Shown: one piece after another, positions 1 to 64,000 of the stretch
Numbering within the stretch: the first letter of the stretch is position 1
How the letters are laid out: every line of letters begins with the position of its first letter
From: a virus
Lineage: Duplodnaviria; Caudoviricetes
DNA length: 64,000 nucleotides
Reading direction: 5' to 3' (one strand)
IMG/VR virus record: IMGVR_UViG_3300037780_000034
Span: 253,723-317,722 of that record
Notes under the pieces: generated by a model
What the model was told of the DNA's origin: nothing
Seen by the model: only the letters and a program-made list of their open reading frames with translations
The model's database searches: none
Position numbers and translations under genes: made by a program

Positions 1-1
1 G

Positions 2-2161
2 ATGACTGTTGGATCAGCGAGAGATAATAAATCAGCAAAAGAAGTTTTAAAAGAATATAAAAAGAATAATAAGTTATCAGAAAAAAGTTTAACAGAAGAT
101 CAAAAAATAGCTAAGGCAATAGGAAATTTAAACAAAATAAATGATGACGGTAGAAAAGATAATAATAAACATTTTCAAAGATTGGGAAATAATTTAAGAG
201 ATTTTTCACACAATATTGAACGTCATACATATACACTGAGTGAATTAATTACAAATAATTTGTCAGACCTTGGAAGAAATATTGGCGATATGTTAGGAAG
301 TGTAACTACAGCTTTTGCTAGTCCTATATTTGGAAAAGCAGTGGGAGCAGGTCTGGGTTCTGTAGTAGGAATGACTGTTGGTTTTGTTTTTCAAACATTA
401 GATACTTATTCAAAAAGTTTACTGCAACTTAGTGACATTGGTGCTTCTTTTGGTATATCACTTATGGATTTAAGAAATTCTGCTCAATTAGCTGGTATGA
501 ATATGGAAGATTTTAGCAGCTTGATTTCACAAAATTCACAAGCATTACGTGGATTAGGAAATAATGCTTCTGAAAGTATGATGATGTTTGCAAAAATAAG
601 TGAAAGTGTTCTTACTATGTCAGAAGATTTTAATTATTTTGGTATGAACATAAGTGATTTAAATGAAGCTATAATGCAAGAAATAGAAATCAGAAGAAAA
701 AGTGGATTATTAGTATCACAAAATAACGCAGATTTGGCAGATAGTATGAAAGATTTGTTTTTTCAAACATCGGCAGTAGCATCATTAACCGGACAAAACA
801 GACGTGATATGTTAAGAAGTCGTCAAGAAATGGTAAGTGATCCTGTTATAAGCGCATTTTTAACTACATTAGATGAACCACAACAAGAAGCATTTAAAAA
901 TACTATTTCTATGGTGACAGGATTATTTGGAGAAGAATTAACACGAGGGTTTCAGAGCAGTATAGTTACTGGTCGTGAATTAGAAAGCTTTGTTGGTCCA
1001 CAAATGGCCTTTTTAGAACAAATATTTGGTGGTGACTTTAGAGAAATTATATCTGTATTACGTGATGATATAATGGCAGGAGCAAGTTCTGAAGATATAA
1101 GTAATCGCTTTTTATCACTTATTTCACAGCTAACAGAAAATGAAGATAATTTACAAACATTAATAAATGTAGCATTAGCTGAAGGGCCTATGTCTGCTGA
1201 AGCACAGCGTGCATTAGCTACTTCTGCAAATTTACGCGGATTAACAGAAAGAAATTTAACTCCGCAAGACATTGCAAGAATGACCGAAGAAGAAATAACT
1301 AAATTAATGTCACAAAGTGCTGCTGCTATTCCTGCTGAACAAGAAAGAGCAATGAATGCTGTTCGTGCTTCATTATTAGAAACATTTGATAATATGTTAC
1401 AGATTGACGATGCTGGTGGAGGACTAGTTACAGCATTAGAAACAATTAGAAGTAGTTTTACAGATGCAGATGGAAATGTTCGTCCTTTTGAGGAAGGAAT
1501 GGGCGATATACTTAGTATGTTAGGCGAAGAAGTTATTCAAACACTAACTCAAATTGATATGTTAGATGTATTAAACAAAATCTATGATTTATGGAAGGAA
1601 ACTGGTCCTATAGGTAAAACAATCATTGCAATATCTATAGCACTTGCTGCAATTCGTGCAGCTTCTTTAGTTGGTTCAACTGCTTCTGTTTTATCTAATT
1701 TAGCAAAAAATGATGTTACAAGAAATGTTACAAGAAGAGTAGCATCTTTTCTTGTAAGAAGAGCAGGACCACTAGCTCCTTTTATAGTCCCTACAACAAT
1801 GGGTGATGGAACATTAACAGATAATCCAAATATTTACGAAGGTTTAACTCAAGAAATGGTTGATACTGATATGTCACCACAACAACAAGCTGAATTAGAA
1901 CGTAATAAACTAAAAATTGATCATCTAACTGCGGTGATACAAGCAAGGTTAGATAAAATAGATATACAAAATGAAGAACAAGTTTTGGATTTGGTAAGAA
2001 GTGGTCAACAAGTTCCTGAAACTATGTTAAATCAAATAACTGATAGATCATTACTAACTTCTATACAACGAATGAACCAATTGCTTTATTCAATAAATGA
2101 ATCAATAAATCAAGGAAATAGAGCAAACGTTCGTGCAATAGAAGAGTATTCAACTAACTAA
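2..2161 (+). CDS. Tape-measure-like / tail-associated helical protein (probably 5'-truncated by the window edge)
   Basis: 719-aa predicted helical protein with Ala/Gly-rich hydrophobic stretches (GKAVGAGLGSVVGMTVGFVF; IIAISIALAAIRAASLVG), just upstream of the portal gene. The function is inferred. Confidence 0.45.
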   Translation: MTVGSARDNKSAKEVLKEYKKNNKLSEKSLTEDQKIAKAIGNLNKINDDGRKDNNKHFQRLGNNLRDFSHNIERHTYTLSELITNNLSDLGRNIGDMLGSVTTAFASPIFGKAVGAGLGSVVGMTVGFVFQTLDTYSKSLLQLSDIGASFGISLMDLRNSAQLAGMNMEDFSSLISQNSQALRGLGNNASESMMMFAKISESVLTMSEDFNYFGMNISDLNEAIMQEIEIRRKSGLLVSQNNADLADSMKDLFFQTSAVASLTGQNRRDMLRSRQEMVSDPVISAFLTTLDEPQQEAFKNTISMVTGLFGEELTRGFQSSIVTGRELESFVGPQMAFLEQIFGGDFREIISVLRDDIMAGASSEDISNRFLSLISQLTENEDNLQTLINVALAEGPMSAEAQRALATSANLRGLTERNLTPQDIARMTEEEITKLMSQSAAAIPAEQERAMNAVRASLLETFDNMLQIDDAGGGLVTALETIRSSFTDADGNVRPFEEGMGDILSMLGEEVIQTLTQIDMLDVLNKIYDLWKETGPIGKTIIAISIALAAIRAASLVGSTASVLSNLAKNDVTRNVTRRVASFLVRRAGPLAPFIVPTTMGDGTLTDNPNIYEGLTQEMVDTDMSPQQQAELERNKLKIDHLTAVIQARLDKIDIQNEEQVLDLVRSGQQVPETMLNQITDRSLLTSIQRMNQLLYSINESINQGNRANVRAIEEYSTN

Positions 2162-2163
2162 TG

Positions 2164-2171
2164 TATAAATA
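2164..2171 (+). promoter_or_regulatory. T4-type late promoter TATAAATA
   Basis: Exact TATAAATA about 30 nt before the portal ATG. Confidence 0.75.
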
Positions 2172-2200
2172 TACATATAATAAAGAAAGAGTTTAAAAAT

Positions 2201-3931
2201 ATGTCTTGGAAAAAACATTTTACCGTATATCAAACAAAAAATAAAAGTTCTGGTAGTGCAAAAGAAGGATACAATAGTAGATTTCAAAGTTGGCTTCCAG
2301 AAGTTTATACTGGTATGCCAAACAGAACTGAAAGATATATGCAATATGATCAAATGGATATGGATAGTGAAATCAATATGGCATTGGATACTATTGCAGA
2401 ATTTGCTACACAAATTGACGAAAAAACTGCATCACCTTTTCAAATAAACTATAAAAACAATCCAACTGAAAGTGAAGCAAAAATAATAGAACAATCTCTT
2501 AAACAATGGTGTAATATCAATGACTGGGATAGACGTATATTCAGAACATTTAGAAATGTTATAAAATATGGAGACCAACCATTTGTTCGTGATCCAGAAA
2601 CTTGGGAATTATTATACGTAAACCCTCAAGATGTTATTGGTGTAGTAATAAATGAAAGTGAAGGCAAAGACCCAGAACAATATATACTTAAAAATTTAGA
2701 TTTAAATATACGTGATAAAACTGCTACTACTCCTATTGGTATAAACAAAACCACTGGTGGAATATCGCCAAGCACATTTACACAACCAACAAGACAAACT
2801 GTTAATACAAGTTATAGTCAACAATTAGCATATGGAACAAATGAAGAAGTATATGTAAATGCAACTAATATTGTTCATATCGCTATGACCGAAGGTATGG
2901 ATAGTAATTATCCTTTTGGAAGTAGTATACTTGATCCTATATTCAAAACATATAAACAAAAAGAATTGCTTGAAGATGCAATTATAATATATCGTGTTCA
3001 GCGTGCTCCAGAAAGACGTGTCTTTTATATAGACACGGGTGATATGCCACCACACCGTGCAAATTCATTTTTGGAAAGAGTTAAGATGGAAGTCCATCAA
3101 AAAAGAATTCCAAATAAAACTGGTGGAGGAAGCACAATTATGGATGCACAATATTCTCCTCTTAGTATGTTAGAAGATTACTTTTTTGCCCAATCAAGTG
3201 ATGGCCGTGGTTCAAAGGTAGAGGTTTTGCCCGGTGGTGATAATCTTGGCGAAATAAGTGATTTACAATTCTTTACTGATAAAATGATGAGGGGGTTACG
3301 AATTCCATCAAGCTATATGCCAATGGCTCACGATGACAGTGGTCCAAACTTTACAGATGGTAGAGTAGGAACTAGCTTTATTCAAGAATTTAGATTTAAC
3401 AAATATTGTATGAGATTGCAAAATATAATACAACCAGTGTTTGATAGAGAATTTAAAAGATTTATGAAGCATCGTGGATTTAACATTGATTCAAGTATAT
3501 TTGATTTACGATTTGGTGAACCACAAAGTTTTAGCGATTATCGTCAAATTGAATTGGATAGTGCAAAAGCTGGTGTATTTGGACAAGTTGAAGGAACTGC
3601 ATATTTAAGTCGTAGATTTGTTCTAAAAAGGTATCTTGGACTTACTGATGATGAAATTCTTGAAAATGAACGTTTATATTTTGAAGAAAATAGTGATAAA
3701 GTTATAAAAAATACCTCTGTTGATAGTGGGCTAGGTGGTTCTGGAATGGACGATATGGGCTTTAGAACAAATGATTTTGAAGGTGATTTAGAAGGCGGTG
3801 ATGATTTTGATTTAGGTGGCGAAGGCGATATCGGAACAGAAACACCATCTGATGAAGGTTCAGCATCACCATTAGGAGGTGGTGAACCACAAACGCCACC
3901 ACCAACTGGCGGAACACAAGGAACAGTATAA
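2201..3931 (+). CDS. gp20: Portal vertex protein (T4 gp20-like)
   Basis: Motifs YKQKELLEDAIIIYRVQRAPERRVFYIDTG, LEDYFF..GRGSKVEVLPGGDNLGEI and EFRFNKYCMRLQ; acidic Gly-rich C-terminal tail. Confidence 0.95.
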   Translation: MSWKKHFTVYQTKNKSSGSAKEGYNSRFQSWLPEVYTGMPNRTERYMQYDQMDMDSEINMALDTIAEFATQIDEKTASPFQINYKNNPTESEAKIIEQSLKQWCNINDWDRRIFRTFRNVIKYGDQPFVRDPETWELLYVNPQDVIGVVINESEGKDPEQYILKNLDLNIRDKTATTPIGINKTTGGISPSTFTQPTRQTVNTSYSQQLAYGTNEEVYVNATNIVHIAMTEGMDSNYPFGSSILDPIFKTYKQKELLEDAIIIYRVQRAPERRVFYIDTGDMPPHRANSFLERVKMEVHQKRIPNKTGGGSTIMDAQYSPLSMLEDYFFAQSSDGRGSKVEVLPGGDNLGEISDLQFFTDKMMRGLRIPSSYMPMAHDDSGPNFTDGRVGTSFIQEFRFNKYCMRLQNIIQPVFDREFKRFMKHRGFNIDSSIFDLRFGEPQSFSDYRQIELDSAKAGVFGQVEGTAYLSRRFVLKRYLGLTDDEILENERLYFEENSDKVIKNTSVDSGLGGSGMDDMGFRTNDFEGDLEGGDDFDLGGEGDIGTETPSDEGSASPLGGGEPQTPPPTGGTQGTV

Positions 3932-4146
3932 TGAATATTATAAAAGAATATTATGAAGCAGAAAATGATAATTTTACAAAACATTATCCAGACGATACCA
4001 GAAAAGTTCACTTATCATTGCGTCATTTAAACTTATTGAGAAAAAGAAGAGAATTGCAAAATCTTGAAAATCAAGCAAGAATTGAAAGATTAAAATTAAT
4101 ATATGGAACATCAAGTGACGAGGGTGGTGGCGATTTTGGATTATAA
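3931..4146 (+). CDS. Small hypothetical head-module protein
   Basis: 71 aa; overlaps the portal stop by 1 nt and lies between the portal and core genes. Confidence 0.7.
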   Translation: MNIIKEYYEAENDNFTKHYPDDTRKVHLSLRHLNLLRKRRELQNLENQARIERLKLIYGTSSDEGGGDFGL

Positions 4147-4205
4147 ATACTAAAATATGCGTTTTTTAGCCTTAAAAAGCATATTTTTGATTAAAAATAT
4201 AAATA
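4142..4205 (+). promoter_or_regulatory. Two TATAAATA late promoters (4142-4149, 4198-4205) flanking an inverted repeat
   Basis: Two exact TATAAATA; arms AAAATATGC (4152-4160) and GCATATTTT (4179-4187) lie between them. Confidence 0.65.
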
Positions 4206-4259
4206 AAATTGATTGTATATGACAACGCTGTGTCACATATATAAAAGGAGTATTAAATA

Positions 4260-5141
4260 ATGAGCACAAAAAAATTAGAAAGTGTTTTACAACTTCTTAT
4301 AAATGAAGAAACTGACAAAGCCAGTGAAATTCTTCATAATATAATTGTTGAAAAATCACGTAACATCTTTTTGAATATGATCAAAGAAGATGAAGATTTA
4401 GAAAAAGCTATGACAGAAGCAGAAGATGACGAATATGATTTTGATGTTTCTGATATGGAAAATGATTTAGAAGATGATATTTCAGACGATGTTGAAAACT
4501 ACGACGACATGATTGATTCAGAAGAAATGTATGAAGCCGATGATGATGACGACGAAGATGAAATGGATATGGATGATGCAGAAATGGATTTGTCAGATGA
4601 AATGTCTGATGAAGAAATGGCTGATGATGAAATGGATATGGACGATGCAGAAATGGACATACCTGATGATGGAATGGATATGGACAATGCAGAAATGGAC
4701 ATACCTGATGAAGAAAAAATACAACAAGCATTAGATGAATTACAAGCATTTTTTGATGAATACATTGGCGATTCTGATGACGATGAAATGAATGATGATT
4801 TTGGTGCAGAAGAAACAGATACTGAATATGATTACGACGAAGATGAAACATCTATGGATGATGAAATGTCTATGGATGATGAAATGGACGATGAAAAAAT
4901 CAAAGAAAGTGTTCAGTTGAATAAAGTTGCTGCCCCTTCAAATAAAGTTGGCGATGATGGAAAATCATCACCTGTTGCAAAGGGTAAAGGCCACGACCTC
5001 GGCAAACCAATGAAAAATGCTATTGTTAATAAGGAAGAAACTGGTGGAACTGCTACAAAACCAAAAGAACTTGGTGTTCCTGGTCCACAAGCACACGGTG
5101 CTAAAATGAAGCCTGCAACAGTTCGCAAAATGAAAGGTTAA
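4260..5141 (+). CDS. Highly acidic prohead core / scaffold-like protein
   Basis: Long D/E/M-rich tract followed by a basic C-terminus; IKE|S is a plausible gp21 cleavage site; sits between portal and protease. Confidence 0.7.
   Translation: MSTKKLESVLQLLINEETDKASEILHNIIVEKSRNIFLNMIKEDEDLEKAMTEAEDDEYDFDVSDMENDLEDDISDDVENYDDMIDSEEMYEADDDDDEDEMDMDDAEMDLSDEMSDEEMADDEMDMDDAEMDIPDDGMDMDNAEMDIPDEEKIQQALDELQAFFDEYIGDSDDDEMNDDFGAEETDTEYDYDEDETSMDDEMSMDDEMDDEKIKESVQLNKVAAPSNKVGDDGKSSPVAKGKGHDLGKPMKNAIVNKEETGGTATKPKELGVPGPQAHGAKMKPATVRKMKG
4557..4721 (+). repeat. Three imperfect in-frame repeats encoding (E/G)MDMD(D/N)AEMD
   Basis: Copies of the g(a/g)aatggatatgga(t/c)(g/a)atgcagaaatgga core begin near 4557, 4626 and 4671. 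Confidence 0.8.
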
Positions 5142-5147
5142 TGGATA

Positions 5148-5783
5148 ATGTTTACGCCTCTTAGAGAAATAGTGTCTCCAACAAGTGCAAATATAGTAAC
5201 CGAAGCTATTGATAATGGTTCCGGTGGAAAAGATTTGTATATGAAAGGCATTTTTATAGAAGGGGACAGACGAAATCAAAATAATCGTATATATCCTGTT
5301 AGTGAAATTAGTAATGCTGTTAAAACATTAAAAGAAAAAATTTCAAAAGGATATTCTGTTCTTGGTGAGGCAGACCATCCAGAAGACTTGAATATAAATC
5401 TAGACCGTGTTTCTCATATAATAGTTGATATGAATATGAATGGAAGCAACGGAATTGGAAAACTAAAAATGTTGCCTACCCCTATGGGCAATGTTTGCAA
5501 AACGTTATTAGAAAATAACGTAAAACTTGGAGTAAGTTCAAGAGGTAGTGGTGATGTTGATATGAATGGTAATGTGAGCGGATTTGAAATAATAACAGTT
5601 GATATTGTTGCAAATCCAAGTGCACCTAATGCATATCCTTCACCAATTTATGAAAATCTTATGAACCATCGTAGGGGCAATGTTATTTGGGATGTTGCCA
5701 CTGCTTCTAAATTTGATCCAAGTGCACAAAGACACCTCCAGAAAGAGGTAATAAATTTCATTAGAGACCTGGGGAGAAAATGA
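5148..5783 (+). CDS. gp21: Prohead protease (T4 gp21-like)
   Basis: YMKGIFIEGDRRNQNNRIYP, LGEADHP (His), LGVSSRGSG (Ser), FEIITVDIVANPSAP. Confidence 0.95.
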   Translation: MFTPLREIVSPTSANIVTEAIDNGSGGKDLYMKGIFIEGDRRNQNNRIYPVSEISNAVKTLKEKISKGYSVLGEADHPEDLNINLDRVSHIIVDMNMNGSNGIGKLKMLPTPMGNVCKTLLENNVKLGVSSRGSGDVDMNGNVSGFEIITVDIVANPSAPNAYPSPIYENLMNHRRGNVIWDVATASKFDPSAQRHLQKEVINFIRDLGRK

Positions 5784-6883
5784 TGAACAAAACATTTGAC
5801 AGTATAATGAACTCAGAGTTTCTTTCAGATGAAGTAAAGGCAAACATTTCTGAAGCTTGGGAAGCAAAAATGTCTGAAATGCGTGATGAAATCACCGCAG
5901 AATTACGCGAAGAATTTGCAGCACGTTATGAAAATGATAAAGCACAAATTGTTAACGCAATGGACGCTATGCTTACCGATGTAATAAAAGAAGAGTTAAA
6001 TGAATTTGCTCAAGATAAAAAAGCACTACAAGAAGATAGAGTTGCTTATCGCAAAGCTATTAAAGAACACGCTAAAATTCTTGATAAACAAATAAACGAA
6101 ACTCTTGTAAAAGAAATTGCTGAACTTAAAGAAGATAGAAACCAGCAAAAAAATAATATTGCTAAACTTGAAGAATTTGTTTTAGCAAAATTAACAGAAG
6201 AATTAAACGAATTCCATATAGACAAAAAAGCGTTGGTAGAACAACGTGTCCGTATGGCTAAAGAAGGAAAGCGTGTAATCGAAGAAGCCCGAACTCAGTT
6301 CATACAAAAATCTGCTAAAAAAGTTAATAAAATCATAGAAAACGTATTACGCAGCGAAATTAAAGTCTTAAAAGAAGACATTAAAACCGCTAAAGAAAAC
6401 GAATTTGGAAGAAAGATTTTTGAAACTTTTGCAACAGAGTTTATGACTAGTGCACTCTCAGAAGGAACACAAATTTCTAAACTTTCACGTAAACTAAAAG
6501 TTCTTGAAGCTAAGTTGAGTGAAAGTAGCAAACTCCTTGAAAATAAAGATAAAGCAATTATGGAAGCCCAACGTGCCGCAAGAATCGCAAAAGATTTAAG
6601 CAATCGTAAAGCTATCATAAATGAAATGCTTTCTCCGCTTAACAAGGATCAACGTGCGGTAATGACCTCGCTACTTGAATCTGTAAAAACAGAAAAGTTG
6701 CGTGACTCTTTCAACAAATACTTACCAACAGTATTGAATGAAAATAATGTCAAAACTTCACACACTAAGGCAAAGCTTACTGAAACCAAAACAGTTGTTA
6801 CCGGGGATAGAGCTTTAAGAACCAAACCTGAAGTTGATGGTTCCGCCGAAATAATTAGAATTAAAAAATTAGCCGGTATATAA
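5780..6883 (+). CDS. gp22: Prohead core scaffold protein (T4 gp22-like)
   Basis: Coiled-coil protein between protease and MCP; FLSDEVKANISEAWEAK...ELREEFAARY; ends EIIRIKKLAGI. Confidence 0.85.
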   Translation: MMNKTFDSIMNSEFLSDEVKANISEAWEAKMSEMRDEITAELREEFAARYENDKAQIVNAMDAMLTDVIKEELNEFAQDKKALQEDRVAYRKAIKEHAKILDKQINETLVKEIAELKEDRNQQKNNIAKLEEFVLAKLTEELNEFHIDKKALVEQRVRMAKEGKRVIEEARTQFIQKSAKKVNKIIENVLRSEIKVLKEDIKTAKENEFGRKIFETFATEFMTSALSEGTQISKLSRKLKVLEAKLSESSKLLENKDKAIMEAQRAARIAKDLSNRKAIINEMLSPLNKDQRAVMTSLLESVKTEKLRDSFNKYLPTVLNENNVKTSHTKAKLTETKTVVTGDRALRTKPEVDGSAEIIRIKKLAGI

Positions 6884-6905
6884 TAAACGCTAAGGAGATA
6901 TTAAA

Positions 6906-8063
6906 ATGGCAAACCTATTCGAACAATGGTCAGCTACAAAAGAAGCACTAACTGACGGGCTGACTGGAAATCGTAAAACAGTTATGGAAACAGTATTGGA
7001 AAATACTAAGCGTTCCTTAATGGAAAGTGCAACCACTGGTGCAACAATGGCTGGTAACGTAGCAACTTTAAACAAAGTTATTCTACCTGTTATCCGCCGT
7101 GTTATGCCAACAGTCATAGCCAATGAATTAGTTGGTGTTCAACCAATGACTGGTCCTGTTGGACAAATTCACACTCTACGTGTGCGCTACGCTGAAACTG
7201 CTGCTGGTGTTACTTCTGGCCAAGAAGCACTAAGCCCATTTGCAATTGCAAGAGGATATGCAGGTAATGCAGCTACTGGTAAAGCAGAAGCTACAAGCAC
7301 TCTTGAAGGACGCCCAGGCCGTAAACTTAACATTCAAATCGTTAAGCAAACTGTTGAAGCTAAGTCCAGAAAGCTAAGTGCACGTTGGACCTTTGAAGCT
7401 GCACAAGATGCACAAGCGATGCACGGTATTGATGTAGAAGCAGAAATTATGGCTGCTCTTGCACAAGAAATCACTACTGAAATTGATCAGGAAATTCTAA
7501 CATCCTTGTCAACACTAGCTGGTGCTGCTGCTTACACCTTTGACCAAGGTGCCGTAAGCGGAACCGCAACTTTCGTTGGTGATGAACATGCTGCTCTTGC
7601 AGTTTTAATTAACAAAGCTGCCAACGATATAGCAGCACGCACGCGTCGTGGTGCTGGTAACTGGTTAGTTGTTAGCCCAAGCATCTTGACAGTTCTACAA
7701 AGTGCTACTACTTCTGCATTTGCAAGAACAACTGAAGGCGCTTTTGAAGCACCAACCAACACAAAGTTGGTAGGAACTTTGAACAACGTAATGAAAGTTT
7801 ATGTTAACCAGTATGCAACCAATGATGACGTTCTTGTTGGTTATAAAGGTCAAAGTGAAAGTGATGCTGCTGCATTCTACTGCCCATATGTGCCATTAAT
7901 GAGCACTGGTTCAGTTCTTGATCCAGACACTCTAGAGCCAGTAGTTGGCTTCATGACGCGTTATGGTTATGTAGAACTTTCCAACACTGCTTCATCTTTG
8001 GGCAATGCTGCGGACTATCTAAACAAAATAGAAGTTACTACTGCAAACCTATCATTCTCCTAA
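6906..8063 (+). CDS. gp23: Major capsid protein (T4 gp23-like)
   Basis: LPVIRRVMPTVIANELVGVQPMTGPVGQIHTLRVRY, RKLSARWTFEAAQD, AFYCPYVPL, GFMTRYG; likely maturation cleavage at LME|S; GGAG RBS. Confidence 0.97.
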   Translation: MANLFEQWSATKEALTDGLTGNRKTVMETVLENTKRSLMESATTGATMAGNVATLNKVILPVIRRVMPTVIANELVGVQPMTGPVGQIHTLRVRYAETAAGVTSGQEALSPFAIARGYAGNAATGKAEATSTLEGRPGRKLNIQIVKQTVEAKSRKLSARWTFEAAQDAQAMHGIDVEAEIMAALAQEITTEIDQEILTSLSTLAGAAAYTFDQGAVSGTATFVGDEHAALAVLINKAANDIAARTRRGAGNWLVVSPSILTVLQSATTSAFARTTEGAFEAPTNTKLVGTLNNVMKVYVNQYATNDDVLVGYKGQSESDAAAFYCPYVPLMSTGSVLDPDTLEPVVGFMTRYGYVELSNTASSLGNAADYLNKIEVTTANLSFS

Positions 8064-8089
8064 TAGAGAAGACACAGCGAGACTAAGGG

Positions 8090-8116
8090 AAACGGCCTTC
8101 GGGCCGTTTTTCTTTT
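8090..8116 (+). terminator. Rho-independent terminator after the MCP gene
   Basis: AAACGGCC-TTCG-GGCCGTTT (UUCG loop) followed by a T-rich tract. Confidence 0.9.
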
Positions 8117-8121
8117 ATACA

Positions 8122-8150
8122 TTGACAACAATCCTTTTATGATATATAAG
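8122..8150 (+). promoter_or_regulatory. Sigma70-type promoter for the endonuclease triplet
   Basis: TTGACA (8122)-17 nt-TATAAG (8145), immediately after the terminator. Confidence 0.7.
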
Positions 8151-8223
8151 TATAGTTGGTATTTGAGTTACCATACACTGATTCTATTGTTGTGTCAACT
8201 ACAAGATAAAAGGATATTTGATA

Positions 8224-10032
8224 ATGTCGGACAATATAAAAAACAAAATATTAGAAATAATAACTAATAATCCCAGACATTATACAAGAATGATTAAGAG
8301 TAATAGTGAATTAAATGATTGGATATTATCCAATTCATATGAAATTGATAATTATGCAGAAAGAATATATGTTTCTATTAATGGGGTTCCGTTAGAAAAA
8401 GAGTGTGGTAAGTATCCTAAATTTAATACAATATTTAAAGGATTTTTTGACTATTGTGGTTCTAAAACCAAATGCCAATGTGCAAGAAATGCTCAAAGTA
8501 ATGCTATTAAAAATATACACAATAACAAAAGTGATATTGAAAAAGAAAGAGAAAATGATAAGAGGGTTGCAACATTAATAGAAAGATATGGTGTTTCTAA
8601 TCCTATGTATTCTGTGGAATTCAAAGAAAAATTAAAAGAAACTAATCTTGAACGATATGGTGTTGAAAATCCATTACAAAGTAAAGAAATACAAGAAAAA
8701 ATAAAACAAACTAATATTGAAAAATATGGATTTGAAAGTCCGTTACAAAATAAAGAAATCAAAAACAAAATAAAACAAACTAATATTGAAAAATATGGTT
8801 CAAATCATAATATGCAATTTGCTCGTAAAAAACTATATAAAAAATATGATGGAAATCCATTTCAATCAAAAGAAATAAGAAAAAAAATAAAAGATATAAT
8901 GAATGAAAAGTATGGAGTAAGCCATCCATTACAAGTTGAATCTTTTAAAGAAAAATCAAAACAAACCAGTATAGAGAGATATGGGGTTGATAATCCTGCA
9001 CAAAAGCATATTTCCAAAGAATCTTTAGAAATATTAAACTCAAAAGAATTATTTTGTGAATTCATAAAAGATAAAACTGTTTATGAAATATCAAAAGAAC
9101 TTGGGGTTGAAAGCACATTAATATATAGGTCAGTAAAAAAATATGATGCACAAGATTTATATCAGAAAAAGGGACCATCATATCTTGAAAGTGAAATGAA
9201 AGAATTCCTTGATATTCACAATATACCATATGAAATTAATAATAGAACTATTTTAAATGGAAGTGAATTAGACTTTTATATTCCGGATTATGCTATGGCT
9301 ATAGAAATGAATGGGGTATATTGGCATAATGATGTAGCACGTCCTGAGATAAAATATCATTATAATAAGTGGAAAATGTGTAGTGATCAAAAAATACATC
9401 TTGTAAGTATATTTGAAGATGATTGGAGGTTACAAAAAGAAAAAGTATGTAATATGTTATTGGGATTTTTCAGAAAGAAGCTAAAAGGTATTCCTGCAAG
9501 AAAATCACATATAGTCAAAATAAGTGGAAAAGTTGCAAAACCATTTTTAGATCAGTATCATTTGCAAAATTTTGTTACAGGGACGCATTATGGAGCATTT
9601 GATGACAATGATAATCTTATTGGGGTTATGACCTTTGGCACTACTCGTAATGGTAGATTTGAGTTAAAGAGATTTGTTATGGATAATTACAATCACGCAG
9701 GATTGTTTTCAAAGTTATTTACATATGCACAGCGTGACTTACAATTTAATGAAGTAGTAAGTTTTAGTGATAATACTTGTTTTACTGGTAATGTTTATAA
9801 AAAGAATGGATTTACATTTATCAAAGAAATTAAACCAGATTATCGTTACTTGATAAATGGAAAAAGAGTTCATAAAAGTAATTATACCAAACAAAGAATA
9901 AAATCAAACTTTCCAGAATTATGCGAATCTATTGATAATGGTATGAGTGAAATCGCTGCAATGAGTTATTTGGGAATTCCTCGTATATGGGATTGTGGAA
10001 AATGTGAATGGGTATGGAAATCAAATGACTGA
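8224..10032 (+). CDS. Hef-like free-standing (homing) endonuclease 1
   Basis: K(E/Q)TN(L/I)E(R/K)YG repeats; Vsr/DUF559-type core (ELDFYIP..AIEMNGVYWH..IFEDDW); C-terminal HLQ..YG..GVMTFG..ELKRF..SFSD..IWDCG domain. ATG at 8224 follows an AAGGA RBS. Confidence 0.75.
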   Translation: MSDNIKNKILEIITNNPRHYTRMIKSNSELNDWILSNSYEIDNYAERIYVSINGVPLEKECGKYPKFNTIFKGFFDYCGSKTKCQCARNAQSNAIKNIHNNKSDIEKERENDKRVATLIERYGVSNPMYSVEFKEKLKETNLERYGVENPLQSKEIQEKIKQTNIEKYGFESPLQNKEIKNKIKQTNIEKYGSNHNMQFARKKLYKKYDGNPFQSKEIRKKIKDIMNEKYGVSHPLQVESFKEKSKQTSIERYGVDNPAQKHISKESLEILNSKELFCEFIKDKTVYEISKELGVESTLIYRSVKKYDAQDLYQKKGPSYLESEMKEFLDIHNIPYEINNRTILNGSELDFYIPDYAMAIEMNGVYWHNDVARPEIKYHYNKWKMCSDQKIHLVSIFEDDWRLQKEKVCNMLLGFFRKKLKGIPARKSHIVKISGKVAKPFLDQYHLQNFVTGTHYGAFDDNDNLIGVMTFGTTRNGRFELKRFVMDNYNHAGLFSKLFTYAQRDLQFNEVVSFSDNTCFTGNVYKKNGFTFIKEIKPDYRYLINGKRVHKSNYTKQRIKSNFPELCESIDNGMSEIAAMSYLGIPRIWDCGKCEWVWKSND

Positions 10033-11839
10033 TGATATAAAAAATAAAATATTAGAAATAATAACTAATAATCCCAGACATTATACAAGAATGATTAAGA
10101 GTAATAATGAATTATACAACTGGGTTATTGATAACTCACTTATTGACAATAATATGCCATTATCACATCACATTTATAGTTCTTTATATAATGAAACAAA
10201 TATTTGTGAAAATAATAAAACAAAAAAATTTAAAGATATTATTAGTGGGTTTGGATTTTGTGGTGTAGCAAAAATGTGTGAATGTTGCAAGTTATCTGTT
10301 TCAAAATCAGTTTCAGAAACATTATCAACAAAGACTGAACAAGAAATAAGCGAAATAAGCGAAAAGAGAAAACAGACCAACATAGAAAGATATGGTGTTG
10401 ATAATGTTGGAAAAACTGACATTGCTATAGAAAATCATAAAAAGTTTTATAACAATGCGGTATTAGTTAATGGAGTAAAAGAAAAAATAAAACAAACCAA
10501 TTTGAAAAAATATGGTGTTGAAAATCCTATGAAAAATAGTGATATTGTAAAAAAAGCAAAAGAGACTAATATTGAAAAGTATGGAGTAGAATGCACTTTA
10601 CAATCACCACAAGTAATAGAAAAAACAAAAAATACTTTGTTAGAAAAGTATGGTGTTGAAAATATATTTCAAAATAGTGACATTAAAGACCAAATAAAAT
10701 TAAAAAATATTGAAAAATATGGAACACAACATCCAATGCAGTTGCCTGAAATACGCAACAAAGTAAAAACTACTATTATGAAAAAATATGGAGTAACACA
10801 TAATAAGCATTTTCATATTAGTGAAGATGCATTACATATATTAAATGATAAAACAAAATTTTCTGAGTTTATTAATGATAAACCAGTATATGAAATTTCA
10901 AAAGAATTAGGAGTCCATTCAAGCACTATATATGATTTTATTAATCGTTATGGTGTAAATCATTTGTATCAAAAACGTGGTCTTACTTATCTTGAAAGTG
11001 AAATGAAAGAATTTCTTGATACTCACAATATAACATATGAAATTAATAATAGAACTATTTTAAATGGAAGTGAATTAGACTTTTATATTCCGGATTATGC
11101 TATGGCTATAGAAATGAATGGATTATACTATCATAGTGATATTATAAGACCAGATAAAAATTATCATTATAACAAATGGAAGATTTGCAAGGATAATAAT
11201 ATTCATTTAATTAACGTTTTTGAAGATGATTGGAATTTACAAAAAGAAAAAGTGTGTAATATGTTACTTTCATTTTTTGGCAAAAAAATGTCTGGAATAC
11301 CTGCAAGGAAATCACGTATAGTTAAAATAAGTGGAAAAACTGCAAGACACTTTTTAGATCAATATCATTTACAAGGGTATGTCGGTGGGACACATTATGG
11401 TGCATTTGATAACAATAATAATCTTATTGGGGTTATGACATTTGGCACTACTCGTAATGGCAGATTTGAATTGAAAAGATTTGTTATGGACAACTATAAT
11501 CACCCAGGTTTATTTTCAAAATTATTTAATTATGCACGGTGTGATTTAGAGTTTGATGAAGTAGTAAGTTTCAGTGATAATACTTGTTTTACTGGTAATG
11601 TTTATAAAAAGAATGGATTTAGTTTAGTTGGGATATTAAAACCAGATTATCTTTATCTTGTTGGCAAAACACGTGTTCACAAAAGTAATTATACTAAGCA
11701 AAGAATAAAATCAAAATTTCCAGAATTGTGTGAAGCTATTGATAATGGTATGACTGAACGCGAAGCTATGGACTTTTTGGGAATACCTAGAGTATATGAT
11801 TGTGGAAAATGTGAATGGGTATGGAAAACAAATGTCTGA
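10025..11839 (+). CDS. Hef-like endonuclease 2 (close paralog of 1)
   Basis: Same architecture; ATG at 10025 overlaps the previous ORF by 8 nt; near-identical DNA blocks shared with copy 1. Confidence 0.75.
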   Translation: MTDDIKNKILEIITNNPRHYTRMIKSNNELYNWVIDNSLIDNNMPLSHHIYSSLYNETNICENNKTKKFKDIISGFGFCGVAKMCECCKLSVSKSVSETLSTKTEQEISEISEKRKQTNIERYGVDNVGKTDIAIENHKKFYNNAVLVNGVKEKIKQTNLKKYGVENPMKNSDIVKKAKETNIEKYGVECTLQSPQVIEKTKNTLLEKYGVENIFQNSDIKDQIKLKNIEKYGTQHPMQLPEIRNKVKTTIMKKYGVTHNKHFHISEDALHILNDKTKFSEFINDKPVYEISKELGVHSSTIYDFINRYGVNHLYQKRGLTYLESEMKEFLDTHNITYEINNRTILNGSELDFYIPDYAMAIEMNGLYYHSDIIRPDKNYHYNKWKICKDNNIHLINVFEDDWNLQKEKVCNMLLSFFGKKMSGIPARKSRIVKISGKTARHFLDQYHLQGYVGGTHYGAFDNNNNLIGVMTFGTTRNGRFELKRFVMDNYNHPGLFSKLFNYARCDLEFDEVVSFSDNTCFTGNVYKKNGFSLVGILKPDYLYLVGKTRVHKSNYTKQRIKSKFPELCEAIDNGMTEREAMDFLGIPRVYDCGKCEWVWKTNV

Positions 11840-13286
11840 CGAAATAATACAAAAGATAAAAAATATTATTGTAGAAAATCCTAAAAATTATAGTAAAATA
11901 ATTAAAAAACACAGTGACTTATATAATTGGGTTTTAGAAAACAAAAAAACCGACAATGAAAAAGTATCTGCACAAATATATAGTGCAATACATTCTATAA
12001 GTGATGTGTGCAAGTATAATAAAGTTAAAAAGTTTGATAGATGGTCATCAGGATTTGTAGGATGTGGTCCTGCATCTGTTTGTGATTGCACGAAAGAAAA
12101 TATATCATCTTCTGTAACAAATACAAAGTCAAAGTTAACACTGGACGATATAGAACAATCAAACAACAAAAGAATAAAAACTATGAACGAAAAGTATGGA
12201 GTTTCTTATAATTCACAAAGAGCAGAAGTAAAACCTATATTGAAAAAATCAAAATTATCAAATACCACACATAAAATTCTTAGTGATTATGATTGGTTGT
12301 ATACTGAATACGAAACTAAAAAAAGAACAAGTGTTGATATAGCAAAACAGTTAGATGTTCACAATTCAACTGTTATAGAATATTTAAAAAAGAATGATTT
12401 TCAAATACGTCAATATTCTAATTATTCATTGGAAGAATTAGAGATACAAGATTTTTTAAAAAGTTTGGGTATTGATTTTATAGAAAATGATAGAACTGTT
12501 CTGGATGGAAAAGAATTAGATATTTATATTCCAAATAAAAACATTGCTTTTGAAATAAATGGATTGTATTGGCATTCATATGGAAAAGCAGATATAGAAA
12601 AAACAGATTTTCATTTATATAAAACAGAAAAATGTCAAGAAAAAAGCATAAGTTTGTTACACATTACGGATTGGGAATGGAACAACAAAAATGATATAAT
12701 AAAATCTATAATAAAAACAAAACTAGGATTAAACAAGCGTATACCTGCAAGAAAATGTGTATTGAAACAAATAGATACAAAAGATGCAAAAACATTTTTT
12801 GAAGAGAATCATTTACAAGGATTTATAGGAGCAACTAACTATATAGGATTAATATATGATAACGATCTTGTTATGTGTATGAGTTTTGGAAAAAATAGGT
12901 TTGGAGAAGGAGTTGAACTCTATAGGTTAGCAAGCAAACAAGGTATAACAGTAATTGGCGGTGCAAGCAAAATAATTAAATATTATACAAAAACATATAA
13001 CATAAACAATATAACAACATATTGCGATTATTCTAAATCATATGGAAATGGTTACAGAAAAATGGGGTTTACTTATATGGGAAAAACCAAAGTAAACTAT
13101 TTTTGGACAGATAAAAGAAGTATAATACCAAGATATAAAACGCAGCATAGTAATATAAAAAAAATAATTGGCGATTTATATGATCCAAATTTAAGTGAAC
13201 GTGAAAATATGATGAATGCTGGATTTAGAAGATATTGGGGATGTGGAAATTTAATATTTAAATATAATAAAATATCTGATAAATAA
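11832..13286 (+). CDS. Hef-like endonuclease 3 (diverged paralog)
   Basis: ELDIYIP..AFEINGLYWHS core and IPARKC..ENHLQG..ELYRLAS..YWGCG C-terminal domain; ATG at 11832 overlaps the previous ORF by 8 nt. Confidence 0.75.
   Translation: MSDEIIQKIKNIIVENPKNYSKIIKKHSDLYNWVLENKKTDNEKVSAQIYSAIHSISDVCKYNKVKKFDRWSSGFVGCGPASVCDCTKENISSSVTNTKSKLTLDDIEQSNNKRIKTMNEKYGVSYNSQRAEVKPILKKSKLSNTTHKILSDYDWLYTEYETKKRTSVDIAKQLDVHNSTVIEYLKKNDFQIRQYSNYSLEELEIQDFLKSLGIDFIENDRTVLDGKELDIYIPNKNIAFEINGLYWHSYGKADIEKTDFHLYKTEKCQEKSISLLHITDWEWNNKNDIIKSIIKTKLGLNKRIPARKCVLKQIDTKDAKTFFEENHLQGFIGATNYIGLIYDNDLVMCMSFGKNRFGEGVELYRLASKQGITVIGGASKIIKYYTKTYNINNITTYCDYSKSYGNGYRKMGFTYMGKTKVNYFWTDKRSIIPRYKTQHSNIKKIIGDLYDPNLSERENMMNAGFRRYWGCGNLIFKYNKISDK
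13278..13285 (+). promoter_or_regulatory. Late-promoter variant GATAAATA inside the last codons of endonuclease 3
   Basis: GAT AAA TAA (D-K-stop), 22 nt before the ATG at 13307. Confidence 0.55.
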
Positions 13287-13306
13287 CTTGTATATAGGAG
13301 AATAAT

Positions 13307-13654
13307 ATGTCTTTAGTAACTTATCAGATAAATCAAGTAGTTTCAAAAACAAATGAAATTGAATTTTCATTTTCTGGAAATTTAGTATTACCAAAAGGTG
13401 ACAATGCACAACGTGCAAGTGAACTTATAGGTTCTTTAAGATATAATACAGAAAAACAGGTATTTGAAGCACGTGATGCAAATGGATGGATTCCTATTGG
13501 AAACTTTATATTAAATGAAGATTTAGATACTGGAATAAAAATTGAAAATGGTATTATAAATATATATGAAAACGATACAATAACTGTTTCTATAAGTGAA
13601 GGAACCGTTAATGCAGATTTGTTTGTTGGAAAAATTGATGGTGGGACTTATTAA
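13307..13654 (+). CDS. Small virion structural protein (hypothetical)
   Basis: GGAG RBS; LPKGDNAQR..GSLRYNTE and IDGGTY motifs typical of phage fibre/baseplate proteins. Confidence 0.65.
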   Translation: MSLVTYQINQVVSKTNEIEFSFSGNLVLPKGDNAQRASELIGSLRYNTEKQVFEARDANGWIPIGNFILNEDLDTGIKIENGIINIYENDTITVSISEGTVNADLFVGKIDGGTY

Positions 13655-13655
13655 A

Positions 13656-13663
13656 TATAAATA
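13656..13663 (+). promoter_or_regulatory. Late promoter TATAAATA
   Basis: Exact match upstream of 13696. Confidence 0.7.
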
Positions 13664-13695
13664 CTATAAATGCTAAAATAATAGGATAAAAAATT

Positions 13696-16600
13696 ATGTC
13701 ATCACAAATTATTCAAAAACAATCTAATGTTAGCGGAAAAATTCCATTATTAAGTGATTTACAATCAGGTGAATTTGCTGTTAACACTTATGACGGAAAA
13801 ATATTTTTAAAACAAATTAAAGAATATTATGATGATACTCTCCAAGAAACAGTTAATGAAGAAAAAATAATAGAATTTACTTCTTCTATTCCAGTAGAAA
13901 ATACAATATATGTTCAAAAAGCTGGTGATGATAATAATGATGGAAAAACTTGGAGTTCATCATTTTTAACAATTGAAGCTGCTATTCGGGAAGCAGAAAG
14001 ACGCAATAGTTTAACACTTATACAAATTGGTCCCGGTGTATATACTACAAAAGGACATATAGATGTTCCAGATAATACGGTAATTCAAGCTACGCATAGA
14101 ACTGTGTTTGTTAAACCAGAGACAGGATATGAAGAAAGAAACGTATTTAGATTGGGATCAGGTTGCTTTTTAGAAGGTATTGTTTTTGAAAATTGGCGTC
14201 TTGATGATTTAGACAATCCAACCGAAGGGTTTGCTGTGTGTTTCAGACCCGGTGCAAAAATAACACGTGTTCCTTATGCTCATAAGATTGCAGTAAGAAC
14301 TCCTCCATATTGGTCAACCATTGCTCCCCCATTAGACAGACTAAATGGAAATCCATTAGTAGGGCGTGGCGCTGGTGTTGCATTAGCAGATGCAAGTGTG
14401 TTAGACCCAGATTCAATATTTCCAAACATTATGACTTGGGGTGCTACCCCAGTTTCACATAATGGCATTGGATATTGTGCAAAAAATGGTGGATTGATCA
14501 ATGCTGTTAACGCTATTAGCTTATGGGCACACAAACACTTTTTAGCCATAGATGGTGGACAAATAATTCTTTCATCTTGTTCAACACAATTTGGCGATTA
14601 TACTATGGTTTCACAAGGAACCAGAAATTTAATAAATCCATACAGCGTAGAAGATGACAATATAGTTCTTGTTGTTGATGAAGGGTCTGCAAATTTAGTA
14701 AATCTTGCAACAAATGCAGTTATACAAGATTTGTTAACAGAGTTACAATCACAAAGTTTTACAACAAACTGGCCAACTGAATATTTAACATTAACAGAAC
14801 GTGATTCAGAATTATTTTTTCAATCGTTGGTTTGGGTATTGAGAACTGCCAATGAAAGACCTATGTTGGATTTTGCCAAAGGGTTCTTTGATACAAATGG
14901 AAATAGAGCATTTACTGATATAAATTATAACTATGATAAATGCTATCGTGATACACAATTAATAACTGATGCAATAAGATATGATGTTCTTTTTGGAACT
15001 AACTATAGAAGTATAAATGCAGCATTGGCATATTATCGTGCAAATTCAAGTGAAGTTATAACTACACAATTAGAAAATACACTACTTGCAATACAAAAAC
15101 AAAAAGAAATTACTGCCTCATATCTTGAAGGCAATTCATTAACAAGATCAAATGCATTATTTGACGAAATATTAAATATATTAGAGAATGGTGAATCTTC
15201 AGCAAGTGCTTATTCGTTAACAGACCCAACAGATTATGATGTTGGTTTTTTCAATGCAAGAAGACTTTTAGTATCTAACAAAACATTCATTCAAGATGAA
15301 ATTGATGCTTGGATAGCAGATCAAATAGCAAATGAAATTTCTCCGTTTACAAGTGGATTTACATATGATGTAGCAGCTTGTAGGCGTGATGTAGGATTAA
15401 TAGTAGATGCGCTTCGTTATGACCTAACATATGGTGGAAATTTAGAAACATATAATGCTGCTATAGCATATTTTGTTGGAGCTACTTCGCAATTAGGTGC
15501 TGGTGAAAAACAAGCAACTCTTGCAGCGTATCAAAGATTAAAAGATATAATTGGTGATATTTTACAAGGAATTAGTATAACACCTTCTACAAATAATGTC
15601 ACAGTTCAAGATATTTCAGGAACTGCTGGAAGCTTAGAAGCAGCAACATTTGCTCAAACCAGAATTCAAGAAATATCAGATACAATTGATTCTGATGGAA
15701 CTCCACCAACAGTTTTAATACCAGAACTATCTTGGCCAGATGATGAATATAATTTATCTTATTATATCTTGACTGAAAACACTATAAAAATATCAAAAGC
15801 TGTTATGGATTATTTAAGCACAATATACACAGACTATAATTATGATAAATGCTATCGTGATGTGTTGTTAATAAATGAAGCTGTTGCATATGATGTATTG
15901 TTTAATAGTAATTATAGATCAATAAATTCTGCATTATCTTACTACAGACAAAATGCAAATAAAGTTATTAATAGTCAAAAAGCAATAACTATACAAGCTA
16001 TAGAACGTCAACAACAAACTCTTGTTTCATTGTTGTCTGACGGAGATTCAATAACAAGAGCAAACGCATTGTTTACTGAGATATTGAATATCTTGAATAA
16101 CGGAGCAGAAAACGCAAGTTCTTATTTCTTAAATGACCCAACTGGTTACAATACTACATTTTTAATTGGGTATGGAAATGCAAGACAACAGCTTGTTGAT
16201 AACAAAACCTTCATTCAAGATGAAATTGATGCTTGGATAGCAGATCAAGTAGCAAACAATATTTCTCCATTTACTACTAGCTTTACCTATGATGAAGCGG
16301 CCTGTAGACGTGATGTTGGATTAATAATAGATGCACTTCGTTATGATCTAACATATGGTGGAAATTTAGAAACATATAATGCTGCTGTTGCCTATTTTCT
16401 GGGCAATATATCTCAATTGGGTTCTGGTGAAATACAACCAACTGTTGCAACTTATAATTATCTCAAAACAATATTGAGTGATATTTTAGTTAATGTAACA
16501 ATAACACCAACAACTGGAAATACTACACTACAAACTACAGGTGGACTTGTAGGTTCACAAGAAGCAGTTACTTTCACATTATCAAGAATAGATGATATTA

Positions 16601-17181
16601 TAGGATCAATAACAACACTAAGTGCACCCACTAGAATTTTACCAAATACTAGTTGGCCTGCGTCAAACTATATTTCATCATTTAATACAATACTTGGAAA
16701 TACCAATGTTATTGCCACCGATGTATTAAAGTATATAAATGTAGAGAATAAATCACTTTTGGGAGCATTTATATTTTCTTGGGAATATATTCGTGATGAA
16801 TTAGTATCTATAGTTGGTATATCTGCAGGTTCTATAACCATCATAAACGCATTAGTAGATTCGCTAATAAGAACTATATTAAATCCTAATAAAATAAGTG
16901 AACCTTCAACTATAACTGCAATAGGACATACTTGGAGTGGAATTATGTCAGGAGTTGCACTTACTAAAATACCTCCCGCAAGAAACCAAAATAGTATACA
17001 GGAAAGTATTTTAGAACTTGACAGAGGCGTAGTTATAGCAAGCGGTCAAGATGATCAAGGTTCTGCATTATTCATTGGTGGAATGGAAATAAATGCAGAT
17101 ACTGGTGAATTATCTGGACCACCCTTTGATACAGCAGTCAATAGAATAGCAACAAGAGCAGCAATCGCAAGGAGTTTTTAA
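13696..17181 (+). CDS. Large virion structural protein with beta-helix-like domain and an internal ~300-aa duplication
   Basis: N-terminal GKIP..SDLQSGEFAVNTYDGKIF; YVQKAGDDNNDG..FLTIEAA (pectin-lyase-like start); two YNYDKCYRD...ACRRDVGLI.DALRYDLTYGGN units. Confidence 0.7.
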   Translation: MSSQIIQKQSNVSGKIPLLSDLQSGEFAVNTYDGKIFLKQIKEYYDDTLQETVNEEKIIEFTSSIPVENTIYVQKAGDDNNDGKTWSSSFLTIEAAIREAERRNSLTLIQIGPGVYTTKGHIDVPDNTVIQATHRTVFVKPETGYEERNVFRLGSGCFLEGIVFENWRLDDLDNPTEGFAVCFRPGAKITRVPYAHKIAVRTPPYWSTIAPPLDRLNGNPLVGRGAGVALADASVLDPDSIFPNIMTWGATPVSHNGIGYCAKNGGLINAVNAISLWAHKHFLAIDGGQIILSSCSTQFGDYTMVSQGTRNLINPYSVEDDNIVLVVDEGSANLVNLATNAVIQDLLTELQSQSFTTNWPTEYLTLTERDSELFFQSLVWVLRTANERPMLDFAKGFFDTNGNRAFTDINYNYDKCYRDTQLITDAIRYDVLFGTNYRSINAALAYYRANSSEVITTQLENTLLAIQKQKEITASYLEGNSLTRSNALFDEILNILENGESSASAYSLTDPTDYDVGFFNARRLLVSNKTFIQDEIDAWIADQIANEISPFTSGFTYDVAACRRDVGLIVDALRYDLTYGGNLETYNAAIAYFVGATSQLGAGEKQATLAAYQRLKDIIGDILQGISITPSTNNVTVQDISGTAGSLEAATFAQTRIQEISDTIDSDGTPPTVLIPELSWPDDEYNLSYYILTENTIKISKAVMDYLSTIYTDYNYDKCYRDVLLINEAVAYDVLFNSNYRSINSALSYYRQNANKVINSQKAITIQAIERQQQTLVSLLSDGDSITRANALFTEILNILNNGAENASSYFLNDPTGYNTTFLIGYGNARQQLVDNKTFIQDEIDAWIADQVANNISPFTTSFTYDEAACRRDVGLIIDALRYDLTYGGNLETYNAAVAYFLGNISQLGSGEIQPTVATYNYLKTILSDILVNVTITPTTGNTTLQTTGGLVGSQEAVTFTLSRIDDIIGSITTLSAPTRILPNTSWPASNYISSFNTILGNTNVIATDVLKYINVENKSLLGAFIFSWEYIRDELVSIVGISAGSITIINALVDSLIRTILNPNKISEPSTITAIGHTWSGIMSGVALTKIPPARNQNSIQESILELDRGVVIASGQDDQGSALFIGGMEINADTGELSGPPFDTAVNRIATRAAIARSF

Positions 17182-17184
17182 GAA

Positions 17185-17649
17185 ATGGCTAGAATTACGT
17201 GCCGCACACCGTCTACTGGTAGACCAATATATGCAAAATTAAATGATGTTCCAACAACATTTACAACAGTTATTGAACCACCTGATTTTTCTATTCCGGA
17301 TACATCAAACAGATTTACCACACGTGATCCGCTTGATACTTCACGTGCAATAAGACCTGGAGAAATATTTTTCCTTACACCTTTAGCTGTTAAAAATAAA
17401 ACAAGCACAACAAGATGGATTGAAGTTATTTTGCTTAGTGAAGATGGAACTACAATAGAAATTGCAAAAGTGTATGTCCCAAAAGAAGATACCGCATTTA
17501 TTCCACTTCAAGGTAGAAGTATATTTAAAAGAAATGCAAATGCTGCAAACGGAGACAGAATACAAATTCGTGCAGAAACATCAAATACATTTGATATATG
17601 GGTATCCGCAGAAGAAAAACCATCTAATGAGCATATCGGAGTAGAATAA
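17185..17649 (+). CDS. Hypothetical structural protein
   Basis: 154 aa, beta-rich, tightly coupled within the late operon. Confidence 0.65.
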   Translation: MARITCRTPSTGRPIYAKLNDVPTTFTTVIEPPDFSIPDTSNRFTTRDPLDTSRAIRPGEIFFLTPLAVKNKTSTTRWIEVILLSEDGTTIEIAKVYVPKEDTAFIPLQGRSIFKRNANAANGDRIQIRAETSNTFDIWVSAEEKPSNEHIGVE

Positions 17650-17651
17650 TA

Positions 17652-18413
17652 ATGACAAAATTATTATCAGATAGAATAAGAAAAACTCCAAGCACAGAAG
17701 CAGACCCGGAACGTTACGAATTTATTAGTTTGAGTAATGCTGAACCTGACCTTGGGGTTCCTCAATCTGATAACCAAACTTTATATTCTTTGCTTGATGG
17801 AACAAGATATTGGGGAAATCCAGTAGGTTTTACGGGATCAACTGGATACGATGGTTCCCAAGGATACACTGGTTCTAATGCCGAAATAGAAAGTGATGAT
17901 TCTATTGATGGTGTAGGAACAGTGGCAAGCCCATTAAGTGTAGTTAAGTTTGCAAGTCCAGTAGATATATCACTATCAGGAGAGGTTAGTGGAACCGTTA
18001 GCTTTGATGGTTCACAAAATGTTGATATAGTAACAAGTGTTAATAGTATAACAACTATAACAAAAACATTAACTATAACACAAGACTGGCAAGATTTAGG
18101 AATAAATGGAACTGATTTGGAAAACGGAACATATGCAATACAATTGTATGCAAATGATGTCACCAGTGGTGGAGAAAGTATTAAAGAATATCATAGTGGT
18201 ATAATGAGTTGGTTTTCAGAACCTATTACACAAAGTATTGTATTACCAAATGATGAAATTATTTTACATCGCGCAGGAGGCGGAGGAACTGGAATAATAT
18301 ATTTAAGAACATTTCGCTCAGATATTAACGATATATTAAAGCTACAAATAAGCGCATCTTATATAGCTAGTGGTTCGTCAAATTATGTTATAAAACTAAG
18401 AAAAATAATATAA
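17652..18413 (+). CDS. Fibre-associated protein with a GFTGS/GYTGS collagen-like stretch
   Basis: GFTGSTGYDGSQGYTGS; ISLSGEVSGTVSFDGSQNVDI motif shared with the next gene. Confidence 0.6.
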   Translation: MTKLLSDRIRKTPSTEADPERYEFISLSNAEPDLGVPQSDNQTLYSLLDGTRYWGNPVGFTGSTGYDGSQGYTGSNAEIESDDSIDGVGTVASPLSVVKFASPVDISLSGEVSGTVSFDGSQNVDIVTSVNSITTITKTLTITQDWQDLGINGTDLENGTYAIQLYANDVTSGGESIKEYHSGIMSWFSEPITQSIVLPNDEIILHRAGGGGTGIIYLRTFRSDINDILKLQISASYIASGSSNYVIKLRKII

Positions 18414-18416
18414 ATA
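18409..18416 (+). promoter_or_regulatory. Late promoter TATAAATA overlapping the upstream stop codon
   Basis: Exact match 23 nt before the ATG at 18439. Confidence 0.7.
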
Positions 18417-18438
18417 AGATATATTAGGAGAATTTTAT

Positions 18439-20244
18439 ATGGCATTCAAGATTAAAGACGGTATTAAGATTTCTAGTGTTGACGTTTTTAACAACAGCGG
18501 TGAACTATTAGTTAATGCCCCAACTGCATCAAAATTACTAACTGCAAGAACAATAAGTTTAAGCGGTGATGCTTCAGGAAGTGTAAGTTTTGATGGATCA
18601 CAAAATGCAGACATAGTAGTTACTATAACTGGTTTAGACACTGGCGGCGGCGGTGATCCTACATTTACAAGTGATTTGGTAGGTGATGTTTACGCAAGTA
18701 ACGGAACAAGTAAAATATTAGAAAACGGAACAAACGGGACCGATGCGGTATTTACAGGAAGTTTGATAGGAAATGCATCTACTGCAAGTGCTTGGCAAAC
18801 TGCGAGAACTGTAACTTTTGCAACAGGTGATGTTACTGGTAATTTTACAATTGATGGTTCTGCAAATGTTGGTGACATTGCATTAACTCTTGTAAATGAT
18901 AGTATTACTATAGGAACAACAACAATTGCATTGGGAACAACACAAACTTCTCTTGCTGGTTTAACAGAATTAACTGTTGATGATTTAAACTTTAATGGCA
19001 ATACAATTTCTTCTACCAATGATGGTATAACCCTCACGCCAGCAAGTGGAAGTTCTGTTGACGTAAGTGGTAGAAAAATTACAAGTGTTGCAACACCAAC
19101 TAATGCAACTGATGCTGCAAACAAACAATATGTTGACAATGTTGCACAAGGTATAAATGCATTACCAAGTGCAGATGTAGCAACTACTGCAAATTTAACA
19201 GCAACTTATAATCACGCTGCTGGAACATTAACTGCTACCGCAAATGGAGCATTTCCTGTAACAGATGGATACACTGTTCTACTAAATGACAATGTGTTGG
19301 TCAAAGATCAAACAAATGCATATGAAAATGGAAGTTATATTTTAACAACTGTTGGTGATACAGGAACACCTTGGGTATTGACCCGTGCTGAATTCTTTAA
19401 TGAAGAAAGCGAAATTGAAGGCGGATTTGAATTTGTTACAAACGGCACACTTTACATAAACACTGGATGGGTAGCTACTATACCAAGTGACTTCATTTTT
19501 GGTAGCACAGATGCATCTGCCGATAATGGATTTACAACAAAAGGTGATATAGTTTGGGTTCAATTTAGTGGTGCAGGAACATATGTTGCAGGATTAGGGT
19601 TAGACCTTAACGGAAACGAATTTAGTCTAAGTCATTTAGGAATAGAAGACTTAGTTGATCCAAATGCAGATAGTATTATTTTCTGGGATGACAGTGCTAA
19701 TAAAACTGATTGGCTTACTATAGGAACAGGATTAGCTATAACTGGAACAACTATCAATAATACACAACTTGCTTTCCAAAATATTGCAGTTAGTGGCCAA
19801 GATACCGTTGTTGCAGACACTGTAAACGATACGCTTACATTGGTTGCTGGTGATAATATCACTATAACTACAAACGCAGGAAGTGACAGTATTACCATTA
19901 GTAGCACAAACTCATTTGCTGGTGATACCGCATTTGATGATATTGTAGTTAATGGTATTACAACAACTTCACCAACAGTTATTGATAGTTTTGCTTTGGC
20001 TACGTATCGTTCTGCAAAATATTATGTTCAAGTATCACAAGGAAGTAATTTCCAAATAAGTGAACTTATGACAATTCACGATGGAACCACTACTTATGAT
20101 ACTGAATTCGCAGTATTGGAAACACTTGGAGAATTAGGAACATTAACTACCGCAGTAAATGGTGCAAATATAGAATTACGTATAACTATGGGAACAACCA
20201 CAAGTGCAAATGTAAGAATAAAAAGATTGCTATTTGAGGTATAA
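18439..20244 (+). CDS. Tail fibre / baseplate-associated structural protein
   Basis: T/G/A-rich; ARTISLSGDASGSVSFDGS, PTNATDAANKQYVD, VLVKDQT..ENGSY; C-terminal YRSAKYYVQ domain. Confidence 0.7.
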   Translation: MAFKIKDGIKISSVDVFNNSGELLVNAPTASKLLTARTISLSGDASGSVSFDGSQNADIVVTITGLDTGGGGDPTFTSDLVGDVYASNGTSKILENGTNGTDAVFTGSLIGNASTASAWQTARTVTFATGDVTGNFTIDGSANVGDIALTLVNDSITIGTTTIALGTTQTSLAGLTELTVDDLNFNGNTISSTNDGITLTPASGSSVDVSGRKITSVATPTNATDAANKQYVDNVAQGINALPSADVATTANLTATYNHAAGTLTATANGAFPVTDGYTVLLNDNVLVKDQTNAYENGSYILTTVGDTGTPWVLTRAEFFNEESEIEGGFEFVTNGTLYINTGWVATIPSDFIFGSTDASADNGFTTKGDIVWVQFSGAGTYVAGLGLDLNGNEFSLSHLGIEDLVDPNADSIIFWDDSANKTDWLTIGTGLAITGTTINNTQLAFQNIAVSGQDTVVADTVNDTLTLVAGDNITITTNAGSDSITISSTNSFAGDTAFDDIVVNGITTTSPTVIDSFALATYRSAKYYVQVSQGSNFQISELMTIHDGTTTYDTEFAVLETLGELGTLTTAVNGANIELRITMGTTTSANVRIKRLLFEV

Positions 20245-20246
20245 TA

Positions 20247-21479
20247 ATGCCATTAAACTTTCCGGCTAACCCATCTTTAAATGATTTTTATCAGTTTAAT
20301 GGTGCGAGTTATAAATGGAATGGAACAAAATGGGAAAATGCTTCTTTTAATAGTAATGCGGTGATTACAGAATTTACGGATTCTGTAAGCCAAAATTCTT
20401 CTACGATTTCCATAAATCCTTCTGTTCATAATTATTATAAAATAAACATTGATGGTGATATATCTATAGATTTACCATCATCTTCTCCATATAGTAGTTT
20501 TGTTATGGAATTAAATTATGCTCCTATATCTGCTGGATACAATTTAACAAACGCTAGTTATGACAATGCAAGCTTTAGTGTAACAGATCAAGATATACAG
20601 CCATTTGCGTTGTTTTTCAAATCTGATGGCTCTAAAATGTATATGGGAGGTGCTATCACGGACAGAATTTATCAATATACACTTTCAACTCCTTGGGACA
20701 TATCTACTACAAGTTATGATACCGTAAATTTTAGTGTTACTTCTCAAGTTAGCGTTCCTATTTCAATATTTTTTAAGCCAGACGGAACTAAATTATATGT
20801 GCTTGATATAGTCACAGACGCAATATTTCAATACACTCTTTCTACTCCTTGGGCAGTAAATACATCAAGCTATGACAATATAAGTTTTAGTATTGCGTCA
20901 CAAGAAACATCGCCATATGAATTCTTCTTTAAACCAGACGGAACCAAGATGTATATAATTGGAACAAGTAATGATACAGTTTATCAATATACACTTTCTA
21001 CTCCTTGGGATATATCTACTACAAGCTATGATACTGTAAGCTTTAGTATTTCAGCCCAAGATTCTATTCCAACTGGTATTTCTTTTAACCCAGATGGAAC
21101 TAAAATGTTTATTATGGGATTTTCAACTGATACTATTTATCAATATACTTTATCTACACCTTGGGAAGTTAACACAGCAACTTATGATACTGTAAGTTTT
21201 AGTGTTTCTGCTCAACAATCTGCTCCATATGTAATATTTTTTAAATCAGATGGAACTAAAATGTATATTAGTGGAGATACAGGAGATTTGGTTCATCAAT
21301 ATTCTACAGGTGGATCAGTTGCACCAACAATAACTTGGAGTAATAATATATTATGGGCAGGTGGATCAGCACCCACGATTGATTATGCATATGCTTCTAA
21401 TATACTCATAAATTTTACAACATACGATGGTTCAAATTGGGTTGCTAACATATTATCAACAGATTTAAGGAGTTCATAA
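20247..21479 (+). CDS. Virion protein with beta-propeller-type repeats (paralog A)
   Basis: Five ~50-aa F(K/N)(P/S)DG(T/S)K(M/L)(Y/F) units, four followed by YTLSTPW; N-terminal L.FP..P..Y.WNG.KW module. Confidence 0.7.
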   Translation: MPLNFPANPSLNDFYQFNGASYKWNGTKWENASFNSNAVITEFTDSVSQNSSTISINPSVHNYYKINIDGDISIDLPSSSPYSSFVMELNYAPISAGYNLTNASYDNASFSVTDQDIQPFALFFKSDGSKMYMGGAITDRIYQYTLSTPWDISTTSYDTVNFSVTSQVSVPISIFFKPDGTKLYVLDIVTDAIFQYTLSTPWAVNTSSYDNISFSIASQETSPYEFFFKPDGTKMYIIGTSNDTVYQYTLSTPWDISTTSYDTVSFSISAQDSIPTGISFNPDGTKMFIMGFSTDTIYQYTLSTPWEVNTATYDTVSFSVSAQQSAPYVIFFKSDGTKMYISGDTGDLVHQYSTGGSVAPTITWSNNILWAGGSAPTIDYAYASNILINFTTYDGSNWVANILSTDLRSS

Positions 21480-22729
21480 TGTCACTAATTTTTCCAAGTT
21501 CTCCGAATACAGGCGATACTCATATAACAAATGGGTCTGAATATATTTTTGATGGTGTTAAATGGAAACCAAATTTAGTCAAGTATGGATATAATGGAGT
21601 AATTGTTCCAAATATAAGTAATACTTCTACTATAGATTTAAGTAGTGGCAATTTTTTTAATTTAGATGTATCAGAACAAACTAATATTGTATTTTCAAAT
21701 CCGCCAAGTTCATTAAATGCTCAAAAGTTTTATGTAAAGTTGGGCGTAAGTTCTGGATACGAAGACATAGTTAATGTTGGGTTTGATTTAGAAAATGCAA
21801 GTTATGATAACGCAAGCTTTAGTGTTTCATCCCAAGAATCAGACCCTTATGACATTGTTTTTAAACCCGATGGAACAAAAATGTATATTATTGGTTTGAG
21901 TAATGATAGAGTATTTCAATATACTTTATCTACACCTTGGGACATATCTACTACAAGTTATGATAATGTAAGTTTTAGTATTTCCTCTCAAGAATCAATT
22001 CCTGTAGGTTTGTTTTTCAAAAGCGACGGAACAAAAATGTATGTATTGGGAGCAGTTTCAGCAAATATATATCAATACACCCTTTCTACTCCTTGGGATA
22101 TAGCTACAGCTAGTTATGATACCGTAAGTTTTAATGTTTCCGGCCAAGATGCATCACATAGAGGAATATTTTTTAAAAGTGATGGAACTAAAATGTATAC
22201 TAATGGGTTAGGAAATGACAACATATACCAATATACACTTTCAACTCCTTGGGATATATCTACGGCATCTTATGAGACTTTTAAAAGTGTAGGAAGTGAG
22301 GATGGGCAACCAATTGAGTTATTTTTCAGCACAGACGGAACAAAAATGCAAATTGTTGGACTCACAAACGATATAATATACTCATATACATTATCTACTC
22401 CTTGGGATGTTTCTACCGCAACATATGATGGAATATCAAATAGTCTTTCTATATCTGCACAAGAACCAAATACATATGGAATGTTTTTTGATACTGATGG
22501 TGCTAAAATGTATATTGTTGGATTTACCAATAAAACTGTATTTCAATATACAACTGGGGGAACATCTACTTCAAACACACCAGTTATAAGTTGGCCAAAT
22601 ACAGTTTTATGGGAAACTGGTTCATCACCAACATTGCCATCGTTAGGGCAGACAGATTTACTTGAATTTTATTCAGACAGCAATGGCACTATATATTATG
22701 GAAAACAATCAGAGGATAACATATCATAA
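21479..22729 (+). CDS. Virion protein with beta-propeller-type repeats (paralog B)
   Basis: Same architecture as 20247-21479. Confidence 0.7.
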   Translation: MSLIFPSSPNTGDTHITNGSEYIFDGVKWKPNLVKYGYNGVIVPNISNTSTIDLSSGNFFNLDVSEQTNIVFSNPPSSLNAQKFYVKLGVSSGYEDIVNVGFDLENASYDNASFSVSSQESDPYDIVFKPDGTKMYIIGLSNDRVFQYTLSTPWDISTTSYDNVSFSISSQESIPVGLFFKSDGTKMYVLGAVSANIYQYTLSTPWDIATASYDTVSFNVSGQDASHRGIFFKSDGTKMYTNGLGNDNIYQYTLSTPWDISTASYETFKSVGSEDGQPIELFFSTDGTKMQIVGLTNDIIYSYTLSTPWDVSTATYDGISNSLSISAQEPNTYGMFFDTDGAKMYIVGFTNKTVFQYTTGGTSTSNTPVISWPNTVLWETGSSPTLPSLGQTDLLEFYSDSNGTIYYGKQSEDNIS

Positions 22730-23148
22730 TGACAACATTTCCAACTTCTCCGAATATTGGAGACACATTTTCAGTTAACGGAATTACATATGAATGGGAT
22801 GGTATCAAATGGGATATTATATCTGGATCAATAATTTCTAATATAGTTCAGTCAAACAATGGTTCTGTAGATTTAAGCAAAGGCAAATTTCATAAGATAA
22901 CTATTGATGAAACAAACGCTAACACTACAGTAAGTTTTTCTAATATTCCAAGTGGAAGTTCACGATGGGTTACAAGAATTTTTATTGATATACCTGCACC
23001 AACAATAACTTGGCCAAACAACATAATTTGGGAACAAAATATACCACCAAGTTTATCATTAAACCAATCGCTACTTATTGAATTTTATACGAATGATGGT
23101 GGAACTACTATATATGGAATAGAACAATTTAACTATTCTTCTATATAA
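22729..23148 (+). CDS. Short paralog C lacking the propeller insert
   Basis: Keeps the N-terminal FPTSP.IGD..YEWDG.KW and C-terminal APTITW..W..LLIEF..DGG..YG modules only. Confidence 0.7.
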   Translation: MTTFPTSPNIGDTFSVNGITYEWDGIKWDIISGSIISNIVQSNNGSVDLSKGKFHKITIDETNANTTVSFSNIPSGSSRWVTRIFIDIPAPTITWPNNIIWEQNIPPSLSLNQSLLIEFYTNDGGTTIYGIEQFNYSSI

Positions 23149-23151
23149 ATA
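23144..23151 (+). promoter_or_regulatory. Late promoter TATAAATA
   Basis: Exact match 29 nt before the ATG at 23180. Confidence 0.7.
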
Positions 23152-23179
23152 CATATAATGACTAAACAGGAGATTTAAA

Positions 23180-23695
23180 ATGTTTGTAAAAACAGATAAT
23201 GAAAATAACATAGTAGCATATCCATATACTCTTGATATGTTCAGAGAAGAAAATAAAAATGTAAGTTTACCAAAATTTCTTAACAACAGATTTTTGGCAT
23301 CGCAAAATGTATTTCCAGTATATGATGCACCAAAACCAAATTATGATGTTGTAACTCAATTTATAATAAGAGAAGATACGCCAGCTTTTAATGAACAAGA
23401 TGGATGGATAATTAATTGGATTGTAAACGATAAAACACAAGATCAAATAGACAATGATACAAATGTAAAAGCAACCGAAGTTAGAAAAATACGTGATAAA
23501 TTATTGTCAGATTGTGATTGGGTTACTATTCGTGCAACTGATTTAGGAACTGCAGTTTCAGAAGATTGGGCCGCATATCGTCAATCATTGCGTGACGTAT
23601 CAAATCAAGAAACATTTCCTTGGAATGTAATTTGGCCAACTGACCCAACTGGATTTACATATGGTGAAATCACATCACCATTGGATAATTTATAA
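23180..23695 (+). CDS. Tail fibre assembly chaperone-like protein
   Basis: C-terminal RKIRDKLLSDCDW..WAAYRQSLRDV..FPWNVIWP motif. Confidence 0.75.
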   Translation: MFVKTDNENNIVAYPYTLDMFREENKNVSLPKFLNNRFLASQNVFPVYDAPKPNYDVVTQFIIREDTPAFNEQDGWIINWIVNDKTQDQIDNDTNVKATEVRKIRDKLLSDCDWVTIRATDLGTAVSEDWAAYRQSLRDVSNQETFPWNVIWPTDPTGFTYGEITSPLDNL

Positions 23696-23703
23696 TATAA
23701 ATA
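23696..23703 (+). promoter_or_regulatory. Late promoter TATAAATA
   Basis: Exact match immediately after the chaperone stop codon. Confidence 0.65.
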
Positions 23704-23716
23704 TATACATATATGG

Positions 23717-25075
23717 TTGGGAAATAAGATGAGTATACATTACGGAAAACGATTAACTGGTAATATTGCATATAACTATCAAAGAATATTAGATAAGAAA
23801 TATTCCGGCATAATCAATATACCCGTTACTCCATTTAATGTATACAGTGATGTTACTGCAACTACTATTGCTACATATGGACAGCCTGTTGCTGCTATAC
23901 GTGATCATAAAAATGCCATAGTTGCTACACAATCTACAATATCATCAAGACCTATATTTGGAAGACATCCTGAAGCTGGTATAAGAAATATTTTACTTTC
24001 AAACACAAGTGATATTACAGAAGGAGAAGGATGGAATTTTTCTTTTAGAATTACAAGACAAGATACTGTGGATACAGTAATAGGTGAACCTGCAACTATA
24101 GTGACTGCATCTGAAACCAATGTAAATGGCGGGGCATTAGTTTCTTCTCCTATAACCCTTGATGCTGGAACTTACACATTATCTGCGTATGTTTCTGGAA
24201 CAGGATGGATTAAAATTCGTTCAAGCGTTAATAGTGATTTTACTGACGCTGCTTTTGCTTGGTTTAATTTAGGAACAGGAGAGTTGGGCAATAGTGGTCG
24301 CGGAACTGGATTAGTATATACAAATAACACAAGTTCAATAACTCCTGTTGGAAATGGATATAGAATAAGTATAACATTTACTACAGGAGAAACAGCAAGC
24401 ATATCTAATAGATTTTATATAGTAGATGGAAATGGGTCTTTATCTGTAACACAGGGAGCAAGCTTTAAAATAGAAGCACCGCAACTTGAAGTTGGTTCTA
24501 TATCAAACTATCAAAAAAGAATTAGTGCATTTGATATTACTGAAAAATTCAACAGGTCTGCTTATTATCTATATGTTGATGGTGTAGATGATTTTATGAG
24601 TTTGCAAAATTCTTTTGCTCCTATAGCAGGATATACCATAGTGGCAGCGCACGATATGTATCCTGAACCAGAAAATATAACATTTGATAGCACAAAAGGT
24701 ATTATTTTTGGAAACGAAATAACTACACAAATTAAATTTTATCGTGGTAGTAGAACTAGAATTAATCTTGATCGCGTATCTGCAACAGAAAGAATAAGTG
24801 CACAAACCGATTCAATACCAGGAAAGGTAGTAGATTTTGTTTCTATTATAAGTGGAACTGAAAGAACATTTAGCAGAAATGGAAAATTAGTCACAAATTA
24901 TCCTGCATTGGATGGAACTGTTATCGGAATTGAATTTGATACGCTGTTTCGTTCAGCAAGCTTATACGGAGTCGGACGATTTTATGGCGGATTATTAATT
25001 CCATCTTCAGTAAATGAAGATGAAAGATTAATTTTACAAACGCAATATGGATTAAAATGCGGAATAGATTTATAA
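23717..25075 (+). CDS. Tail / receptor-binding protein with a carbohydrate-binding-like beta-sandwich
   Basis: RNILLSN..GTYTLSAYV..AWFNL..PQLEVG..LYVDGVDDF. The true start may be the ATG at 23729. Confidence 0.55.
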   Translation: MGNKMSIHYGKRLTGNIAYNYQRILDKKYSGIINIPVTPFNVYSDVTATTIATYGQPVAAIRDHKNAIVATQSTISSRPIFGRHPEAGIRNILLSNTSDITEGEGWNFSFRITRQDTVDTVIGEPATIVTASETNVNGGALVSSPITLDAGTYTLSAYVSGTGWIKIRSSVNSDFTDAAFAWFNLGTGELGNSGRGTGLVYTNNTSSITPVGNGYRISITFTTGETASISNRFYIVDGNGSLSVTQGASFKIEAPQLEVGSISNYQKRISAFDITEKFNRSAYYLYVDGVDDFMSLQNSFAPIAGYTIVAAHDMYPEPENITFDSTKGIIFGNEITTQIKFYRGSRTRINLDRVSATERISAQTDSIPGKVVDFVSIISGTERTFSRNGKLVTNYPALDGTVIGIEFDTLFRSASLYGVGRFYGGLLIPSSVNEDERLILQTQYGLKCGIDL

Positions 25076-25085
25076 AGGTTTAACT

Positions 25086-25496
25086 ATGAAAAGAGTATCT
25101 ATGATTGTTTCAAGTCAATATGTTGCAGAAGCAAGACAATTAGCAGTTTTATTAAAATTTACTGACATTCCTGAAAATATTTTTATAGCTGAACTTTCTG
25201 AAACTGGAAGTTATCCTGTAACTCATTATGGATTAAGCACACTATGGACTAGTGATGCAGCAAATGCACTTGTTCCAAAAGAATATGACACAGAAAATAA
25301 TACGGAAATTATTTTGCCATCAGATATAGATAAATTAATAGAAATATATAATTTACCAGTCAACATAAAAACACAATTAGAAACATTGATAAGTAATATT
25401 TCTATTATAGTTGATGATTTATCTATTGATCCGCAAAAACAATTTGAAAAAAATATGCAAATAGTTGGTGTAACACGAATTGCAAACATTGAATAA
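25086..25496 (+). CDS. Hypothetical protein
   Basis: 136 aa, in the operon after the fibre gene. Confidence 0.65.
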   Translation: MKRVSMIVSSQYVAEARQLAVLLKFTDIPENIFIAELSETGSYPVTHYGLSTLWTSDAANALVPKEYDTENNTEIILPSDIDKLIEIYNLPVNIKTQLETLISNISIIVDDLSIDPQKQFEKNMQIVGVTRIANIE

Positions 25497-25536
25497 ATAA
25501 TATAATAACACCATAAGAGGGGATAGTGGAACTGAA

Positions 25537-26523
25537 ATGGAAAACAAATTTAAAGTAAAAAATGGCGTAGAAACACAAAATGTAAAGTTTGTTTCTCCTG
25601 ATAAATTCTCAAACATAGAAACAAGTATGCTTGATAATGCTACATTAGAATTTAATGGCAGCGTAAATGGTAATTTGTTTTCAATAAAAGATTCATTTGA
25701 AGGGACTATATTTAGTGTAAACAACAGCGAAGGATTTCCATCTGTAGAAATAGATAATGATGGAACTATACTTTTAGCAGAATTAAACGGAAATGTAGGA
25801 GTTGGCGTAGATAATCCTACTGAAAAATTTGAAGTTTTAGGAACAGTTAAATCAACTAATATTGAAATTACTGGATTTTTAAAAGCAAATGGTGTTATAG
25901 GATCAAGTGGTCAAGTTTTAACAAGTGACGGTGAAAAGGCATTTTGGTCAACTGAAGTAGGTTTTACAGGTAGTCAAGGTATACAAGGTGATATAGGGTT
26001 TACAGGTAGTCAAGGATTGTCACAACAAACATTTATAAGTGATACTCCGCCATCACCAGCAGAAAATGGAGAACTATGGTTTGACACAACTGATACAACT
26101 CTAAACTTATATTATGACGATGGTGATAGTCAACAGTGGATTACAACAAGTGGTCCTCGTGGAGAACTTGGATATACAGGCAGTAAGGGAGATAATGGAG
26201 ACACAGGGGTAGTAATTGAACAAATAACAGAAGTAACAAGTTCAAGAACTTTAATTTTGTCAGATAGCAATGATATGGTGTTTGCAAACAGTTCATCCAA
26301 TTTAACACTTACAATACCAAATGATACTACAACAGATTTTCCAATTGCAACAACAATTCACTTTGCAAGAAATGGAACAGGAACAGTTACTATAGATAGT
26401 GAAGCTGGTGTTACTGTTAGAATAAGAAACGGATTTACAAATACATTGGCAGTTCAATATTCAATTGCAAGTGCTACAAAAGTTGCAGCAAATACTTGGT
26501 ATCTATATGGAGACTTGACATAA
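25537..26523 (+). CDS. Fibre-like structural protein with collagen-like GFTGS repeats
   Basis: GFTGSQGIQGDIGFTGSQG, GELWFDTTD, GELGYTGSKG; C-terminal LTIPND..FPI..WYLYGDL. Confidence 0.65.
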   Translation: MENKFKVKNGVETQNVKFVSPDKFSNIETSMLDNATLEFNGSVNGNLFSIKDSFEGTIFSVNNSEGFPSVEIDNDGTILLAELNGNVGVGVDNPTEKFEVLGTVKSTNIEITGFLKANGVIGSSGQVLTSDGEKAFWSTEVGFTGSQGIQGDIGFTGSQGLSQQTFISDTPPSPAENGELWFDTTDTTLNLYYDDGDSQQWITTSGPRGELGYTGSKGDNGDTGVVIEQITEVTSSRTLILSDSNDMVFANSSSNLTLTIPNDTTTDFPIATTIHFARNGTGTVTIDSEAGVTVRIRNGFTNTLAVQYSIASATKVAANTWYLYGDLT

Positions 26524-27317
26524 TGTTAATTAGTATGCCTTCTAATATAGGTAAAAAATGTAGAGCTACTGGGGGAACTGTTGGAACAGCTACTATAGGC
26601 GGACTTCAATATATAGTGCATACCTTTTTATCTTCTGCTACTTTTAATGCTTCAAAAAGAGGAAATGTAGATTCATTTATTATTAGTGGTGGTGGAGCAG
26701 GAGGATTTACTGATGGAACTTACGGTGGCGGTGGTGGCGGTGGTGGCGGAATATCCGAAAATTTAGATGTATTTGTAGCTACTTCAACAAATAGTATACT
26801 AGTTGGAGCAGGCGGAAATAGCAGAACAACACCAGGAAATGGATTTTTAGGAGGAACTTCTTCCGGGTTTGGAATTTCAGTCGGTGGGGGCGCTGGCGGA
26901 AAAGGCGGGACTACTGGTGGTAATGGATTGAGCGGGGCGTGTGGTAGTGGCGCTGGTGCTTCAGGTTCTACCGCAAGAACAGGAGGCACAGGTTTAATAG
27001 GTTTCAACGGCGGAAATACTATAGTTGCTGCAAACGGTGGTGGCGGCGGTGGCGGTGGAATGGGTTCTAATGGTTCAAACGGTGGTACTACTGCAGGTGG
27101 TTCAGGGGGCACTGGTATTTCTAAAAATTATGATGGAAGTAATAGAGGTTATTGCAGCGGGGGAGCAGGATCAAGGGGTCAAACCGTCAATACAAGCGGT
27201 TCAGATGCCACCAATGGATTAGGAAACGGCGGTGGAGCAGGCGGTGGCATTGCTGGACAAGGTGCAGTTTCCGGAAAAGGTGGGTCAGGTAGAATTGTAG
27301 TGAGGTATCTGTTATGA
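26523..27317 (+). CDS. Glycine-rich virion protein
   Basis: ATGG..YIVHTF..IISGGGAGG...GGSGRIVVRY glycine-rich domain; likely ATG at 26523 (ORF track starts at 26496). Confidence 0.65.
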   Translation: MLISMPSNIGKKCRATGGTVGTATIGGLQYIVHTFLSSATFNASKRGNVDSFIISGGGAGGFTDGTYGGGGGGGGGISENLDVFVATSTNSILVGAGGNSRTTPGNGFLGGTSSGFGISVGGGAGGKGGTTGGNGLSGACGSGAGASGSTARTGGTGLIGFNGGNTIVAANGGGGGGGGMGSNGSNGGTTAGGSGGTGISKNYDGSNRGYCSGGAGSRGQTVNTSGSDATNGLGNGGGAGGGIAGQGAVSGKGGSGRIVVRYLL

Positions 27318-27610
27318 TTTATCAAGCAAAAATAGAAGATGGCATAGTAACAAACGTAATAGTAGCTGAAGATGATTTTGCATCTACTTTAGAAGGGACT
27401 TGGATTAGTTGCACGCAAGAAACTCTGCCAGGAATAGGTTTCACCTACAATGAAATTGAAGGATTTAGACCCCAAAAGCCTTATGATAGTTGGATTTATA
27501 ACGAAAATATTTCAGATTGGGAAGCACCAGTTCCACATCCAAATGATGGAAATATTTATGAGTGGGATGAAGTAAATCTACTTTGGAAAATGATTTTTAT
27601 GAAAGTATAA
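27314..27610 (+). CDS. Small partner of the glycine-rich protein
   Basis: GIVTNVIVA..PGIGFTY..FRPQKPYDSW..WEAPVPHP..YEWDE; ATGA overlap with the upstream gene. Confidence 0.65.
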   Translation: MIYQAKIEDGIVTNVIVAEDDFASTLEGTWISCTQETLPGIGFTYNEIEGFRPQKPYDSWIYNENISDWEAPVPHPNDGNIYEWDEVNLLWKMIFMKV

Positions 27611-27627
27611 CAATACATAAAAAACTG

Positions 27628-27656
27628 TTGACATAACTATTGTTTTTTGCTATTAT
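27628..27656 (+). promoter_or_regulatory. Sigma70 promoter for the oxygenase/glycosyltransferase operon
   Basis: TTGACA-17-TATTAT with TG in the extended -10 position. Confidence 0.75.
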
Positions 27657-27678
27657 ATAAGAAAATTGGAGAACAATA

Positions 27679-28251
27679 ATGAAAGCATTGTGGCAAATGT
27701 GGCCGAATCATCTTAACGATGAAACTATAAATGATATTATTTCAGAATGTGGACAATATCCAGTTCAAGATGCAAAGCTTGGAATTAACAACAATGATGC
27801 AGACATTTCTTATCGTAGTAGTCAGATAAGATGGGTTCACGGTAATAACCCAAGTAGTAGATGGATTAAAGATTTAATATTCGATTTTGCACAAACAGCA
27901 AATAGAAATGCATTTGGATTTCATATTGATATGATTAACGATATTCAATATACAGAATATCACGGAACAAATGAAGGAAAATATGAATGGCATTTTGATA
28001 CATTCTGGGATTCAAACAATCCTTATGATAGAAAAATTTCAGTAGTAATACAATTAACTGATGGATTTAGTGATTATGAGGGTGGAGTTTTTCAAATTGA
28101 TCCACAGTTTCCACAACCAGATCAAAATTTACTTAGAACAAAAGGAACAGTATTTGTGTTTCCATCTTTTTTAAGTCATCGTGTTACTACAGTAACCAGT
28201 GGAACAAGAAAGTCTCTTGTTAGTTGGGTAGAAGGACCAAGTTTTAGATAA
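27679..28251 (+). CDS. 2OG-Fe(II) oxygenase (prolyl-hydroxylase / PKHD-like)
   Basis: YEWHFD (HxD), RKISVVIQL, YEGG, FPSFLSHRV (distal His), RKSLVSW. Confidence 0.9.
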   Translation: MKALWQMWPNHLNDETINDIISECGQYPVQDAKLGINNNDADISYRSSQIRWVHGNNPSSRWIKDLIFDFAQTANRNAFGFHIDMINDIQYTEYHGTNEGKYEWHFDTFWDSNNPYDRKISVVIQLTDGFSDYEGGVFQIDPQFPQPDQNLLRTKGTVFVFPSFLSHRVTTVTSGTRKSLVSWVEGPSFR

Positions 28252-30863
28252 TGAAAATAGCTATATGCGATAAAATAGGATTATGCTATGATGGTAACAC
28301 ACTATCAAAACGTGGACTGGGAGGTAGTGAATCTGCTGTCATATTAATGTCAAAAGAGCTAAACAAACTGGGATTTGACGTAACAGTTTTCAATAATTGT
28401 ATTGATGGAACTAATTCTAGTGAAGGTGTATATGATGGTGTTCGTTATATAGATAACACAAATGTCAACAATATTGATGAAGTATTTGATATAGTAATTG
28501 TCAGTAGAACAGCAGAACCTTTTTTATTCACAGAAAGATATCCCTTCATTGAAAAGGCAAAATTAAAGATATTATGGTTACACGACACTTTTTGTGAAAA
28601 AGATGAACACGTTCAGAATTTACTTTTGTCAAATAAAATAGACTATTTGTTTACTCTTAGTGATTTTCATACAAATTATATATTAAACTGTAACCACGGA
28701 CAAAGAAGAAATTTTGAAGTTTTAAAACATAAAGTATTTCAAACACGAAATGGAGCAGTTAAATATATTGATGAAGTTGACTTAACTAAAAAAGATAAAA
28801 ATCATTTTGTATATAATAGTAGTGCTACAAAAGGATTAGTTCCACTTGTAGAGGATGTTTGGCCAAAAATAAAAAAACATATTCCAAATGCAAAATTAAC
28901 TGTAATTGGTGGTTATTATAGGTTTAGAGAAAATGCAAAGCCGGATGAACAAGAAAAAACCATTAAGAACTTAATAAATGATGAAAAATTAAAAGAATTA
29001 GATATAACATTTACCGATGTAATACCACAGCCAAAGATAGCAGAGATATTAGCAAATGCAACATTTATGCTATATCCGGGTGCATTTCCAGAAACATTTG
29101 GAATTTCATCATTAGAATCTCTACTATACAATACTCCGATAATAACTACCAAGTTTGGTGCATTGGAAGAAACTGCAATAAGTGATGCGTGTTATACTAT
29201 AGATTTTGCTATAGAACCTAATTCTCTTTTTCCATATATTAACAAAGAAAAACAAATTGAAAAGTTTGTAAAATTAGTTATAGATGCTTACAATGATAGT
29301 TATATATTGCAACAAAAACAAAACTATTGTTCTGTTATAGATGACATATATGGTTGGGATGCAGTTGCATTAGAATGGAAAAGATTTTTATATAATAAAG
29401 TAGGATTATTTTTACCACTTGAAGAATATCGTGTTTCTCGTTTAATAACACAAAAAGTAAACAGAGTGTTTGGCAGAACTACAAATATGCCAAATTATAA
29501 AGAATATATAAGTTTTAATAGCCAACAAGCTATATTGATAATTTCTCCATTTTATAATGCACAAAATTATGTAAAACAATGTATTCAAAGTGTTGCACAA
29601 CAAGATTACGAAAATTATAAACATATTCTAATAGATGATAATTCTACTGACAATTCTTATGAAATCGCAAAGTCTACTATAGAAGCACTTGATCCAGAAT
29701 TAAGATCAAAATTTATTTTGTTAAAGAATAAACAAAATAATGGAGCAGTATATAATCAAATAAATGCTATAAAAAAATACGGAAGCGATGATGATATTGT
29801 TATGTTGCTGGATGGTGATGATTGGTTAATCAATAACAATACAGTATTTCATTTATATAATGATTATTATCATCACGGAACAGAATTTACTTATGGTAGT
29901 TGCTGGAGTTTGGTAGATAGTATACCACTAATTGCACAAGATTATCCAGAAAGTATAAAGAAAAATAAAAGTTATCGTGAGCATAAATTTAACTGGAATA
30001 TGCCATATACTCATCTTAGAACTTTTAAAAAATCATTATTGAATGATATACCGGAAAGCGAATTTAAAGACAGTGATGGAAACTGGTATCGTGCAGGCGG
30101 TGATGGTTCTGTATTTTACTCACTTATAGAAAAAGCTAATCCAGAAAATATAGTAGCAATAAAAGAAGTAATATATGTTTATAATGATGCAAACCCATTA
30201 AATGATTATAAAATAAATGGAAAAAAACAAAACGAAACTGCTGAAAAAATATTGAATAAAAATAAAGAAAAAACAATACTTATAGCAATACCAACTGCAA
30301 AGTATATTGAACCAGAAACATATAAATCAATATACGATTTAGAAGTTCCAGATGGATATAAAACTGAGTTTCAATATTTCTTCGGTTATACTATTTCACA
30401 GGTTCGTAATTTAATTAGTGAATGGGCTAAAAGATATGACTATTTATTGTCAGTAGATAGCGATATTGTATTACCAAAAGATACATTAACAAAGTTTTTA
30501 AAAGCAGATAAAGACATTATAAGTGGATTGTATATTCAAAGAATACCAAACACTCACACGTTGGAAATATATATGGATACTCCAAATGGAGGTCAAAAAA
30601 ATATACCATATGATTTAGTTAAAAATCGTGGTATAGTTGAAGTAGCAGGATGTGGAATGGGATGTGCACTTATAAAGAGTAAAGTTTTTCAAACTATTCC
30701 TTATCCTCACTTTGAATATCATTCTGCATTAAATCATAAAAATACGATAAGTGAAGATATTGATTTTTGTATGAAAGCAAGAAAAAAAGGTTTCAAGATA
30801 TGGGCTGATAGCAGTGTTATATGTGATCATATAGGAAACACAAAATTTATAGTAGATAAGTAA
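28251..30863 (+). CDS. Three-domain glycosyltransferase (GT-B/GT4-like plus two GT-A/GT2-like domains)
   Basis: GGSESA..ETFGISSLE (GT-B); SPFYNAQNYV..IDDNSTD..LDGDD (GT-A); IAIPT..VDSDIV..EDIDFC (GT-A). Confidence 0.85.
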   Translation: MKIAICDKIGLCYDGNTLSKRGLGGSESAVILMSKELNKLGFDVTVFNNCIDGTNSSEGVYDGVRYIDNTNVNNIDEVFDIVIVSRTAEPFLFTERYPFIEKAKLKILWLHDTFCEKDEHVQNLLLSNKIDYLFTLSDFHTNYILNCNHGQRRNFEVLKHKVFQTRNGAVKYIDEVDLTKKDKNHFVYNSSATKGLVPLVEDVWPKIKKHIPNAKLTVIGGYYRFRENAKPDEQEKTIKNLINDEKLKELDITFTDVIPQPKIAEILANATFMLYPGAFPETFGISSLESLLYNTPIITTKFGALEETAISDACYTIDFAIEPNSLFPYINKEKQIEKFVKLVIDAYNDSYILQQKQNYCSVIDDIYGWDAVALEWKRFLYNKVGLFLPLEEYRVSRLITQKVNRVFGRTTNMPNYKEYISFNSQQAILIISPFYNAQNYVKQCIQSVAQQDYENYKHILIDDNSTDNSYEIAKSTIEALDPELRSKFILLKNKQNNGAVYNQINAIKKYGSDDDIVMLLDGDDWLINNNTVFHLYNDYYHHGTEFTYGSCWSLVDSIPLIAQDYPESIKKNKSYREHKFNWNMPYTHLRTFKKSLLNDIPESEFKDSDGNWYRAGGDGSVFYSLIEKANPENIVAIKEVIYVYNDANPLNDYKINGKKQNETAEKILNKNKEKTILIAIPTAKYIEPETYKSIYDLEVPDGYKTEFQYFFGYTISQVRNLISEWAKRYDYLLSVDSDIVLPKDTLTKFLKADKDIISGLYIQRIPNTHTLEIYMDTPNGGQKNIPYDLVKNRGIVEVAGCGMGCALIKSKVFQTIPYPHFEYHSALNHKNTISEDIDFCMKARKKGFKIWADSSVICDHIGNTKFIVDK

Positions 30864-31352
30864 TTATCTACTATACTCAGAAAAAGTTTCAAGCCAACTT
30901 TCTTGTTCTGTTAATACTTTAGTTGTATCCAAAATAGTATTAATCTTTTCATTTATTTTTTTATTAAGTAAAACACTCTTAGCTCCACGGTGCAATGGTC
31001 TTGGATAATTTCCAATATTTACCCAAGCATAACCTCCACTTTCGCTGTTTAACTCTGGAATAAATTCTTCATATACTGTAAGAACATATGCATAATAAAT
31101 AAAGTTTTTGTCACGACTTACATACTTATGTATTGGATACACTTTTTGAATATTTGGTATGGTTCCTATTTCTTCATTAAGTTCTCGTAATAATGTTTGA
31201 AAAGGAGTTTCGGATTTTTCTTGCTTTCCTCCCCAAAAACTCCAAGTTCCGCCATAAGTAGAACTATCACTTCTTAATTGTAAACATAATCTTTTGGTAT
31301 CCAGAGAAAGAAACACACAACCACTTGCATTAATCATAAGTAAAGTCTCCAA
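30864..31352 (-). CDS. NUDIX hydrolase
   Basis: Nudix box GGKQEKSETPFQTLLRELNEEIG. Confidence 0.9.
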   Translation of the reverse strand: METLLMINASGCVFLSLDTKRLCLQLRSDSSTYGGTWSFWGGKQEKSETPFQTLLRELNEEIGTIPNIQKVYPIHKYVSRDKNFIYYAYVLTVYEEFIPELNSESGGYAWVNIGNYPRPLHRGAKSVLLNKKINEKINTILDTTKVLTEQESWLETFSEYSR

Positions 31353-32683
31353 TATCCTGCACTATATATTCCAGTATAACTTTTTGTCCAACCATTATTC
31401 CATTCATATTGGTCTTGTGTATTTTCATCATAAACTCTTTCTATTGTATTAGAAACAGATGCATCAAAAAATAATTCCCAATTTGTTCCGTTATATGAAA
31501 TAATATCATTTTCATCTGCATCAACTCCCCAAATACCATCTGCACCTATTTCTTGTGTAATCAAATATTTTTGACCAACTGCTGATGCAGCAAGATTTCC
31601 ATCATTTGGAAAAGTCTTTGTAGGATTTATTATTGCAGTTATTGTTCCTAACGTGTTGTCTGGTAAAGTATCTACATCAACATTAAAAATCAATTTTTGC
31701 GCATTTGTTTCATCCGTCGAAATTGTTCCAATTATATCTTCACTGTCATCTTCAATGTCATTTGTTCTACGCAAACGTATCTGGCTTACACCGTCACGCA
31801 ATACACTTCCATATTTTTTAATTACATCACTCCATACTATCGGGGTATTATCACTATTAACATTTGTTCCTGTTTCTGATAACAGTGTAACACGATCCGC
31901 CTCAAATTGCAACTTATAATTTTCAAGAGTTATTATAGTATATGCAGTAAATTGACTCGCAAAGTCTTCTTTATCTTTGAAGTATTGTATATTTTCACTA
32001 TCTACACCAGTTAGCTTGTTTATTACAGTATGTATAAGTGTTTCTTTTCTAACTTTAACAGGAGGATTAATATATATAGGAATCATAAAATTAAATGTAA
32101 AAACATCAATTACCTCATCAACCCCACTTGGTATACTTTTTCCACTAAAGTTTGTTCCAGTCATTTCCATATAAGTTAAAGCACTCCAATCAACAGGGTT
32201 GCTGTTTGTTTTTAAATTTATATGAGGATTATATAATACTGATATTTGTTCAAACAATTGAAATTTTTGTTCTAAGTTTGTTGTCCAAATGTCTACGTTA
32301 ATTGTCATATCATACGGAACTGGATTGTTTTTTATAACCTCATATCTTTGTCCAATTTCATCAGTATATTTTCCAGTAGTTTCATCAAACTTTTTTTCAG
32401 TTACGTATGTTCTATGTTCATACTGTTGATATGTTCTGCGATTGCTGGCCATAGATATATCAGTTACATAAACACTAATAAAAGGTGCAGACGACAAAAC
32501 ATTTTCACTGTTATTTTTTATTATATGTGCACTCATACGAGAAATATCACCATAATTAACCGGAACAGTTCTATATATAGGTTCGCCATCAGCAGAATCG
32601 CCAACCTTTACTTTAAAATCAGAAAATAATCTAATAACTTGTGCTATATATTTTCTTATTTGATTATCATAAAAATATTGCAT
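31334..32683 (-). CDS. gp15: Tail sheath stabiliser / completion protein (T4 gp15-like) with C-terminal extension
   Basis: YFYDNQIRKY..VPVNYGD..PVPYDM..IWT.N.EQKFQLFEQI..YNP. Confidence 0.75.
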   Translation of the reverse strand: MQYFYDNQIRKYIAQVIRLFSDFKVKVGDSADGEPIYRTVPVNYGDISRMSAHIIKNNSENVLSSAPFISVYVTDISMASNRRTYQQYEHRTYVTEKKFDETTGKYTDEIGQRYEVIKNNPVPYDMTINVDIWTTNLEQKFQLFEQISVLYNPHINLKTNSNPVDWSALTYMEMTGTNFSGKSIPSGVDEVIDVFTFNFMIPIYINPPVKVRKETLIHTVINKLTGVDSENIQYFKDKEDFASQFTAYTIITLENYKLQFEADRVTLLSETGTNVNSDNTPIVWSDVIKKYGSVLRDGVSQIRLRRTNDIEDDSEDIIGTISTDETNAQKLIFNVDVDTLPDNTLGTITAIINPTKTFPNDGNLAASAVGQKYLITQEIGADGIWGVDADENDIISYNGTNWELFFDASVSNTIERVYDENTQDQYEWNNGWTKSYTGIYSAGYWRLYL

Positions 32684-33762
32684 TATATATTACCTTTATC
32701 AATTTTAGGAGGAATAGGCGAAGATATTGGTTGTCTTTCGGCAAATACTCGTGTATTGGTAATCATGTTGGGTTCTTCATTATTAACAAATTTTCCAGAA
32801 TTGAAAGTTTTCTGTTCCCAAGTATCTCCTTCACCAGTTCTATCAAATATACGATGCCACTTTGTTCCACGTCTTACAAATAATCTATTTGGATTATAAT
32901 CTGTTCTAACAAAATAATCTCCTTGATTTGGACTACTTGGAAAAGCAGTTCCTGTTGGAATAGAGGGATCATATGTTACATCGGTTTCGGTTGAACCAAA
33001 TCCAAACAAATGTTCAGCTAAACTAGTTGTATAAGATTCTGCATTGTCTTTTGCAGCAGATACTATCTGGTTATTTGCATTTAGTATTTTGTTGTATATG
33101 GAAACAGATTCGTTTCTATCATCTTCTCCAGGTTCTTTTAATATTCCTGCAAATTCTTGACTGTCCAATATTGGTCCTATCTTTACTCTCCATATGTGCG
33201 GCCACCAAGTTTGAGAAAAACCTTCTCCACCACGATTGCCATCTTGAACTACATAATATTTAGGAATGGGAGATTCAGTTATTTCTAATCCCAAATACTC
33301 AGCTACGTGAGGTAATTCTAATACATCACCACTCATTAATTTTCTTCCCAATACTTCAACCATTTCATTAAGATGAAATGAAAGGTATAAAGTATCGTTA
33401 GATAATATTAATCCAAACTGACTTAAATCAAAATCATTATCAGTGACATTATATACACCACGCAATTCATATACATCGCTCTCATATTTTCTATCACGAT
33501 TTTCTAAAAATAATAAATCTTGTATTTTAGTTTCATTTACTAATCCTTCTGGATTTGTTAACTTTCCCGTAACAGGATCAGTTTCAGTTCCTTCTAAATA
33601 GTTTGGTTGTGATTTATCTTTTTTATCTACTGTTTGATATGGGCCTATATATTTGTGTATATATGCACTTGTTCCTCCAACAAAAAATTGTTCACGAATA
33701 GTTCTATCCATAAAATAATAATCTTTTGTTTTTTGTGGTTTCCACATAGTTAATTTTGGCAT
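32683..33762 (-). CDS. gp14: Neck / head-closure protein (T4 gp14-like)
   Basis: IQDLLFLENRDRKY..FDLSQFG..GDVLELPH; GATAAATA upstream on the minus strand (33784-33791). Confidence 0.7.
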   Translation of the reverse strand: MPKLTMWKPQKTKDYYFMDRTIREQFFVGGTSAYIHKYIGPYQTVDKKDKSQPNYLEGTETDPVTGKLTNPEGLVNETKIQDLLFLENRDRKYESDVYELRGVYNVTDNDFDLSQFGLILSNDTLYLSFHLNEMVEVLGRKLMSGDVLELPHVAEYLGLEITESPIPKYYVVQDGNRGGEGFSQTWWPHIWRVKIGPILDSQEFAGILKEPGEDDRNESVSIYNKILNANNQIVSAAKDNAESYTTSLAEHLFGFGSTETDVTYDPSIPTGTAFPSSPNQGDYFVRTDYNPNRLFVRRGTKWHRIFDRTGEGDTWEQKTFNSGKFVNNEEPNMITNTRVFAERQPISSPIPPKIDKGNI

Positions 33763-33793
33763 ACTGAAAACTCCTTATCTTTATATTTATCTG

Positions 33794-33822
33794 TTGACGT
33801 TATTGTAAATATGTGTTATGTT
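33794..33822 (+). promoter_or_regulatory. Sigma70 promoter for endonuclease 4
   Basis: TTGACG-17-TATGTT with extended TG, back-to-back with the gp14 late promoter. Confidence 0.65.
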
Positions 33823-33842
33823 CATAGAAATAAGGTTTTAAA

Positions 33843-35234
33843 ATGACTCGGGAACAATTAAAAATATTATTACAAAACGATTATATTTCTAAAACTGGTA
33901 AAGCTAAGTTAAGAAAAATGCCAGAAGATATAAAAGATATTATTATAAAAGAAACAAGCTTTTATAAATATCAAGAATATCAACACCTTGGATTAAGATG
34001 TTATTTTATAATAAATGATATATACGAAGTAAAAAAATGTCCAGAATGTAATACAGAAATACATCCAATAAGTTTACAAAAATATAAAACTCAAAATTTT
34101 TGTAGTTTATCTTGTTCTACAAAAAACAAAGATGTATTGGAAAAATCCAAACAAACTAACTTAGAAAAATATGGAGTTGAATATGTAACACAACATCCAG
34201 AAACAATAAAAAAACAACAAGCTACTAACTTAGAAAAATATGGCGTTCAAAGTGTATTACAACATAAAGATATAATAAAGAAAAAAATTACCACCACTAT
34301 TAGCAGACACGGAATTGTAAGTTGCTTTCAAGATAATGAAATACAAGATAAGATAAAAAAAGAAAAACAATCGCCATCTTATCTTGAACACGAAATGCAA
34401 GAATTTCTTGATGAAAATAATATTTCATATGAAACAAATAACAGAACTATACTCAACGGACGTGAGTTGGATTTTTATATTCCCGATTATGCTATGGCTA
34501 TAGAAATGAATGGCGTGTATTGGCATAGCGACAAATTTAAATGTGATAAGTATTATCATTATAATAAATGGAAAATATGCAATGAACAAGGAATTCATCT
34601 TATAAGTATTTTTGAAGATGATTGGAATTTTCAAAATATAAAAATAAAAAATATGTTGTTAAACTTTTTTGGTAAAAAACCCAAAGGAATACCTGCAAGA
34701 AAAACTATAATCAATAAGATAGATGGAAAAATAGCAAGACACTTTTTAGATCAATATCATTTACAAGGATACGTAAGTGGAACACATTATGGAGCATTTG
34801 ACAATACTGATAATCTTATTGGTGTTATGACATTTGGAACTACTCGTAATGGCAGATTTGAACTAAAAAGATTTGTAACCGACAATTATATACATTCTGG
34901 ATTGTTTTCAAAGATGTTTAATTATGCACAAAGCGATATACAATTTAATGAAGTATTAAGCTTCAGTGATAACACTTGTTTTACTGGCAATATTTATAAA
35001 ACAAATAAATTTACGCTTGTAAAAGTTATCCCACCAGACTATCGTTACTTATTCAATAATAAAAGAACACATAAAAGTAACTTTAAAAAATCTAATATCA
35101 AAGTCAAGTTTCCAGAATTATGCGAAAGTATTGATAATGGAATGACCGAAACACAAGCAATGGAATTACTTGGAATACCAAAAATATATGATTGTGGCAA
35201 GTGTGAATGGATTTGGATTAATACAGATAAATAA
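33843..35234 (+). CDS. Hef-like endonuclease 4 (same subfamily as 1 and 2)
   Basis: CPEC..CSLSC Zn motif, KQTNLEKYG repeats, ELDFYIPDYAMAIEMNGVYWH core nearly identical to copies 1 and 2. Confidence 0.75.
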   Translation: MTREQLKILLQNDYISKTGKAKLRKMPEDIKDIIIKETSFYKYQEYQHLGLRCYFIINDIYEVKKCPECNTEIHPISLQKYKTQNFCSLSCSTKNKDVLEKSKQTNLEKYGVEYVTQHPETIKKQQATNLEKYGVQSVLQHKDIIKKKITTTISRHGIVSCFQDNEIQDKIKKEKQSPSYLEHEMQEFLDENNISYETNNRTILNGRELDFYIPDYAMAIEMNGVYWHSDKFKCDKYYHYNKWKICNEQGIHLISIFEDDWNFQNIKIKNMLLNFFGKKPKGIPARKTIINKIDGKIARHFLDQYHLQGYVSGTHYGAFDNTDNLIGVMTFGTTRNGRFELKRFVTDNYIHSGLFSKMFNYAQSDIQFNEVLSFSDNTCFTGNIYKTNKFTLVKVIPPDYRYLFNNKRTHKSNFKKSNIKVKFPELCESIDNGMTETQAMELLGIPKIYDCGKCEWIWINTDK

Positions 35235-35255
35235 TGTTATATTAGGAGTAACAAT

Positions 35256-35996
35256 ATGAACATAACCCGTGATACTATTATTAAAGAAATAGAACAAATG
35301 CTCGGTGGGTCTATGATTGATGTAGAATTAGACCCAGATGATTACCATCTTGCAATTACAAAATCATTAGAAAGATATAGACAACGTAGCGATAATGCTG
35401 TGCAAGAAAGCTTTATGCCATTGTTACTTGAAACTGAAAAAACAGATTATACCCTACCTGATGAAGTAATTGAAGTAAAACAAATATATCGTAGAAGTGT
35501 TGGAGTAGGAACTTCATCATCAAATAATTTCGAACCCTTTGAGGCGCAATTCTTAAATAACTATCTATTACATAGTGGTCGTGCAGGTGGTCTGGCAGTT
35601 TATGATGCATTGGCACAACATCGTGAGTTATTGGGTAGAATGTTTGGTGCTGATTTAAATTTTACATTTAATCGTGTCACAAAAAATCTTTTTATACATC
35701 GTAAAATGCGTGCAGAAGATGAAGTCATAGTTCACATATTCAACTATAAACCTGAAGAACAATTGTTCAATGATGTATATGCTGGTCCTTGGTTAAAAGA
35801 TTATTCACTAAGTATGAGTAAATTAATGTTAGCAGAAGCACGTGGTAAGTATAATACTATTGCTGGACCACAAGGCGGAACTACATTAAACGCTGATTCT
35901 TTAAGAACTACTGCAACAGAAGAACTTACCAGATTAGAAAATGAACTTAAAATGTTTGTTGCTGGTGGTGGCGGATATGGATTCATTATAGGTTGA
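35256..35996 (+). CDS. gp13: Neck protein (T4 gp13-like)
   Basis: LGGSMIDVELDPDD..ERYRQ..WLKDY..EARGKY..GPQGGTTLN; GATAAATA at 35226-35233 upstream. Confidence 0.8.
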   Translation: MNITRDTIIKEIEQMLGGSMIDVELDPDDYHLAITKSLERYRQRSDNAVQESFMPLLLETEKTDYTLPDEVIEVKQIYRRSVGVGTSSSNNFEPFEAQFLNNYLLHSGRAGGLAVYDALAQHRELLGRMFGADLNFTFNRVTKNLFIHRKMRAEDEVIVHIFNYKPEEQLFNDVYAGPWLKDYSLSMSKLMLAEARGKYNTIAGPQGGTTLNADSLRTTATEELTRLENELKMFVAGGGGYGFIIG

Positions 35997-36021
35997 CATT
36001 ATACCAAAATCATACTATACT
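35993..36021 (+). promoter_or_regulatory. Sigma70 promoter overlapping the gp13 stop codon
   Basis: TTGACA-17-TATACT. Confidence 0.75.
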
Positions 36022-36050
36022 GCTTGGGTAACACTTTTGTGGAGTTTTTT

Positions 36051-36377
36051 ATGAATTTTAGATATATTACACTTTTTGATTCTCTTGGATTTGAATCTAT
36101 TATAGATATTACGTGTGATGAAATGCATCGTATGGAATCACTTATGCACGATGAAATTGATCCTCAAATCGCTATTACCAGTCTTGTAAACAAGATGGTT
36201 TTACGTGCAAGATTAAATAATCAAAGATTTCCAGAAGTATGGATTTTTTGGAGTGATTTATCAGAAGAAACCCTAATGCAAGCTGCAAATGATAATCCAC
36301 AAATGATGGCAAACTTAATACGAAAAAACGGTCATAAAGTATTTGATACACCTAAAGAAAAAAGTGTTATTGAATGA
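36051..36377 (+). CDS. Hypothetical phage protein
   Basis: ATG at 36051 after GGAG (ORF track starts at 36024); overlaps the next gene via ATGA. Confidence 0.7.
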   Translation: MNFRYITLFDSLGFESIIDITCDEMHRMESLMHDEIDPQIAITSLVNKMVLRARLNNQRFPEVWIFWSDLSEETLMQAANDNPQMMANLIRKNGHKVFDTPKEKSVIE

Positions 36378-37885
36378 GTATAATATGTAAAATATGTAAT
36401 AAAGAATTTTCTTCACAGATAACAAATAGTCATTTAAAAAAACACAATATGACTACAACTGATTATAAAAAAATTTATGGCGATGATAGTTTATCTTGTA
36501 AAGAATACAAAGAAAAATTATCTAAAGAAAGAATTGGTAAAAATAACCCAAACTTTAATAATAAATGGTCAGATGAATCAAAAGCTAAATTAAGCGAAAA
36601 ATTAAAAGGCAGGGTTCCACCTAATAAAGGAATTCCTATGTCAGAAGAACAAAAAGACAAACTACGAATCTTAGCAAAAGAAAGACCTCCCACAACCAAA
36701 GGAATTTCAAAAACAGATGAACAAAAGAAAAAGATTTCAGATGGTGTAAAGCTTTATGCAAAAAACAACAAAGAAATATTAAAAGAAAGAGCAAAAAAGT
36801 CTGTTCAAACACGAATAGATAATGGCTATTTTAAATTACTTAAAAAAACCACAATAGAAAAAAATATAAAAAAATATAATGATTTTGGATATATCGCAAC
36901 ATTTGACGAAGAAAACAATTTTTATTTATTGAATTGTAATAAATGCAATAATACCTTTACTAGAATTTCTATGACATATATTCACGAACAAATGTGCAAT
37001 GTTTGTTATCCTATAAAAAAAGTAAGCAAAGGTGAGTTAGAAGTATATGAATATATAAAAAGTATATATAACAAAACAATAATAACAAGTGATAAAAGTG
37101 TATTAAGTAACGGTTTTGAAATTGATATATTATTGCCTGAAGATAATATAGGAATTGAATATTGCGGATTATATTGGCATAGTGAATTGAATGGAAAATC
37201 AAGATGGTATCATAGAACAAAATATGACAAATGTAAACAACAAAATATAAGATTAATACAAATTTTTGAAGATGAGTGGTTACATAAAAAAGAAATAGTT
37301 AAACAAAGATTAAATTCAATTTTACAATATAATAAACCTATATACGCAAGAAAATGTGAAATAAAAGAAATAAATTCTTCTGAAGCAAACACATTTTTAC
37401 AAAATACACATATACAAGGAAAAGGTTATGGTTCAATAAACATAGGACTATTCTTTAATAAAGAACTTGTATCTGTTATGAAGTTTTCAAAACTTTCAAG
37501 GGCAAAAGGATATAAAGATATACCAGAAAATATATACGAACTTAATAGATTTTCTTCAAATACCAATATTGTTGGCGGAGCTTCTAAAATGTTTGTATAT
37601 TTTATAAAAAAATATAATCCTATTAAACTAATATCATATAGCGATCTACGTTGGAATATAGGCAATGTTTATAAAATTTTAGGTATGACAGAAGTAGGTG
37701 TTACTATTCCAAATTATTGGTATTTTAAAAAAGATATAAGATATCATAGATATATGTTTAGAAAAAAAGAAAATGAACCAAAAGACATCACTGAATGGGA
37801 ACTGCGAAAATCAGAAGGATGGAATAGAATTTGGGATTGTGGTCATAAAAAATACGAATGGACAAATAAAAAAGGGCAAGATTAA
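36374..37885 (+). CDS. Hef-like endonuclease 5 with C2H2 finger and NUMOD3-like repeats
   Basis: CKIC..SHLKKH; SDESKAKLS / SEEQKDKLR / TDEQKKKIS repeats; EIDILLP..GIEYCGLYWHS..IFEDEW; IYARKC..HIQG..ELNRFS..IWDCG. Confidence 0.75.
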   Translation: MSIICKICNKEFSSQITNSHLKKHNMTTTDYKKIYGDDSLSCKEYKEKLSKERIGKNNPNFNNKWSDESKAKLSEKLKGRVPPNKGIPMSEEQKDKLRILAKERPPTTKGISKTDEQKKKISDGVKLYAKNNKEILKERAKKSVQTRIDNGYFKLLKKTTIEKNIKKYNDFGYIATFDEENNFYLLNCNKCNNTFTRISMTYIHEQMCNVCYPIKKVSKGELEVYEYIKSIYNKTIITSDKSVLSNGFEIDILLPEDNIGIEYCGLYWHSELNGKSRWYHRTKYDKCKQQNIRLIQIFEDEWLHKKEIVKQRLNSILQYNKPIYARKCEIKEINSSEANTFLQNTHIQGKGYGSINIGLFFNKELVSVMKFSKLSRAKGYKDIPENIYELNRFSSNTNIVGGASKMFVYFIKKYNPIKLISYSDLRWNIGNVYKILGMTEVGVTIPNYWYFKKDIRYHRYMFRKKENEPKDITEWELRKSEGWNRIWDCGHKKYEWTNKKGQD

Positions 37886-37898
37886 TCTTGCCCTTTTT
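37869..37898. terminator. Bidirectional terminator between convergent endonuclease 5 and sheath genes
   Basis: Perfect 30-bp palindrome AAAAAGGGCAAGATTAATCTTGCCCTTTTT. Confidence 0.85.
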
Positions 37899-37914
37899 GC
37901 TATTATAAAATATA

Positions 37915-40383
37915 TTATATTTCGCCAGTATTTACCAAGCGAATTGGAATATATATAAACTCTATAGACTTCGTAGGCACTATCGCAACATCAATCCATA
38001 ATTCATTACGATCAATACGAACTGAAGAATTATTGCTAGAGTCACATTGCACTATAAAGTCTGATATCCCACGTTTGGACAATATATCAAACAAGAAGTT
38101 TTCATATGTTGCCTTGGCACGGTCACGAGTTGCTTTTGTATTTGGTTCAAACAAGAATGGTCTACCAATAACTTCAAATCTTTCACGAATATATGCAACA
38201 AGTCTTGCTACATTGACACGATCAAGTGCGGAAGATTGGTTATAAAGTGATTTGTTTCCAAATATAACAATACCTTCACCAGCAAAGTTTGCGATTGGGT
38301 TTATCTTTGCAGTATATAGATTATCACGCTGACCTTTACTTAATGATATTGCTCTGAATTCACCAGATGCAGAATCTATATATCCAACACCTGAAGCATT
38401 AGTTACAACACCGCGTGTTAACCCTGCAGGAGCAAACCAAGGGAATGCAACATTATCATTATATGCATACTGATAAAGAACACCGTATGAAGCAGGAACA
38501 GTTGTTGTAAATCCATCTGGTGTGGTTGCACGAAGGCTTGGATAGTATATGGCAGAATATGGATTTCCTATAGAAACCAATCCTTCTTCGCCATCTTCTG
38601 GTGCATTGGTGTTATTAATCCAGCTAACTACTTGTGTTGGATTTTTTCTCATTGGAGCATCAATTATAACAAATCCAGTTTCACCACGTGCTTGATTTAG
38701 TTCAATCAATTCACTAGTTAATTCTGGGAAGTTTGGTGCGGCCAATAGTGTAAAGTTATAAATGTCTTCACGTAGAATATCATTTCCAACAATAGCAGCT
38801 TGCATTCTTTGTGCAATTGCATTGTGTTGTGCTAAACGACCGAATGCGCCTTTACCGTCAGAACTATTTGCTACTGCATTAACCCAAGCATTTATAGTCA
38901 CAGTGTTTTCACTATCAAGTGGATCAACAATTTCTACTTCACTATAAACTTTTACAGTGTTTGAACTTTTTGCCATATTAACTGCAAGCATACCTGTTGG
39001 GTATATTACTGGATTTATTGATGGAGTTGGTTGGTTAGCATAATCGGTTACATCACTTGTTCCTGTTTCAATTGAAATATCAGCGAATAGCACGCCATAT
39101 TCACTTGATTGATCAGTATTTTCGTGCAATTCCCAAGAAGATGTTGTATCATTAAATTTATACAATACTGGGTATTCAACTTCGTTTGTATCAATCCAAA
39201 CGTCATCTTGCTGTAATGATGTTCCATCTGCACGGGTTGATGGTGCAACAGAAGAATAAATCTTTTGTGCACTTGTTAGTTGTGTCCAAGTTGAACCACT
39301 ATTAATATAAATGTCTAGTGCATCAACGGCAGAATTAAACCACAATGTTCCTATGCTTGGTTCACCAGTTGGTTCATTATTTTGAACTAACAATACATCA
39401 GCAGTTGTAAATGAATTAAAAGTAGTAGTTCCATTTACTACTGACACTAATTTTATTTCAACAGTATCTGTAGTTGTGTTTGCTTCAATAACTGCTTGGC
39501 CATTAACAAAAACAGGTTGAACTGTAGAAGAACCGTCTTGTGGAATATAAGAAGAATCTGAACTCAATTTTGTTCCAGCAATAGCGACATCTTGGAACAC
39601 GCTGCTTATATCTGCTCTCAATAATGGTATAGAAATTCCATTACTTGGAGTAGTAGTTTTAACCCATACGTCGCCGTCGCTTGGTGAAGTTGGAACGCTA
39701 TAATGTGGTGCAAATGTTAAAGTGGTTGTCAACTTTGTCCAAGCCAATGATCCACCATTTGTTCCTATGTAATAATCAAATGTAACAGAACCATTTGTAT
39801 TTTTACGGATCAATACTGCATATTCATCTTCTACTGGTGTTGCAGTTGGTGCAGTAACTAATGCACTTTCAGTGAATTCAACAACAGAAGGAACTTTATA
39901 ATTCCATCTTGCGGTTGCAGAACTATATTCGTGTATTCCCCATTTTGCAGCATCTACATCAATCCAATATGTAAATGGTGCGATTGGTCCAGTCGGTGCA
40001 ACTGCACGTGGTTCTAATTGTGCTAGGTCAATATCTGCACGAAGTGCAAATACACGAGAACCTTGTCCTAAGTATGAATATGCTGATAAAAGTCCATATT
40101 CGTTTGTTTCGTCTCCGTTAACTACACCGCCACCACTTATACGAAAGCTTGCATTTCCAAAATATTGTGTTAATTCACGTTGTGAAGTTATACTTATAAT
40201 TTGATTAGCAAATTGCTTTTTTGTATATAATGCAATACCATCGGTAAATGTTGCAGTTGGGTCAACTTTATTTTCTCTTGTTGCAAAAACAATAAGAGGG
40301 ATAGTGCCTGTTCCTGGTGATGCGTATTGGCTTTCGTCAACAACGGATACGCTAACACCTGGTGATACTAATGTCTCTGCCAT
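37915..40383 (-). CDS. gp18: Tail sheath protein (T4 gp18-like) with large insertion domains
   Basis: LVSPGVSVSVVDES..; PWFAPAGLTRG..RDNLY..INPI..FGNK..ALDRVNVARL..FLFEPN..DRNELWIDVAIVP.KSIEFIYIP. Confidence 0.95.
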   Translation of the reverse strand: MAETLVSPGVSVSVVDESQYASPGTGTIPLIVFATRENKVDPTATFTDGIALYTKKQFANQIISITSQRELTQYFGNASFRISGGGVVNGDETNEYGLLSAYSYLGQGSRVFALRADIDLAQLEPRAVAPTGPIAPFTYWIDVDAAKWGIHEYSSATARWNYKVPSVVEFTESALVTAPTATPVEDEYAVLIRKNTNGSVTFDYYIGTNGGSLAWTKLTTTLTFAPHYSVPTSPSDGDVWVKTTTPSNGISIPLLRADISSVFQDVAIAGTKLSSDSSYIPQDGSSTVQPVFVNGQAVIEANTTTDTVEIKLVSVVNGTTTFNSFTTADVLLVQNNEPTGEPSIGTLWFNSAVDALDIYINSGSTWTQLTSAQKIYSSVAPSTRADGTSLQQDDVWIDTNEVEYPVLYKFNDTTSSWELHENTDQSSEYGVLFADISIETGTSDVTDYANQPTPSINPVIYPTGMLAVNMAKSSNTVKVYSEVEIVDPLDSENTVTINAWVNAVANSSDGKGAFGRLAQHNAIAQRMQAAIVGNDILREDIYNFTLLAAPNFPELTSELIELNQARGETGFVIIDAPMRKNPTQVVSWINNTNAPEDGEEGLVSIGNPYSAIYYPSLRATTPDGFTTTVPASYGVLYQYAYNDNVAFPWFAPAGLTRGVVTNASGVGYIDSASGEFRAISLSKGQRDNLYTAKINPIANFAGEGIVIFGNKSLYNQSSALDRVNVARLVAYIRERFEVIGRPFLFEPNTKATRDRAKATYENFLFDILSKRGISDFIVQCDSSNNSSVRIDRNELWIDVAIVPTKSIEFIYIPIRLVNTGEI

Positions 40384-40472
40384 AGTCTATACTCCTTTGA
40401 AACTATATCTTAGAAGTATTTAGCGAAAACATTAAAAAAACCTACATTTAATAGGTTTTCTATATAATTAAT

Positions 40473-41768
40473 TTATGCTATTTTATAATGTTTGCTATTG
40501 ATTGGACAATTTGTTAATCCATTATCTATGATAAAAAAGTGCCATTTATTAAAGTAATCATCATTATAAGATGTTATACTGCTATAATATCCATCAGTTA
40601 ACACAAAAACAGCATCATAATTATTTTTTATTTTATAATTTCTATAATCTTGTAATACTGAATGAATATTAGTTCCGTATCCTGCGCCATTATATATCAC
40701 TTTTTTATTTTGTATGGTGCACTGTGTGACGCGATCTGCAAACACATAAATATCTTTTTCATATTTGCTATCAGATAAATTGTCTATCATTGATATAAAT
40801 TTTCTACTAACATATTCACACGATCCAGATACATCACAATATGCTAATATTTTATGTTTTACATTTTTGTGAATTTCTTTTCTTATGGGTAAAGTAAGTT
40901 TGTTTTTTGATATAGACAAATTTCTACGGTTTGCACCATACCATTGTGTTTTTATAATTGGAGGTTCTTTATAAAATGAAGTAGCTACAGCAAGATCAAA
41001 ATATTTTTCCAAAGAGTGATCTGGTTTTTCATAGTGAAGTGTTATCTCATTGCTATTAACATTTTTATTAAGACTATATCCTTTTCCTTGTTGTTTTATG
41101 ATATTATCGTTTTCTAAGCTTTCTTCTTTTTCTTCTTCACTATCTATTAATTGATCAATCATACCTTCTATTTCTTCCAGAAGTTCTGGATCAACATTGT
41201 TAAAATCGTGTGAATCAATAGAAGCTAATTGTAACTCTTTTAAGCTTTCTTCTCCAAACTTTTCTAAATATTTTTGATAGTAATATTGAAAATTCTTTGC
41301 TTTCTCTATGTCTTCTGAACAATCTTTAAACACGGTATCTATAAAACAAGCAATGTCCATAATCTTTGGCATTGTAGAAGGAGGTATATCAGAAAGATAT
41401 TGAGATAGTATTAGTTCATTAATACAGATATCCATTGAAACATTTAGTAATTGTGGTGACTGTATTTCTTTTGGAATTATTTCAAAAAACTCTTTTCCAC
41501 GTTTTCCGTGAGAAAATAATACGTGCAATACTTCGTGAACAAAAACAAATATCTTTTCATTATAATTTAAGCTGTCCCAAAAATCAGGATTGAATAAAAA
41601 TTTAACACAAGGTATATCATCGTCTTTGCGATCAAACGCAACTGCAGCAGTTGGTATTTCGCTACTGAATTCTGGAATCATCATATCTTGTGTGAATGTA
41701 AAAAAGATAGAGTTGACCTTTAAAAGAAAAGGGGTCAACTCACCTATTATTTCCAAACCATTTCTCAT
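40473..41768 (-). CDS. HExxH putative metallopeptidase + vWA domain protein (DUF2201-like)
   Basis: FVFVHEVLHVL; MIDAS-like DVSGSC; VLTDG. Confidence 0.8.
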   Translation of the reverse strand: MRNGLEIIGELTPFLLKVNSIFFTFTQDMMIPEFSSEIPTAAVAFDRKDDDIPCVKFLFNPDFWDSLNYNEKIFVFVHEVLHVLFSHGKRGKEFFEIIPKEIQSPQLLNVSMDICINELILSQYLSDIPPSTMPKIMDIACFIDTVFKDCSEDIEKAKNFQYYYQKYLEKFGEESLKELQLASIDSHDFNNVDPELLEEIEGMIDQLIDSEEEKEESLENDNIIKQQGKGYSLNKNVNSNEITLHYEKPDHSLEKYFDLAVATSFYKEPPIIKTQWYGANRRNLSISKNKLTLPIRKEIHKNVKHKILAYCDVSGSCEYVSRKFISMIDNLSDSKYEKDIYVFADRVTQCTIQNKKVIYNGAGYGTNIHSVLQDYRNYKIKNNYDAVFVLTDGYYSSITSYNDDYFNKWHFFIIDNGLTNCPINSKHYKIA

Positions 41769-43162
41769 TCAAACAAACCTTTTTTAAATTGTTCTGCTGA
41801 TAGTGGCACATCATTTGATGCTATAACTTTAGCAATCTTATTAAATTGTTTTTTATTAAGATTTGTAGGATTATTGAAAAAACTAGAACCACTTAACTTT
41901 TTCAAAATTTGAAAAGCATTTGTATTTTCAGGTTTACTACTGCTATGAGACAAGTTAAGCATATATAAGATAACAGTAAAAAAGTTACACACACTGTTAA
42001 TTTGTTTTTTATTCATACCATTAAATAAATCACGAATATCATAACTTCCTAAAGCTGATGGATCATATTCAAAACCAAACATATTATCAACTTCATCGCT
42101 ATAATCGCTAACTGATATCGGAATGTTGTCCATAGTAAATGGAAACTCTTCTGCTATGCTAGTCAAAACATTGTCCGAATATTTTGTTAGTTTCACTGGC
42201 TTTTTTGATCTATATTTTTGTATATAATCTGCTTGTTCCTTAGTAAACAGTGATAAATCTAAATCTGTTTTCATATAAAAACCAAGCTTGTTTTCAATAT
42301 ATTTTTGAGTTTCTTGATCTACGTGTGGATAGAATTTTGAAATAAGATTGCGATCTTTTTTAATTATTTTCTCATATGATCGTATCTTATCTAGTGTAAA
42401 ATACCTCATAATTGCTTCACCGTCACCGCTTTCTGCAACAGTTTTCAATTGTTTCATATCGTTGATAGAATTCAAACTAAATTGAAGTTCACGAATTGTT
42501 GCACACTTGTTAGAAAAATCAATAAGAGAAAATCCTTTTAAATGACCTTGAAGCATATCATCCAATTTTCGTGGAGAAATTATTTTCTTATTTTTGTCCC
42601 ACCAAGATTTTGAAATATCAAAATATTCACTTCCATACTTTTTAACAAAGTATTGTTTGTTGAGTTCATAAGGAACACTTAATTGAATTTGAAATCTGTC
42701 ACGTTGTGCAGGGTCAAGAGGTTTTACACTGTATTCGTGATCTTTATCATCGTGCGGGTTTTCCGCAGCCCATATACACTTTAAGTGTGGAAACTTACGA
42801 CCATTAATACTTTTAAACTGAATAAGTTCCATAATGGCGTTAAGTGTTTTTTCATCTGCACGGTTAATTTCGTCAAAGAACAGTGCTTCAATTTTTTCAT
42901 CACCTGTTAAATATTCAGGCGGAATAATTTTGAATACTTCTTGACCTTTATCGTTGGTATAATTTTTAGGAATACCGATAAAATCAACCCAAGGATCAAT
43001 CGTGCTTGCGCTAAAATATTTCCAAGATACATTGTGTTTGCCAAATTTTTCACCAAACACTTCTTTGATAATAGCAGTTTTACCAACACCGTGACCGCCA
43101 CTTAGTAGAACATTGTATCCTTCGGTTGCATATTGTTTCAGGGTTGTTACATTTATTGTCAT
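41765..43162 (-). CDS. MoxR-like AAA+ ATPase
   Basis: Walker A GGHGVGKT, Walker B LFFDEINRA, AAENP, LDPAQRDRF. Confidence 0.85.
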   Translation of the reverse strand: MTINVTTLKQYATEGYNVLLSGGHGVGKTAIIKEVFGEKFGKHNVSWKYFSASTIDPWVDFIGIPKNYTNDKGQEVFKIIPPEYLTGDEKIEALFFDEINRADEKTLNAIMELIQFKSINGRKFPHLKCIWAAENPHDDKDHEYSVKPLDPAQRDRFQIQLSVPYELNKQYFVKKYGSEYFDISKSWWDKNKKIISPRKLDDMLQGHLKGFSLIDFSNKCATIRELQFSLNSINDMKQLKTVAESGDGEAIMRYFTLDKIRSYEKIIKKDRNLISKFYPHVDQETQKYIENKLGFYMKTDLDLSLFTKEQADYIQKYRSKKPVKLTKYSDNVLTSIAEEFPFTMDNIPISVSDYSDEVDNMFGFEYDPSALGSYDIRDLFNGMNKKQINSVCNFFTVILYMLNLSHSSSKPENTNAFQILKKLSGSSFFNNPTNLNKKQFNKIAKVIASNDVPLSAEQFKKGLFE

Positions 43163-43203
43163 TGTTATTCATCCATTTTGATTATATCTGTAATACGAAT
43201 CAT

Positions 43204-43233
43204 ATCATACTCTAAGACTATCCTTACTGTCAA
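43204..43233 (-). promoter_or_regulatory. Sigma70 promoter for the MoxR-vWA operon
   Basis: TTGACA-18-TATGAT on the minus strand, followed by TGATTCG (43196-43202). Confidence 0.6.
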
Positions 43234-43250
43234 GAACAATCTTATTTGTC

Positions 43251-43279
43251 TTGTAACTTCATCAAATACGTGTTATAAT
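43251..43279 (+). promoter_or_regulatory. Sigma70 promoter for endonuclease 6
   Basis: TTGTAA-17-TATAAT with extended TG. Confidence 0.65.
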
Positions 43280-43329
43280 AGGTCAACTGTTGTAGTAATA
43301 ACATAAATACAAAATAAAGGAACATACAT

Positions 43330-45117
43330 ATGGAAGAGTTTATAAAAAGATATTTATTAAATAAAAAAGGAAAATACAAATCACAAATAACTCAAAAATA
43401 TATAGAAAATAATAACATAGTTAAAGAATTTGAATATTTGAAACAATTATTTCCTCAATTGAGTATTAGTGAAAAAATAAGATGTATTATTGAAAATAAT
43501 AACTCAGACAAGTGTTCAGAGTGTGGAGCAACCTTATACAAAATAACACAAAACAATTCATTTGTATGTAAGGATTGTGGTATTAAGATGAGAACGAAAA
43601 GGATGCAGCAAACGAACTTAGAACGATATGGAACAGCTACACCATCAAAAACCAAAGAAGTTCAAGAAAAAATGCGAAAAACAAATTTAGAAAGATACGG
43701 AACCATAGCACCATCACAGAACAAAGAAATTCAAGAAAAGACAAAACAAACAAATTTAGAACGGTATGGCGTTATAGCGCCAATACAAAACAAAGAAATT
43801 AAAGAAAAAACGCGAAAAACAAATTTGGAAAGATATGGAAAAACATCATATCTTGCAACAGACGAATGCAGGGAAAAACAGTTACAAAATTTTCGTGAAA
43901 ATAAAAAATCAATAATTAAAAAAAAAGAATATACTAGTAAAAAAAATTACGGAACATCTCATCCGATGAAAAATGAGGAATACAAAGAAAAAATAAAAAG
44001 AACAAATACAGAAAAGTATGGCGTTGAATGGTTCACACAAACATCTGAATTTAATGAAAAGTATGTTTATCCTATATACTATGAAAATCTATCTGAAACT
44101 GGAAAATATTATTGGAATAATCAAGAAAAAATATTAGAAATATATGAAAAAGAACAGTGCACAATACAAAGATTAAGTGAAATTGTTGAAATAAAACCTA
44201 AAAAACTCGCATCTATATTTCATAAAAATAATTTTAAAATACACAACAGAAAAGTATCAGATGAAGAAAACACATTTGCAAATACATTGGTAAATAATTT
44301 TGATATTGTTTTAGAAAGAAACAACAGACAAATAATTAATCCTTATGAAATAGATATTTTAATAAAAAATTATAAAGTTGGCATTGAATATAATGGACTA
44401 TATTGGCATTCGGTTGATCATACAAAAACAGATTATACTCACAAGAAAAAAGCTTTGTTGGCAAATAGCAGTGATTTAACATTATTACAATTTTTTTCAA
44501 ATGAAATTATATATAATAGTGATATAGTAAATTCAATTATATCTTCCAAGATAGGAAAAAATAAAAAAATATATGCAAGAAATTGTGTAATAAAAGAAAT
44601 ATCAAATAAAGAATATATTAATTTTTGTGAAATAAATCATTTGCAAGGGTATGGTATATCAAAAATAAGAATAGGGTTATATTATAATAATATATTAGTT
44701 TCTGTGATGTCTTTTAGTAAATCAAGATTTTCTAAAAATCACGAGTGGGAAATGATTAGATTTTGTAATATATTAAATACCACAGTAGTTGGTGGTGCAG
44801 GGAAAATGTTTAATTATTTTAAAAATACATATAATCCAAAATCAATTGTAAGTTATGCTGACGCAAGAATATCAACTGGAAGTCTTTATGAAAAATTAGG
44901 ATTTTCTTTTGTAAATCATACAAATCCTAATTATTTTTATACAGATTGTAATAATGTGTTTAATCGTATTCAATTTCAAAAACATAAACTAAAAAGTAAA
45001 TTAAAAAACTTTGATGATTCAAAAACAGAAAAACAAAATATGATAGATAATGGTTATAGAATAATTTATGATGCAGGAAATATGGTATTTGAATGGATAA
45101 ATAATAAAATAATCTAG
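43330..45117 (+). CDS. Hef-like endonuclease 6
   Basis: CSEC..CKDC, six or more TN(L/T)E(R/K)YG-type repeats, EIDILIK..GIEYNGLYWHS core, IYARNC..HLQG..EMIRFC..IYDAGN. Confidence 0.75.
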   Translation: MEEFIKRYLLNKKGKYKSQITQKYIENNNIVKEFEYLKQLFPQLSISEKIRCIIENNNSDKCSECGATLYKITQNNSFVCKDCGIKMRTKRMQQTNLERYGTATPSKTKEVQEKMRKTNLERYGTIAPSQNKEIQEKTKQTNLERYGVIAPIQNKEIKEKTRKTNLERYGKTSYLATDECREKQLQNFRENKKSIIKKKEYTSKKNYGTSHPMKNEEYKEKIKRTNTEKYGVEWFTQTSEFNEKYVYPIYYENLSETGKYYWNNQEKILEIYEKEQCTIQRLSEIVEIKPKKLASIFHKNNFKIHNRKVSDEENTFANTLVNNFDIVLERNNRQIINPYEIDILIKNYKVGIEYNGLYWHSVDHTKTDYTHKKKALLANSSDLTLLQFFSNEIIYNSDIVNSIISSKIGKNKKIYARNCVIKEISNKEYINFCEINHLQGYGISKIRIGLYYNNILVSVMSFSKSRFSKNHEWEMIRFCNILNTTVVGGAGKMFNYFKNTYNPKSIVSYADARISTGSLYEKLGFSFVNHTNPNYFYTDCNNVFNRIQFQKHKLKSKLKNFDDSKTEKQNMIDNGYRIIYDAGNMVFEWINNKII

Positions 45118-45130
45118 GATAAAACATATT

Positions 45131-45745
45131 ATGCATATTAAAGAAATTATAACAGAAAGCACACCAAAAACACTGTATCACGGAACAATTAAAAAAAACT
45201 TACCTAGCATAATGAAATATGGGGTAGAACCTCGGGTTGGAGATTTTACACGTGATGCATACTGGGAATACAAGGATGCAGGAATAGAATTACCAAGATT
45301 ATTATTTGCTGCTGACAAACGTGGACTACGAAAATGCATTAGTGCAATAATTGGTGCAATGAAAAGTAGTGGAATACAGATTACACCAGAAAACTTTTAT
45401 GAACACGCCGTTATAGTAGTCTTTAAACAAGGTGAAGAATATTTTGATTATAGAAGTGATGATGATCTGGAAAACGAATACCCAACTGTAGAACCAGAAG
45501 ATTATTATAGAAAATATAACTGGGTTCCAGATTATTATTTAACTGGAAAAAAGCTGTTAACATTTCTTAGAAAAAATAAAGTTGGTTTGACTTATGGTTT
45601 TGATAACTTAGATATTGAAGGCAAAAAAAGTGGAGCCATAAAAGATATACTTAAAATGGCTCCACAAACAGATAAATCAGAACTTTTAAAAATGACGCCA
45701 ACTCAATTATCAGATTTGCTAATTAAATTGAAATATAAAAAATAA
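45131..45745 (+). CDS. Putative ADP-ribosyltransferase-fold protein with CTS-like leader
   Basis: LYHGT....LPSIMKYGVEP resembles the first strand of Tpt1/PARP-type ARTs; N-terminus MHIKEIITE|S. Confidence 0.5.
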   Translation: MHIKEIITESTPKTLYHGTIKKNLPSIMKYGVEPRVGDFTRDAYWEYKDAGIELPRLLFAADKRGLRKCISAIIGAMKSSGIQITPENFYEHAVIVVFKQGEEYFDYRSDDDLENEYPTVEPEDYYRKYNWVPDYYLTGKKLLTFLRKNKVGLTYGFDNLDIEGKKSGAIKDILKMAPQTDKSELLKMTPTQLSDLLIKLKYKK

Positions 45746-45746
45746 G

Positions 45747-46280
45747 TTAACTTCTGTTTAATATATCCATTAATTTTTGTTTTTGTTCTGTTGGCATATT
45801 TAGTATGGTAGTTGCAACGTCTCTGATTTTCTTGTCATCTGTTCTGCGAGTAGCAAAGTCACCTGATTTTTTACTTGGCTTCTGACCAAATTTTCCAGTG
45901 CTTAATCCACCTTGTGTTGCATATCCACGAACTATTGCTTGCTTTATTACTTCATCTATTTCATTTGTAGATAATGGAGAACTAGGTTTAGAATTTGTTT
46001 TTTTCTTAACCATTCTGATTATTTTTTCAACATCAGCACCATACCCTTTTGAACGCAAAAATGATGCCATTTGGCTTACATCTACTTGTCCATTGTTTGC
46101 TCGTAATATTGGTGCAATTTCTGCTCTTACTTGCATCATTTCGTCGTTTACTTCTTTTTGAATTTGTGAACCACTCATACCAAGCTTTGCGCCTAAATTA
46201 GTAAAAAATCTAGAAATCCCACCTACTGGTGCTTCTTGTAAATTATCAGAACTTTCTGTAATAATTTCGTTAGCTTTCAT
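45747..46280 (-). CDS. Basic hypothetical protein with CTS-like leader
   Basis: MKANEIITE|S..LQE|A; AATAAATA upstream on the minus strand (46301-46308). Confidence 0.65.
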   Translation of the reverse strand: MKANEIITESSDNLQEAPVGGISRFFTNLGAKLGMSGSQIQKEVNDEMMQVRAEIAPILRANNGQVDVSQMASFLRSKGYGADVEKIIRMVKKKTNSKPSSPLSTNEIDEVIKQAIVRGYATQGGLSTGKFGQKPSKKSGDFATRRTDDKKIRDVATTILNMPTEQKQKLMDILNRS

Positions 46281-46364
46281 TTTAAATCTCCTGTTGGTTT
46301 TATTTATTTCAACTATAATGTTATTTATTGAATAAATAATAAAATGATAGGATAGGAAAATAAA

Positions 46365-48443
46365 ATGGCTGTATACGATTTCTTTTTAAGCAGAAATGCA
46401 TCAACAACAACAATTAACAATTATGTAGGGCATCGTGGTAGACTTTTTTATGATGATATTACCGGAAACATAAGAATAAGTGATGGAACTACTGCAGGCG
46501 GAAATCCTATACCTATTACTACGGCAACAAATAATCAGACTGGAGCAGTATTACCTAGTCAAGGATTAGAAGTCACAGACGTGTTCGGATCAATTCGTAT
46601 AAAAGTTGGTGAAGGAATTGAGTTTGATGATAACAATAATATAAAACTTAAACCAGCAACTACAACTACCCTTGGTGGAATAAAGTTGGGGCCAGGTGTT
46701 TTGTTGAATGATCAAAATCAAATTGTTATAGATTCAACAGGATTAGACTTTTCTTTTGGTGATTTTTCTGCAACAATACAAACTGGACCAAGTAATACAG
46801 ATGCAGCATATCTTTCAAGTATAAACACAAATGAAGATATAGTTATTGCGTCTAACGGAACAGGCTCAATAAGCGTAGTTGGAGAATTTAATATCTTTAC
46901 TCCAAACGGAAGTATAGCAACTCGTGATCCTGTTTTTAGTGTTGACAATGTTGGCAAAATAAAAGCAACAACGCTAGACATAGAAAATTCAAATGAACTA
47001 GGATTAATGGCACCATTAAACGTTACTATAAATGAAGATGGGCTAACAAAGGTTCCTGCTGTAGTCACGGGTAGTGTTGCACAATTTACCGGACGTGACG
47101 ATAATACTTCTATAATAGTATTAGATACATATGGAATAGATTCTACCAGAACAATAACAGGTGGTGAATTTGTTTTTAGAAGTGCACGTGGAACAAATGC
47201 AATTCCAGTGGCAGTTCAAAATGATGATATACTTGGAAATATAACTGCGGCAGGATGGGCAAGCAATGGTTATGGTGGTTTAGGTGTTGGTGGTTTAAAA
47301 ATACTTGCCAATCAAAATTATACAGATGTTGCCAGAGGATCAAAATTAGAACTATATGTAACTCCAAATGGAACAATAAGTAATTCAACAATTGCAACAA
47401 TAGACGAAAATGGCATTACCCTAAATCGCAGTGATGCAGGATTATCAAATGCAACTTTTATAACTTTTGATACTACACACGTAGATGATCATACTGATGT
47501 AGGAACTCTATGCTGGAGTGCAGAAGATGGAACATTAAATTTACATCACGAAGGAAATGTTGTTCAACAAATTGGACAAGAACTTTATGCATATGTTAAA
47601 AACAATACTGGTTCTACTATAGAAGATGGAGTATGTGTAAGATTTGATGGTGCACAAAACAATGGTGAAGCAAGATTACTAATAGCACCATTTCAAGCCA
47701 ATGGAGTATATCCAAGCTTATATGGATTAGGAATAACAACACAATCTTTTGCAGATGGTGCAAACGGACGTGTTTGTGTTTGGGGAAAAATTAGTGGGTT
47801 AAATACTACTGGGCAGAATGGAGAAACGTGGATAATTGGTGATATTCTTTATGCAAGTCCAACTGTTGCCGGTGGATTAACAAAAATAAAACCAACTGCT
47901 CCAAACAATGTAGTTCCAGTTGCAGCCATATTAAAAGTAGATGCAACCGATGGTGAAATTTTTGTAAGACCTACAATAGAACAAAAAATGGATTATGGTG
48001 TATTTACACGAACAACAGACTTCCAACCAATAGCGGCGAATACTGCATATAGTGTAAGTCTAAATAATACGGAAATATCAAATGGGGTTAGTATAGGAAC
48101 ACCTACAAGTAGATTAATAGTAAGTCAAAGTGGATTGTATCAAATAGATTGGACAGTTCATTGGGCAAGTAGTGGTGGAACAAATGAAATTGACAGTTGG
48201 TATACTTGGCTCAGAAAAAATGGAACAGACATTCCGAATAGTATGAGAACAGGTGGTATAGATGGTAGAATTCCAAATGAAACAATTTCTACAACAAGAA
48301 TACTAAGTTTACAGCAAAATGATTATATAGAAGTTATGGTTGCAGTATCTAATATTAATGTTAGAGTAGATGCAGTTGCTTCTACTGCATTTGGTCCAAC
48401 TACTGCAGGATTAGAAGTAACTGTAGCACAAATACAACTTTAA
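46365..48443 (+). CDS. Virion fibre / structural protein with C-terminal C1q/TNF-like beta domain
   Basis: ATTTTLGGIKLG, FRSARGT..VQNDDILG..GW, AYVKNNTG; C-terminal SGLYQIDW..WLRKNG..DYIEV. Confidence 0.65.
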   Translation: MAVYDFFLSRNASTTTINNYVGHRGRLFYDDITGNIRISDGTTAGGNPIPITTATNNQTGAVLPSQGLEVTDVFGSIRIKVGEGIEFDDNNNIKLKPATTTTLGGIKLGPGVLLNDQNQIVIDSTGLDFSFGDFSATIQTGPSNTDAAYLSSINTNEDIVIASNGTGSISVVGEFNIFTPNGSIATRDPVFSVDNVGKIKATTLDIENSNELGLMAPLNVTINEDGLTKVPAVVTGSVAQFTGRDDNTSIIVLDTYGIDSTRTITGGEFVFRSARGTNAIPVAVQNDDILGNITAAGWASNGYGGLGVGGLKILANQNYTDVARGSKLELYVTPNGTISNSTIATIDENGITLNRSDAGLSNATFITFDTTHVDDHTDVGTLCWSAEDGTLNLHHEGNVVQQIGQELYAYVKNNTGSTIEDGVCVRFDGAQNNGEARLLIAPFQANGVYPSLYGLGITTQSFADGANGRVCVWGKISGLNTTGQNGETWIIGDILYASPTVAGGLTKIKPTAPNNVVPVAAILKVDATDGEIFVRPTIEQKMDYGVFTRTTDFQPIAANTAYSVSLNNTEISNGVSIGTPTSRLIVSQSGLYQIDWTVHWASSGGTNEIDSWYTWLRKNGTDIPNSMRTGGIDGRIPNETISTTRILSLQQNDYIEVMVAVSNINVRVDAVASTAFGPTTAGLEVTVAQIQL

Positions 48444-48770
48444 TTAACTTAGTAGATCATCGTCATTATATTTGATCATAATACCAGCATTCTTTTTTAT
48501 GTTTGCTAATTCTTGATCAAAGGTATTATGTGATGTTGATCCACACATACAATCAGCTTCACATCCACAACTGGATTCGCTATCATCGTATTCGTTATCA
48601 ACGCCAACGCTTTTTTTAAGCAATTCAGTTTTTTGTTGCAAAGGCGGCATCATTTTTTCTTTGCTTTGTTCTGGTTCTACATCAAAAGGTTGACTATCAT
48701 CACCAACCGTTCCAGATTCTATATTTTCTAATTTGTCTAACAATGCTCTTAGTATTTCGCTTATGTTCAT
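48444..48770 (-). CDS. Small acidic protein with scaffold-like ELANIKKNAGI motif
   Basis: TATAAATA on the minus strand at 48794-48801; MMPPLQQK.ELLKK; CGC..CMC. Confidence 0.65.
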   Translation of the reverse strand: MNISEILRALLDKLENIESGTVGDDSQPFDVEPEQSKEKMMPPLQQKTELLKKSVGVDNEYDDSESSCGCEADCMCGSTSHNTFDQELANIKKNAGIMIKYNDDDLLS

Positions 48771-48848
48771 AACGGTAACTCCATAATATAAATTATTTAT
48801 ATAATATTGTTAAAACAGAATAAATATAGTTATCGCAGGGATTTAGTT

Positions 48849-49934
48849 ATGAAAATAAAACAAATAACAGAAGCAACTTCTATTAATATGAATCTTTTAA
48901 AAGATTTAACAAAAATAATATTGTCTAGGTTGCCGAATACTTTTGTAGAAGATAACATATTTAAAGTTATGTTTAATGAAAAAAATATTGTTGACCTTTT
49001 AGAAAAATACCCACAAAAATCAAATACAATAAACAAACTTCGTCAATTGCAAATAGATTTTATACATAAATGGATTTTTGTAAATGTAGGAACATATGGC
49101 GCATATGAACCGGATAAACACACGATATCAATAAATGTTTCTGCTATTTCTGGAAAAACAAGTGATGTAACACTAAAAGAATTACAAAGTGCAAGAAGCG
49201 ATAACTTTTCTTTATTACCAGTATTAGTGCACGAATTGCGTCACGCAATGCAATGGATAGAATATAAAACATATGCAGACAGATCATTAACAAGTAAAGA
49301 ATATAAAAGTCGTGAAATAGAGATAGATGCTGCTTGGCACGATGTATTGGAATTATATGATCCAACCGAATTTACTAATGCAAAAATATATGCATTGCAA
49401 GTAATGGTTGCTCTTACTAAGGAAAGAGGATTAAACAAAAAACAATATGATCATTATCGTAAAAAAACTATAAAGTATTATTTTAACAATAAAACTCCGC
49501 AAAAAAAGAAAAATACTCGTGAACGTTATGAAGATTATATAAAAAATAAAATACCACAAGATATAAAAGTTTCTATATCATCTAACCATTCAATTTTGAA
49601 AAATTTTGATTTGCGAAAATTACCCAATTACAACAGTGATAAATTTTTATTACCACTATATAGAATTTTACCAAAGTTACAAAACATATTAAGTGGAGTA
49701 ACTGAACCAAATAACAACTTTGAAAAAAATATGTTAATTTTGGCGGTTACATTAGCAATGCCAGGTAATACTAAAAAATTAAAAGACTTTGCAAAATATA
49801 TGCAAAAAGTTCATAATTATTCGATAAATGATATGATTAATACTGTTGAATTAGGAATAACTAATAAAGAGAATGATTTACAATATGATTTTAATTCTAT
49901 TAAAAATTATATTAAAACACAATATGGAATTTAA
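48849..49934 (+). CDS. Zincin-like (HExxH) metallopeptidase 1 with CTS-like leader
   Basis: VLVHELRH plus downstream EIEIDA; start MKIKQITE|A at 48849, 23 nt after AATAAATA (48819-48826). ORF track starts at 48807. Confidence 0.6.
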   Translation: MKIKQITEATSINMNLLKDLTKIILSRLPNTFVEDNIFKVMFNEKNIVDLLEKYPQKSNTINKLRQLQIDFIHKWIFVNVGTYGAYEPDKHTISINVSAISGKTSDVTLKELQSARSDNFSLLPVLVHELRHAMQWIEYKTYADRSLTSKEYKSREIEIDAAWHDVLELYDPTEFTNAKIYALQVMVALTKERGLNKKQYDHYRKKTIKYYFNNKTPQKKKNTRERYEDYIKNKIPQDIKVSISSNHSILKNFDLRKLPNYNSDKFLLPLYRILPKLQNILSGVTEPNNNFEKNMLILAVTLAMPGNTKKLKDFAKYMQKVHNYSINDMINTVELGITNKENDLQYDFNSIKNYIKTQYGI

Positions 49935-49936
49935 AA

Positions 49937-50806
49937 ATGGCACAAAATGGAATATCAACACTGTCTACAAAAGAGCTAAAACAAAAAGCAAAGTTAGACT
50001 TAGCTGCTATACAAAGAGCAAATGCTAACAATCCTCGGGCAAGTTATGATTTAACACAATTACCAACAAGATATAGCGGTAATGTTTTAATAGATAACCC
50101 AAATACAGGAGGATTAATAACAGGCAGACCTTGGATAGAAACAATTTCGTCATTTGTTAATCCAACATTGGATATAGGTTCAAGCGTAACTGTAGTGGCA
50201 CAAAGTCCATTTTCTGGTGGAGGAAATAGTTATAGCTTTATACAATCAACTAACAGTTATATAGACGTAGCAGCAAGCGAAGATTGGGCATTAAGAACAG
50301 GTGATTTTACTATAGAATGGTTTGGATTACAAACATCATTTAACCAATTTGAAAGAGTATTCACAGTTGATGATTTTCCAAGTATTGATGTTGGTGTTAG
50401 CATAGAAGGTGCAGTATTTTATTATTGGGCTAATAGTGGTTTTAGATATAGCAAAGGAGCAAGCACAACTACCAATGTTTGGTATCATTGGGCTGTAGTA
50501 AGACAAAGTGGAGTAACCAGAATATACAGAAATGGAACACTATGGGGATTACAGTTTAATGATACAAATGACATTAATAATACAATAAATCCTCTAACTA
50601 TAGGTGCATCAAATGCACACGGCACAGAGGCATCTTGGGTAGGATATATAACTAATTTTCGTTGGATAAAAGGATTAGCAGTATATACAGGAGACTTTAC
50701 CGTTCCTACCACATCATTAACTGCAACAGCAACGGCAAATCCATATGGAGGATCAAATACCCAAGCTATTCCAGATGGTGTAACAAAATTATTATTGGTG
50801 CCATAA
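49937..50806 (+). CDS. LamG / concanavalin-like domain virion protein
   Basis: GDFTIEW..WYHWAVVRQSG..IYRNG..GYITNFRWIKGLAVYTGDFTVPT. Confidence 0.7.
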   Translation: MAQNGISTLSTKELKQKAKLDLAAIQRANANNPRASYDLTQLPTRYSGNVLIDNPNTGGLITGRPWIETISSFVNPTLDIGSSVTVVAQSPFSGGGNSYSFIQSTNSYIDVAASEDWALRTGDFTIEWFGLQTSFNQFERVFTVDDFPSIDVGVSIEGAVFYYWANSGFRYSKGASTTTNVWYHWAVVRQSGVTRIYRNGTLWGLQFNDTNDINNTINPLTIGASNAHGTEASWVGYITNFRWIKGLAVYTGDFTVPTTSLTATATANPYGGSNTQAIPDGVTKLLLVP

Positions 50807-50807
50807 A

Positions 50808-52028
50808 ATGAAAATAACACAGATAACCGAAGCAACATATGAAAATGTAGAAATAATCAAAGACATAGTTAAATTTATAATTGACACTATGCCTAGCGTA
50901 ATACCATCTGATTCTGTTTATGTATATGGATTTGCAGATAATGGAAAACGTATAGACTGGATGGATAATACAAGTTCGCCAGAAATACGTTCTATAAAAG
51001 AACTTATAGAAGAACATAAAGATAATCCAAAAATAAAAAATGCTTTGATTAGAATTTCAAGCACTCCTATATATTTTCATAACACAGAAGAAAAAGTATA
51101 TCATCCAAATTACGGCGATTATGCATATGGTCCTGTTAACATATATGTTAGCAGAATACAAGGGTCTTCAAAGCCATTTATAATAAAAAAGACAAGAAAT
51201 AATCCTTATCCTTCTTTTTACCTTACTAACGTTAAACAAGTTTTATTTCACGAGTTACGCCATCTTTTTCAAGACGTTCAATATCCTGATTATCTTAGAA
51301 GCAAAAAAGCAAGAATTGATAAAAAAACAAAAACAGAACGTGAATGGGGTGAAAGACAAATAGAATGGGATGCAAAATGGACTGATATAATATCTACAAT
51401 TTCACCAGAAGATTATACCAATGAAGCAAGACACACAGATTATACATTAGACGTTATGCGTGAATTACTACAGTGGGTTAAATTGTCTCCAAAAAATCAA
51501 AAACATTATCGTAAAAAAACTATAAATTATTTTTTAGAATGGGAAAGAAAAAAATTACAAAAACAATGGAACAAGTTAGTTAAAATACTAGAACCATACG
51601 TGTTAAACGGAGGATATGATAAAACAGAATTTGTAGATTATATATTAGAAGACTTGGCTTGGTATAGTGCTGAACCAGACTTACATCCTCAAATAAAAAA
51701 CTATTATAAAACAAAATCACAAAAGTATTATGATAAACTAACAAAATCTATAAGAACAAAAAATAAAGTAAAACAATATATAGAACAATATAAAACAGAG
51801 TGGGAAAAATATTTAGAAAACTTTTTGGATGCGAACAGTAATAGAATAAGTGAAATTAATAAATTTGCTGCTGCAAGTGTTATTGTTAGTAAATTATATG
51901 ATAATAATGCAGATTTCTTTTTTTCAAAAAACTCATATATTAGTGATATAGCACAAGAAGTTAGAAAGCATTACTATAAAAGATCAGTTGAAATTATTGA
52001 TTATGTAAGAGAAAGACAAAACAAATGA
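50808..52028 (+). CDS. Zincin-like (HExxH) metallopeptidase 2 with CTS-like leader
   Basis: VLFHELRH, RQIEWDA and HYRKKTI shared with 48849; start MKITQITE|A. Confidence 0.6.
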   Translation: MKITQITEATYENVEIIKDIVKFIIDTMPSVIPSDSVYVYGFADNGKRIDWMDNTSSPEIRSIKELIEEHKDNPKIKNALIRISSTPIYFHNTEEKVYHPNYGDYAYGPVNIYVSRIQGSSKPFIIKKTRNNPYPSFYLTNVKQVLFHELRHLFQDVQYPDYLRSKKARIDKKTKTEREWGERQIEWDAKWTDIISTISPEDYTNEARHTDYTLDVMRELLQWVKLSPKNQKHYRKKTINYFLEWERKKLQKQWNKLVKILEPYVLNGGYDKTEFVDYILEDLAWYSAEPDLHPQIKNYYKTKSQKYYDKLTKSIRTKNKVKQYIEQYKTEWEKYLENFLDANSNRISEINKFAAASVIVSKLYDNNADFFFSKNSYISDIAQEVRKHYYKRSVEIIDYVRERQNK

Positions 52029-52597
52029 GATTAAGTGAATTAAAAGGATATCGTAGTGAACCTCTTTATGATATATTAAGCAATAGTTTGAACATTACGG
52101 AATTCATTGAAAACCTAAAGCAAAGTGGTTATAAAAAATATTTAATAGGTGAAGGATTTTATGCAGGAGTATTCTCTAGACCAACAGACAATTATGTTAT
52201 TAAAATATTTGAAAACGATCCTGGATATGAAAAATTTATAAAGTATGTTTTATCAAATCGTGACAACCCACACGTTCCAAAAATAAAAAGTAAACCTATT
52301 AGATTTTTAAAAAAATATAAAATTCTAAGAATAGAAAAATTACAAAAGCTAGATAAAAACAATGAACAGCAAATGGAAATTTATAAATCAATTGTAAACT
52401 ATATAAGTGACTATGGCAAAGATTACAAATACGCTGTAATAAATAGAAAAAAATTACAAAAACAATTTCCAAAATTAATACCAATATTAAACGAATTACA
52501 AAGTAATAAATACTTATTGGACTTATCTCACAATAACATTATGTTTAGAAATCAAAATACACCAGTTATTACTGATCCTTATGCGGACTTTATATGA
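52025..52597 (+). CDS. Minimal protein-kinase-fold protein
   Basis: IGEGFYAGV (Gly loop), VIKIF (Lys), DLSHNNIMF (catalytic loop), ITDP. Confidence 0.65.
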   Translation: MRLSELKGYRSEPLYDILSNSLNITEFIENLKQSGYKKYLIGEGFYAGVFSRPTDNYVIKIFENDPGYEKFIKYVLSNRDNPHVPKIKSKPIRFLKKYKILRIEKLQKLDKNNEQQMEIYKSIVNYISDYGKDYKYAVINRKKLQKQFPKLIPILNELQSNKYLLDLSHNNIMFRNQNTPVITDPYADFI

Positions 52598-52598
52598 T

Positions 52599-53603
52599 AT
52601 GAAATATATAACTTTAATAGAAAATACAAACACTATAATAGATAATGTAAATGGATGGGGAAGTGTTCCTTATAACCAAAATGTAAACTATATGGGACTT
52701 CGTGTAAAAATGAAACCAAGCATATTTTTACAATTAGCAGCACCACTAAGCGAACCAACGTCTAAAAACGATATAATTAATCATTTACAAAACGGTGGAA
52801 AAATAGGAGCGCCTTTTTTAAACATTAAAGTTCCGGTAGAATGGAGTGATGATAATCACTTAGAAATAGCAAAAGTTTCTCAACACGAAGGCCGAAACCG
52901 TATGAAAGCAATTTTAGAACTATATGGTGACATTCCTACAGAAACACATTTATTTTTTAGTGGTGGAATTAACAGAAACCGTCATATTACCAGTGATATA
53001 ATTAAAGAACTGCAAACACATCTTTATAGTGAAAATCAAAATCTAATCAGTATTAATCAACCACTTTTCACTGTTATGAATGATGATAACAAAAAAGTAA
53101 CCGAAAGCATAAACCCAGTTTACGCTTATCCATTTTCTTGGAAAACACACTCACCCGCAAAAGAATATAAACTTTTATTACAAGACTTAACCGATAATAA
53201 TTCCACATCAGAAAAAGGATTAGTTCGTGCAGAATTCAACATTCCAACCCTCGATCCAAAAACACATTATGACCATTATTGCATAGTAAATGCAACCATA
53301 ACTATAATAAAAAATAAAAACAACGATATTAAAAAAATAATAGAAAACTTTGAGTTCAGTATAGATTATAATTATAAAACCACTAACATACAAAAAACAA
53401 AAGCATCACGCATATACGCAACAGTAGCAAAAGTATTGCAACAAATAATTCAAGAAGTTAATCCAGATAAAATACATATTATAGCAAATGAATTACGCAA
53501 AGAAAAATTTTATGAAAAACTTATAAATCGTATACCACAATATCACATCAGTAATGAATTAAAAAATAGACTAGGCTTAAAATACATTATTAGCAAAAAA
53601 TGA
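52599..53603 (+). CDS. Two-domain protein, N-terminal ParB/Srx-like domain
   Basis: PFL..HEGRNR motif; start MKYITLIE|N at 52599; internal linker KKVTE|S. Confidence 0.5.
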   Translation: MKYITLIENTNTIIDNVNGWGSVPYNQNVNYMGLRVKMKPSIFLQLAAPLSEPTSKNDIINHLQNGGKIGAPFLNIKVPVEWSDDNHLEIAKVSQHEGRNRMKAILELYGDIPTETHLFFSGGINRNRHITSDIIKELQTHLYSENQNLISINQPLFTVMNDDNKKVTESINPVYAYPFSWKTHSPAKEYKLLLQDLTDNNSTSEKGLVRAEFNIPTLDPKTHYDHYCIVNATITIIKNKNNDIKKIIENFEFSIDYNYKTTNIQKTKASRIYATVAKVLQQIIQEVNPDKIHIIANELRKEKFYEKLINRIPQYHISNELKNRLGLKYIISKK

Positions 53604-54307
53604 TACTATTCTATACAATCACAGATTTGCCAATGTGGAACACATTAGTTGAAGAAAAGATTCAACTAATGAAAAACAAAAACCTATGGCAATCATTTGA
53701 AAAAATATATCTGTTATGTCACTATAATCCACAATCATTTAACAATTTGTTAAATCAATACAGCAATGATCCAAGAATAAACACAATAACATATACCGAC
53801 AGTGTTAACCCACTAGCCGAAATATATTCAAATATAACAATTAAAAGTATTTGTGATTCACTAAATCAAAATACACCTATATTCCGTTATCATACCAAAG
53901 GATTATCACAACTGCATAATCACAACAGAATAAAATCACTAAAATGGAACAATTACTTAGACTATTATAATATTATACAGTGGCGAAATACTATAAAATA
54001 TTTAGATACATACGATACGGTAGGAGTAAATGTTCATCAACCAACACATTACAGTGGAAACATATATTGGGCAAATAGCGATTATATAAAAACACTACCA
54101 CAATTTCCAAAACCACACACCAACGACTTCCAAAAATGTATACCACAAAGTTACAGCCTTAGACACGATAGCGAACTATGGATAGGATTAGGAAATCCAA
54201 ATTATAAAGAATTACATCACTACGAACACGCAACGGTATACAATGTTAATCCACCAGAAATGATCATCTACAACAAACACATAACATTCACTACAACAGA
54301 AAATTAA
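53600..54307 (+). CDS. Hypothetical protein, possibly glycosyltransferase-like
   Basis: RYHTKG..YDTVGV..HYSGNIYWANSDYIKTLP..RHDSELWIG; the family assignment is from memory and weak. Confidence 0.45.
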   Translation: MILFYTITDLPMWNTLVEEKIQLMKNKNLWQSFEKIYLLCHYNPQSFNNLLNQYSNDPRINTITYTDSVNPLAEIYSNITIKSICDSLNQNTPIFRYHTKGLSQLHNHNRIKSLKWNNYLDYYNIIQWRNTIKYLDTYDTVGVNVHQPTHYSGNIYWANSDYIKTLPQFPKPHTNDFQKCIPQSYSLRHDSELWIGLGNPNYKELHHYEHATVYNVNPPEMIIYNKHITFTTTEN

Positions 54308-55983
54308 TCAGTGTTACTACTATCACGCATCGCAGATAATAAACGATTTCCCTCACTCCAGCGAATACCTAAAACATTATTTTCAAAAGTATCATTAATC
54401 AATTTAGCCTCGTCATAATCCGCCAATTCACGCATAACAGATAACAATTCACGCTCACCTTGTGGCCAATTGTGATCCTTTATAAGCTCAAAATAATCCC
54501 ATATAATACCACTGTAAACCTGATTAATAATAGTGTTGCTATTCAATCCACGTATACGTTTAATTATATAATTATCCAATGTTTTTTGTAAATTTGCATC
54601 AATATCTTTAAAATACTTATACATACGCAAGTCACGTAATATTAATTTTGCTTTCAATTTATTACTGTTTGTGTGTATCATACCCATAAACTTACTAGGA
54701 ATAACATTACTTGGAGTAGCATAAGTAAGCAAAATTCGTAATGCAGCATCAATAGTTTGTTGATCTGTTCGTAAAAATTCAACAGGAGATAATGCACCAG
54801 CGAATACTTCACGTGGTTCTATTATTACTTTCTTTTTATCAGGATTCACAAAACGTTCAACAACATCAACCACATTGCGACCAAAAAATACCGCCTGAAC
54901 TGGTTCATTGTCGTGTATAATTCCAATGCCTAAACTATCGTCAACATAATCATAACCTAATACACGATGTAACAAATATGTCCACATTACTGAACTACTT
55001 TTTGCCTTAAGTGAACCTTTCTTATATTCCACTATAATACTTTCATTAGTATCAGGAGCATATTGTGGATTTCCCTTATATAACCGATGAAATGGCCAGA
55101 AAAATTCTGATTTTTTGTTGTTAATGTGCTTTAATATTACACCACCTTTTTCAAAATCTACATCAATTATACGATAACGCGGGGTAGCATTGGGGTTATT
55201 TAACACAGCTAAATTACCAATCGCAAATTTCAAACCAGATAATGCCTTTGCATATTCATTTTTAGTAGTATCACTAACAACCGTAATATCGGGATCATCA
55301 ACACTTATAACAATACTATCAATAACGTTGTTTTCCGTATCTAAAAATTCTACCTCATACTCCTCACTATCATAAATGTCAGTGATAACGCCAGTTTTTC
55401 CCTTATACCTAATACGATCATTAATCTTTAATAAATTACCAGTATAAACAGATAAACTACTACTACCAGTTAATATTTTTGCCAAAATACGAGTTAAATT
55501 CCATATATAACCACTAGAACTTTGATTTTTTGCATCCCTAATACTAAACGATACTATCTTATCAAAAACATCATCATTAATACGTTTATCACGATCATTG
55601 ACAAACTCAAACAATTTATCACGATCACTATTAAAATTAGCAGTATCATACTCACCAATAACTAAACCATTGGTGTTATTCTTAGGACGAAATAACCATA
55701 TATAAGGCGACTCACCCATATATGGAACACCCGCTTTTAATCCACTACGTTCAATGTCACTAACCATAGCATCATTCAATGGATAACTGTAAATACCAAT
55801 AGGAGTATTATATCCACTACGAGGATTAATACCCAACTTGTCAAGCATAGTGTAACTAATATAATAATACTCATTACCACGGAGACTACTATAATATTGT
55901 AATACCTTTACTATATCACTAGCACTGGTTCTAGGATTACGATCCCCACCACGACGAGCTTCGGTAATTTCATTATAACGCAT
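54304..55983 (-). CDS. Hypothetical multidomain protein with CTS-like leader
   Basis: MRYNEITE|A; KLGINPRSGYNTPIGIYSYP; YDYVDD..GIIHDNEPVQAVFF. Confidence 0.7.
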   Translation of the reverse strand: MRYNEITEARRGGDRNPRTSASDIVKVLQYYSSLRGNEYYYISYTMLDKLGINPRSGYNTPIGIYSYPLNDAMVSDIERSGLKAGVPYMGESPYIWLFRPKNNTNGLVIGEYDTANFNSDRDKLFEFVNDRDKRINDDVFDKIVSFSIRDAKNQSSSGYIWNLTRILAKILTGSSSLSVYTGNLLKINDRIRYKGKTGVITDIYDSEEYEVEFLDTENNVIDSIVISVDDPDITVVSDTTKNEYAKALSGLKFAIGNLAVLNNPNATPRYRIIDVDFEKGGVILKHINNKKSEFFWPFHRLYKGNPQYAPDTNESIIVEYKKGSLKAKSSSVMWTYLLHRVLGYDYVDDSLGIGIIHDNEPVQAVFFGRNVVDVVERFVNPDKKKVIIEPREVFAGALSPVEFLRTDQQTIDAALRILLTYATPSNVIPSKFMGMIHTNSNKLKAKLILRDLRMYKYFKDIDANLQKTLDNYIIKRIRGLNSNTIINQVYSGIIWDYFELIKDHNWPQGERELLSVMRELADYDEAKLINDTFENNVLGIRWSEGNRLLSAMRDSSNTD

Positions 55984-55986
55984 AAG

Positions 55987-57336
55987 TTATATTATCCCAC
56001 TTAAATATTTTAGTCTTTTTATAAAATTTTCATTAACTGAAGATGATGATGACGACATACGTGAGACTATATCTTTCCATTCATCATATGAATATGGTTT
56101 GTCATTTATCCACCAACTTTTTGTTCCATCTGCATCTTCAACAGCAGGACCATCAATCCGATGAAGTTTGCCATTTTGATACCACCTTTTTGTTCCATCT
56201 GCTCGTTCAACAGCAGGGCCATCAATCCGATGAAGTTTGCCATTTATCCACCAACTTTTTGATCCATCACTATATTCAACAGCAGGACCATCAATCCGAT
56301 GAACTTGACCATTTATCCACCATATTTTTGTTCCATCTGCATCTTCAACAGCAGGACCATCAATGCGATGACGTTTGTCATTTTGATACCAAATTTTTGA
56401 TCCATTTGGATATTCAACAGCAGGACCATCAATCCGATGAAGTTTGTCATTTATATACCACCGTTTTGTTCCATCTGCTCGTTCAACAGCAGGGCCATCT
56501 TCACGGTGAAGTTTGTCATTTTGATACCACATTTTTGTTCCATCACTATATTCAACCGCAGGGCCATCTTCACGGTGAAGTTGGTTATCATTGTTATAAT
56601 AAGTATTACCAATAATCCACTGATTTGGTTTGTAATCAACCTTGCCTAACTTTTTAAATACACCAAATATAGTTTTATGTTTCTTAAAAAAATCTATAAT
56701 ATTAATAGGTTCATCACGTTCATCCATATATTGATTGCTATTAAAATGAAATTGCCATCTGGTATTAGTAGGTTTATGTAATATAATATAAAGAGGTCCA
56801 TCTACATCATAATGTTTAAACATATTATTATTACGCGAAGCAGTGCACCAACGAGTATTACGACCATAATAACAACTAGCTTCTTCTGTCTTTGGTATTA
56901 TTACCTTATACTCATTATCGTCATAAACAATATTAGCTTCACCACTGCTAACATATTTGTCAGCCATTTCGCTCTTACTAGTTACATCTACATCACTATA
57001 TTCATCAACTATATCTTCTATATCGCTTATCCGGTTAATATCACGATGCTCAGGCTTTAACTTCTTTTTATTACCTAAACTCATATACTTTTTCAATGCA
57101 CCACTAATACGACTAGGAATATCTTCTAACCGCTTTATATCACCGCGCAAATACCTAACTATCATCCAATTAACATATTTTTTTGCAGGACTAGGATCAT
57201 AAAGTTCTAACCAAGTAACAAAACCATCACCATCTTCACCAATTACATCTATAAATGGTTTCCCTTCACTCTGCCACCTACTCGCAAATTTTTCCTTATT
57301 GTAATTAATATATTCTAATAAAGTATGCATACCCAA
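55987..57336 (-). CDS. Repeat protein: N-terminal CYYG..TRWCTAS domain plus seven HR(E/I)DGPAVE repeats
   Basis: 23-aa tandem repeats; ends IKRLKYLSGII; AATAAATA upstream on the minus strand (57356-57363). Confidence 0.75.
   Translation of the reverse strand: MGMHTLLEYINYNKEKFASRWQSEGKPFIDVIGEDGDGFVTWLELYDPSPAKKYVNWMIVRYLRGDIKRLEDIPSRISGALKKYMSLGNKKKLKPEHRDINRISDIEDIVDEYSDVDVTSKSEMADKYVSSGEANIVYDDNEYKVIIPKTEEASCYYGRNTRWCTASRNNNMFKHYDVDGPLYIILHKPTNTRWQFHFNSNQYMDERDEPINIIDFFKKHKTIFGVFKKLGKVDYKPNQWIIGNTYYNNDNQLHREDGPAVEYSDGTKMWYQNDKLHREDGPAVERADGTKRWYINDKLHRIDGPAVEYPNGSKIWYQNDKRHRIDGPAVEDADGTKIWWINGQVHRIDGPAVEYSDGSKSWWINGKLHRIDGPAVERADGTKRWYQNGKLHRIDGPAVEDADGTKSWWINDKPYSYDEWKDIVSRMSSSSSSVNENFIKRLKYLSGII
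56101..56590 (-). repeat. Seven in-frame 69-bp tandem repeats
   Basis: The acagcagg(a/g)ccatc core recurs every 69 nt (e.g. 56141, 56210). Confidence 0.9.
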
Positions 57337-57618
57337 AACTCCCTGTAATAAATACTATTTATTTAATAAAGCATAACTTTAAAATAATAAAGCATATCAG
57401 TAAACATAACTGAAGAACAAAATTTTGTAAAATAAAAACCATAGTTTATTATAACTTATTTAAAATTATCTAAACCATAAAAACATATTTTACAACATAA
57501 TATAAAATCCCAAAAAATCCTTAAGGCAACGAATCAAAAAAAAATTTCCCGCCAAAAAAAATCCATACCCCATAAAAACACATTTACTAAAATTTCAATA
57601 GGGTAAAAAACTACAATG

Positions 57619-57786
57619 AAAACTATTATAGAAACTATTATAGAAACTATTATAGAAACTATTATAGAAACTATTATAGAAACTATTATAGAAACTATTA
57701 TAGAAACTATTATAGAAACTATTATAGAAACTACGATGAATATTATTATAGAAACTACGATGGAAACTACGATGAAAACTATCGTG
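57619..57786. repeat. 12-bp tandem repeat GAAACTATTATA
   Basis: Eight perfect copies at 57631-57726, a one-mismatch copy at 57619, and degenerate GAAACTACGATG copies after. Confidence 0.95.
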
Positions 57787-58090
57787 GGAAAAATTCCATG
57801 TGCCGCCGATTGGAAAAAAATGGTCTGTATAAAATGTTAGGGGTGGGACTCCCGAATCACTGATTCGCTGTACACTACATGTGCCTGGTGATTCGTCAAG
57901 CAAAATTTTTCAAAAATAAAAATATTTTTTTTCTAGCTTGACAGACATTTTTGCAACACAATAATGCGAATCGTTTAGTATTAAACTATCCGACATAATG
58001 GTTCAATGATTAAACCAATCATCGTAGGGGCACACAGTGGCCCACACAATGCCACCATTGTATTGCCTACCCTACCCTACCTGTGATTAC

Positions 58091-58133
58091 GGATGCCGGG
58101 TCAGTGGGCCGTACAATGGCTCTACGATGCTAT
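58091..58133. repeat. Intergenic repeat family A, copy 1 (43 bp)
   Basis: GGATGCCGGGTCAGTGGGCCGTACAATGGCTCTACGATGCTAT; 41/43 identical to 59538-59580. Confidence 0.9.
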
Positions 58134-58209
58134 GCACAATGCCCCTTACGATAGACAAAAAAATAGGCGGGGTATTATCCCCGCCATTATTATCCCATAT
58201 TGTTTAGGA

Positions 58210-59397
58210 TTATTCTTTTATTGTGGCGCGCGTGATATTTGTTTGTTTGATATTATTATATTCACGGTGTGCTTTCACGGTAAAGTCCACAGTAAGTTTT
58301 TCACCTGTTTCAATATATTTTTTTCCGGTGAACCAAGTGAATTGATTACCAGTATTATCGGTAAAGTTATACAGATATTGTTCACCATAACCGCGATCCC
58401 CCATTGCGATTTCACGATTGACAGTCAATTCAATTCCACGATACCGAGTCCCGATTGTTCCAAAGTAATCGGAAACCGTGGCGGCATTATTGTTTTCAAT
58501 TTGTTTTGCACGATCACGCACAATAACATTTACAGCCGACACGGCGATTGCAAGGTGTTTTGTTTTGATCAGATCATCACCGATAATAACGCGCAGGTTA
58601 TTGATATAATCGCCATTCTCAGGATTATATTCCATTGTGCGAAAATGATTCATTACTGTTTCCGCCATTGCAATATCTGCTTCGGTAACGGTAATCGGGC
58701 GATGCTTTGCATTCGGTTTAAGATCATGGAATACGCGATTTTCGGTTGTCACGATTGTTTCATCATAAGAGTTCATTGCCATTGCTTTTGAAACCCAACC
58801 GGATTCACGAATATTAGCAGCAGCATATTGCAGAACAGTTTTGGTATTATAATAATCGGAACCATATCCGGCGAATGTGAGTTCATCATTTACGGCAGTT
58901 TTAATTTCAGCGAGGAAACCAGCGCGACCAGCGATTTCCAGAGGATTATCGCATCCGGTAAAGTCACGCAAACATGTGCGCCCGATTGCCAGTTGATCAC
59001 CATTTGAATTTTCAAAAACATATACATCATTGCGAACACGATTATGCCCACAATGATCACATTCCGAAACCATATGACGGAAGCGTTCATTCAATTCGGT
59101 GCCAGCAATATTATTGACGATATTTTCACCATCACGCAATTCAACACGAGCGAGAAAACGATGATCACCATATTTCGGCGCATCACCCCAAACAACAATA
59201 TCCACAAAAGTGGTAGTAATATTGCGAGGACGATTGTCGATATAAATGGTAGTATCTTTGGGATATTCTTTGCCAATGGTGTAGCCGATTGGATTGTTAC
59301 CATACTTGTTTGCCTTGCGTGCAAGCTTGTCCAGCCGCTTGATCAGATCAGCAAGGTTCAGGGCAGGGACGGCAAAGGTGTCGATGGTGGTGGTCAT
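58210..59397 (-). CDS. Early protein with CxxC Zn motif and C-terminal OB-fold-like domain
   Basis: CDHCGH..GRTCLRDF; YFGTIG..YNFTD..TWFT..TVKAHREY. Likely ATG at 59397 after GGAG (ORF track starts at 59448). Confidence 0.7.
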   Translation of the reverse strand: MTTTIDTFAVPALNLADLIKRLDKLARKANKYGNNPIGYTIGKEYPKDTTIYIDNRPRNITTTFVDIVVWGDAPKYGDHRFLARVELRDGENIVNNIAGTELNERFRHMVSECDHCGHNRVRNDVYVFENSNGDQLAIGRTCLRDFTGCDNPLEIAGRAGFLAEIKTAVNDELTFAGYGSDYYNTKTVLQYAAANIRESGWVSKAMAMNSYDETIVTTENRVFHDLKPNAKHRPITVTEADIAMAETVMNHFRTMEYNPENGDYINNLRVIIGDDLIKTKHLAIAVSAVNVIVRDRAKQIENNNAATVSDYFGTIGTRYRGIELTVNREIAMGDRGYGEQYLYNFTDNTGNQFTWFTGKKYIETGEKLTVDFTVKAHREYNNIKQTNITRATIKE

Positions 59398-59446
59398 AGC
59401 GATCTCCGAATCGTTGCGGGACAATGCCCGATGAACATTGCCCAAC

Positions 59447-59475
59447 ATATAGGGAAATTTTAATACTACGTCAAC
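59447..59475 (-). promoter_or_regulatory. Alphaproteobacterial-type RpoD promoter
   Basis: GTTGAC-N17-CTATAT on the minus strand; CGATTCG in the leader at 59407-59413. Confidence 0.7.
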
Positions 59476-59537
59476 ACCATATTTTCACCATATAAGCGCC
59501 ATCATAGTGTCAGGCTACCCTACCCTATAAAAAATCA

Positions 59538-59580
59538 GGATGCCGGGTCAGTGAGGCGTACAATGGCTCTACGATGCTAT
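59538..59580. repeat. Intergenic repeat family A, copy 2
   Basis: See copy 1; both copies are preceded by CTACCCTACCCT. Confidence 0.9.
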
Positions 59581-59581
59581 T

Positions 59582-59863
59582 CTATGGCGTATCCAAGGTG
59601 GTGCTACGGATGCAAACATAATCGCGATTATTGACTAGATATGTTCGCATTTGTTTTTCGCGCATATTGGCGATAACGATATATCCATCATCCAGCCAAT
59701 ATACGGTATCACGATGGTTCCAATAATTAAAATTCAAAATATCATTGAATAATGTTGTTTTGCCGATGTCACGAATATCTGTAACACCGAATATATTCAT
59801 AGTGTTTTTATTATTGCGCATATGGGTTTCTTTTTGTTTTGACATTATGGGGGAGTATTTCAT
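59582..59863 (-). CDS. Small hypothetical early protein (start uncertain; likely 59845, 59821 or 59799)
   Basis: Open frame between repeat elements A and B. Confidence 0.5.
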   Translation of the reverse strand: MKYSPIMSKQKETHMRNNKNTMNIFGVTDIRDIGKTTLFNDILNFNYWNHRDTVYWLDDGYIVIANMREKQMRTYLVNNRDYVCIRSTTLDTP

Positions 59864-59871
59864 CCCCCATA
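59846..59871. repeat. Stem-loop family B, copy 1
   Basis: TATGGGGGA-GTATTTCA-TCCCCCATA; identical at 60266-60291 and near-identical at 61964-61987. Confidence 0.9.
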
Positions 59872-59887
59872 TTGTGTTTATGTATGT

Positions 59888-60187
59888 TTAATCGTTTTTG
59901 TGTTTATGTTTGATATTGTCTGCAATATCAGCCAGTTTGCGAAGCATTGTTGACGACATTGCCGCATATGTTGAATGATGAACAGCATTCAACGGTTCCG
60001 GCATATTCACAATGCCTCCGAGGTCGATGGATACACGAACAGGATCATATTCTTCATCCATAAACAAAACATAATAGCTTGATACTTCGTCGTCTTCAAA
60101 TACCGGAATTGCTTTCCATTGTTCTTTCGATTCAAAAAGAAAGTTTTCATACTGGGCGAGATTGATCTTTGCAGTTGTGGTAGTCAT
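59888..60187 (-). CDS. Hypothetical early protein (~99 aa)
   Basis: ATG at 60187 (MTTTTAKINL) after AAGGA; the ORF track start at 60301 runs through the hairpin. Confidence 0.65.
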   Translation of the reverse strand: MTTTTAKINLAQYENFLFESKEQWKAIPVFEDDEVSSYYVLFMDEEYDPVRVSIDLGGIVNMPEPLNAVHHSTYAAMSSTMLRKLADIADNIKHKHKND

Positions 60188-60265
60188 CTTTGATTTCCTT
60201 TTTAAGATGGACAATAGAATATATCTCACCATAAGATATATTATAAACTTCATCTTATATTGATA

Positions 60266-60291
60266 TATGGGGGAGTATTTCATCCCCCATA
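60266..60291. repeat. Stem-loop family B, copy 2
   Basis: Identical to 59846-59871. Confidence 0.9.
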
Positions 60292-60313
60292 ATAGTTTCA
60301 ATGTGATAGCCTA

Positions 60314-60676
60314 TTACAGTTTCCAATGTTTTGTGAAGCGAAGAACACCAGAACCCTTTTCCGTCAATTTGTAGAACACCTTGGCGCGACCGGGGCCTTC
60401 CGTCACTTTGGCCTTGTGGGTGGTAACAAGGCCGGATTGAACCAGTTGCAGAGTCAGAACGCGGGAAACCGGCGCACCACGATCAGCATAGTGATAGAAA
60501 CCATTCTTTTCCGCAATCATACGAAGGGCAAGCGCACGCCCTTTGATGTCATCGAGAACGCCAGTGCCTTCGGGGCGACCGGGGTTGAACTGGCGGCGAT
60601 CAACCTCGCCATCCTTCGTCAGCTTCGTGCCAGCGAAAACGGTGGCGGACTCGTGGGCAGGGGTCATGTTGGTCAT
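60314..60676 (-). CDS. GC-rich early protein with winged-helix (PadR/MarR-like) C-terminus
   Basis: LQLVQSGLV..EGPGRAKVFYKLTEKG; ATG at 60676 after AAGGA. Confidence 0.65.
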   Translation of the reverse strand: MTNMTPAHESATVFAGTKLTKDGEVDRRQFNPGRPEGTGVLDDIKGRALALRMIAEKNGFYHYADRGAPVSRVLTLQLVQSGLVTTHKAKVTEGPGRAKVFYKLTEKGSGVLRFTKHWKL

Positions 60677-60736
60677 AGTCTTGATCCTTTCAGGTTTGTC
60701 AGGTGGTGGCGGCGTTCCTCGCTGCCTGTGAAAGAA

Positions 60737-60766
60737 CATTTAGGCCAAGGAATCACACCTTGCAAG
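60737..60766 (-). promoter_or_regulatory. Sigma70 promoter with GANTC in the spacer
   Basis: CTTGCAA-GGTGTGATTCCTTGGCC (17 nt)-TAAATG on the minus strand. Confidence 0.6.
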
Positions 60767-61672
60767 ACAAAAAACAGCAAGATCACCAAAAAAATGATAA
60801 CACACTGAAAACACAGTGAAAAAACTTACCAAACACGATGATCTACAACCGATAGGGTCACGAATCGCATATGATAGCAGGCACATGATCCGAACATATC
60901 ACACAAGATTCGCCCTACTATAGACGGAATCCGTGCCATAGAAGGATAGTATATTCCGATAACAGAATATAATTACAAAATAATCATATAATAGATTCAG
61001 ATGTAAAGAATAATGGTAATATAGATGGATAAAGAATATTGATTATATATTAAGTAATTTCACTACGTTCCATTACTTAATAATCATAAAATATATACAA
61101 TTCTTCGTTAATCACTCAGAATTTGTATATATTTTCTTTTTTTTATTTTTAATTGATTAAAGTTATATTGTAATAATTATAGAATCTTTATATATATATT
61201 TCCGTGGATTAGACACACTTTAGCTTCTCCTGCTTAAAGTGTGCCCACCCTTGTAAGAAAAAATGTATATAAACATTTCCGTATCATAGACGATAGAGTG
61301 CATTGTCCGAAACTCTATTCTCCCAATATAAATCAACCATTTTTGTAATGTATATTACACGGTATGGAAAAGGCGGTTCTGCTGTACCTTTTTACAATTC
61401 ACTAAGCGCAAAATATTAACTGCCATATTGGAAACCTTGTTAATATTTTTGTGGGTATCAAAGCGTTCTGAAACTTCCCACTCTTTTTTCAGGGTATTAC
61501 CCCGAGACCTTAAATGAACTTAATAATAATATATTAAGTGCTATCAACCCAACTCCAGACCCAATCGGTTCATCTTCGGGGCTATATTCCTATAACAATG
61601 CGGATAGCTATGATTTAGACAATTTTTAATGACAAAATATTAAAACGAATCGCTCTAACATATGACCCAATA

Positions 61673-61701
61673 AACATAACACAATATATCCAGATTGTCA
61701 A
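61673..61701 (-). promoter_or_regulatory. Sigma70 promoter driving a region with no long ORF
   Basis: TTGACA-17-TATGTT with extended TG; CGATTCG about 20 nt downstream (61646-61652). Confidence 0.75.
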
Positions 61702-61702
61702 T

Positions 61703-61737
61703 AAAAAATAGAGGGAATCTTAATTGATTCCCTCTAT
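61703..61737 (-). terminator. Rho-independent terminator after the 41-aa peptide gene
   Basis: 12-bp perfect stem ATAGAGGGAATC / GATTCCCTCTAT with 6-nt loop, followed by TTTTT on the minus strand. Confidence 0.8.
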
Positions 61738-61772
61738 CATAAACCGTATATGTGACGAAAAGTGCCGCGATC

Positions 61773-61898
61773 CTACGCAGGCATCCAGTGACGCTTGCCG
61801 TCCGAATCACGATAGCTTTTCAGCTTCGGCGCACGCTTGGGACCAGCCTTCACATATTTGGCAACACGATTCCCCGTTCCTTTTTTCGACTTTGCCAT
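61773..61898 (-). CDS. 41-aa highly basic peptide
   Basis: MAKSKKGTGNRVAKYVKAGPKRAPKLKSYRDSDGKRHWMPA; AAGGA RBS, own promoter and own terminator. Confidence 0.7.
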   Translation of the reverse strand: MAKSKKGTGNRVAKYVKAGPKRAPKLKSYRDSDGKRHWMPA

Positions 61899-61936
61899 AA
61901 CATTTCCTTTCACTTGTTTGGCTTCACCTGTAACCC

Positions 61937-61964
61937 ATATAGGGCTATTCTCAGTAGGTGTCAA
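61937..61964 (-). promoter_or_regulatory. Alphaproteobacterial-type RpoD promoter abutting stem-loop B copy 3
   Basis: TTGAC-N17-CTATAT on the minus strand. Confidence 0.75.
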
Positions 61965-61987
61965 TGGGGGAATATTTCATCCCCCAT
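61964..61987. repeat. Stem-loop family B, copy 3
   Basis: ATGGGGGA-ATATTTCA-TCCCCCAT; one loop substitution. Confidence 0.85.
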
Positions 61988-61992
61988 AACAT

Positions 61993-62265
61993 TCACATAC
62001 TCCAATATGATTCACACGATGGCGACATATACGAGGGAGTATTGGCCTTTTCCATATATTTTTCACCCGTCATCAAATTCACACGTTCAACCAAGGGAAT
62101 ATTGTCATAATATTCGTCGGCATCCATCACACAATAATCCAACGGATAATATCCGTCACGATTGCAGGCACGAGTCAGTGCAATCTTCGCACCACGTTCG
62201 GTAGGAAATTCACGATCATTGAACATCAGACGATTGGTAGCACGGTGACAAACAACATAGCCCAT
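61993..62265 (-). CDS. Hypothetical early protein (90 aa)
   Basis: CAGGAG RBS within repeat C. Confidence 0.75.
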   Translation of the reverse strand: MGYVVCHRATNRLMFNDREFPTERGAKIALTRACNRDGYYPLDYCVMDADEYYDNIPLVERVNLMTGEKYMEKANTPSYMSPSCESYWSM

Positions 62266-62324
62266 AGTCGATTCTCCTGCTGAGTTGATAAGGTTACTTT
62301 AAGGGATGATTCCCACGGTGTCAA
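62263..62324 (-). repeat. Promoter+leader+RBS+ATG cassette, family C copy 1
   Basis: 62 bp, 54/62 identical to 62494-62555; TTGACA-17-TAAAGT, GAATC in the spacer, GGAG RBS. Confidence 0.9.
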
Positions 62325-62496
62325 CCACTTTTTTATCGTCGGAATAATCGTTCTTTCCTTTTCGATAAAAATGACACGCTATAGTATCACGTGTGACAGT
62401 AAGATAATTGCCACCAGTGTAAGAATTAAATGGACAAAAACAGCACGAAAACTTGTGAGAATAATCCCAACATGTTGAACAAGTTTTCGTTTCCAT
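62299..62496 (-). CDS. Small Cys-rich early protein (65 aa)
   Basis: CSTC..CCFC..CHFY; starts at the ATG of cassette C copy 2. Confidence 0.65.
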   Translation of the reverse strand: METKTCSTCWDYSHKFSCCFCPFNSYTGGNYLTVTRDTIACHFYRKGKNDYSDDKKVVDTVGIIP

Positions 62497-62555
62497 AGTC
62501 GATTCTCCTGTTGAGTTGATAAGGAATGTTTAACGGTTGATTCCCACAGTGTCAA
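62494..62555 (-). repeat. Promoter+leader+RBS+ATG cassette, family C copy 2
   Basis: See copy 1. Confidence 0.9.
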
Positions 62556-62618
62556 TAAGTTTTTTTCATTGTGCAAATTTTCACAATAATAATTATTACT
62601 ATACAAAAATACACAGTG

Positions 62619-62647
62619 TTGACACCGTAAAACGAATCGTATATGGT
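62619..62647 (+). promoter_or_regulatory. Rightward sigma70-like promoter with CGAATCG in the spacer
   Basis: TTGACA-17-TATGGT; no convincing downstream gene. Confidence 0.5.
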
Positions 62648-62780
62648 CATTTATAGAAACCGCACAGGTAATAGCCGACGCGATAGGAGCATGGCTTCGG
62701 GGGAATCTGTCCAAAAAATAATAAAAAATACAGATTACTCCATTTTAGCCCACCATAGCTATAAAATGGCTTCTAACGAT

Positions 62781-62810
62781 ACAATACACGATTCGCAACA
62801 CAGTGTCAAG
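62781..62810 (-). promoter_or_regulatory. Leftward sigma70-like promoter with CGAATCG in the spacer
   Basis: CTTGACA-CTGTGTTGCGAATCGTG (17 nt)-TATTGT on the minus strand. Confidence 0.6.
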
Positions 62811-62814
62811 CAGC

Positions 62815-62955
62815 TTATTCTTTCATCATAAATTCCAATTCGCGCTCCATACGCTCAATATTGCGTTTAATTTTTAAATATTCTCCCATACCAATACGAC
62901 CATAACGATAAGAATCATCGTTCTGCTTATGTTGAAGCTTATATTCCAACTTCAT
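62815..62955 (-). CDS. 46-aa small ORF absent from the ORF track
   Basis: MKLEYKLQHKQNDDSYRYGRIGMGEYLKIKRNIERMERELEFMMKE; promoter TTGACG-17-TATGTT at 62999-63027; no clear RBS. Confidence 0.4.
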   Translation of the reverse strand: MKLEYKLQHKQNDDSYRYGRIGMGEYLKIKRNIERMERELEFMMKE

Positions 62956-63245
62956 ACTGTGATACACGATTCGCCCCCCATTGTCTCAATCACAATGAAA
63001 CATAACATAGCGAAAATATGCCGTCAAGATACCATTTTCATACTACGATTTTTTGATCATATTTTGCTAACCTATTGATTTCATTATGTTTTTTATATGT
63101 GGGTATGTTAGAATTTATTGTTTAAAATCAATGGGTTACACGGTTTTTATCATTTTTGTTAAATTTTACTGTGTATATATATACGTCAAAATGATTAAAA
63201 ATGGCCAAAATTGTAAAAAACAACAATTTTGGCTTATTTTATTAA

Positions 63246-63632
63246 TTATATGACAATACCATAGAAGTCAGCTTCGTCATCATATATGGTTGAAACTTCT
63301 TCTACAATTTCTGCTACGCGGAATCTTACTCGCAAATATTCCCGTAATTTTTCTTCACAATGTTTTAATACTTCTATTTTTTCACTATGAATATATCCTA
63401 GTGTAGGATTTTGTTTTTCATATTTTCTTATTAATTTTTTTATATTATAAATTGAATTTATTGCTGTTTCTAAGGTTAAATCAAATTTTTTTAATTTACT
63501 ATTTCCATAATAGTCTTTATATTTTCCGCAAATATTGATGCTAAATTCTGTTGAACTATTAACTATCCCTGATTCTAACATTAAATTAAACAAATAATGT
63601 ATAATATGTTGTTTATCTTCTTTATATTTCAT
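63246..63632 (-). CDS. Hypothetical protein (128 aa)
   Basis: Single open frame with phage-like codon use. Confidence 0.6.
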   Translation of the reverse strand: MKYKEDKQHIIHYLFNLMLESGIVNSSTEFSINICGKYKDYYGNSKLKKFDLTLETAINSIYNIKKLIRKYEKQNPTLGYIHSEKIEVLKHCEEKLREYLRVRFRVAEIVEEVSTIYDDEADFYGIVI

Positions 63633-63848
63633 TTTTTATTACCTGCTCTAAAATAGGGCAAAAATTAAGGTCATTATAGCCGCCACAATAATATATCAAT
63701 GGTATTTACAATAATACCACAATAAAAAACAATAATACCACAATAAGAAAACAATAATAACAAGATATTACCAAGATATTACCAAGATAATATCACAATG
63801 TGTAGTCACATTCTTTTATGAGAATAGTTTTTATTGTGTAGGTAAAAA

Positions 63849-63965
63849 TGTTGTGTAGGATATTATTCATCTTGTAGTTTATTATGTTTATTATTGTGTT
63901 TGTTATATAGGGAATAATTGTTGTGTAGGATATTATTCATCTTGTAGTTTATTATGTTTATTATT
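63849..63965. repeat. Two perfect 47-bp direct repeats (63849-63895, 63919-63965) in low-complexity DNA
   Basis: TGTTGTGTAGGATATTATTCATCTTGTAGTTTATTATGTTTATTATT twice, with a 23-bp spacer. Confidence 0.85.
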
Positions 63966-64000
63966 ATGTTTATTATTATATTTGTTATTATGTTTATTAT

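Follow-up and report, generated by a model that had tools for sequence, protein, structure and literature searches.

A shared N-terminal leader resembling T4 capsid-targeting propeptides on late proteins of a Rak2/PA5oct-type jumbo phage

Results

A common leader and its proposed role

In an uncultured jumbo phage of the Rak2/PA5oct type, known from a pond metagenome (318 kb, 31% GC, 419 called genes), many late proteins begin with the same short leader. We read this N-terminus, with a probability of roughly 0.65, as a capsid-targeting propeptide of the T4 type that serves an enlarged, enzyme-rich cargo in the manner outlined here. Since the leader resembles the head-loading tag of T4, it probably marks proteins packed with the DNA in this phage. 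Late in infection, about 17 to 20 proteins, nine of them encoded at positions 45131-57336 of the window (the whole 64,000-nucleotide stretch analyzed), would be made with a leader of 8 to 10 residues, which would dock them on the prohead scaffolding core (window 3931-6883) before the shell closes. An S77 protease (5148-5783) would cut after the Glu of [IL]-x-E (the bar in sequences denotes the cleavage position); its other predicted targets are the LME|S site of the capsid protein and its own IVTE|A. Mature cargo would thereby be freed inside the head and exit alongside the DNA when the next cell is infected. Core docking, cleavage at the marked site, placement in the head rather than the tail and ejection into the host are steps that we infer.

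The leader is modular, late linked and selected at the protein level

The leader has the form M-[KRH]-x-x-[EQ]-[IL]-(x1-3)-E, with the consensus M-[RK]-[IY]-N-[EQ]-[IL]-(I/L)-x-E. It ends in [IL]-x-E and spans about 8 to 10 residues, or 6 to 10 including short variants. All nine N-termini listed in an earlier note on this DNA were present: canonical leaders at the genes starting at 45131 (+), 46280 (-), 48849 (+), 50808 (+) and 55983 (-), variants at 52599 (+) and 57330 (-), and weak versions at 52025 (+) and 48770 (-). A proteome scan of the kind proposed in that note, with the expression ^M[KRH]..[EQ][ILM].{1,3}E run on the 419 N-termini, matched 17, compared to a mean of 0.76 expected from position-preserving column shuffles (maximum of 5 in 2,000); of 1,769 internal Met positions, one fitted. 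With a stricter form, 13 matches were observed versus 0.10 expected, and internal Met matches numbered 0. Carriers amount to about 17 to 20 genome-wide instead of the nine or so originally proposed, with a second cluster at genome positions 177-28,587 and single genes at ~66, ~123 and ~195 kb. Among the nine, the kinase-like and the small acidic protein share the start but have no cleavage-type site.

Most carriers are unrelated to one another, as all-against-all BLASTP yielded only four small paralogue groups, and their size is mostly 150 to 630 aa. In two different cargos, the leader had AF2 pLDDT values below 50 (residues 1 to 10 of the 204-aa protein and 1 to 8 of the 559-aa protein). Arg in the leader is encoded by CGT, AGA, CGG, AGG and CGA, and codons for Ile, Leu, Thr and Asn vary too; this synonymous variation indicates selection at the protein level.

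The motif ATAAATA occurs 102 times, with a peak of 64 occurrences in the interval 25 to 39 nt ahead of a start codon. It precedes several of the leader genes, as the earlier note had described, and lies 27 to 34 nt away from those listed here:

45097-45103, + strand: core of a late-type promoter (ATAAATA), 34 nt ahead of the gene starting at 45131
46301-46307, - strand: ATAAATA late motif upstream of the gene starting at 46280
48794-48800: late motif upstream of the gene starting at 48770 (-)
48820-48826: late motif upstream of the gene starting at 48849 (+)
57356-57362: late motif upstream of the gene starting at 57330 (-)

Assigned by operon, 15 of the 17 leader genes were late, compared to 133 of the 402 others (33%; Fisher p = 6.7e-6), the late class being defined by motif and position in the sequence.

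Cargo genes of the window

The nine genes are as follows.

45131-45745, + strand: 204-aa protein, leader MHIKEIITE|S; Tpt1/KptA/DarT-like (ART-superfamily) candidate
45747-46280, - strand: 177-aa basic protein, leader MKANEIITE|S; pI 9.9 without the leader, no enzyme family matched
48444-48770, - strand: 108-aa acidic, Cys-rich protein, start MNISEIL; half leader, weak member
48849-49934, + strand: 361-aa HExxH (zincin-like) protein, leader MKIKQITE|A; HELRH in the translation
50808-52028, + strand: 406-aa HExxH (zincin-like) protein, leader MKITQITE|A; same operon, downstream of 48849
52025-52597, + strand: 190-aa T7 gp0.7-like protein-kinase candidate, start MRLSEL; weak member
52599-53603, + strand: 334-aa protein, variant leader MKYITLIE|N
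54304-55983, - strand: 559-aa protein, leader MRYNEITE|A followed by conserved RRxxxxNP; tandem SH3/Tudor-like barrels
55987-57330, - strand: 447-aa protein, short variant leader MHTLLE|Y; C-terminal MORN-type repeat array

Fibre-like genes are interleaved with this cluster (46365-48443; 49937-50806, LamG), all without leader. Functions could be assigned to the cargo only tentatively, and Pfam matches among carriers, including those to Amidoligase_2 and ART-PolyVal, were all at or below curated cut-offs. The 204-aa protein, previously called ART-like, gave a weak but consistent lead: the top 17 PDB matches in a fold search were all Tpt1/KptA, with weak E values (0.05 to 0.7), and Tpt1 matches in Pfam and NCBIfam fell under the curated cut-off. 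Its invariant STPKTLYHGT begins directly after the leader Glu. Across eight homologues E9 and S10 are invariant, and the other leader residues vary. The two proteins named zincins in the earlier note do carry HExxH; their Pfam matches, such as that of the 361-aa protein to the DUF6782 metallopeptidase, remained under the curated score cut-off. They are paralogues (31% identity), and Atlas neighbours of the 361-aa protein were LPD23, SprT and M78-like. For the 190-aa protein, a match to PHROG 15752 (E 9e-11) agrees with the kinase-like label, and its orthologue in the metagenomic relative L041 (PF27024 Phage_T7_kinase) starts MRINEIS; a canonical cleavage-type [ILV]-x-E site is absent after MRLSEL. 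Likewise, no [ILV]-x-E site was found in the 108-aa protein, whose half-leader start is shared by the L041 orthologue. For cargos with ART-like, zincin-like, kinase-like or amidoligase-like features, host-takeover or anti-defence activity may be suspected.

Leaders of further cargos are canonical in related proteins. The L041 orthologue of the 177-aa protein starts MKLNQIVNE|N, and that of the 334-aa protein (59% identity) MRLKQLKE|D. A ParB-like identity claimed for the latter is unsupported: its Atlas structure reached a TM of 0.28 with a ParB-like cluster, and GNAT clusters came close to that at 0.26. The N-terminal domain of the 447-aa protein recurs at genome 17593 and 27343; the paralogues start canonically, with MRYIELLLE|D at genome 17593 and MRLNKLNE|A in the other. 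The 559-aa protein (AF2 mean pLDDT 79.6) gave only weak barrel matches in a fold search and belongs to a family of 52 database proteins, i.e., 51 homologues and its own copy. In this family, the junction [ILVMF]-x-E|[AKVR][RK][RKS] lies at residue 8 in 36 of 52 members and at residues 9 to 17 in most others, and stays upstream of the conserved RRNP motif although leader length ranges from 8 to 17 residues.

Head-core genes, protease and capsid

The head genes follow the T4 order 20-67-68-21-22-23, with the portal (PF07230) preceding these genes:

3931-4146, + strand: 71-aa protein in the gp67 position, leader-like start MNIIKEYYE|A
4260-5141, + strand: highly acidic head-core protein of 293 aa, placed like gp68 of T4
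5148-5783, + strand: gp21-type prohead serine protease (Peptidase_S77), N-terminal IVTE|A; PF03420 E 2e-20, PHROG 207 E 1.6e-54
5780-6883, + strand: coiled-coil protein of 367 aa, placed like the T4 scaffold gp22; PHROG 10922, T4 synteny
6906-8063, + strand: gp23-family major capsid protein; PF07068, E 4e-102

The S77 protease is presumably the leader-removing enzyme; its own [IL][VI]xE site has a counterpart at the corresponding position in PA5oct, CBB and a Vibrio phage (four phages in all). The 367-aa protein is presumed to form the docking core for leaders. In the PA5oct orthologue of the 71-aa protein (EST35_0150, a virion protein by ESI-MS/MS), the start is MKINDIITE|G, and PA5oct and CBB orthologues of the 293-aa protein are annotated as structural proteins. 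The LME|S site noticed earlier in the capsid protein was found at residues 38 to 41 (nt 7017-7028) as the predicted maturation site. L-x-E|[STN] is conserved across five phages directly before the conserved core. T4 is distant, its gp23 being the best capsid match (E 2e-46), and the alignment of the core begins at residue 19 of mature T4 gp23*.

Relatives

In metagenomic relatives, the leader is found on the same families of cargo. L041 joins zincin and ART-like domains through the internal junction ...TVME|SIPRTLYHGT, and P0033 and P0037 carry ...VPE|ARRNP at an internal position. Four of five leader-bearing PA5oct proteins (EST35_0150, 0238, 0380 and 0381; not 0382) were detected in the virion by ESI-MS/MS, the background rate being 93 of 461 (PMC7318152), and their choice was partly post hoc since EST35_0381 was noticed through its adjacency to 0380. 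The PA5oct virion list also includes enzymes that its authors deem unrelated to the virion (PMC7318152). The one strong match in CBB, CBB_321 (MRYNQLQE|A), is a "structural protein" in the GenBank record, and the CBB paper describes ESI-MS/MS of virion proteins; none of the weak matches in CBB is a virion protein. In these cultured relatives the same expression matched few N-termini (CBB, 5 of 539; PA5oct, 3 of 342; Vibrio phage, 3 of 462), and the large set is therefore lineage specific.

Alternative explanations

The tag might load the head and be cleaved, yet carry mainly structural cargo (inner body, DNA-condensing or ejection-conduit proteins) rather than host-takeover or anti-defence enzymes. 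We regard this as less likely than the main reading. In its favor, the heads of the Rak2-like phages phAPEC6 and 121Q contain an inner body that is radiation sensitive (PMC7247149), several basic carriers match no enzyme family (e.g., 45747-46280 with pI 9.9 and genome 195164 with pI 10.7), and the enzyme assignments are weak. An enzyme-rich cargo is instead favored by the HExxH motifs, the invariant YHGT with Tpt1/KptA/DarT-like fold matches, the T7-kinase-like match, and the Amidoligase_2 and ART-PolyVal matches, as well as by T4, whose Alt, a packaged ADP-ribosyltransferase, has a propeptide likewise ending in ITE| (PMC5694885).

It is improbable that the leader is nothing more than a proteolytically removed or regulatory N-terminal cap, which might for instance keep toxic enzymes inactive until late, or that it targets a late assembly other than the head core (e.g., tail, baseplate or fibres). 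Virion mass spectrometry of PA5oct and CBB covers the whole particle, head and tail together, and gives no location inside it, and fibre-like genes interleave the window cluster; however, those genes are themselves without leader, the gp67-position head-core protein beside the portal has this type of start in PA5oct, CBB and the Vibrio phage, and the equivalent T4 sequence is sufficient for head targeting (PMC9026906). Least probable is that the similarity reflects translation-initiation or codon bias, or shared ancestry of a short N-terminal helix, with no signalling. At 31% GC, the Lys, Ile, Asn and Glu of the leader use A/T-rich codons, which are favored near starts and may account for part of the resemblance, but the composition-preserving column shuffles suggest that codon bias is not its main cause. 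Moreover, position 2 is often Arg, in five different G/C-containing codons; different families, and also L041 at 35% GC, retain the terminal Glu and an Ile/Leu at P3; the junction is retained at internal fusion points; and other late structural genes are without leader.

Comparison with known packaging systems

The reading as a T4-type capsid-targeting propeptide had been put forward in the earlier note for about nine proteins; that scope was too narrow, but the modular, late-linked leader ends in [IL]-x-E, the T4 gp21 site, and a gp21-type protease is present. Its motif matches experimentally mapped T4 sites, among them cleavage of Alt at ITE-6, and experiments in T4 have likewise established the targeting function of the capsid-targeting sequence (CTS) (PMC5694885, PMC9026906). 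As read from NC_000866, T4 starts are MELITE|L (Alt), MKTYQEFIAE|A (IPII/IPIII), MAKINELLRE|S (gp24), MLKEQLIAE|A (gp22) and MEGLIE|A (gp67), with further sites at ...LLIE|T (gp21) and ...FLTE|A (gp23). Like the propeptides of T4 IPI, IPII, IPIII, Alt, gp24, gp22, gp67 and gp68, the leaders here are short, sit on unrelated late proteins and end in (I/L)-x-E before a small residue, at lengths of 6 to 10 aa compared to 6 to 19 aa in T4; the S77 protease and the gene order are also shared. Both phages have one ADP-ribosyltransferase-type cargo with a leader ending in ITE, here a candidate (PMC9026906, PMC5694885). In contrast to T4, the consensus is MRYNEIxE / MKINEIITE rather than MKTYQEFIAE, about 17 to 20 proteins stand against about 4 non-core cargos, and the cargo is mostly of 150 to 630 aa and enzyme-like, whereas that of T4 is small and basic. 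Also unlike T4, relatives of this phage appear, judging by their sequences, to chain cargo domains via internal sites.

The cleavage motif of the jumbo phages phiKZ, 201phi2-1 and SPN3US is S/A/G-x-E, which differs from the 8- to 10-aa leaders with P3 Ile or Leu, of T4 type, described here. These phages likewise have many head-packed proteins, including inner-body and ejection proteins, and prohead protease processing after Glu, and SPN3US ejects its packaged proteins into the infected host (PMC5694885, PMC10052503). In the Dar system of phage P1, a DarB N-terminal signal similarly loads anti-restriction cargo into the capsid and can carry a reporter (PMC9024508). That signal, however, comprises ~30 residues, is not common to a large protein family and is not known as a short [IL]-x-E propeptide, and P1 is without a separate scaffold.

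The polyvalent proteins that phages and conjugative elements encode, as reportedly described by Iyer et al. in 2017, are giant fusions presumed to be delivered together with DNA against host defences. They share a domain repertoire with the carriers (ART-PolyVal-like, zincin/LPD-like and amidoligase-like, from matches at or below curated cut-offs). In this phage, most domains are instead encoded by individual genes that each bear a leader, with the exception, among relatives, of the two-domain fusion in L041.

A short N-terminal leader recurs on unrelated proteins

The window is the 64-kb end of one contig, which measures 317,722 bp at 31% GC. Its major capsid protein (window 6906-8063, Pfam Gp23) shares 65-71% identity with those of Sinorhizobium phage Phosso, Vibrio phage 2.275.O and Pseudomonas phage PA5oct, a range that also covers the Rak2-like phages GAP32, CBB and BF, and we therefore assign the contig to the Rak2/PA5oct supergroup, as an uncultured jumbo phage. 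Overlap between the contig ends was looked for and none was found, hence there was no sign of circular permutation or terminal repeats. In a search of sequencing runs, near-identical DNA turned up solely in metagenomes, from ponds and elsewhere; the holders were three DNA runs, one of which may be the source of the contig, and no RNA run. A 12-kb interval had no megablast match in a phage collection, the 559-aa protein encoded at window 54304-55983 had no tblastn match, and tblastn with a zincin-like protein of the window gave one weak match only, in Salicola phage SCTP-2. Related loci sought among viral contigs with the zincin as query were not found.

The earlier note had proposed about nine head-packaged effectors with a common leader at window 45131-57336. 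All nine quoted N-termini were found in place, five of them with the canonical pattern M-[KRH]-x-x-[EQ]-[IL]-(x1-3)-E, two with a variant and two in which only the first half is present and [ILV]-x-E is missing.

Leader-type genes of the window cluster and candidate functions (a slash marks the presumed cleavage point)
45131-45745: canonical leader; candidate Tpt1/KptA/DarT-like ADP-ribosyltransferase (ART), from a YHGT region and sub-cut-off profile matches
45747-46280, minus strand: canonical leader
48849-49934: canonical leader; zincin-like candidate with HELRH (HExxH)
50808-52028: canonical leader; zincin-like candidate with HELRH (HExxH), paralogue of 48849-49934
54304-55983, minus strand: canonical leader; tandem SH3/Tudor-like barrels suggested by an AF2 model and weak fold matches
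52599-53603: variant leader, MKYITLIE/N
55987-57330, minus strand: variant leader, MHTLLE/Y
52025-52597: half-pattern start, MRLSEL...; T7 gp0.7 kinase-like candidate (PHROG E 9e-11; orthologue carries PF27024)
Start at 48770, minus strand: half-pattern start, MNISEIL...

Over the whole contig, 419 genes were called by a heuristic based on codon usage and ribosome-binding sites, and 17 of the 419 N-termini matched the expression ^M[KRH]..[EQ][ILM].{1,3}E. The column-shuffle expectation had a mean of 0.76 and a maximum of 5 in 2,000 shuffles, and just one of 1,769 internal Met positions matched. A stricter form of the leader was observed 13 times versus 0.10 expected, with 0 internal matches. 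In 16 of the 17 matches an [IL]-x-E ending falls at residues 8-10 (for example ITE/S, ITE/A, LTE/S, LLE/A and INE/I), the exception being genome 13611 (LVE). The leader put forward in the earlier note is thus real, but its carriers number about 20 rather than nine and are spread over the genome instead of being confined to the window cluster.

Leader genes outside the window cluster (genome coordinates)
177-28,587: second leader cluster, with starts MRYCELFE, MRINQIITE, MKINQIISE, MRYNEIKLVE, MRINQLTE, MRINQLLE, MRYIELLLE, MRYHEIINE and MRLNKLNE
66107: lone leader gene
123070: lone leader gene
195164: lone leader gene

Other origins of the common start were weighed. Paralogy was ruled out by an all-against-all BLASTP among the carriers, which returned only four small groups of paralogues (48849/50808, 13611/19568, 17593/27343/55987 and 151569/153476) and no detectable similarity past the leader among the remaining carriers. 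Codon bias might likewise produce similar N-termini, but it is an improbable explanation; in the shuffles each of the first 12 positions was permuted among all proteins, so that the position-specific composition of this AT-rich genome was kept. Conservation at the nucleotide level, such as a recombination box, was ruled out since the leader codons differ: Arg is written CGT, AGA, CGG, AGG and CGA, and the Ile, Leu, Thr and Asn codons vary too. This synonymous variation indicates selection on the peptide itself. AlphaFold2 models of two unrelated cargos (the proteins bearing the leader) had their lowest confidence in the leader residues (1-10 and 1-8; pLDDT <50), with structured protein directly after them.

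Most leader genes fall in a predicted late-promoter class

ATAAATA is the heptamer at the core of the T4 late promoter TATAAATA; the predicted late-gene motif of CBB and GAP32 has this core as well (PMC5259590). The genome holds 188 copies, of which 102 lie within 120 nt upstream of start codons and 64 of these 102 at 25-39 nt. The heptamer stands directly upstream of 8/17 leader genes versus 68/402 other genes (p = 0.005), and if operons with short gaps are counted it precedes 15/17 versus 133/402 (Fisher p = 6.7e-6). The proteome-wide scan proposed in the earlier note gave more matches than expected by chance and an enrichment among late-type genes, and in silico the leader genes are predicted to be expressed late, alongside the head genes. 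Fibre-like genes of the late class that lie within the window cluster (46365-48443 and 49937-50806, LamG) lacked the leader, and the tag is therefore no general feature of late genes.

Candidate functions of the cargo proteins

PHROGs held no family for most cargos, and the following readings are leads, not assignments. The ART candidate at 45131-45745 scored 16.4 bits against Pfam PTS_2-RNA (cut-off 26) over 29 residues around YHGT, and reached E 6e-4 in NCBIfam, far below the family cut-off. In a Foldseek search run on a model of pLDDT 67, its best 17 PDB matches were all Tpt1/KptA, followed by DarT, at weak scores (E 0.05-0.7, TM about 0.2-0.26). At least four further leader proteins (genome 177, 1050, 16052 and 16618) have [YF]H[GS] no more than about 20 residues away from the leader, and the one at genome 16052 matches ART-PolyVal with E 0.002. 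For the zincin-like pair, DUF6782 scored 18.4 bits (cut-off 27) and the Atlas neighbours were zincin-like, a lead only. The leader protein at genome 13611 is an Amidoligase_2 candidate which attains the threshold (22.6 bits versus 22). Fold search with the 559-aa model gave weak tandem Tudor/SH3/KOW-like barrels in the middle of the protein and no match for the terminal domains; some relatives of this protein add a sigma-70 region 1.1 domain. For 52599-53603, which had been read as ParB-like, no Pfam, PHROG or NCBIfam match was found, and the reading was dropped: the Atlas structure gave TM 0.28, to a cluster with ParB_N in only 18% of its members.

Leader and junction are kept in metagenomic relatives

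The 559-aa protein has 51 metagenomic homologues. Among the 52 proteins obtained by adding the copy of this phage, 36 carry the junction [ILVMF]xE/[AKVR][RK][RKS] at residue 8, and most of the others have a leader of 9-17 residues with the same ending just before a conserved RRNPxxNP motif. In the ART-like family the leaders vary (MHIKEIITE, MLINEVLTE, MRYSEILCE, MIINDIITE, MKYREIINE), while E9, S10 and the ensuing PKTLYHGT are invariant or nearly so. A syntenic leader cluster was found on L041, a 225-271-kb ENA contig of 35% GC, where kinase-like, 658-aa, 191-aa, zincin-like, 155-aa and ART-like genes carry leaders, each behind ATAAATA.

Some relatives keep the site inside longer proteins. 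On L041, a 484-aa protein joins a zincin to a part orthologous to 45131 (62% identity), and the fusion point retains a leader-equivalent sequence, ...HIGEETVME/SIPRTLYHGT. On a 382-kb contig, two homologues of the 559-aa protein (P0033 and P0037) start with MRYQEIKIILE/ and a different domain and carry the 559-aa family domain internally, after ...VPE/ARRNP; their neighbours start MRYRDLLIVE/ and MKYRDIRIVE/. Such retention of a protease-type site at the borders between domains would be expected of a cleavage signal.

Two further features of these contigs were seen. On the ~382-kb JGI contig (L043:10001-18353), two adjacent giant leader-bearing proteins of 870 and 1004 aa adjoin a leader-bearing 778-aa protein, with a short opposite-strand ORF in between; the 1004-aa protein has PF03979 (sigma-70 region 1.1), a hint that host RNA polymerase may be acted on by some cargos in this family. 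At L041:2500-7100, a nearly identical ~35-nt sequence with an inverted repeat GTATC...GATAC followed by ATTTATGGCTTTATC recurs before each of at least seven small genes and looks like a repeated promoter/operator for a putative early gene set.

Leader proteins of cultured relatives are found in virions

The leader expression matched 5/539 proteins in CBB, 3/342 in PA5oct and 3/462 in the Vibrio phage, and the expansion is therefore lineage-specific. In PA5oct, EST35_0150 (MKINDIITE/G), 0238 (MKIKDILVE/S; orthologue of genome 66107), 0380 (MRLNEINLIE/T) and 0381 (MKILEFNLTE/K) carry the structural flag "ESI-MS/MS", and the 64-aa EST35_0382 does not. Four of five leader proteins in the virion, set against a background of 93/461 gene products (PMC7318152), correspond to a binomial probability of about 0.007, with EST35_0381 noticed post hoc. 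CBB_321 (MRYNQLQE/A, 536 aa), the sole strong match in CBB, is annotated "structural protein" in its GenBank record, and the weak CBB matches are not annotated structural; ESI-MS/MS of virion proteins is reported in the CBB paper (PMC5259590).

Head machinery and the T4 counterpart

Head genes of the window
2201-8063: head module; in order a T4-type portal (PF07230), a 71-aa protein, a very acidic 293-aa protein, the protease, a 367-aa coiled-coil protein and the capsid protein
5148-5783: Peptidase_S77 prohead protease (PF03420, E 2e-20)

The order of this module equals T4 20-67-68-21-22-23. In T4, the capsid-targeting sequence is the textbook route for pre-loading proteins that are delivered with the DNA, among them the anti-restriction protein IPI and the ADP-ribosyltransferase Alt. 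T4 N-termini taken from NC_000866 show leaders and sites of the same build as those of the window phage, several of which end in the identical tripeptide ITE: MELITE/L in Alt, MKTYQEFIAE/A in IPII and IPIII, MAKINELLRE/S in gp24 and MLKEQLIAE/A in gp22, with further sites MEGLIE/A in gp67, ...LLIE/T in gp21 and ...FLTE/A in gp23. With Asp in place of Glu at P1, T4 IPIII is reported to be packaged but left uncleaved. Alt was found experimentally to lose six residues at ITE-6 (PMC5694885). In IPIII the first ten residues suffice for head targeting, again by experiment, with residues 4 and 7 serving targeting and residues 8 and 10 processing (PMC9026906). Like T4, the window phage has a short leader ending (I/L)-x-E before the presumed mature protein, bears it on otherwise unrelated proteins (by BLASTP, with AF2 disorder in two cargos) and encodes a gp21-family (S77) protease together with a scaffolding core.

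Sites of the same type occur in the head proteins themselves. The capsid N-terminus holds three [VL]-x-E sites (VME28, VLE32 and LME40). The LME/S site pointed out in the earlier note is present and, of the three, is the one conserved in all five phages compared and nearest to the conserved core: L-x-E/[STN] is kept directly before this core, which aligns from residue 19 of mature T4 gp23*. LME/S is thus one candidate maturation site among the three. In 4/4 phages compared, residues 17-20 of the protease read [IL][VI]xE, and the protein in the gp67 position starts MNIIKEYYE/A in the window phage, MKINDIITE/G in PA5oct, MLDEIFE/A in CBB and MKLVELFE/A in the Vibrio phage. When residues 21-211 of the protease were co-folded with the N-terminal 40 residues of 45747-46280, the score was 0.01 in a run with no controls, which speaks neither for nor against binding.

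A capsid-targeting propeptide as the favored reading

The best-supported reading of the leader is a T4-type capsid-targeting propeptide. Cargo proteins would be made late in infection and docked onto the scaffolding core by the N-terminal half of the leader, which the S77 protease would then cut after Glu, at the marked bond. Mature cargo would stay in the DNA-filled head, probably exit with the DNA and may act in the host. Less probably, the cargos could be structural inner-body proteins. An inner body is visible in bubblegrams of Rak2-like phAPEC6 and 121Q (PMC7247149); most cargos here are enzyme-like. The processed inner-body class of phiKZ/SPN3US was rejected. The cleavage motif of that class has a small residue at P3, and P3 is Ile, Leu or Val in the leaders here; its long propeptides (PMC5694885) also contrast with the 6-10 aa of window phage leaders. 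Still less probably, the leader could be a propeptide that has no part in targeting or that sends proteins elsewhere.

A wider reading, to which we give a probability of roughly 0.4, is that an 8-10-aa tag with an [IL]-x-E site marks every protein that a large uncultured jumbo-phage clade packages and injects. It would comprise about 20 cargos here (several ART-like, two zincins, one amidoligase-like, one T7-kinase-like), with cargo domains also chained as polyproteins that the prohead protease would split in the capsid; the chaining is suggested by zincin-VME/S-ART on L041 and ...VPE/ARRNP... on the 382-kb contig.

This kind of system is already known from T4. We found no description in the searchable literature of such a leader outside T-even phages or in the Rak2/PA5oct group, and a leader system with its own consensus in Rak2/PA5oct-type jumbo phages appears undescribed, as apparently do the expansion to about 20 mostly enzyme-like cargos and polyprotein-like chaining via internal sites. 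Should T4 logic hold in this phage, pre-loaded proteins would be predictable by a simple sequence rule across an entire giant-phage group whose head contents are visible by cryo-EM (phAPEC6, PMC7247149) and most of whose members are metagenome-only. Such a rule would nominate about 20 candidate first-strike effectors for biochemistry, suggest polyprotein processing inside the capsid and provide a short natural tag with which foreign proteins could be loaded into the heads of jumbo phages. On the wider reading, the tag would pinpoint the proteins that Rak2-type phages eject or keep in their inner body, and metagenomes could be searched with it for injected anti-defence effectors.

Neighboring features

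Two large homing-endonuclease-like genes (window 33843-35234 and 43330-45117; PHROG 3339/559, E down to 1e-120) lie among structural genes, the latter immediately upstream of the first leader gene (45131). Directly after the capsid gene, window 8224-13286 holds three tandem paralogous genes of ~500-600 aa, each overlapping the next, and the first two start M[ST]D[ND]IKNKILEIITNNPRHYTR. A perfect 12-nt tandem repeat at window 57595-57903 (ETII x9 on the plus strand, FYNS x10 on the minus strand) occupies a gene-poor gap, with the leader cluster on one side and a block of higher GC on the other (window 58000-62000, 39-42% versus 31% for the genome). The 395-aa product of 58210-59397 (minus strand) is 63% identical to that of an L041 gene adjoining the leader cluster of that contig; the block is therefore conserved and not an assembly join.

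At genome 1964-5646 (minus strand; locus L046), nine consecutive short ORFs start M[RL]NGLVE[FY]PDGTK... and a tenth MLIEYPNGTK, with 8-nt overlaps between successive ORFs. They are built from the MORN-type 23-aa repeat that also forms the C-terminus of window 55987-57330; frameshifts may have split a single long repeat gene, or the overlapping genes may be a series by design. A second run of MORN-repeat ORFs lies at genome 126924-128222.

Follow-up and report, generated by a model that had tools for sequence, protein, structure and literature searches.

GcrA is a methyl-adenine-sensing sigma-70 cofactor of Alphaproteobacteria (PMC4647560, PMC5887438, PMC9976885). It binds as a monomer to the consensus TGATTCG/YGAKTCK (Haakonsen 2015, PMC4647560; Wu 2023, PMC9976885), and its boxes have been described as "narrowly centred around -20", "+2 to +30" and "almost none around the -10", corresponding to position windows of -20 ± 1 (or -30 ± 2) or of +2 to +30 (PMC4647560, PMC9976885). 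In the Caulobacter promoter studied by cryo-EM, 5 nt lie between GAATC and the -10 box (Wu et al. 2018, 2023; PMC5887438, PMC9976885). A GcrA-dependent prophage operon has been reported in Brevundimonas subvibrioides (PMC7987155), and GcrA homologues occur in phiCbK phages according to PMC7987155, which cites Gill et al. 2012.

The phage analyzed here is uncultured and comes from a pond metagenome; it is represented by a 318-kb contig that is 85% complete (IMGVR_UViG_3300037780_000034), and its DNA is present only in assembled contigs of 2020-2022 runs. Positions refer to the window, the 64,000-nt stretch of this contig that was analyzed. All 11 YGATTCG sites listed in an earlier note (57853, 57861, 57889, 57967, 59407, 60861, 61646, 61803, 62633, 62789, and 62967) are present, and with an unlisted one at 57530 the total rises to 12 in 5.7 kb; outside this cluster the motif occurs in the window only at 27704 and 43196. 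Dinucleotide-preserving shuffles of the local sequence (57400-63100) yielded 2.18 ± 1.56 sites with a maximum of 7, and none of 300 shuffles reached 12. The previous estimate of about 1 expected site was somewhat low, because this stretch has a GC content of 39-41% versus 31% for the genome. The exact word CGATTCG was found 7 times in the cluster region compared to 0.77 expected, and a second YGATTCG cluster is located at the other contig end (8 versus 1.4 expected). As short local repeats are common to two or three sites (62789 with 62967, 57967 with 62789), about 9-10 sites can be counted as independent, a number that still well exceeds expectation. By manual reading most sites are indeed intergenic: 61803 alone falls within a probable gene, and 59407 is part of a leader. 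A rough gene call based on the longest ORFs put five further sites inside doubtful ORFs.

The 57.5-63 kb stretch owes its many YGATTCG sites to a crowding of GANTC-bearing promoters, and the promoter-linked GANTC pattern, which extends over the whole genome, reaches its highest density here. Ten predicted promoters lie within 5.5 kb, nine of which carry GANTC between about -22 and +35, and they are predicted to drive small genes and ORF-less transcripts. The spacer sites reported before at 60750, 62308, and 62539 are real. GATTC at 60750-60754 lies in the minus-strand promoter TTGCAA-N17-TAAATG (60737-60765) of a GC-rich gene for a 120-aa PadR-like winged-helix protein (60314-60676, minus strand), the only recognizable DNA-binding protein of the cluster. 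About 100-170 nt upstream of this promoter, CGATTCG at 60861-60867 and GANTC at 60907 and 60927 (minus strand, 60861-60931) could not be assigned to any promoter. The other two spacer sites belong to paralogous minus-strand modules with 85% identity (62270-62324 and 62501-62555). In the former, TTGACA-N17-TAAAGT (62296-62324) has GAATC at 62308-62312 in its spacer and a second GANTC (62270-62274) between the AGGAG ribosome-binding site and the ATG of a 90-aa ORF; in the latter, TTGACA-N17-TAAACA has spacer GAATC at 62539-62543 and GANTC at 62501-62505 between the ribosome-binding site and the ATG of a 65-aa ORF. Two convergent promoters 190 bp apart contain CGAATCG in their spacers in the same register, with GAATC ending 3 nt before the -10 box: TTGACA-N17-TATGGT on the plus strand (62619-62647, CGAATCG at 62633-62639) and TTGACA-N17-TATTGT on the minus strand (62781-62809, CGAATCG at 62789-62795).

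Downstream of the -10 box, CGAATCG follows after 1 base in the plus-strand promoter TTGACA-N16-AATAAT (57938-57973 including the site; 11 of 12 matches), which heads ~220 nt that lack a convincing ORF and run up to a terminator (58166-58185). On the minus strand, GTTGAC-N17-CTATAT (59447-59475) has leader CGATTCG at ~+30 (59407-59413), abutting the GGAG ribosome-binding site of the phrog_2319 gene (58210-59397). TTGACA-N17-TATGTT (61673-61701, minus strand), with TG before its -10 box, has CGATTCG at ~+17 (from 61646) and is followed by ~700 nt without an ORF (60900-61660). TTGACG-N17-TATGTT (62999-63027, minus strand) is followed at ~+22 by CGAATCG (62967-62973), which separates a G-rich ribosome-binding site from the GTG that starts a 50-aa ORF. 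The sole cluster promoter without GANTC nearby, ATTGAC-N17-CTATAT (61937-61965), drives a small basic minus-strand ORF (~61778-61897) that itself contains TGATTCG (61803-61809, minus strand). This promoter and that at 59447-59475, both on the minus strand, are the two VTTGAC-N17-CTATAT promoters recognized earlier, for which 0.03 would be expected. Far from the cluster, the site that had been placed after a "MoxR promoter" was also found, in the order TTGACA-N18-TATGAT, 1 base, TGATTCG (43196-43233, minus strand).

The remaining sites lie in other contexts. The bidirectional terminator hairpin at 61707-61738 has GANTC in both arms (61715 and 61726), as had been noted for its stem. TGATTCG at 57530-57536 (minus strand) lies in an AT-rich gene-free stretch, and TGATTCG at 57889-57895 (plus strand) overlaps a minus-strand CTTGAC word without a convincing -10 box after it. 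Two inverted YGATTCG sites form a 15-bp palindrome of operator-like form, CGAATCA-c-TGATTCG (57853-57867), which adjoins fifteen 12-bp tandem repeats (57608-57790).

The genome-wide pattern was analyzed with 100 TTGAC(A/T)-N16-18-TAnnnT sites, for which starts were predicted with the -10 box taken as -12 to -7. GANTC was present in the spacer of 21 of these promoter-like sites compared to 4.1 in shuffled spacers (maximum of 10 in 300). It stood exactly 3 nt before the -10 box in 10 promoters, both as GAATC and as GATTC, where position frequencies predict ~0.4. GAATC was the commonest spacer pentamer and, at 3 nt before the -10 box, the commonest anchored word (8 occurrences; next, 5). GAATC or GATTC was found in the spacer or between -6 and +35 in 35 of the 100 sites, which thus have GANTC within ~40 bp of the predicted start, as is characteristic of GcrA-activated promoters. 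Near promoters these words ranked first among 60 composition-matched words (median word, 8), and their intergenic enrichment equals that of -35 box words. The extended sequence of GcrA-activated promoters was likewise preferred: YGAKTCK fits 30 of 42 promoter-proximal GANTC sites (71%) versus 26% in coding DNA, and YGAKTCG fits 26% versus 7%; the leading forms are TGATTCT, TGATTCG, and CGATTCG. The position profile shows 21 sites from -25 to -16 with a peak centered at ~-18, none from -15 to -11, 20 from -5 to +34, and a minor peak just upstream of the -35 box (-45 to -36). Nearly all sites are single, with asymmetric flanks and in either orientation, and the register holds genome-wide in unrelated sequence contexts. 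The GANTC promoters lack the T-R-T-G-n extended -10 motif carried by other promoters. A lack of TG is as expected of activator-dependent promoters.

A genome-wide "depletion" of GANTC was rejected as a signal of its own, since Pseudomonas phage PA5oct shows a matching deficit, which is therefore compositional. Scans of the viral collection at the 3-nt register gave no decisive result, since CAATG, used as a control word, proved as frequent as GATTC.

The layout was absent in cultured related phages of Sinorhizobium, Agrobacterium, and Pelagibacter (SAR11), including Phosso, phiM12, and Atu_ph07, whose hosts possess CcrM and GcrA. It recurred in G008, an unrelated complete genome of an uncultured T4-like phage, in which 15 of 41 promoters have GAATC at the matching register. 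Homologues of small early ORFs at the other contig end (genome positions 7378-7629, 11403-11810, and 13118-13558) are present in the GANTC-rich early region of G008 and absent from both Phosso and PA5oct. The subject phage, G008, and G007 have in common a 177-aa methyltransferase (phrog_799), which was not found in Phosso, PA5oct, HTVC008M, Melnitz, Mosig, G006, or G009. The co-occurrence of layout and methyltransferase in a second, distant uncultured lineage, with the enzyme missing from cultured layout-less phages, is new.

Neither partner of the GcrA/CcrM switch was recovered from the phage itself. A six-frame search of the 85% complete contig gave no PF07750 match at E ≤ 1, a GcrA N-terminal motif was likewise not found in the phage, and G006-G010 gave no match to the GcrA family. 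Three PF01555 methyltransferases are encoded, none of which is a CcrM orthologue, defined as a full-length match to NCBIfam NF050803 above the 830-bit equivalog cut-off; they score 70, 74, and 24 bits, sharing only the SAM-binding motif. The earlier proposal that the phage hijacks this switch therefore stands in part: the motif is promoter-linked and resembles GcrA boxes in core, flanks, and position windows, but no GcrA or CcrM orthologue was found on the contig, the main register is at ~-18, and cultured phages whose hosts possess CcrM and GcrA do not show the layout.

Our tentative reading, to which we give somewhat less than an even chance, is that GANTC, preferentially as Y-GA(T/G)TC-K, is a working cis-element of the sigma-70-type promoters of the phage and acts as a GcrA-type, methylation-dependent promoter element. 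These promoters are presumed to be early, as judged from their sigma-70 type and the small genes that they precede. A GcrA-type factor on RNA polymerase would recognize N6-methylated GANTC and aid promoter binding and opening from one of two places, either 3 nt upstream of the -10 box (center, ~-18), where the element would replace the TRTG extended -10, or within the first ~35 nt of the transcript. Such a reader appears the likeliest because core, flanks, position windows, and single-site form resemble those of GcrA boxes. If methylated GANTC aids promoter opening, early transcription would be tied to whether the phage DNA is methylated. The mark would be set by host CcrM or by the 177-aa phage methyltransferase, the reader would be GcrA-like, and the host would presumably be an alphaproteobacterium. 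A further-reaching proposal, which we consider unlikely, is an epigenetic timer in several uncultured aquatic phage lineages, in which GANTC on packaged DNA would be marked by the phage's own adenine methyltransferase, phrog_799. A hitherto unrecognized non-GcrA reader of phage or host, acting 3 nt before the -10 box and in leaders, would then fire the early promoters of incoming DNA, and replication would dilute the mark and shut them off.

The sites might instead be bound by a phage-encoded, sequence-specific, methylation-independent regulator that represses or activates early promoters, either the PadR-like protein, itself a candidate reader, or a small early protein common with the G008 lineage. 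Phage repressors and T4 MotA-type factors would be comparable proteins. This alternative, doubtful but deserving attention, would fit the perfect two-site palindrome, the winged-helix gene with its own GANTC-bearing promoter within the cluster, the small early ORFs shared with G008 and not with Phosso or PA5oct, and the absence of the layout in cultured phages of CcrM/GcrA hosts. It is harder to reconcile with the fact that nearly all sites are single asymmetric 5-7-bp words that occur in both orientations, in several registers, and upstream as well as downstream of the -10 box, as single asymmetric sites are unusual for a dimeric helix-turn-helix operator; moreover, no homologue of the winged-helix protein was detected in G008, and the protein matches no PHROG. 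Direct reading of GAATC 3 nt before the -10 box by the host RNA polymerase or sigma factor, as a methylation-free alternative to the extended -10, is quite unlikely. Its T would fall at ~-17, where 76% of the other promoters have T (T-R-T-G-n), TG is absent from GANTC promoters, and the T-keeping word CAATG matches GATTC in frequency at the register in the viral collection. However, position frequencies account for ~0.4 promoters and not for the 10 seen, GAATC and GATTC both occur at the register and show enrichment in leaders and immediately before the -35 box as well, and the flank bias matches a known protein preference.

That the sites have no function and arose as a by-product of duplicated promoter cassettes and of a module, perhaps foreign, with raised GC and CpG content was already disfavored and is in our view improbable. 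The GC content of the region relative to the genome, its many enriched CG-containing words, the location of some sites within short repeats, and the compositional nature of the genome-wide GANTC deficit would agree with it, but local dinucleotide-preserving shuffles never reached the observed count, the register holds in unrelated contexts, and the layout recurs in a distant lineage.

Clues to the host are divided. The capsid is most similar to that of Sinorhizobium phage Phosso (71% versus 65-69% for others), a weak host clue, and the 5-aminolevulinate synthase, 50% identical to Sphingomonadales enzymes, and the tRNA-His, with A73 and no encoded G-1, are weak alphaproteobacterial clues. The C1-G72 pair of this tRNA, in place of G1-U72, counts against such a host, as does the missing layout in phages known to infect alphaproteobacteria. 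In its proteome the phage stands as far from Phosso as from PA5oct, and relatedness therefore does not favor an alphaproteobacterial host. The only tRNA-His of G008 is canonical (G-1/C73), which misfits the alphaproteobacterial clade without G-1.

If the GcrA-type reading is correct, a lytic giant phage would have about one-third of its host-type promoters under the control of an adenine-methylation mark and could tell incoming from replicated DNA or sense the cell-cycle state of the host. To our knowledge, epigenetic control of a whole promoter class is known for the Caulobacter cell cycle and not for any phage program. The presence of layout and small methyltransferase in a distant T4-like lineage points to a wider, unrecognized strategy, and, as a sequence signature, the layout could help to sort uncultured phages according to host or regulatory type. 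Defined promoters and two candidate writers are now available as concrete test objects.

Methylation-sensitive promoters of phages and transposons are known for Dam and GATC, as in Mu mom with OxyR, P1 cre, and IS10. They share with the proposed element an adenine-methylation site in the promoter and an influence of replication or methylation state on expression, but they involve GATC, other readers, and single promoters rather than a promoter class with fixed register. Like the extended -10 or "-16 region" (TRTGn), the element is short, lies directly upstream of the -10 box, and could offset promoter weakness; unlike it, it occurs in promoters without TG, is also enriched in leaders, and has a specific flank bias. 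Phage genes are linked to the GcrA/CcrM module in phiCbK-type Caulobacter phages, too (PMC7987155), but there and in the Brevundimonas prophage the link consists of a GcrA gene carried by the phage or of just one operon, whereas here a genome-wide set of candidate boxes is seen and no GcrA gene was found. Compared to the GcrA boxes of Caulobacter, the main register is ~2 bp nearer the -10 box (3 nt versus 5; center at ~-18 versus -20), the minor window near -40 is not a described GcrA window, and the candidate boxes occur in about one-third of the promoters of a lytic jumbo phage. Common to both are the GANTC core, YGAKTCK flanks with TGATTCG on top, single asymmetric sites, apparently, as judged from predicted starts, a narrow spacer window and a broad post-start window with a free -10 zone, and a spacer GAATC that lies on the non-template strand, as it does in the promoter studied by cryo-EM.

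All eleven YGATTCG sites that the earlier note had listed between 57.9 and 63.0 kb of the window were found, as was one more at 57530, making twelve; two others occur in the remaining 58 kb. Dinucleotide-preserving shuffles of 57400-63100 gave 2.2 ± 1.6 sites compared to the 12 observed, and none of 300 shuffles reached 12, which upholds the enrichment claimed. GANTC in all its forms occurs there 35 times, compared to 18.5 times in the shuffles. Other features described in the same note were likewise confirmed: GANTC in promoter spacers and in both arms of the terminator, and two promoters with a CTATAT -10 box. A second YGATTCG cluster is located at 7.5-13 kb of the genome (8 sites observed, 1.4 expected), and the two clusters flank the ends of the contig, a linear IMG/VR sequence of 317,722 bp with an estimated completeness of 85%, whose final 64 kb form the window. 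Both clusters (window 57400-63100 and genome 7500-13000) show a GC content of ~40% and are CpG-rich, versus 31% GC for the genome overall, possibly reflecting a foreign origin or a different constraint; this composition was allowed for by the shuffles.

The cluster at 57.5-63 kb is the dense end of a promoter-linked pattern that extends over the genome. Among 100 TTGAC(A/T)-N16-18-TAnnnT sites in the whole genome, 21 contain a GANTC wholly within the spacer, compared to 4.1 in shuffled spacers, and 10 of these promoters share the single register TTGACA-N9-GANTC-N3-TAnnnT. GAATC is the commonest spacer pentamer, and the commonest anchored word is GAATC 3 nt before the -10 box. From position-specific base frequencies ~0.4 promoters are expected at the register occupied by 10, and GAATC/GATTC is found near 35 of the 100 promoters, first of 60 same-composition words (median 8), with an intergenic enrichment equal to that of -35 box words. 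A T-R-T-G-n before the -10 box is present in promoters without GANTC and absent from those with it. With respect to the predicted starts, 21 sites are located at -25 to -16, none at -15 to -11, and 20 at -5 to +34, with a minor peak further upstream. The GcrA box consensus YGAKTCK is matched by 30 of 42 promoter-proximal sites, compared to a share of 26% within coding sequence; the most frequent forms are TGATTCT (15), TGATTCG (7), and CGATTCG (4). An opposite orientation of upstream and downstream sites was rejected, as in each class ~70% of the sites have GAATC as the sense-strand reading.

By sequence reading and a promoter scan, ten sigma-70-type promoters were predicted at 57.9-63.0 kb. 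The genes that they would drive are short, encoded on the minus strand and of unknown function, plus those for a PadR-like winged-helix protein and a phrog_2319 protein, and at least two of the predicted outputs are transcripts without an ORF. GANTC is present between about -22 and +35 in nine of the ten promoters: in the spacer of five (60750, 62308, 62539, 62633, and 62789), directly after the -10 box of one (57967), and in the leader of three (61646 at ~+17, 62967 at ~+22, and 59407 at ~+30). Two further YGATTCG sites form a 15-bp palindrome at 57853-57867, one at 61803 lies within a small basic ORF, and to three further cluster sites no promoter could be matched.

The same region contains several other structures. 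Fifteen head-to-tail copies of the 12-bp unit GAAACTATTATA form a tandem array at 57608-57790, next to AT-rich DNA and the GANTC palindrome. Iterons of a replication origin are one possibility; alternatively, provided that the 74-aa ORF at 57616-57840 is genuine, the array could encode a repeat protein (ETII repeats). A 43-bp direct repeat with 95% identity occurs at 58091-58133 and 59538-59580, each copy preceded by CTACCCTACCCT. One copy belongs to the transcript without an ORF that the promoter at 57938 would produce, and the other is intergenic; the repeat could serve as a protein-binding site or an RNA module. The G5/C5 hairpin TATGGGGGAGTATTTCATCCCCCATA occurs three times (59846-59871, 60266-60291, and 61963-61988), each time shortly upstream of a promoter or gene start on the minus strand and with a possible ATG in the loop; translational control or processing are possible roles. 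At 62619-62809 two strong convergent promoters, 190 bp apart and with CGAATCG in both spacers, would yield fully overlapping antisense transcripts and could therefore act as a switch or produce a pair of antisense RNAs. On the minus strand, a good promoter is followed by ~700 nt (60900-61660) that showed no ORF, tRNA or Rfam match and might be a leader or a long non-coding RNA; scanning the whole window for tRNAs and Rfam families also gave no matches.

The T4-type major capsid protein of this phage, whose DNA occurs in pond metagenomes (sequencing runs labelled just "pond"), is 65 to 71% identical to those of the PA5oct/GAP32/Phosso jumbo-phage group. No DNA-level relative was present in the phage collection, a relative of its 412-aa protein was absent from IMG/VR, and the nearest contigs by capsid were too short for footprinting of promoter sites. 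The layout, i.e., GANTC at fixed promoter positions, was absent from larger relatives with 75 to 78% capsid identity, and L206 was not syntenic.

The layout does occur in G008, a complete T4-like genome of 171.6 kb whose capsid protein shares 68% identity with its Melnitz and HTVC008M counterparts and which has only 43, weakly similar ORFs in common with this phage. There, 15 of 41 promoters carry GAATC 3 nt before the -10 box, mostly as CGAATCG or CGAATCT, and many leaders have a second TGATTCG just ahead of the ATG; this promoter and leader pattern is repeated in the related G007 and G010. In this lineage (L197 / G008 81-85 kb, 140-162 kb) a longer consensus, TTGACATTT-N5-GCGAATCG-N2-TATAGT, recurs many times, often with an extra GAATC two bases before the -35 box. 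Pairing with the 3′ tail of 16S rRNA is conceivable for the leader sites of G008 (GTGATTC, 3 nt ahead of the ATG). A role as part of a ribosome-binding site was rejected for this phage, in which most leader sites have the opposite orientation and are thus not explained by such pairing.

An adenine methyltransferase of 177 aa is also shared by this phage and G008. It has an NPPF motif, belongs to phrog_799, which is a large and almost purely viral family, and is absent from Phosso and PA5oct; few genes have this distribution. The gene is also present in G007 and was not found in the complete genomes of HTVC008M, Melnitz, Mosig, G006, and G009 or in the incomplete genomes G001 to G003. As only two independent lineages are involved, its co-occurrence with the layout is a lead and not proof. 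In this phage the 177-aa methyltransferase gene (88768-89298) is the last of four in a methylation island at 86704-89298 of the genome. The first gene, for a 190-aa phrog_35715 protein, overlaps the beginning of the second, which encodes a 319-aa beta-class methyltransferase (87257-88216); the third is a 170-aa ORF. Two further PF01555 methyltransferases are encoded at 109873-110766 and 175010-176482.

The earlier note had proposed an alphaproteobacterial host and a host or phage GcrA, the methyl-adenine-sensing sigma-70 cofactor of Alphaproteobacteria. No GcrA was found across the contig, and a regex for GcrA N-terminal motifs matched only MORN-like repeats; G008, G007, and G010 do not encode GcrA either. 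The three PF01555 methyltransferases of this phage have just the SAM-binding motif in common with CcrM, the GANTC methylase. The host clues are weak and mixed: the winged-helix protein gave just two weak Eremiobacteria matches, the 177-aa methyltransferase one weak Algicola match, the proteome comparison was neutral, and the proteins most closely related to the 5-aminolevulinate synthase are encoded on short contigs, probably of phages, in bins of mixed taxonomy. The tRNA-His at 147968-148044 of the genome has discriminator A73, no encoded G-1 (a T precedes), and C1-G72, not the alphaproteobacterial-type G1-U72; Phosso, a Sinorhizobium phage, has one canonical and one true alphaproteobacterial-type tRNA-His.

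Very probably, the GANTC element has a function and is linked to promoters. That it is a compositional by-product seems quite improbable. Composition explains the genome-wide GANTC count, for which the earlier note had called. The count was indeed lower than in dinucleotide shuffles (668 versus 899), but avoidance was rejected because PA5oct, a Pseudomonas phage whose host lacks CcrM, shows the same deficit (zero-order ratio 0.76 versus 0.74 in this phage); third-order Markov ratios were 0.90 for this phage, 0.94 for Phosso, and 1.11 for PA5oct. The register was found in many IMG/VR contigs, but matched controls make a collection-wide excess uncertain. When IMG/VR was scanned with TTGACA-N9-X-N3-TATAGT, GAATC gave more than 119 matches in at least 27 sequence clusters, GATTC 58 in 31 (partly owing to a conserved motif in tail-fibre coding sequence), and GASTC 42 in 14, compared to 8 for the reversed control CTAAG, 59 in 33 for the control CAATG, which keeps the T, and 21 in 9 for GAATC moved two bases further upstream. 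As the two controls bracket the result, the scan was not counted as support.

Direct reading of a spacer element is unlikely. A phage regulator acting independently of methylation is a possible, though doubtful, alternative. The layout is absent from cultured phages, including Phosso and phiM12 (Sinorhizobium) and Atu_ph07 (Agrobacterium), whose hosts do have CcrM and GcrA, and likewise from the SAR11 phages HTVC008M and Mosig. Our tentative first choice for the reader is a methylation-sensing sigma-70 cofactor, because in its form the element comes closest to GcrA boxes. The literature searched contained no description of phage promoters organised around GANTC.

Haakonsen et al. 2015 described GcrA sites as "narrowly centred around -20" and at "+2 to +30", the -10 box being nearly free of them (PMC4647560). 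Wu et al. reported monomer binding and windows of -20 ± 1 and -30 ± 2, and their cryo-EM promoter carries GAATC at -22 to -18 (PMC9976885). Compared to these boxes, the main mode in this phage is ~2 bp nearer to the -10 box, and an extra minor peak is present at -45 to -36.

Follow-up and report, generated by a model that had tools for sequence, protein, structure and literature searches.

Organization of the locus

The window analysed here (the whole stretch of 64,000 nucleotides) is the final 64 kb of the 317,722-bp IMG/VR virus record IMGVR_UViG_3300037780_000034, which represents an uncultured phage with a GC content of 31%, a CheckV completeness of 85% and 24 tRNA genes. Within a leftward block of small early-type genes it carries a ~0.9-kb unit that contains an RNA gene. 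The features of this unit and its borders are as follows (positions are those of the window unless the genome is named, and helices are written in the direction of transcription where this is informative):

61707-61738, minus strand: intrinsic terminator of the upstream small-gene operon (13-bp stem and T-run)
61673-61701, minus strand: sigma70-type promoter TTGACA-17-TATGTT with TG before the -10 hexamer (promoter scan)
61505-61666, minus strand: variable 5' domain, about 160 nt, with hairpins at 61663-61637 and 61539-61518 and CAUAGC at 61612-61607
61490-61504, minus strand: hairpin H1, directly before a conserved AAAnGAG joiner (by eye, in all aligned members)
61337-61488, minus strand: conserved core H2-H5 (covariance model R1, 95.5 bits; covariation)
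61481-61451, minus strand: core helix H2
61449-61410, minus strand: core helix H3, 11-bp stem
61410-61407, minus strand: UGCG joiner of the core
61393-61367, minus strand: core helix H4, loop UACAGCAGAACCG
61367-61337, minus strand: core helix H5, with an inserted hairpin
61293-61318, minus strand: copy-specific insertion hairpin ATAGAGU/ACUCUAU, not in the 120-kb paralogue
61275-61291, minus strand: twin module 1, GUCUA-N4-ACGGAAAU, with the box word ACGGAAAU at 61282-61275
61212-61245, minus strand: family-conserved hairpin H6, CACACUUUA/UAAAGUGUG, with compensatory differences from the 120-kb paralogue
61198-61214, minus strand: twin module 2, GUCUA-N4-ACGGAAAU, with the box word at 61205-61198
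61049-61158, minus strand: 3' tail, made up of the next three features
61158-61131, minus strand: A-rich tract
61135-61088, minus strand: hairpin T1
61081-61049, minus strand: hairpin T2, loop GGAACGUAGUGAA
60769-61048, minus strand: hairpin-rich 3' trailer, with hairpins at 60970-60951, 60941-60918 and 60912-60861
60844-60780, minus strand: long terminator hairpin, followed by a U-run at 60774-60769 that ends the trailer and the ~0.9-kb region
60737-60765, minus strand: promoter-like site TTGCAA-17-TAAATG of the next gene (by eye; absent from the promoter-scan output)
60676, minus strand: ATG of the next gene, 120 aa, with weak PadR/winged-helix similarity

The near-consensus leftward promoter and the terminator just upstream of it had been proposed in an initial annotation made from the sequence alone, and both were recovered here. 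Since the terminator (61738-61707) lies directly upstream of the promoter, the RNA unit is insulated; its transcript is predicted to start near 61666. That annotation had also reported a region free of open reading frames of 60 aa or more, which holds in every frame: no such frame with a start codon lies inside 60810-61650 or elsewhere between the promoter and the next gene (translation table 11), and the longest small ORFs of the RNA region reach up to 48 aa. Because the genome carries a tRNA with a CUA anticodon, TAG and TGA read-through was examined as well, and neither opens a frame of at least 60 codons with a start codon in the RNA region. This tRNA, which reads UAG and is labelled Pyl by ARAGORN, lies outside the window at genome 138544-138617. 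The stop codons of 160 long frames are TAG in 11, TAA in 113 and TGA in 36, and together the CUA tRNA and the rarity of TAG make amber suppression late in infection possible.

Candidate 3' ends of the RNA are the AT-rich hairpins T1/T2 (61135-61049) or the stronger terminator at 60844-60769, and the trailer between them may or may not belong to the mature RNA. A self-search of the genome found no relative of the 280-nt trailer.

Several other features of the neighbourhood were recorded. The GC content of window 58000-62400 is 40-54%, well above the 31% genome mean, with its maximum over the 120-aa winged-helix-like gene (60314-60676), and this suggests a block of horizontally acquired early genes. 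The winged-helix-like protein has a weak paralogue at genome 8399-8617 (39% identity over 76 aa). A stem-loop, AUGGGGGA...UCCCCCAU, is present in three 96%-identical copies between small early genes (59847-59871, 60267-60292 and 61964-61989), one of which scores as terminator-like on the plus strand, and a 73-nt direct repeat (62262-62334 and 62493-62565, 85% identical) takes in a promoter-like site together with the beginnings of two small genes that are unrelated to each other.

Folding and anatomy of the RNA

Compared with dinucleotide shuffles, the RNA proper (61666-61040) folds with z = -6.2 in the minus-strand sense and -4.8 in the plus-strand sense; for the 300-nt 3' trailer the values are -4.8 and -3.2, respectively, and no shuffle folded as well as either stretch. 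The 901-nt region as a whole has a z of -6.2, again with no shuffle as good, so the hairpin richness noted by the initial annotation withstands this control. The extent of structured RNA proposed there, ~0.9 kb, must be reduced: a promoter-driven RNA gene is indeed present, but the conserved RNA covers about 620 of the 900 nt, namely the first part of the unit from about 61666 to 61049.

All of the stems that had been listed exist where they were placed. GTGGG/CCCAC (61481-61451) is the family helix H2, the 11-bp stem at 61449-61410 is H3, CACACTTTA/TAAAGTGTG (61245-61212) is the family helix H6 and TTAAGTAAT/ATTACTTAA (61081-61049) is T2. TGTAAT/ATTACA (61359-61344) is likewise present, but it is an insertion specific to the window copy and not a family helix, and ATAGAGT/ACTCTAT (61318-61293) and AAATGT/ACATTT (61278-61261) are also real stems but insertions of this copy. 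A long-range CCCCGA/TCGGGG pair that had been suggested gives way to a local structure, in that TCGGGG is the 5' arm of hairpin H1 (61504-61490), which is found at the same position in every aligned family member. The reported lack of a group I or group II intron agrees with a search of the whole window against Rfam, which gave no family at gathering score and chance-level hits at E values up to 10.

The tail motif GAACGNAGUGAA is confined, in this phage genome, to RNA tails of this family, and GAA- or GNRA-looped hairpins of a similar kind lie 3' of the RNA in its T4-like members.

A covariance model and the family it defines

A degenerate pattern taken from the best-conserved block retrieved 11 IMG/VR loci whose flanks align with shared blocks. 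RNAalifold applied to eight sequences predicted 28 base pairs, 15 of them with compensatory changes, and the covariance model R1 was built from this eight-sequence alignment. The window copy, itself one of the eight seeds, scores 95.5 bits (E 9.5e-24; model positions 1-136 of 136; 61335-61488, minus strand) and forms 27 of the 28 model pairs. It has the H4 loop and joiner pattern UAA.A.GGUAYMGC...ACCGCC (61368-61395) and UGCG, and, as in the rest of the family, an H6 with an AAGUGUG end and the same word on both of its sides.

A relaxed pattern found at least 117 viral stretches among the matches listed. R1 matches all 108 newly fetched, non-seed IMG/VR loci, with scores of 72-123 bits apart from two loci cut by contig ends; six seed contigs match it by construction. 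Seven bacterial pattern matches were also scored, and R1 confirms that of Candidatus Njordibacter alone; those in Neisseria and the other bacteria lack R1 confirmation and were set aside as chance matches. The Njordibacter chromosome (NZ_CP159830.1) has a full-length member (82.8 bits, 7589-7728 of the fetched stretch) that adjoins a gene for a 182-aa serine recombinase and a TRAP transporter operon, and it probably lies at the edge of an integrated element.

Covariation was measured in 52 members that are less than 85% identical to one another. In these, 90.4% of the cells pair, compared with 36-45% when the partners are slid; 21 of the 28 pairs show changes on both sides; and the covariation score is 0.552 against 0.20 in shuffled alignments, none of 500 of which reaches the real value of any measure. 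H2 is paired in 100% of the cells and all five of its pairs co-vary, and H6, downstream of the core, is a consensus helix of eight pairs, three with compensatory changes. The cells include 149 G-U and 12 A-C combinations, and this excess of G-U shows that the minus strand of the window is the sense strand. The core (H1-H6) of the ~620-nt RNA thus belongs to a large phage RNA family with strong covariation. Homology and covariation bear out the view of the initial annotation that the region encodes a promoter-driven functional structured RNA and is neither coding sequence nor spacer, and we regard it as almost certain that the window contains a structured RNA gene of this family, which we call the twin-box (or extended Polynucleobacter-1) family. 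The family is widespread in aquatic T4-like phages and is catalogued only in part.

Searches by other routes found no further members. A 20-mer of the identical tail (below) has no match in IMG/VR, the two small proteins that flank the RNA have no relatives or only distant ones, and jumbo contigs reached through a 90-aa neighbour do not have the RNA. Blastn of GenBank phages with the window region and three family members returned nothing. R1 found no match in the cultured phages Melnitz, phiN3, phiM12, ACP17 and S-SRM01, which have a GIY-YIG-like gene. It was also run on the cultured jumbo phages PA5oct, Phosso and SCTP-2, which have a RusA-like gene: Phosso gave no match, and three 17-20-bit matches in PA5oct and one of 17 bits in SCTP-2 were all rejected on score. 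Two of the PA5oct alignments (20.0 and 18.6 bits) were inspected and are generic terminator-like AAAAGGG/CCCUUUU hairpins without the loop motif. Thus blastn, and R1 on these eight cultured genomes, found no cultured example of the family. Sinorhizobium phage Phosso (PV764938.1) has a ~1-kb annotation-free gap between its RNase HI gene and its RusA-like gene (1486-2501 of the fetched stretch), and this gap, which R1 does not match, may contain an unrelated or very divergent RNA.

Two copies of one short word in each RNA

The same word of at least 6 nt occurs at two homologous positions, before and after H6, in 41 of the 52 members; only 20 of the 52 matches individually beat 95% of shuffles, and their positions are consistent. 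Examples of these twin words are GGAAAA, AGGAUAAU, GUGUCAAGU, UGGUAAAGU, AGUCAAG and AGGAAAUAGUU, with ACGGAAAU in the window copy, where twin modules 1 and 2 are identical at 13 of 17 positions. The words are lineage-specific and all are purine-rich (G-N-N-A-A-like). No complementary partner of the box word was found at a consistent position within the RNAs, and its complement is not enriched in the phage genome or in the flanks of 27 loci, where it occurs 16 times and the controls give 7-11. Instead of encoding specificity, the words could form a structural motif.

Four paralogues in one phage genome

A search of the phage's own genome with R1 found four copies that score 57-106 bits:

genome 120354-120506, plus strand: 120-kb copy, 105.7 bits
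window 61335-61488, minus strand: window copy, 95.5 bits
genome 12303-12454, minus strand: 12-kb copy, 66.3 bits
genome 251842-252020, plus strand: 252-kb copy, 56.8 bits

Their cores are 54-59% identical and are no closer to one another than to members from other phages. A self-search showed that window 61047-61221 resembles genome 120575-120747 at 90% identity; overall, the window and 120-kb copies are homologous over about 350 nt, and about 105 nt of their tails are letter-identical. Diverged cores joined to an identical 105-nt tail point to a recent tail exchange between these two copies. In the blocks upstream of the tail the two differ in compensatory fashion (AAAAGG/CCUUUU against AAAUGG/CCAUUU, and GUGGG/CCCAC against GUAGG/CCUAC), and the top of the long hairpin is re-paired. 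The paralogues differ by indels whose lengths are not divisible by three, and the small ORFs show no conservation. Among the four copies there are at least three different twin words (CGGAAAU twice, AGGUAAU and a GAGAAU-like word).

By eye, each copy is preceded by a TTGAC(A/G) -35 hexamer and a TA-rich, -10-like hexamer; the promoter scan confirmed the window's own site only and missed that of the second copy. No common 5' domain could be aligned among the four paralogues, and this domain is ~70 nt long in the 12-kb copy compared with 173-177 nt in the 120-kb and window copies. All four RNA genes have a GANTC site either in the promoter spacer or no more than ~20 nt from where transcription is predicted to begin (61646-61651 in the window copy; the forms among the copies are GATTCG and GAATCG, and GAATCA in the 252-kb copy), and two further GANTC sites make up the base of the 60912-60861 hairpin in the trailer.

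The genes around the copies are not shared. No protein neighbour common to all four was found, the 42-aa basic protein encoded upstream of the window copy has no relatives near the others, and the downstream genes of the paralogues are mutually unrelated. The T4-like contigs have a more regular setting: of the 42 non-redundant loci with an upstream ORF call, this ORF is GIY-YIG-like in 21 and a RusA-like resolvase in 11, and the RNA faces a convergent 75-aa gene and a gp26-like baseplate hub gene, so that the T4-like members occupy convergent junctions and have no gene downstream that they could regulate. Only the 252-kb copy (at 251.9 kb, beside a RusA-like resolvase) has this type of setting in the present phage. 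The window, 12-kb and 120-kb copies are extra and lie among unrelated genes. A single copy was found in each of five further large contigs (148-330 kb). The 120-kb copy is closely followed by a CCA-adding-enzyme-like gene (genome 121103-122245) that appears to be split into a 115-aa ORF and, ~40 nt further on and in another frame, an ORF of at least 252 aa; a frameshift, a short intron or a mistake in the sequencing could account for the split.

Relationship to the Polynucleobacter-1 motif

The one catalogued RNA that touches this family is RF01718 (Polynucleobacter-1, 141 nt). Among 22 distinct T4-like contigs tested (2 of 6 positive in a first set and 14 of 20 in a second), 16 have an RF01718 match that lies on the same strand as the R1 core and stops 11-13 nt short of it, and from this position directly 5' of the core we conclude that RF01718 is the 5' third of a larger RNA. 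The core (H2-H6, the twin boxes and the tail) is not in Rfam 15. The Polynucleobacter-1 motif was described from 16 examples in freshwater or estuarine DNA and one Polynucleobacter genome; its authors found that the 3' half was not always detected, noted a link to a phage-like gene, suspected an association with phages and saw the motif in no purified phage (Weinberg et al. 2010, PMC2864571).

The copies in the present phage differ in that all four have unrelated 5' domains in place of RF01718. In the window, 60600-61800 gives no RF01718 match even at E values up to 10 (the gathering threshold is 37 bits), the other three copies give none either, and no Rfam family of any kind matches any of the four copies at gathering or E-value thresholds.

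Possible functions of the RNA

How, then, might such an RNA act? The initial annotation had offered a scaffold, a decoy, an sRNA precursor or a replication primer as candidate roles. The explanation that we favour as a whole, and judge somewhat better than even, is that the locus forms a transcription unit of its own, read leftward, whose product is a large structured non-coding RNA that acts in trans by way of its twin boxes. Host RNA polymerase would transcribe the RNA early, and the multi-helix body would act as RNA in trans, probably together with a protein partner, without regulating the neighbouring gene. The two identical, single-stranded ACGGAAAU words (61282-61275 and 61205-61198) would be the recognition surface, read twice by the same partner, be it a protein or a nucleic acid, while the conserved loops (UACAGC...ACCG of H4, UGCG and the GNA-type loops of the tail) would hold the fold or bind protein. 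For the functional part of this explanation, a trans-acting RNA or RNA-protein particle that is read through its twin boxes, the chances appear to us slightly short of even; it is favoured by the RNA's own promoter-like site and terminator, the absence of a consistent downstream gene, the invariant loops and the lineage-specific repeated words. Searches for box complements and of the genes beside the four copies found no partner protein or target. A more specific proposal, that the twin boxes are programmable words with which each RNA reads the same 6-11-nt target twice, is a long shot. If it were true, the twin words might, for example, link two nucleic acids to each other or guide a dimeric nuclease or resolvase, four paralogues would run several specificities in parallel, and lytic phages would harbour an RNA-guided system of a new class.

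Foremost among the rival explanations is an RNA-primed replication origin like ColE1 RNA II or the T4 ori(uvsY)/ori(34) transcripts, which we think fairly unlikely. A persistent hybrid would form in the A-rich tract (61158-61131), T1 and T2 would be single-strand DNA loading signals, and the four copies would be four start sites for a genome of more than 318 kb. Each copy does have the expected parts (a promoter-like site seen by eye, a folded RNA, a purine tract extremely rich in A and a pair of GNA-loop hairpins), the ancestral copy lies beside recombination genes (the RusA-like resolvase) and the RNAs of the T4-like contigs beside gp46-like genes, and this large genome has four copies where the five other large contigs have one each. 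However, GC and AT skew follow the direction of transcription and are featureless at all four copies, neither an initiator gene nor iterons came to light, rA:dT hybrids are weak, and the RNA is also present in a bacterial chromosome beside a serine recombinase. The very deep structural conservation also speaks against an origin; to our knowledge neither ColE1 RNA II nor the T4 origin transcripts need so deeply conserved a fold or invariant loops. Its length of 450-650 nt, phage habitat, many helices, GNRA/GNA-type tail loops and lack of a cis target would also suit a self-assembling architectural RNA, a homo-oligomer like ROOL or GOLLD in which loops and twin boxes are the contacts between subunits. 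We consider this decidedly unlikely, as the RNA has no sequence or model similarity to ROOL or GOLLD, and identical subunits would have to touch through complementary or receptor motifs, which two copies of one word do not provide.

The neighbours in the T4-like contigs raise the further idea that the RNA is the partner of a DNA-cutting enzyme, guiding or regulating the upstream GIY-YIG-like or RusA-like protein or a serine recombinase, with the twin boxes as programmable target words. The frequency of GIY-YIG-like and RusA-like genes at the 42 loci, the serine recombinase next to the bacterial copy and the lineage-specificity of the words are consistent with it, but three of the four copies here, the window's included, have no such neighbour, this phage genome has no GIY-YIG homologue of that type, cultured phages have the GIY-YIG-like gene without the RNA, and no complementary targets were found, so that it seems very improbable. 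The readings that deny a trans-acting RNA altogether, namely a cis-acting leader of the 120-aa winged-helix-like gene, an AT-rich hairpin spacer or a set of small ORFs, are largely refuted and deserve almost no weight. The unit does point toward the 120-aa gene, stems do arise by chance in AT-rich DNA and small ORFs of up to 48 aa do exist; but a terminator hairpin with its U-run and a separate promoter-like site stand between the RNA and that gene, the paralogues precede unrelated genes, the covariation and the 95-bit model match exclude chance, and neither the conservation of the small ORFs nor the lengths of the paralogue indels are those of coding sequence.

Significance

Large structured RNAs without a known function are rare, and those that have been solved (RNase P, riboswitches, OMEGA and bridge RNAs) gave unexpected biochemistry. 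The twin-box family, present in at least 117 viral stretches, has covariation support comparable to that of many curated families, and only its RF01718 fragment is catalogued; the window copy shows that this catalogued 5' domain is dispensable. The present genome further indicates that one phage can keep four old, diverged paralogues, each behind a promoter-like site (identified by eye), and that tails have been exchanged between copies while the cores diverged. Should the twin words determine specificity, experiments could use the four copies as a natural variant set.

Comparison with known RNAs

The twin-box RNA resembles GOLLD and ROOL in being a large (>400 nt), multi-helix, promoter-driven, stand-alone phage RNA with strong covariation and no known biochemical function. 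It differs from them in that neither their models nor their sequences match the window RNA, and in its distribution: GOLLD and ROOL are found in phages of Firmicutes, whereas the twin-box RNA is found in aquatic T4-like myophages. Twin identical boxes have not been described for GOLLD or ROOL. Like ColE1 RNA II and the T4 origin transcripts, it is a promoter-driven RNA of ~550 nt that is folded and has an AT-rich, easily unwound tract and hairpins behind it, but no origin signature was found, and a fold that is deeply conserved across unrelated phages and in a bacterial chromosome copy would be unexpected of a primer.

The lambda nut sites, with boxB, offer a third parallel. There too, two near-identical short RNA words differ between phage lineages, and in many twin-box members one of the words lies in a purine-rich hairpin loop, such as GAC-GGAAAA-GUC, that is like lambda boxB. 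Lambda boxB hairpins are read by the N protein and co-vary with it; the present analysis identified no protein like N. The arrangement differs as well, in that the twin words lie ~60-80 nt apart within one structured RNA and not in two mRNA leaders.
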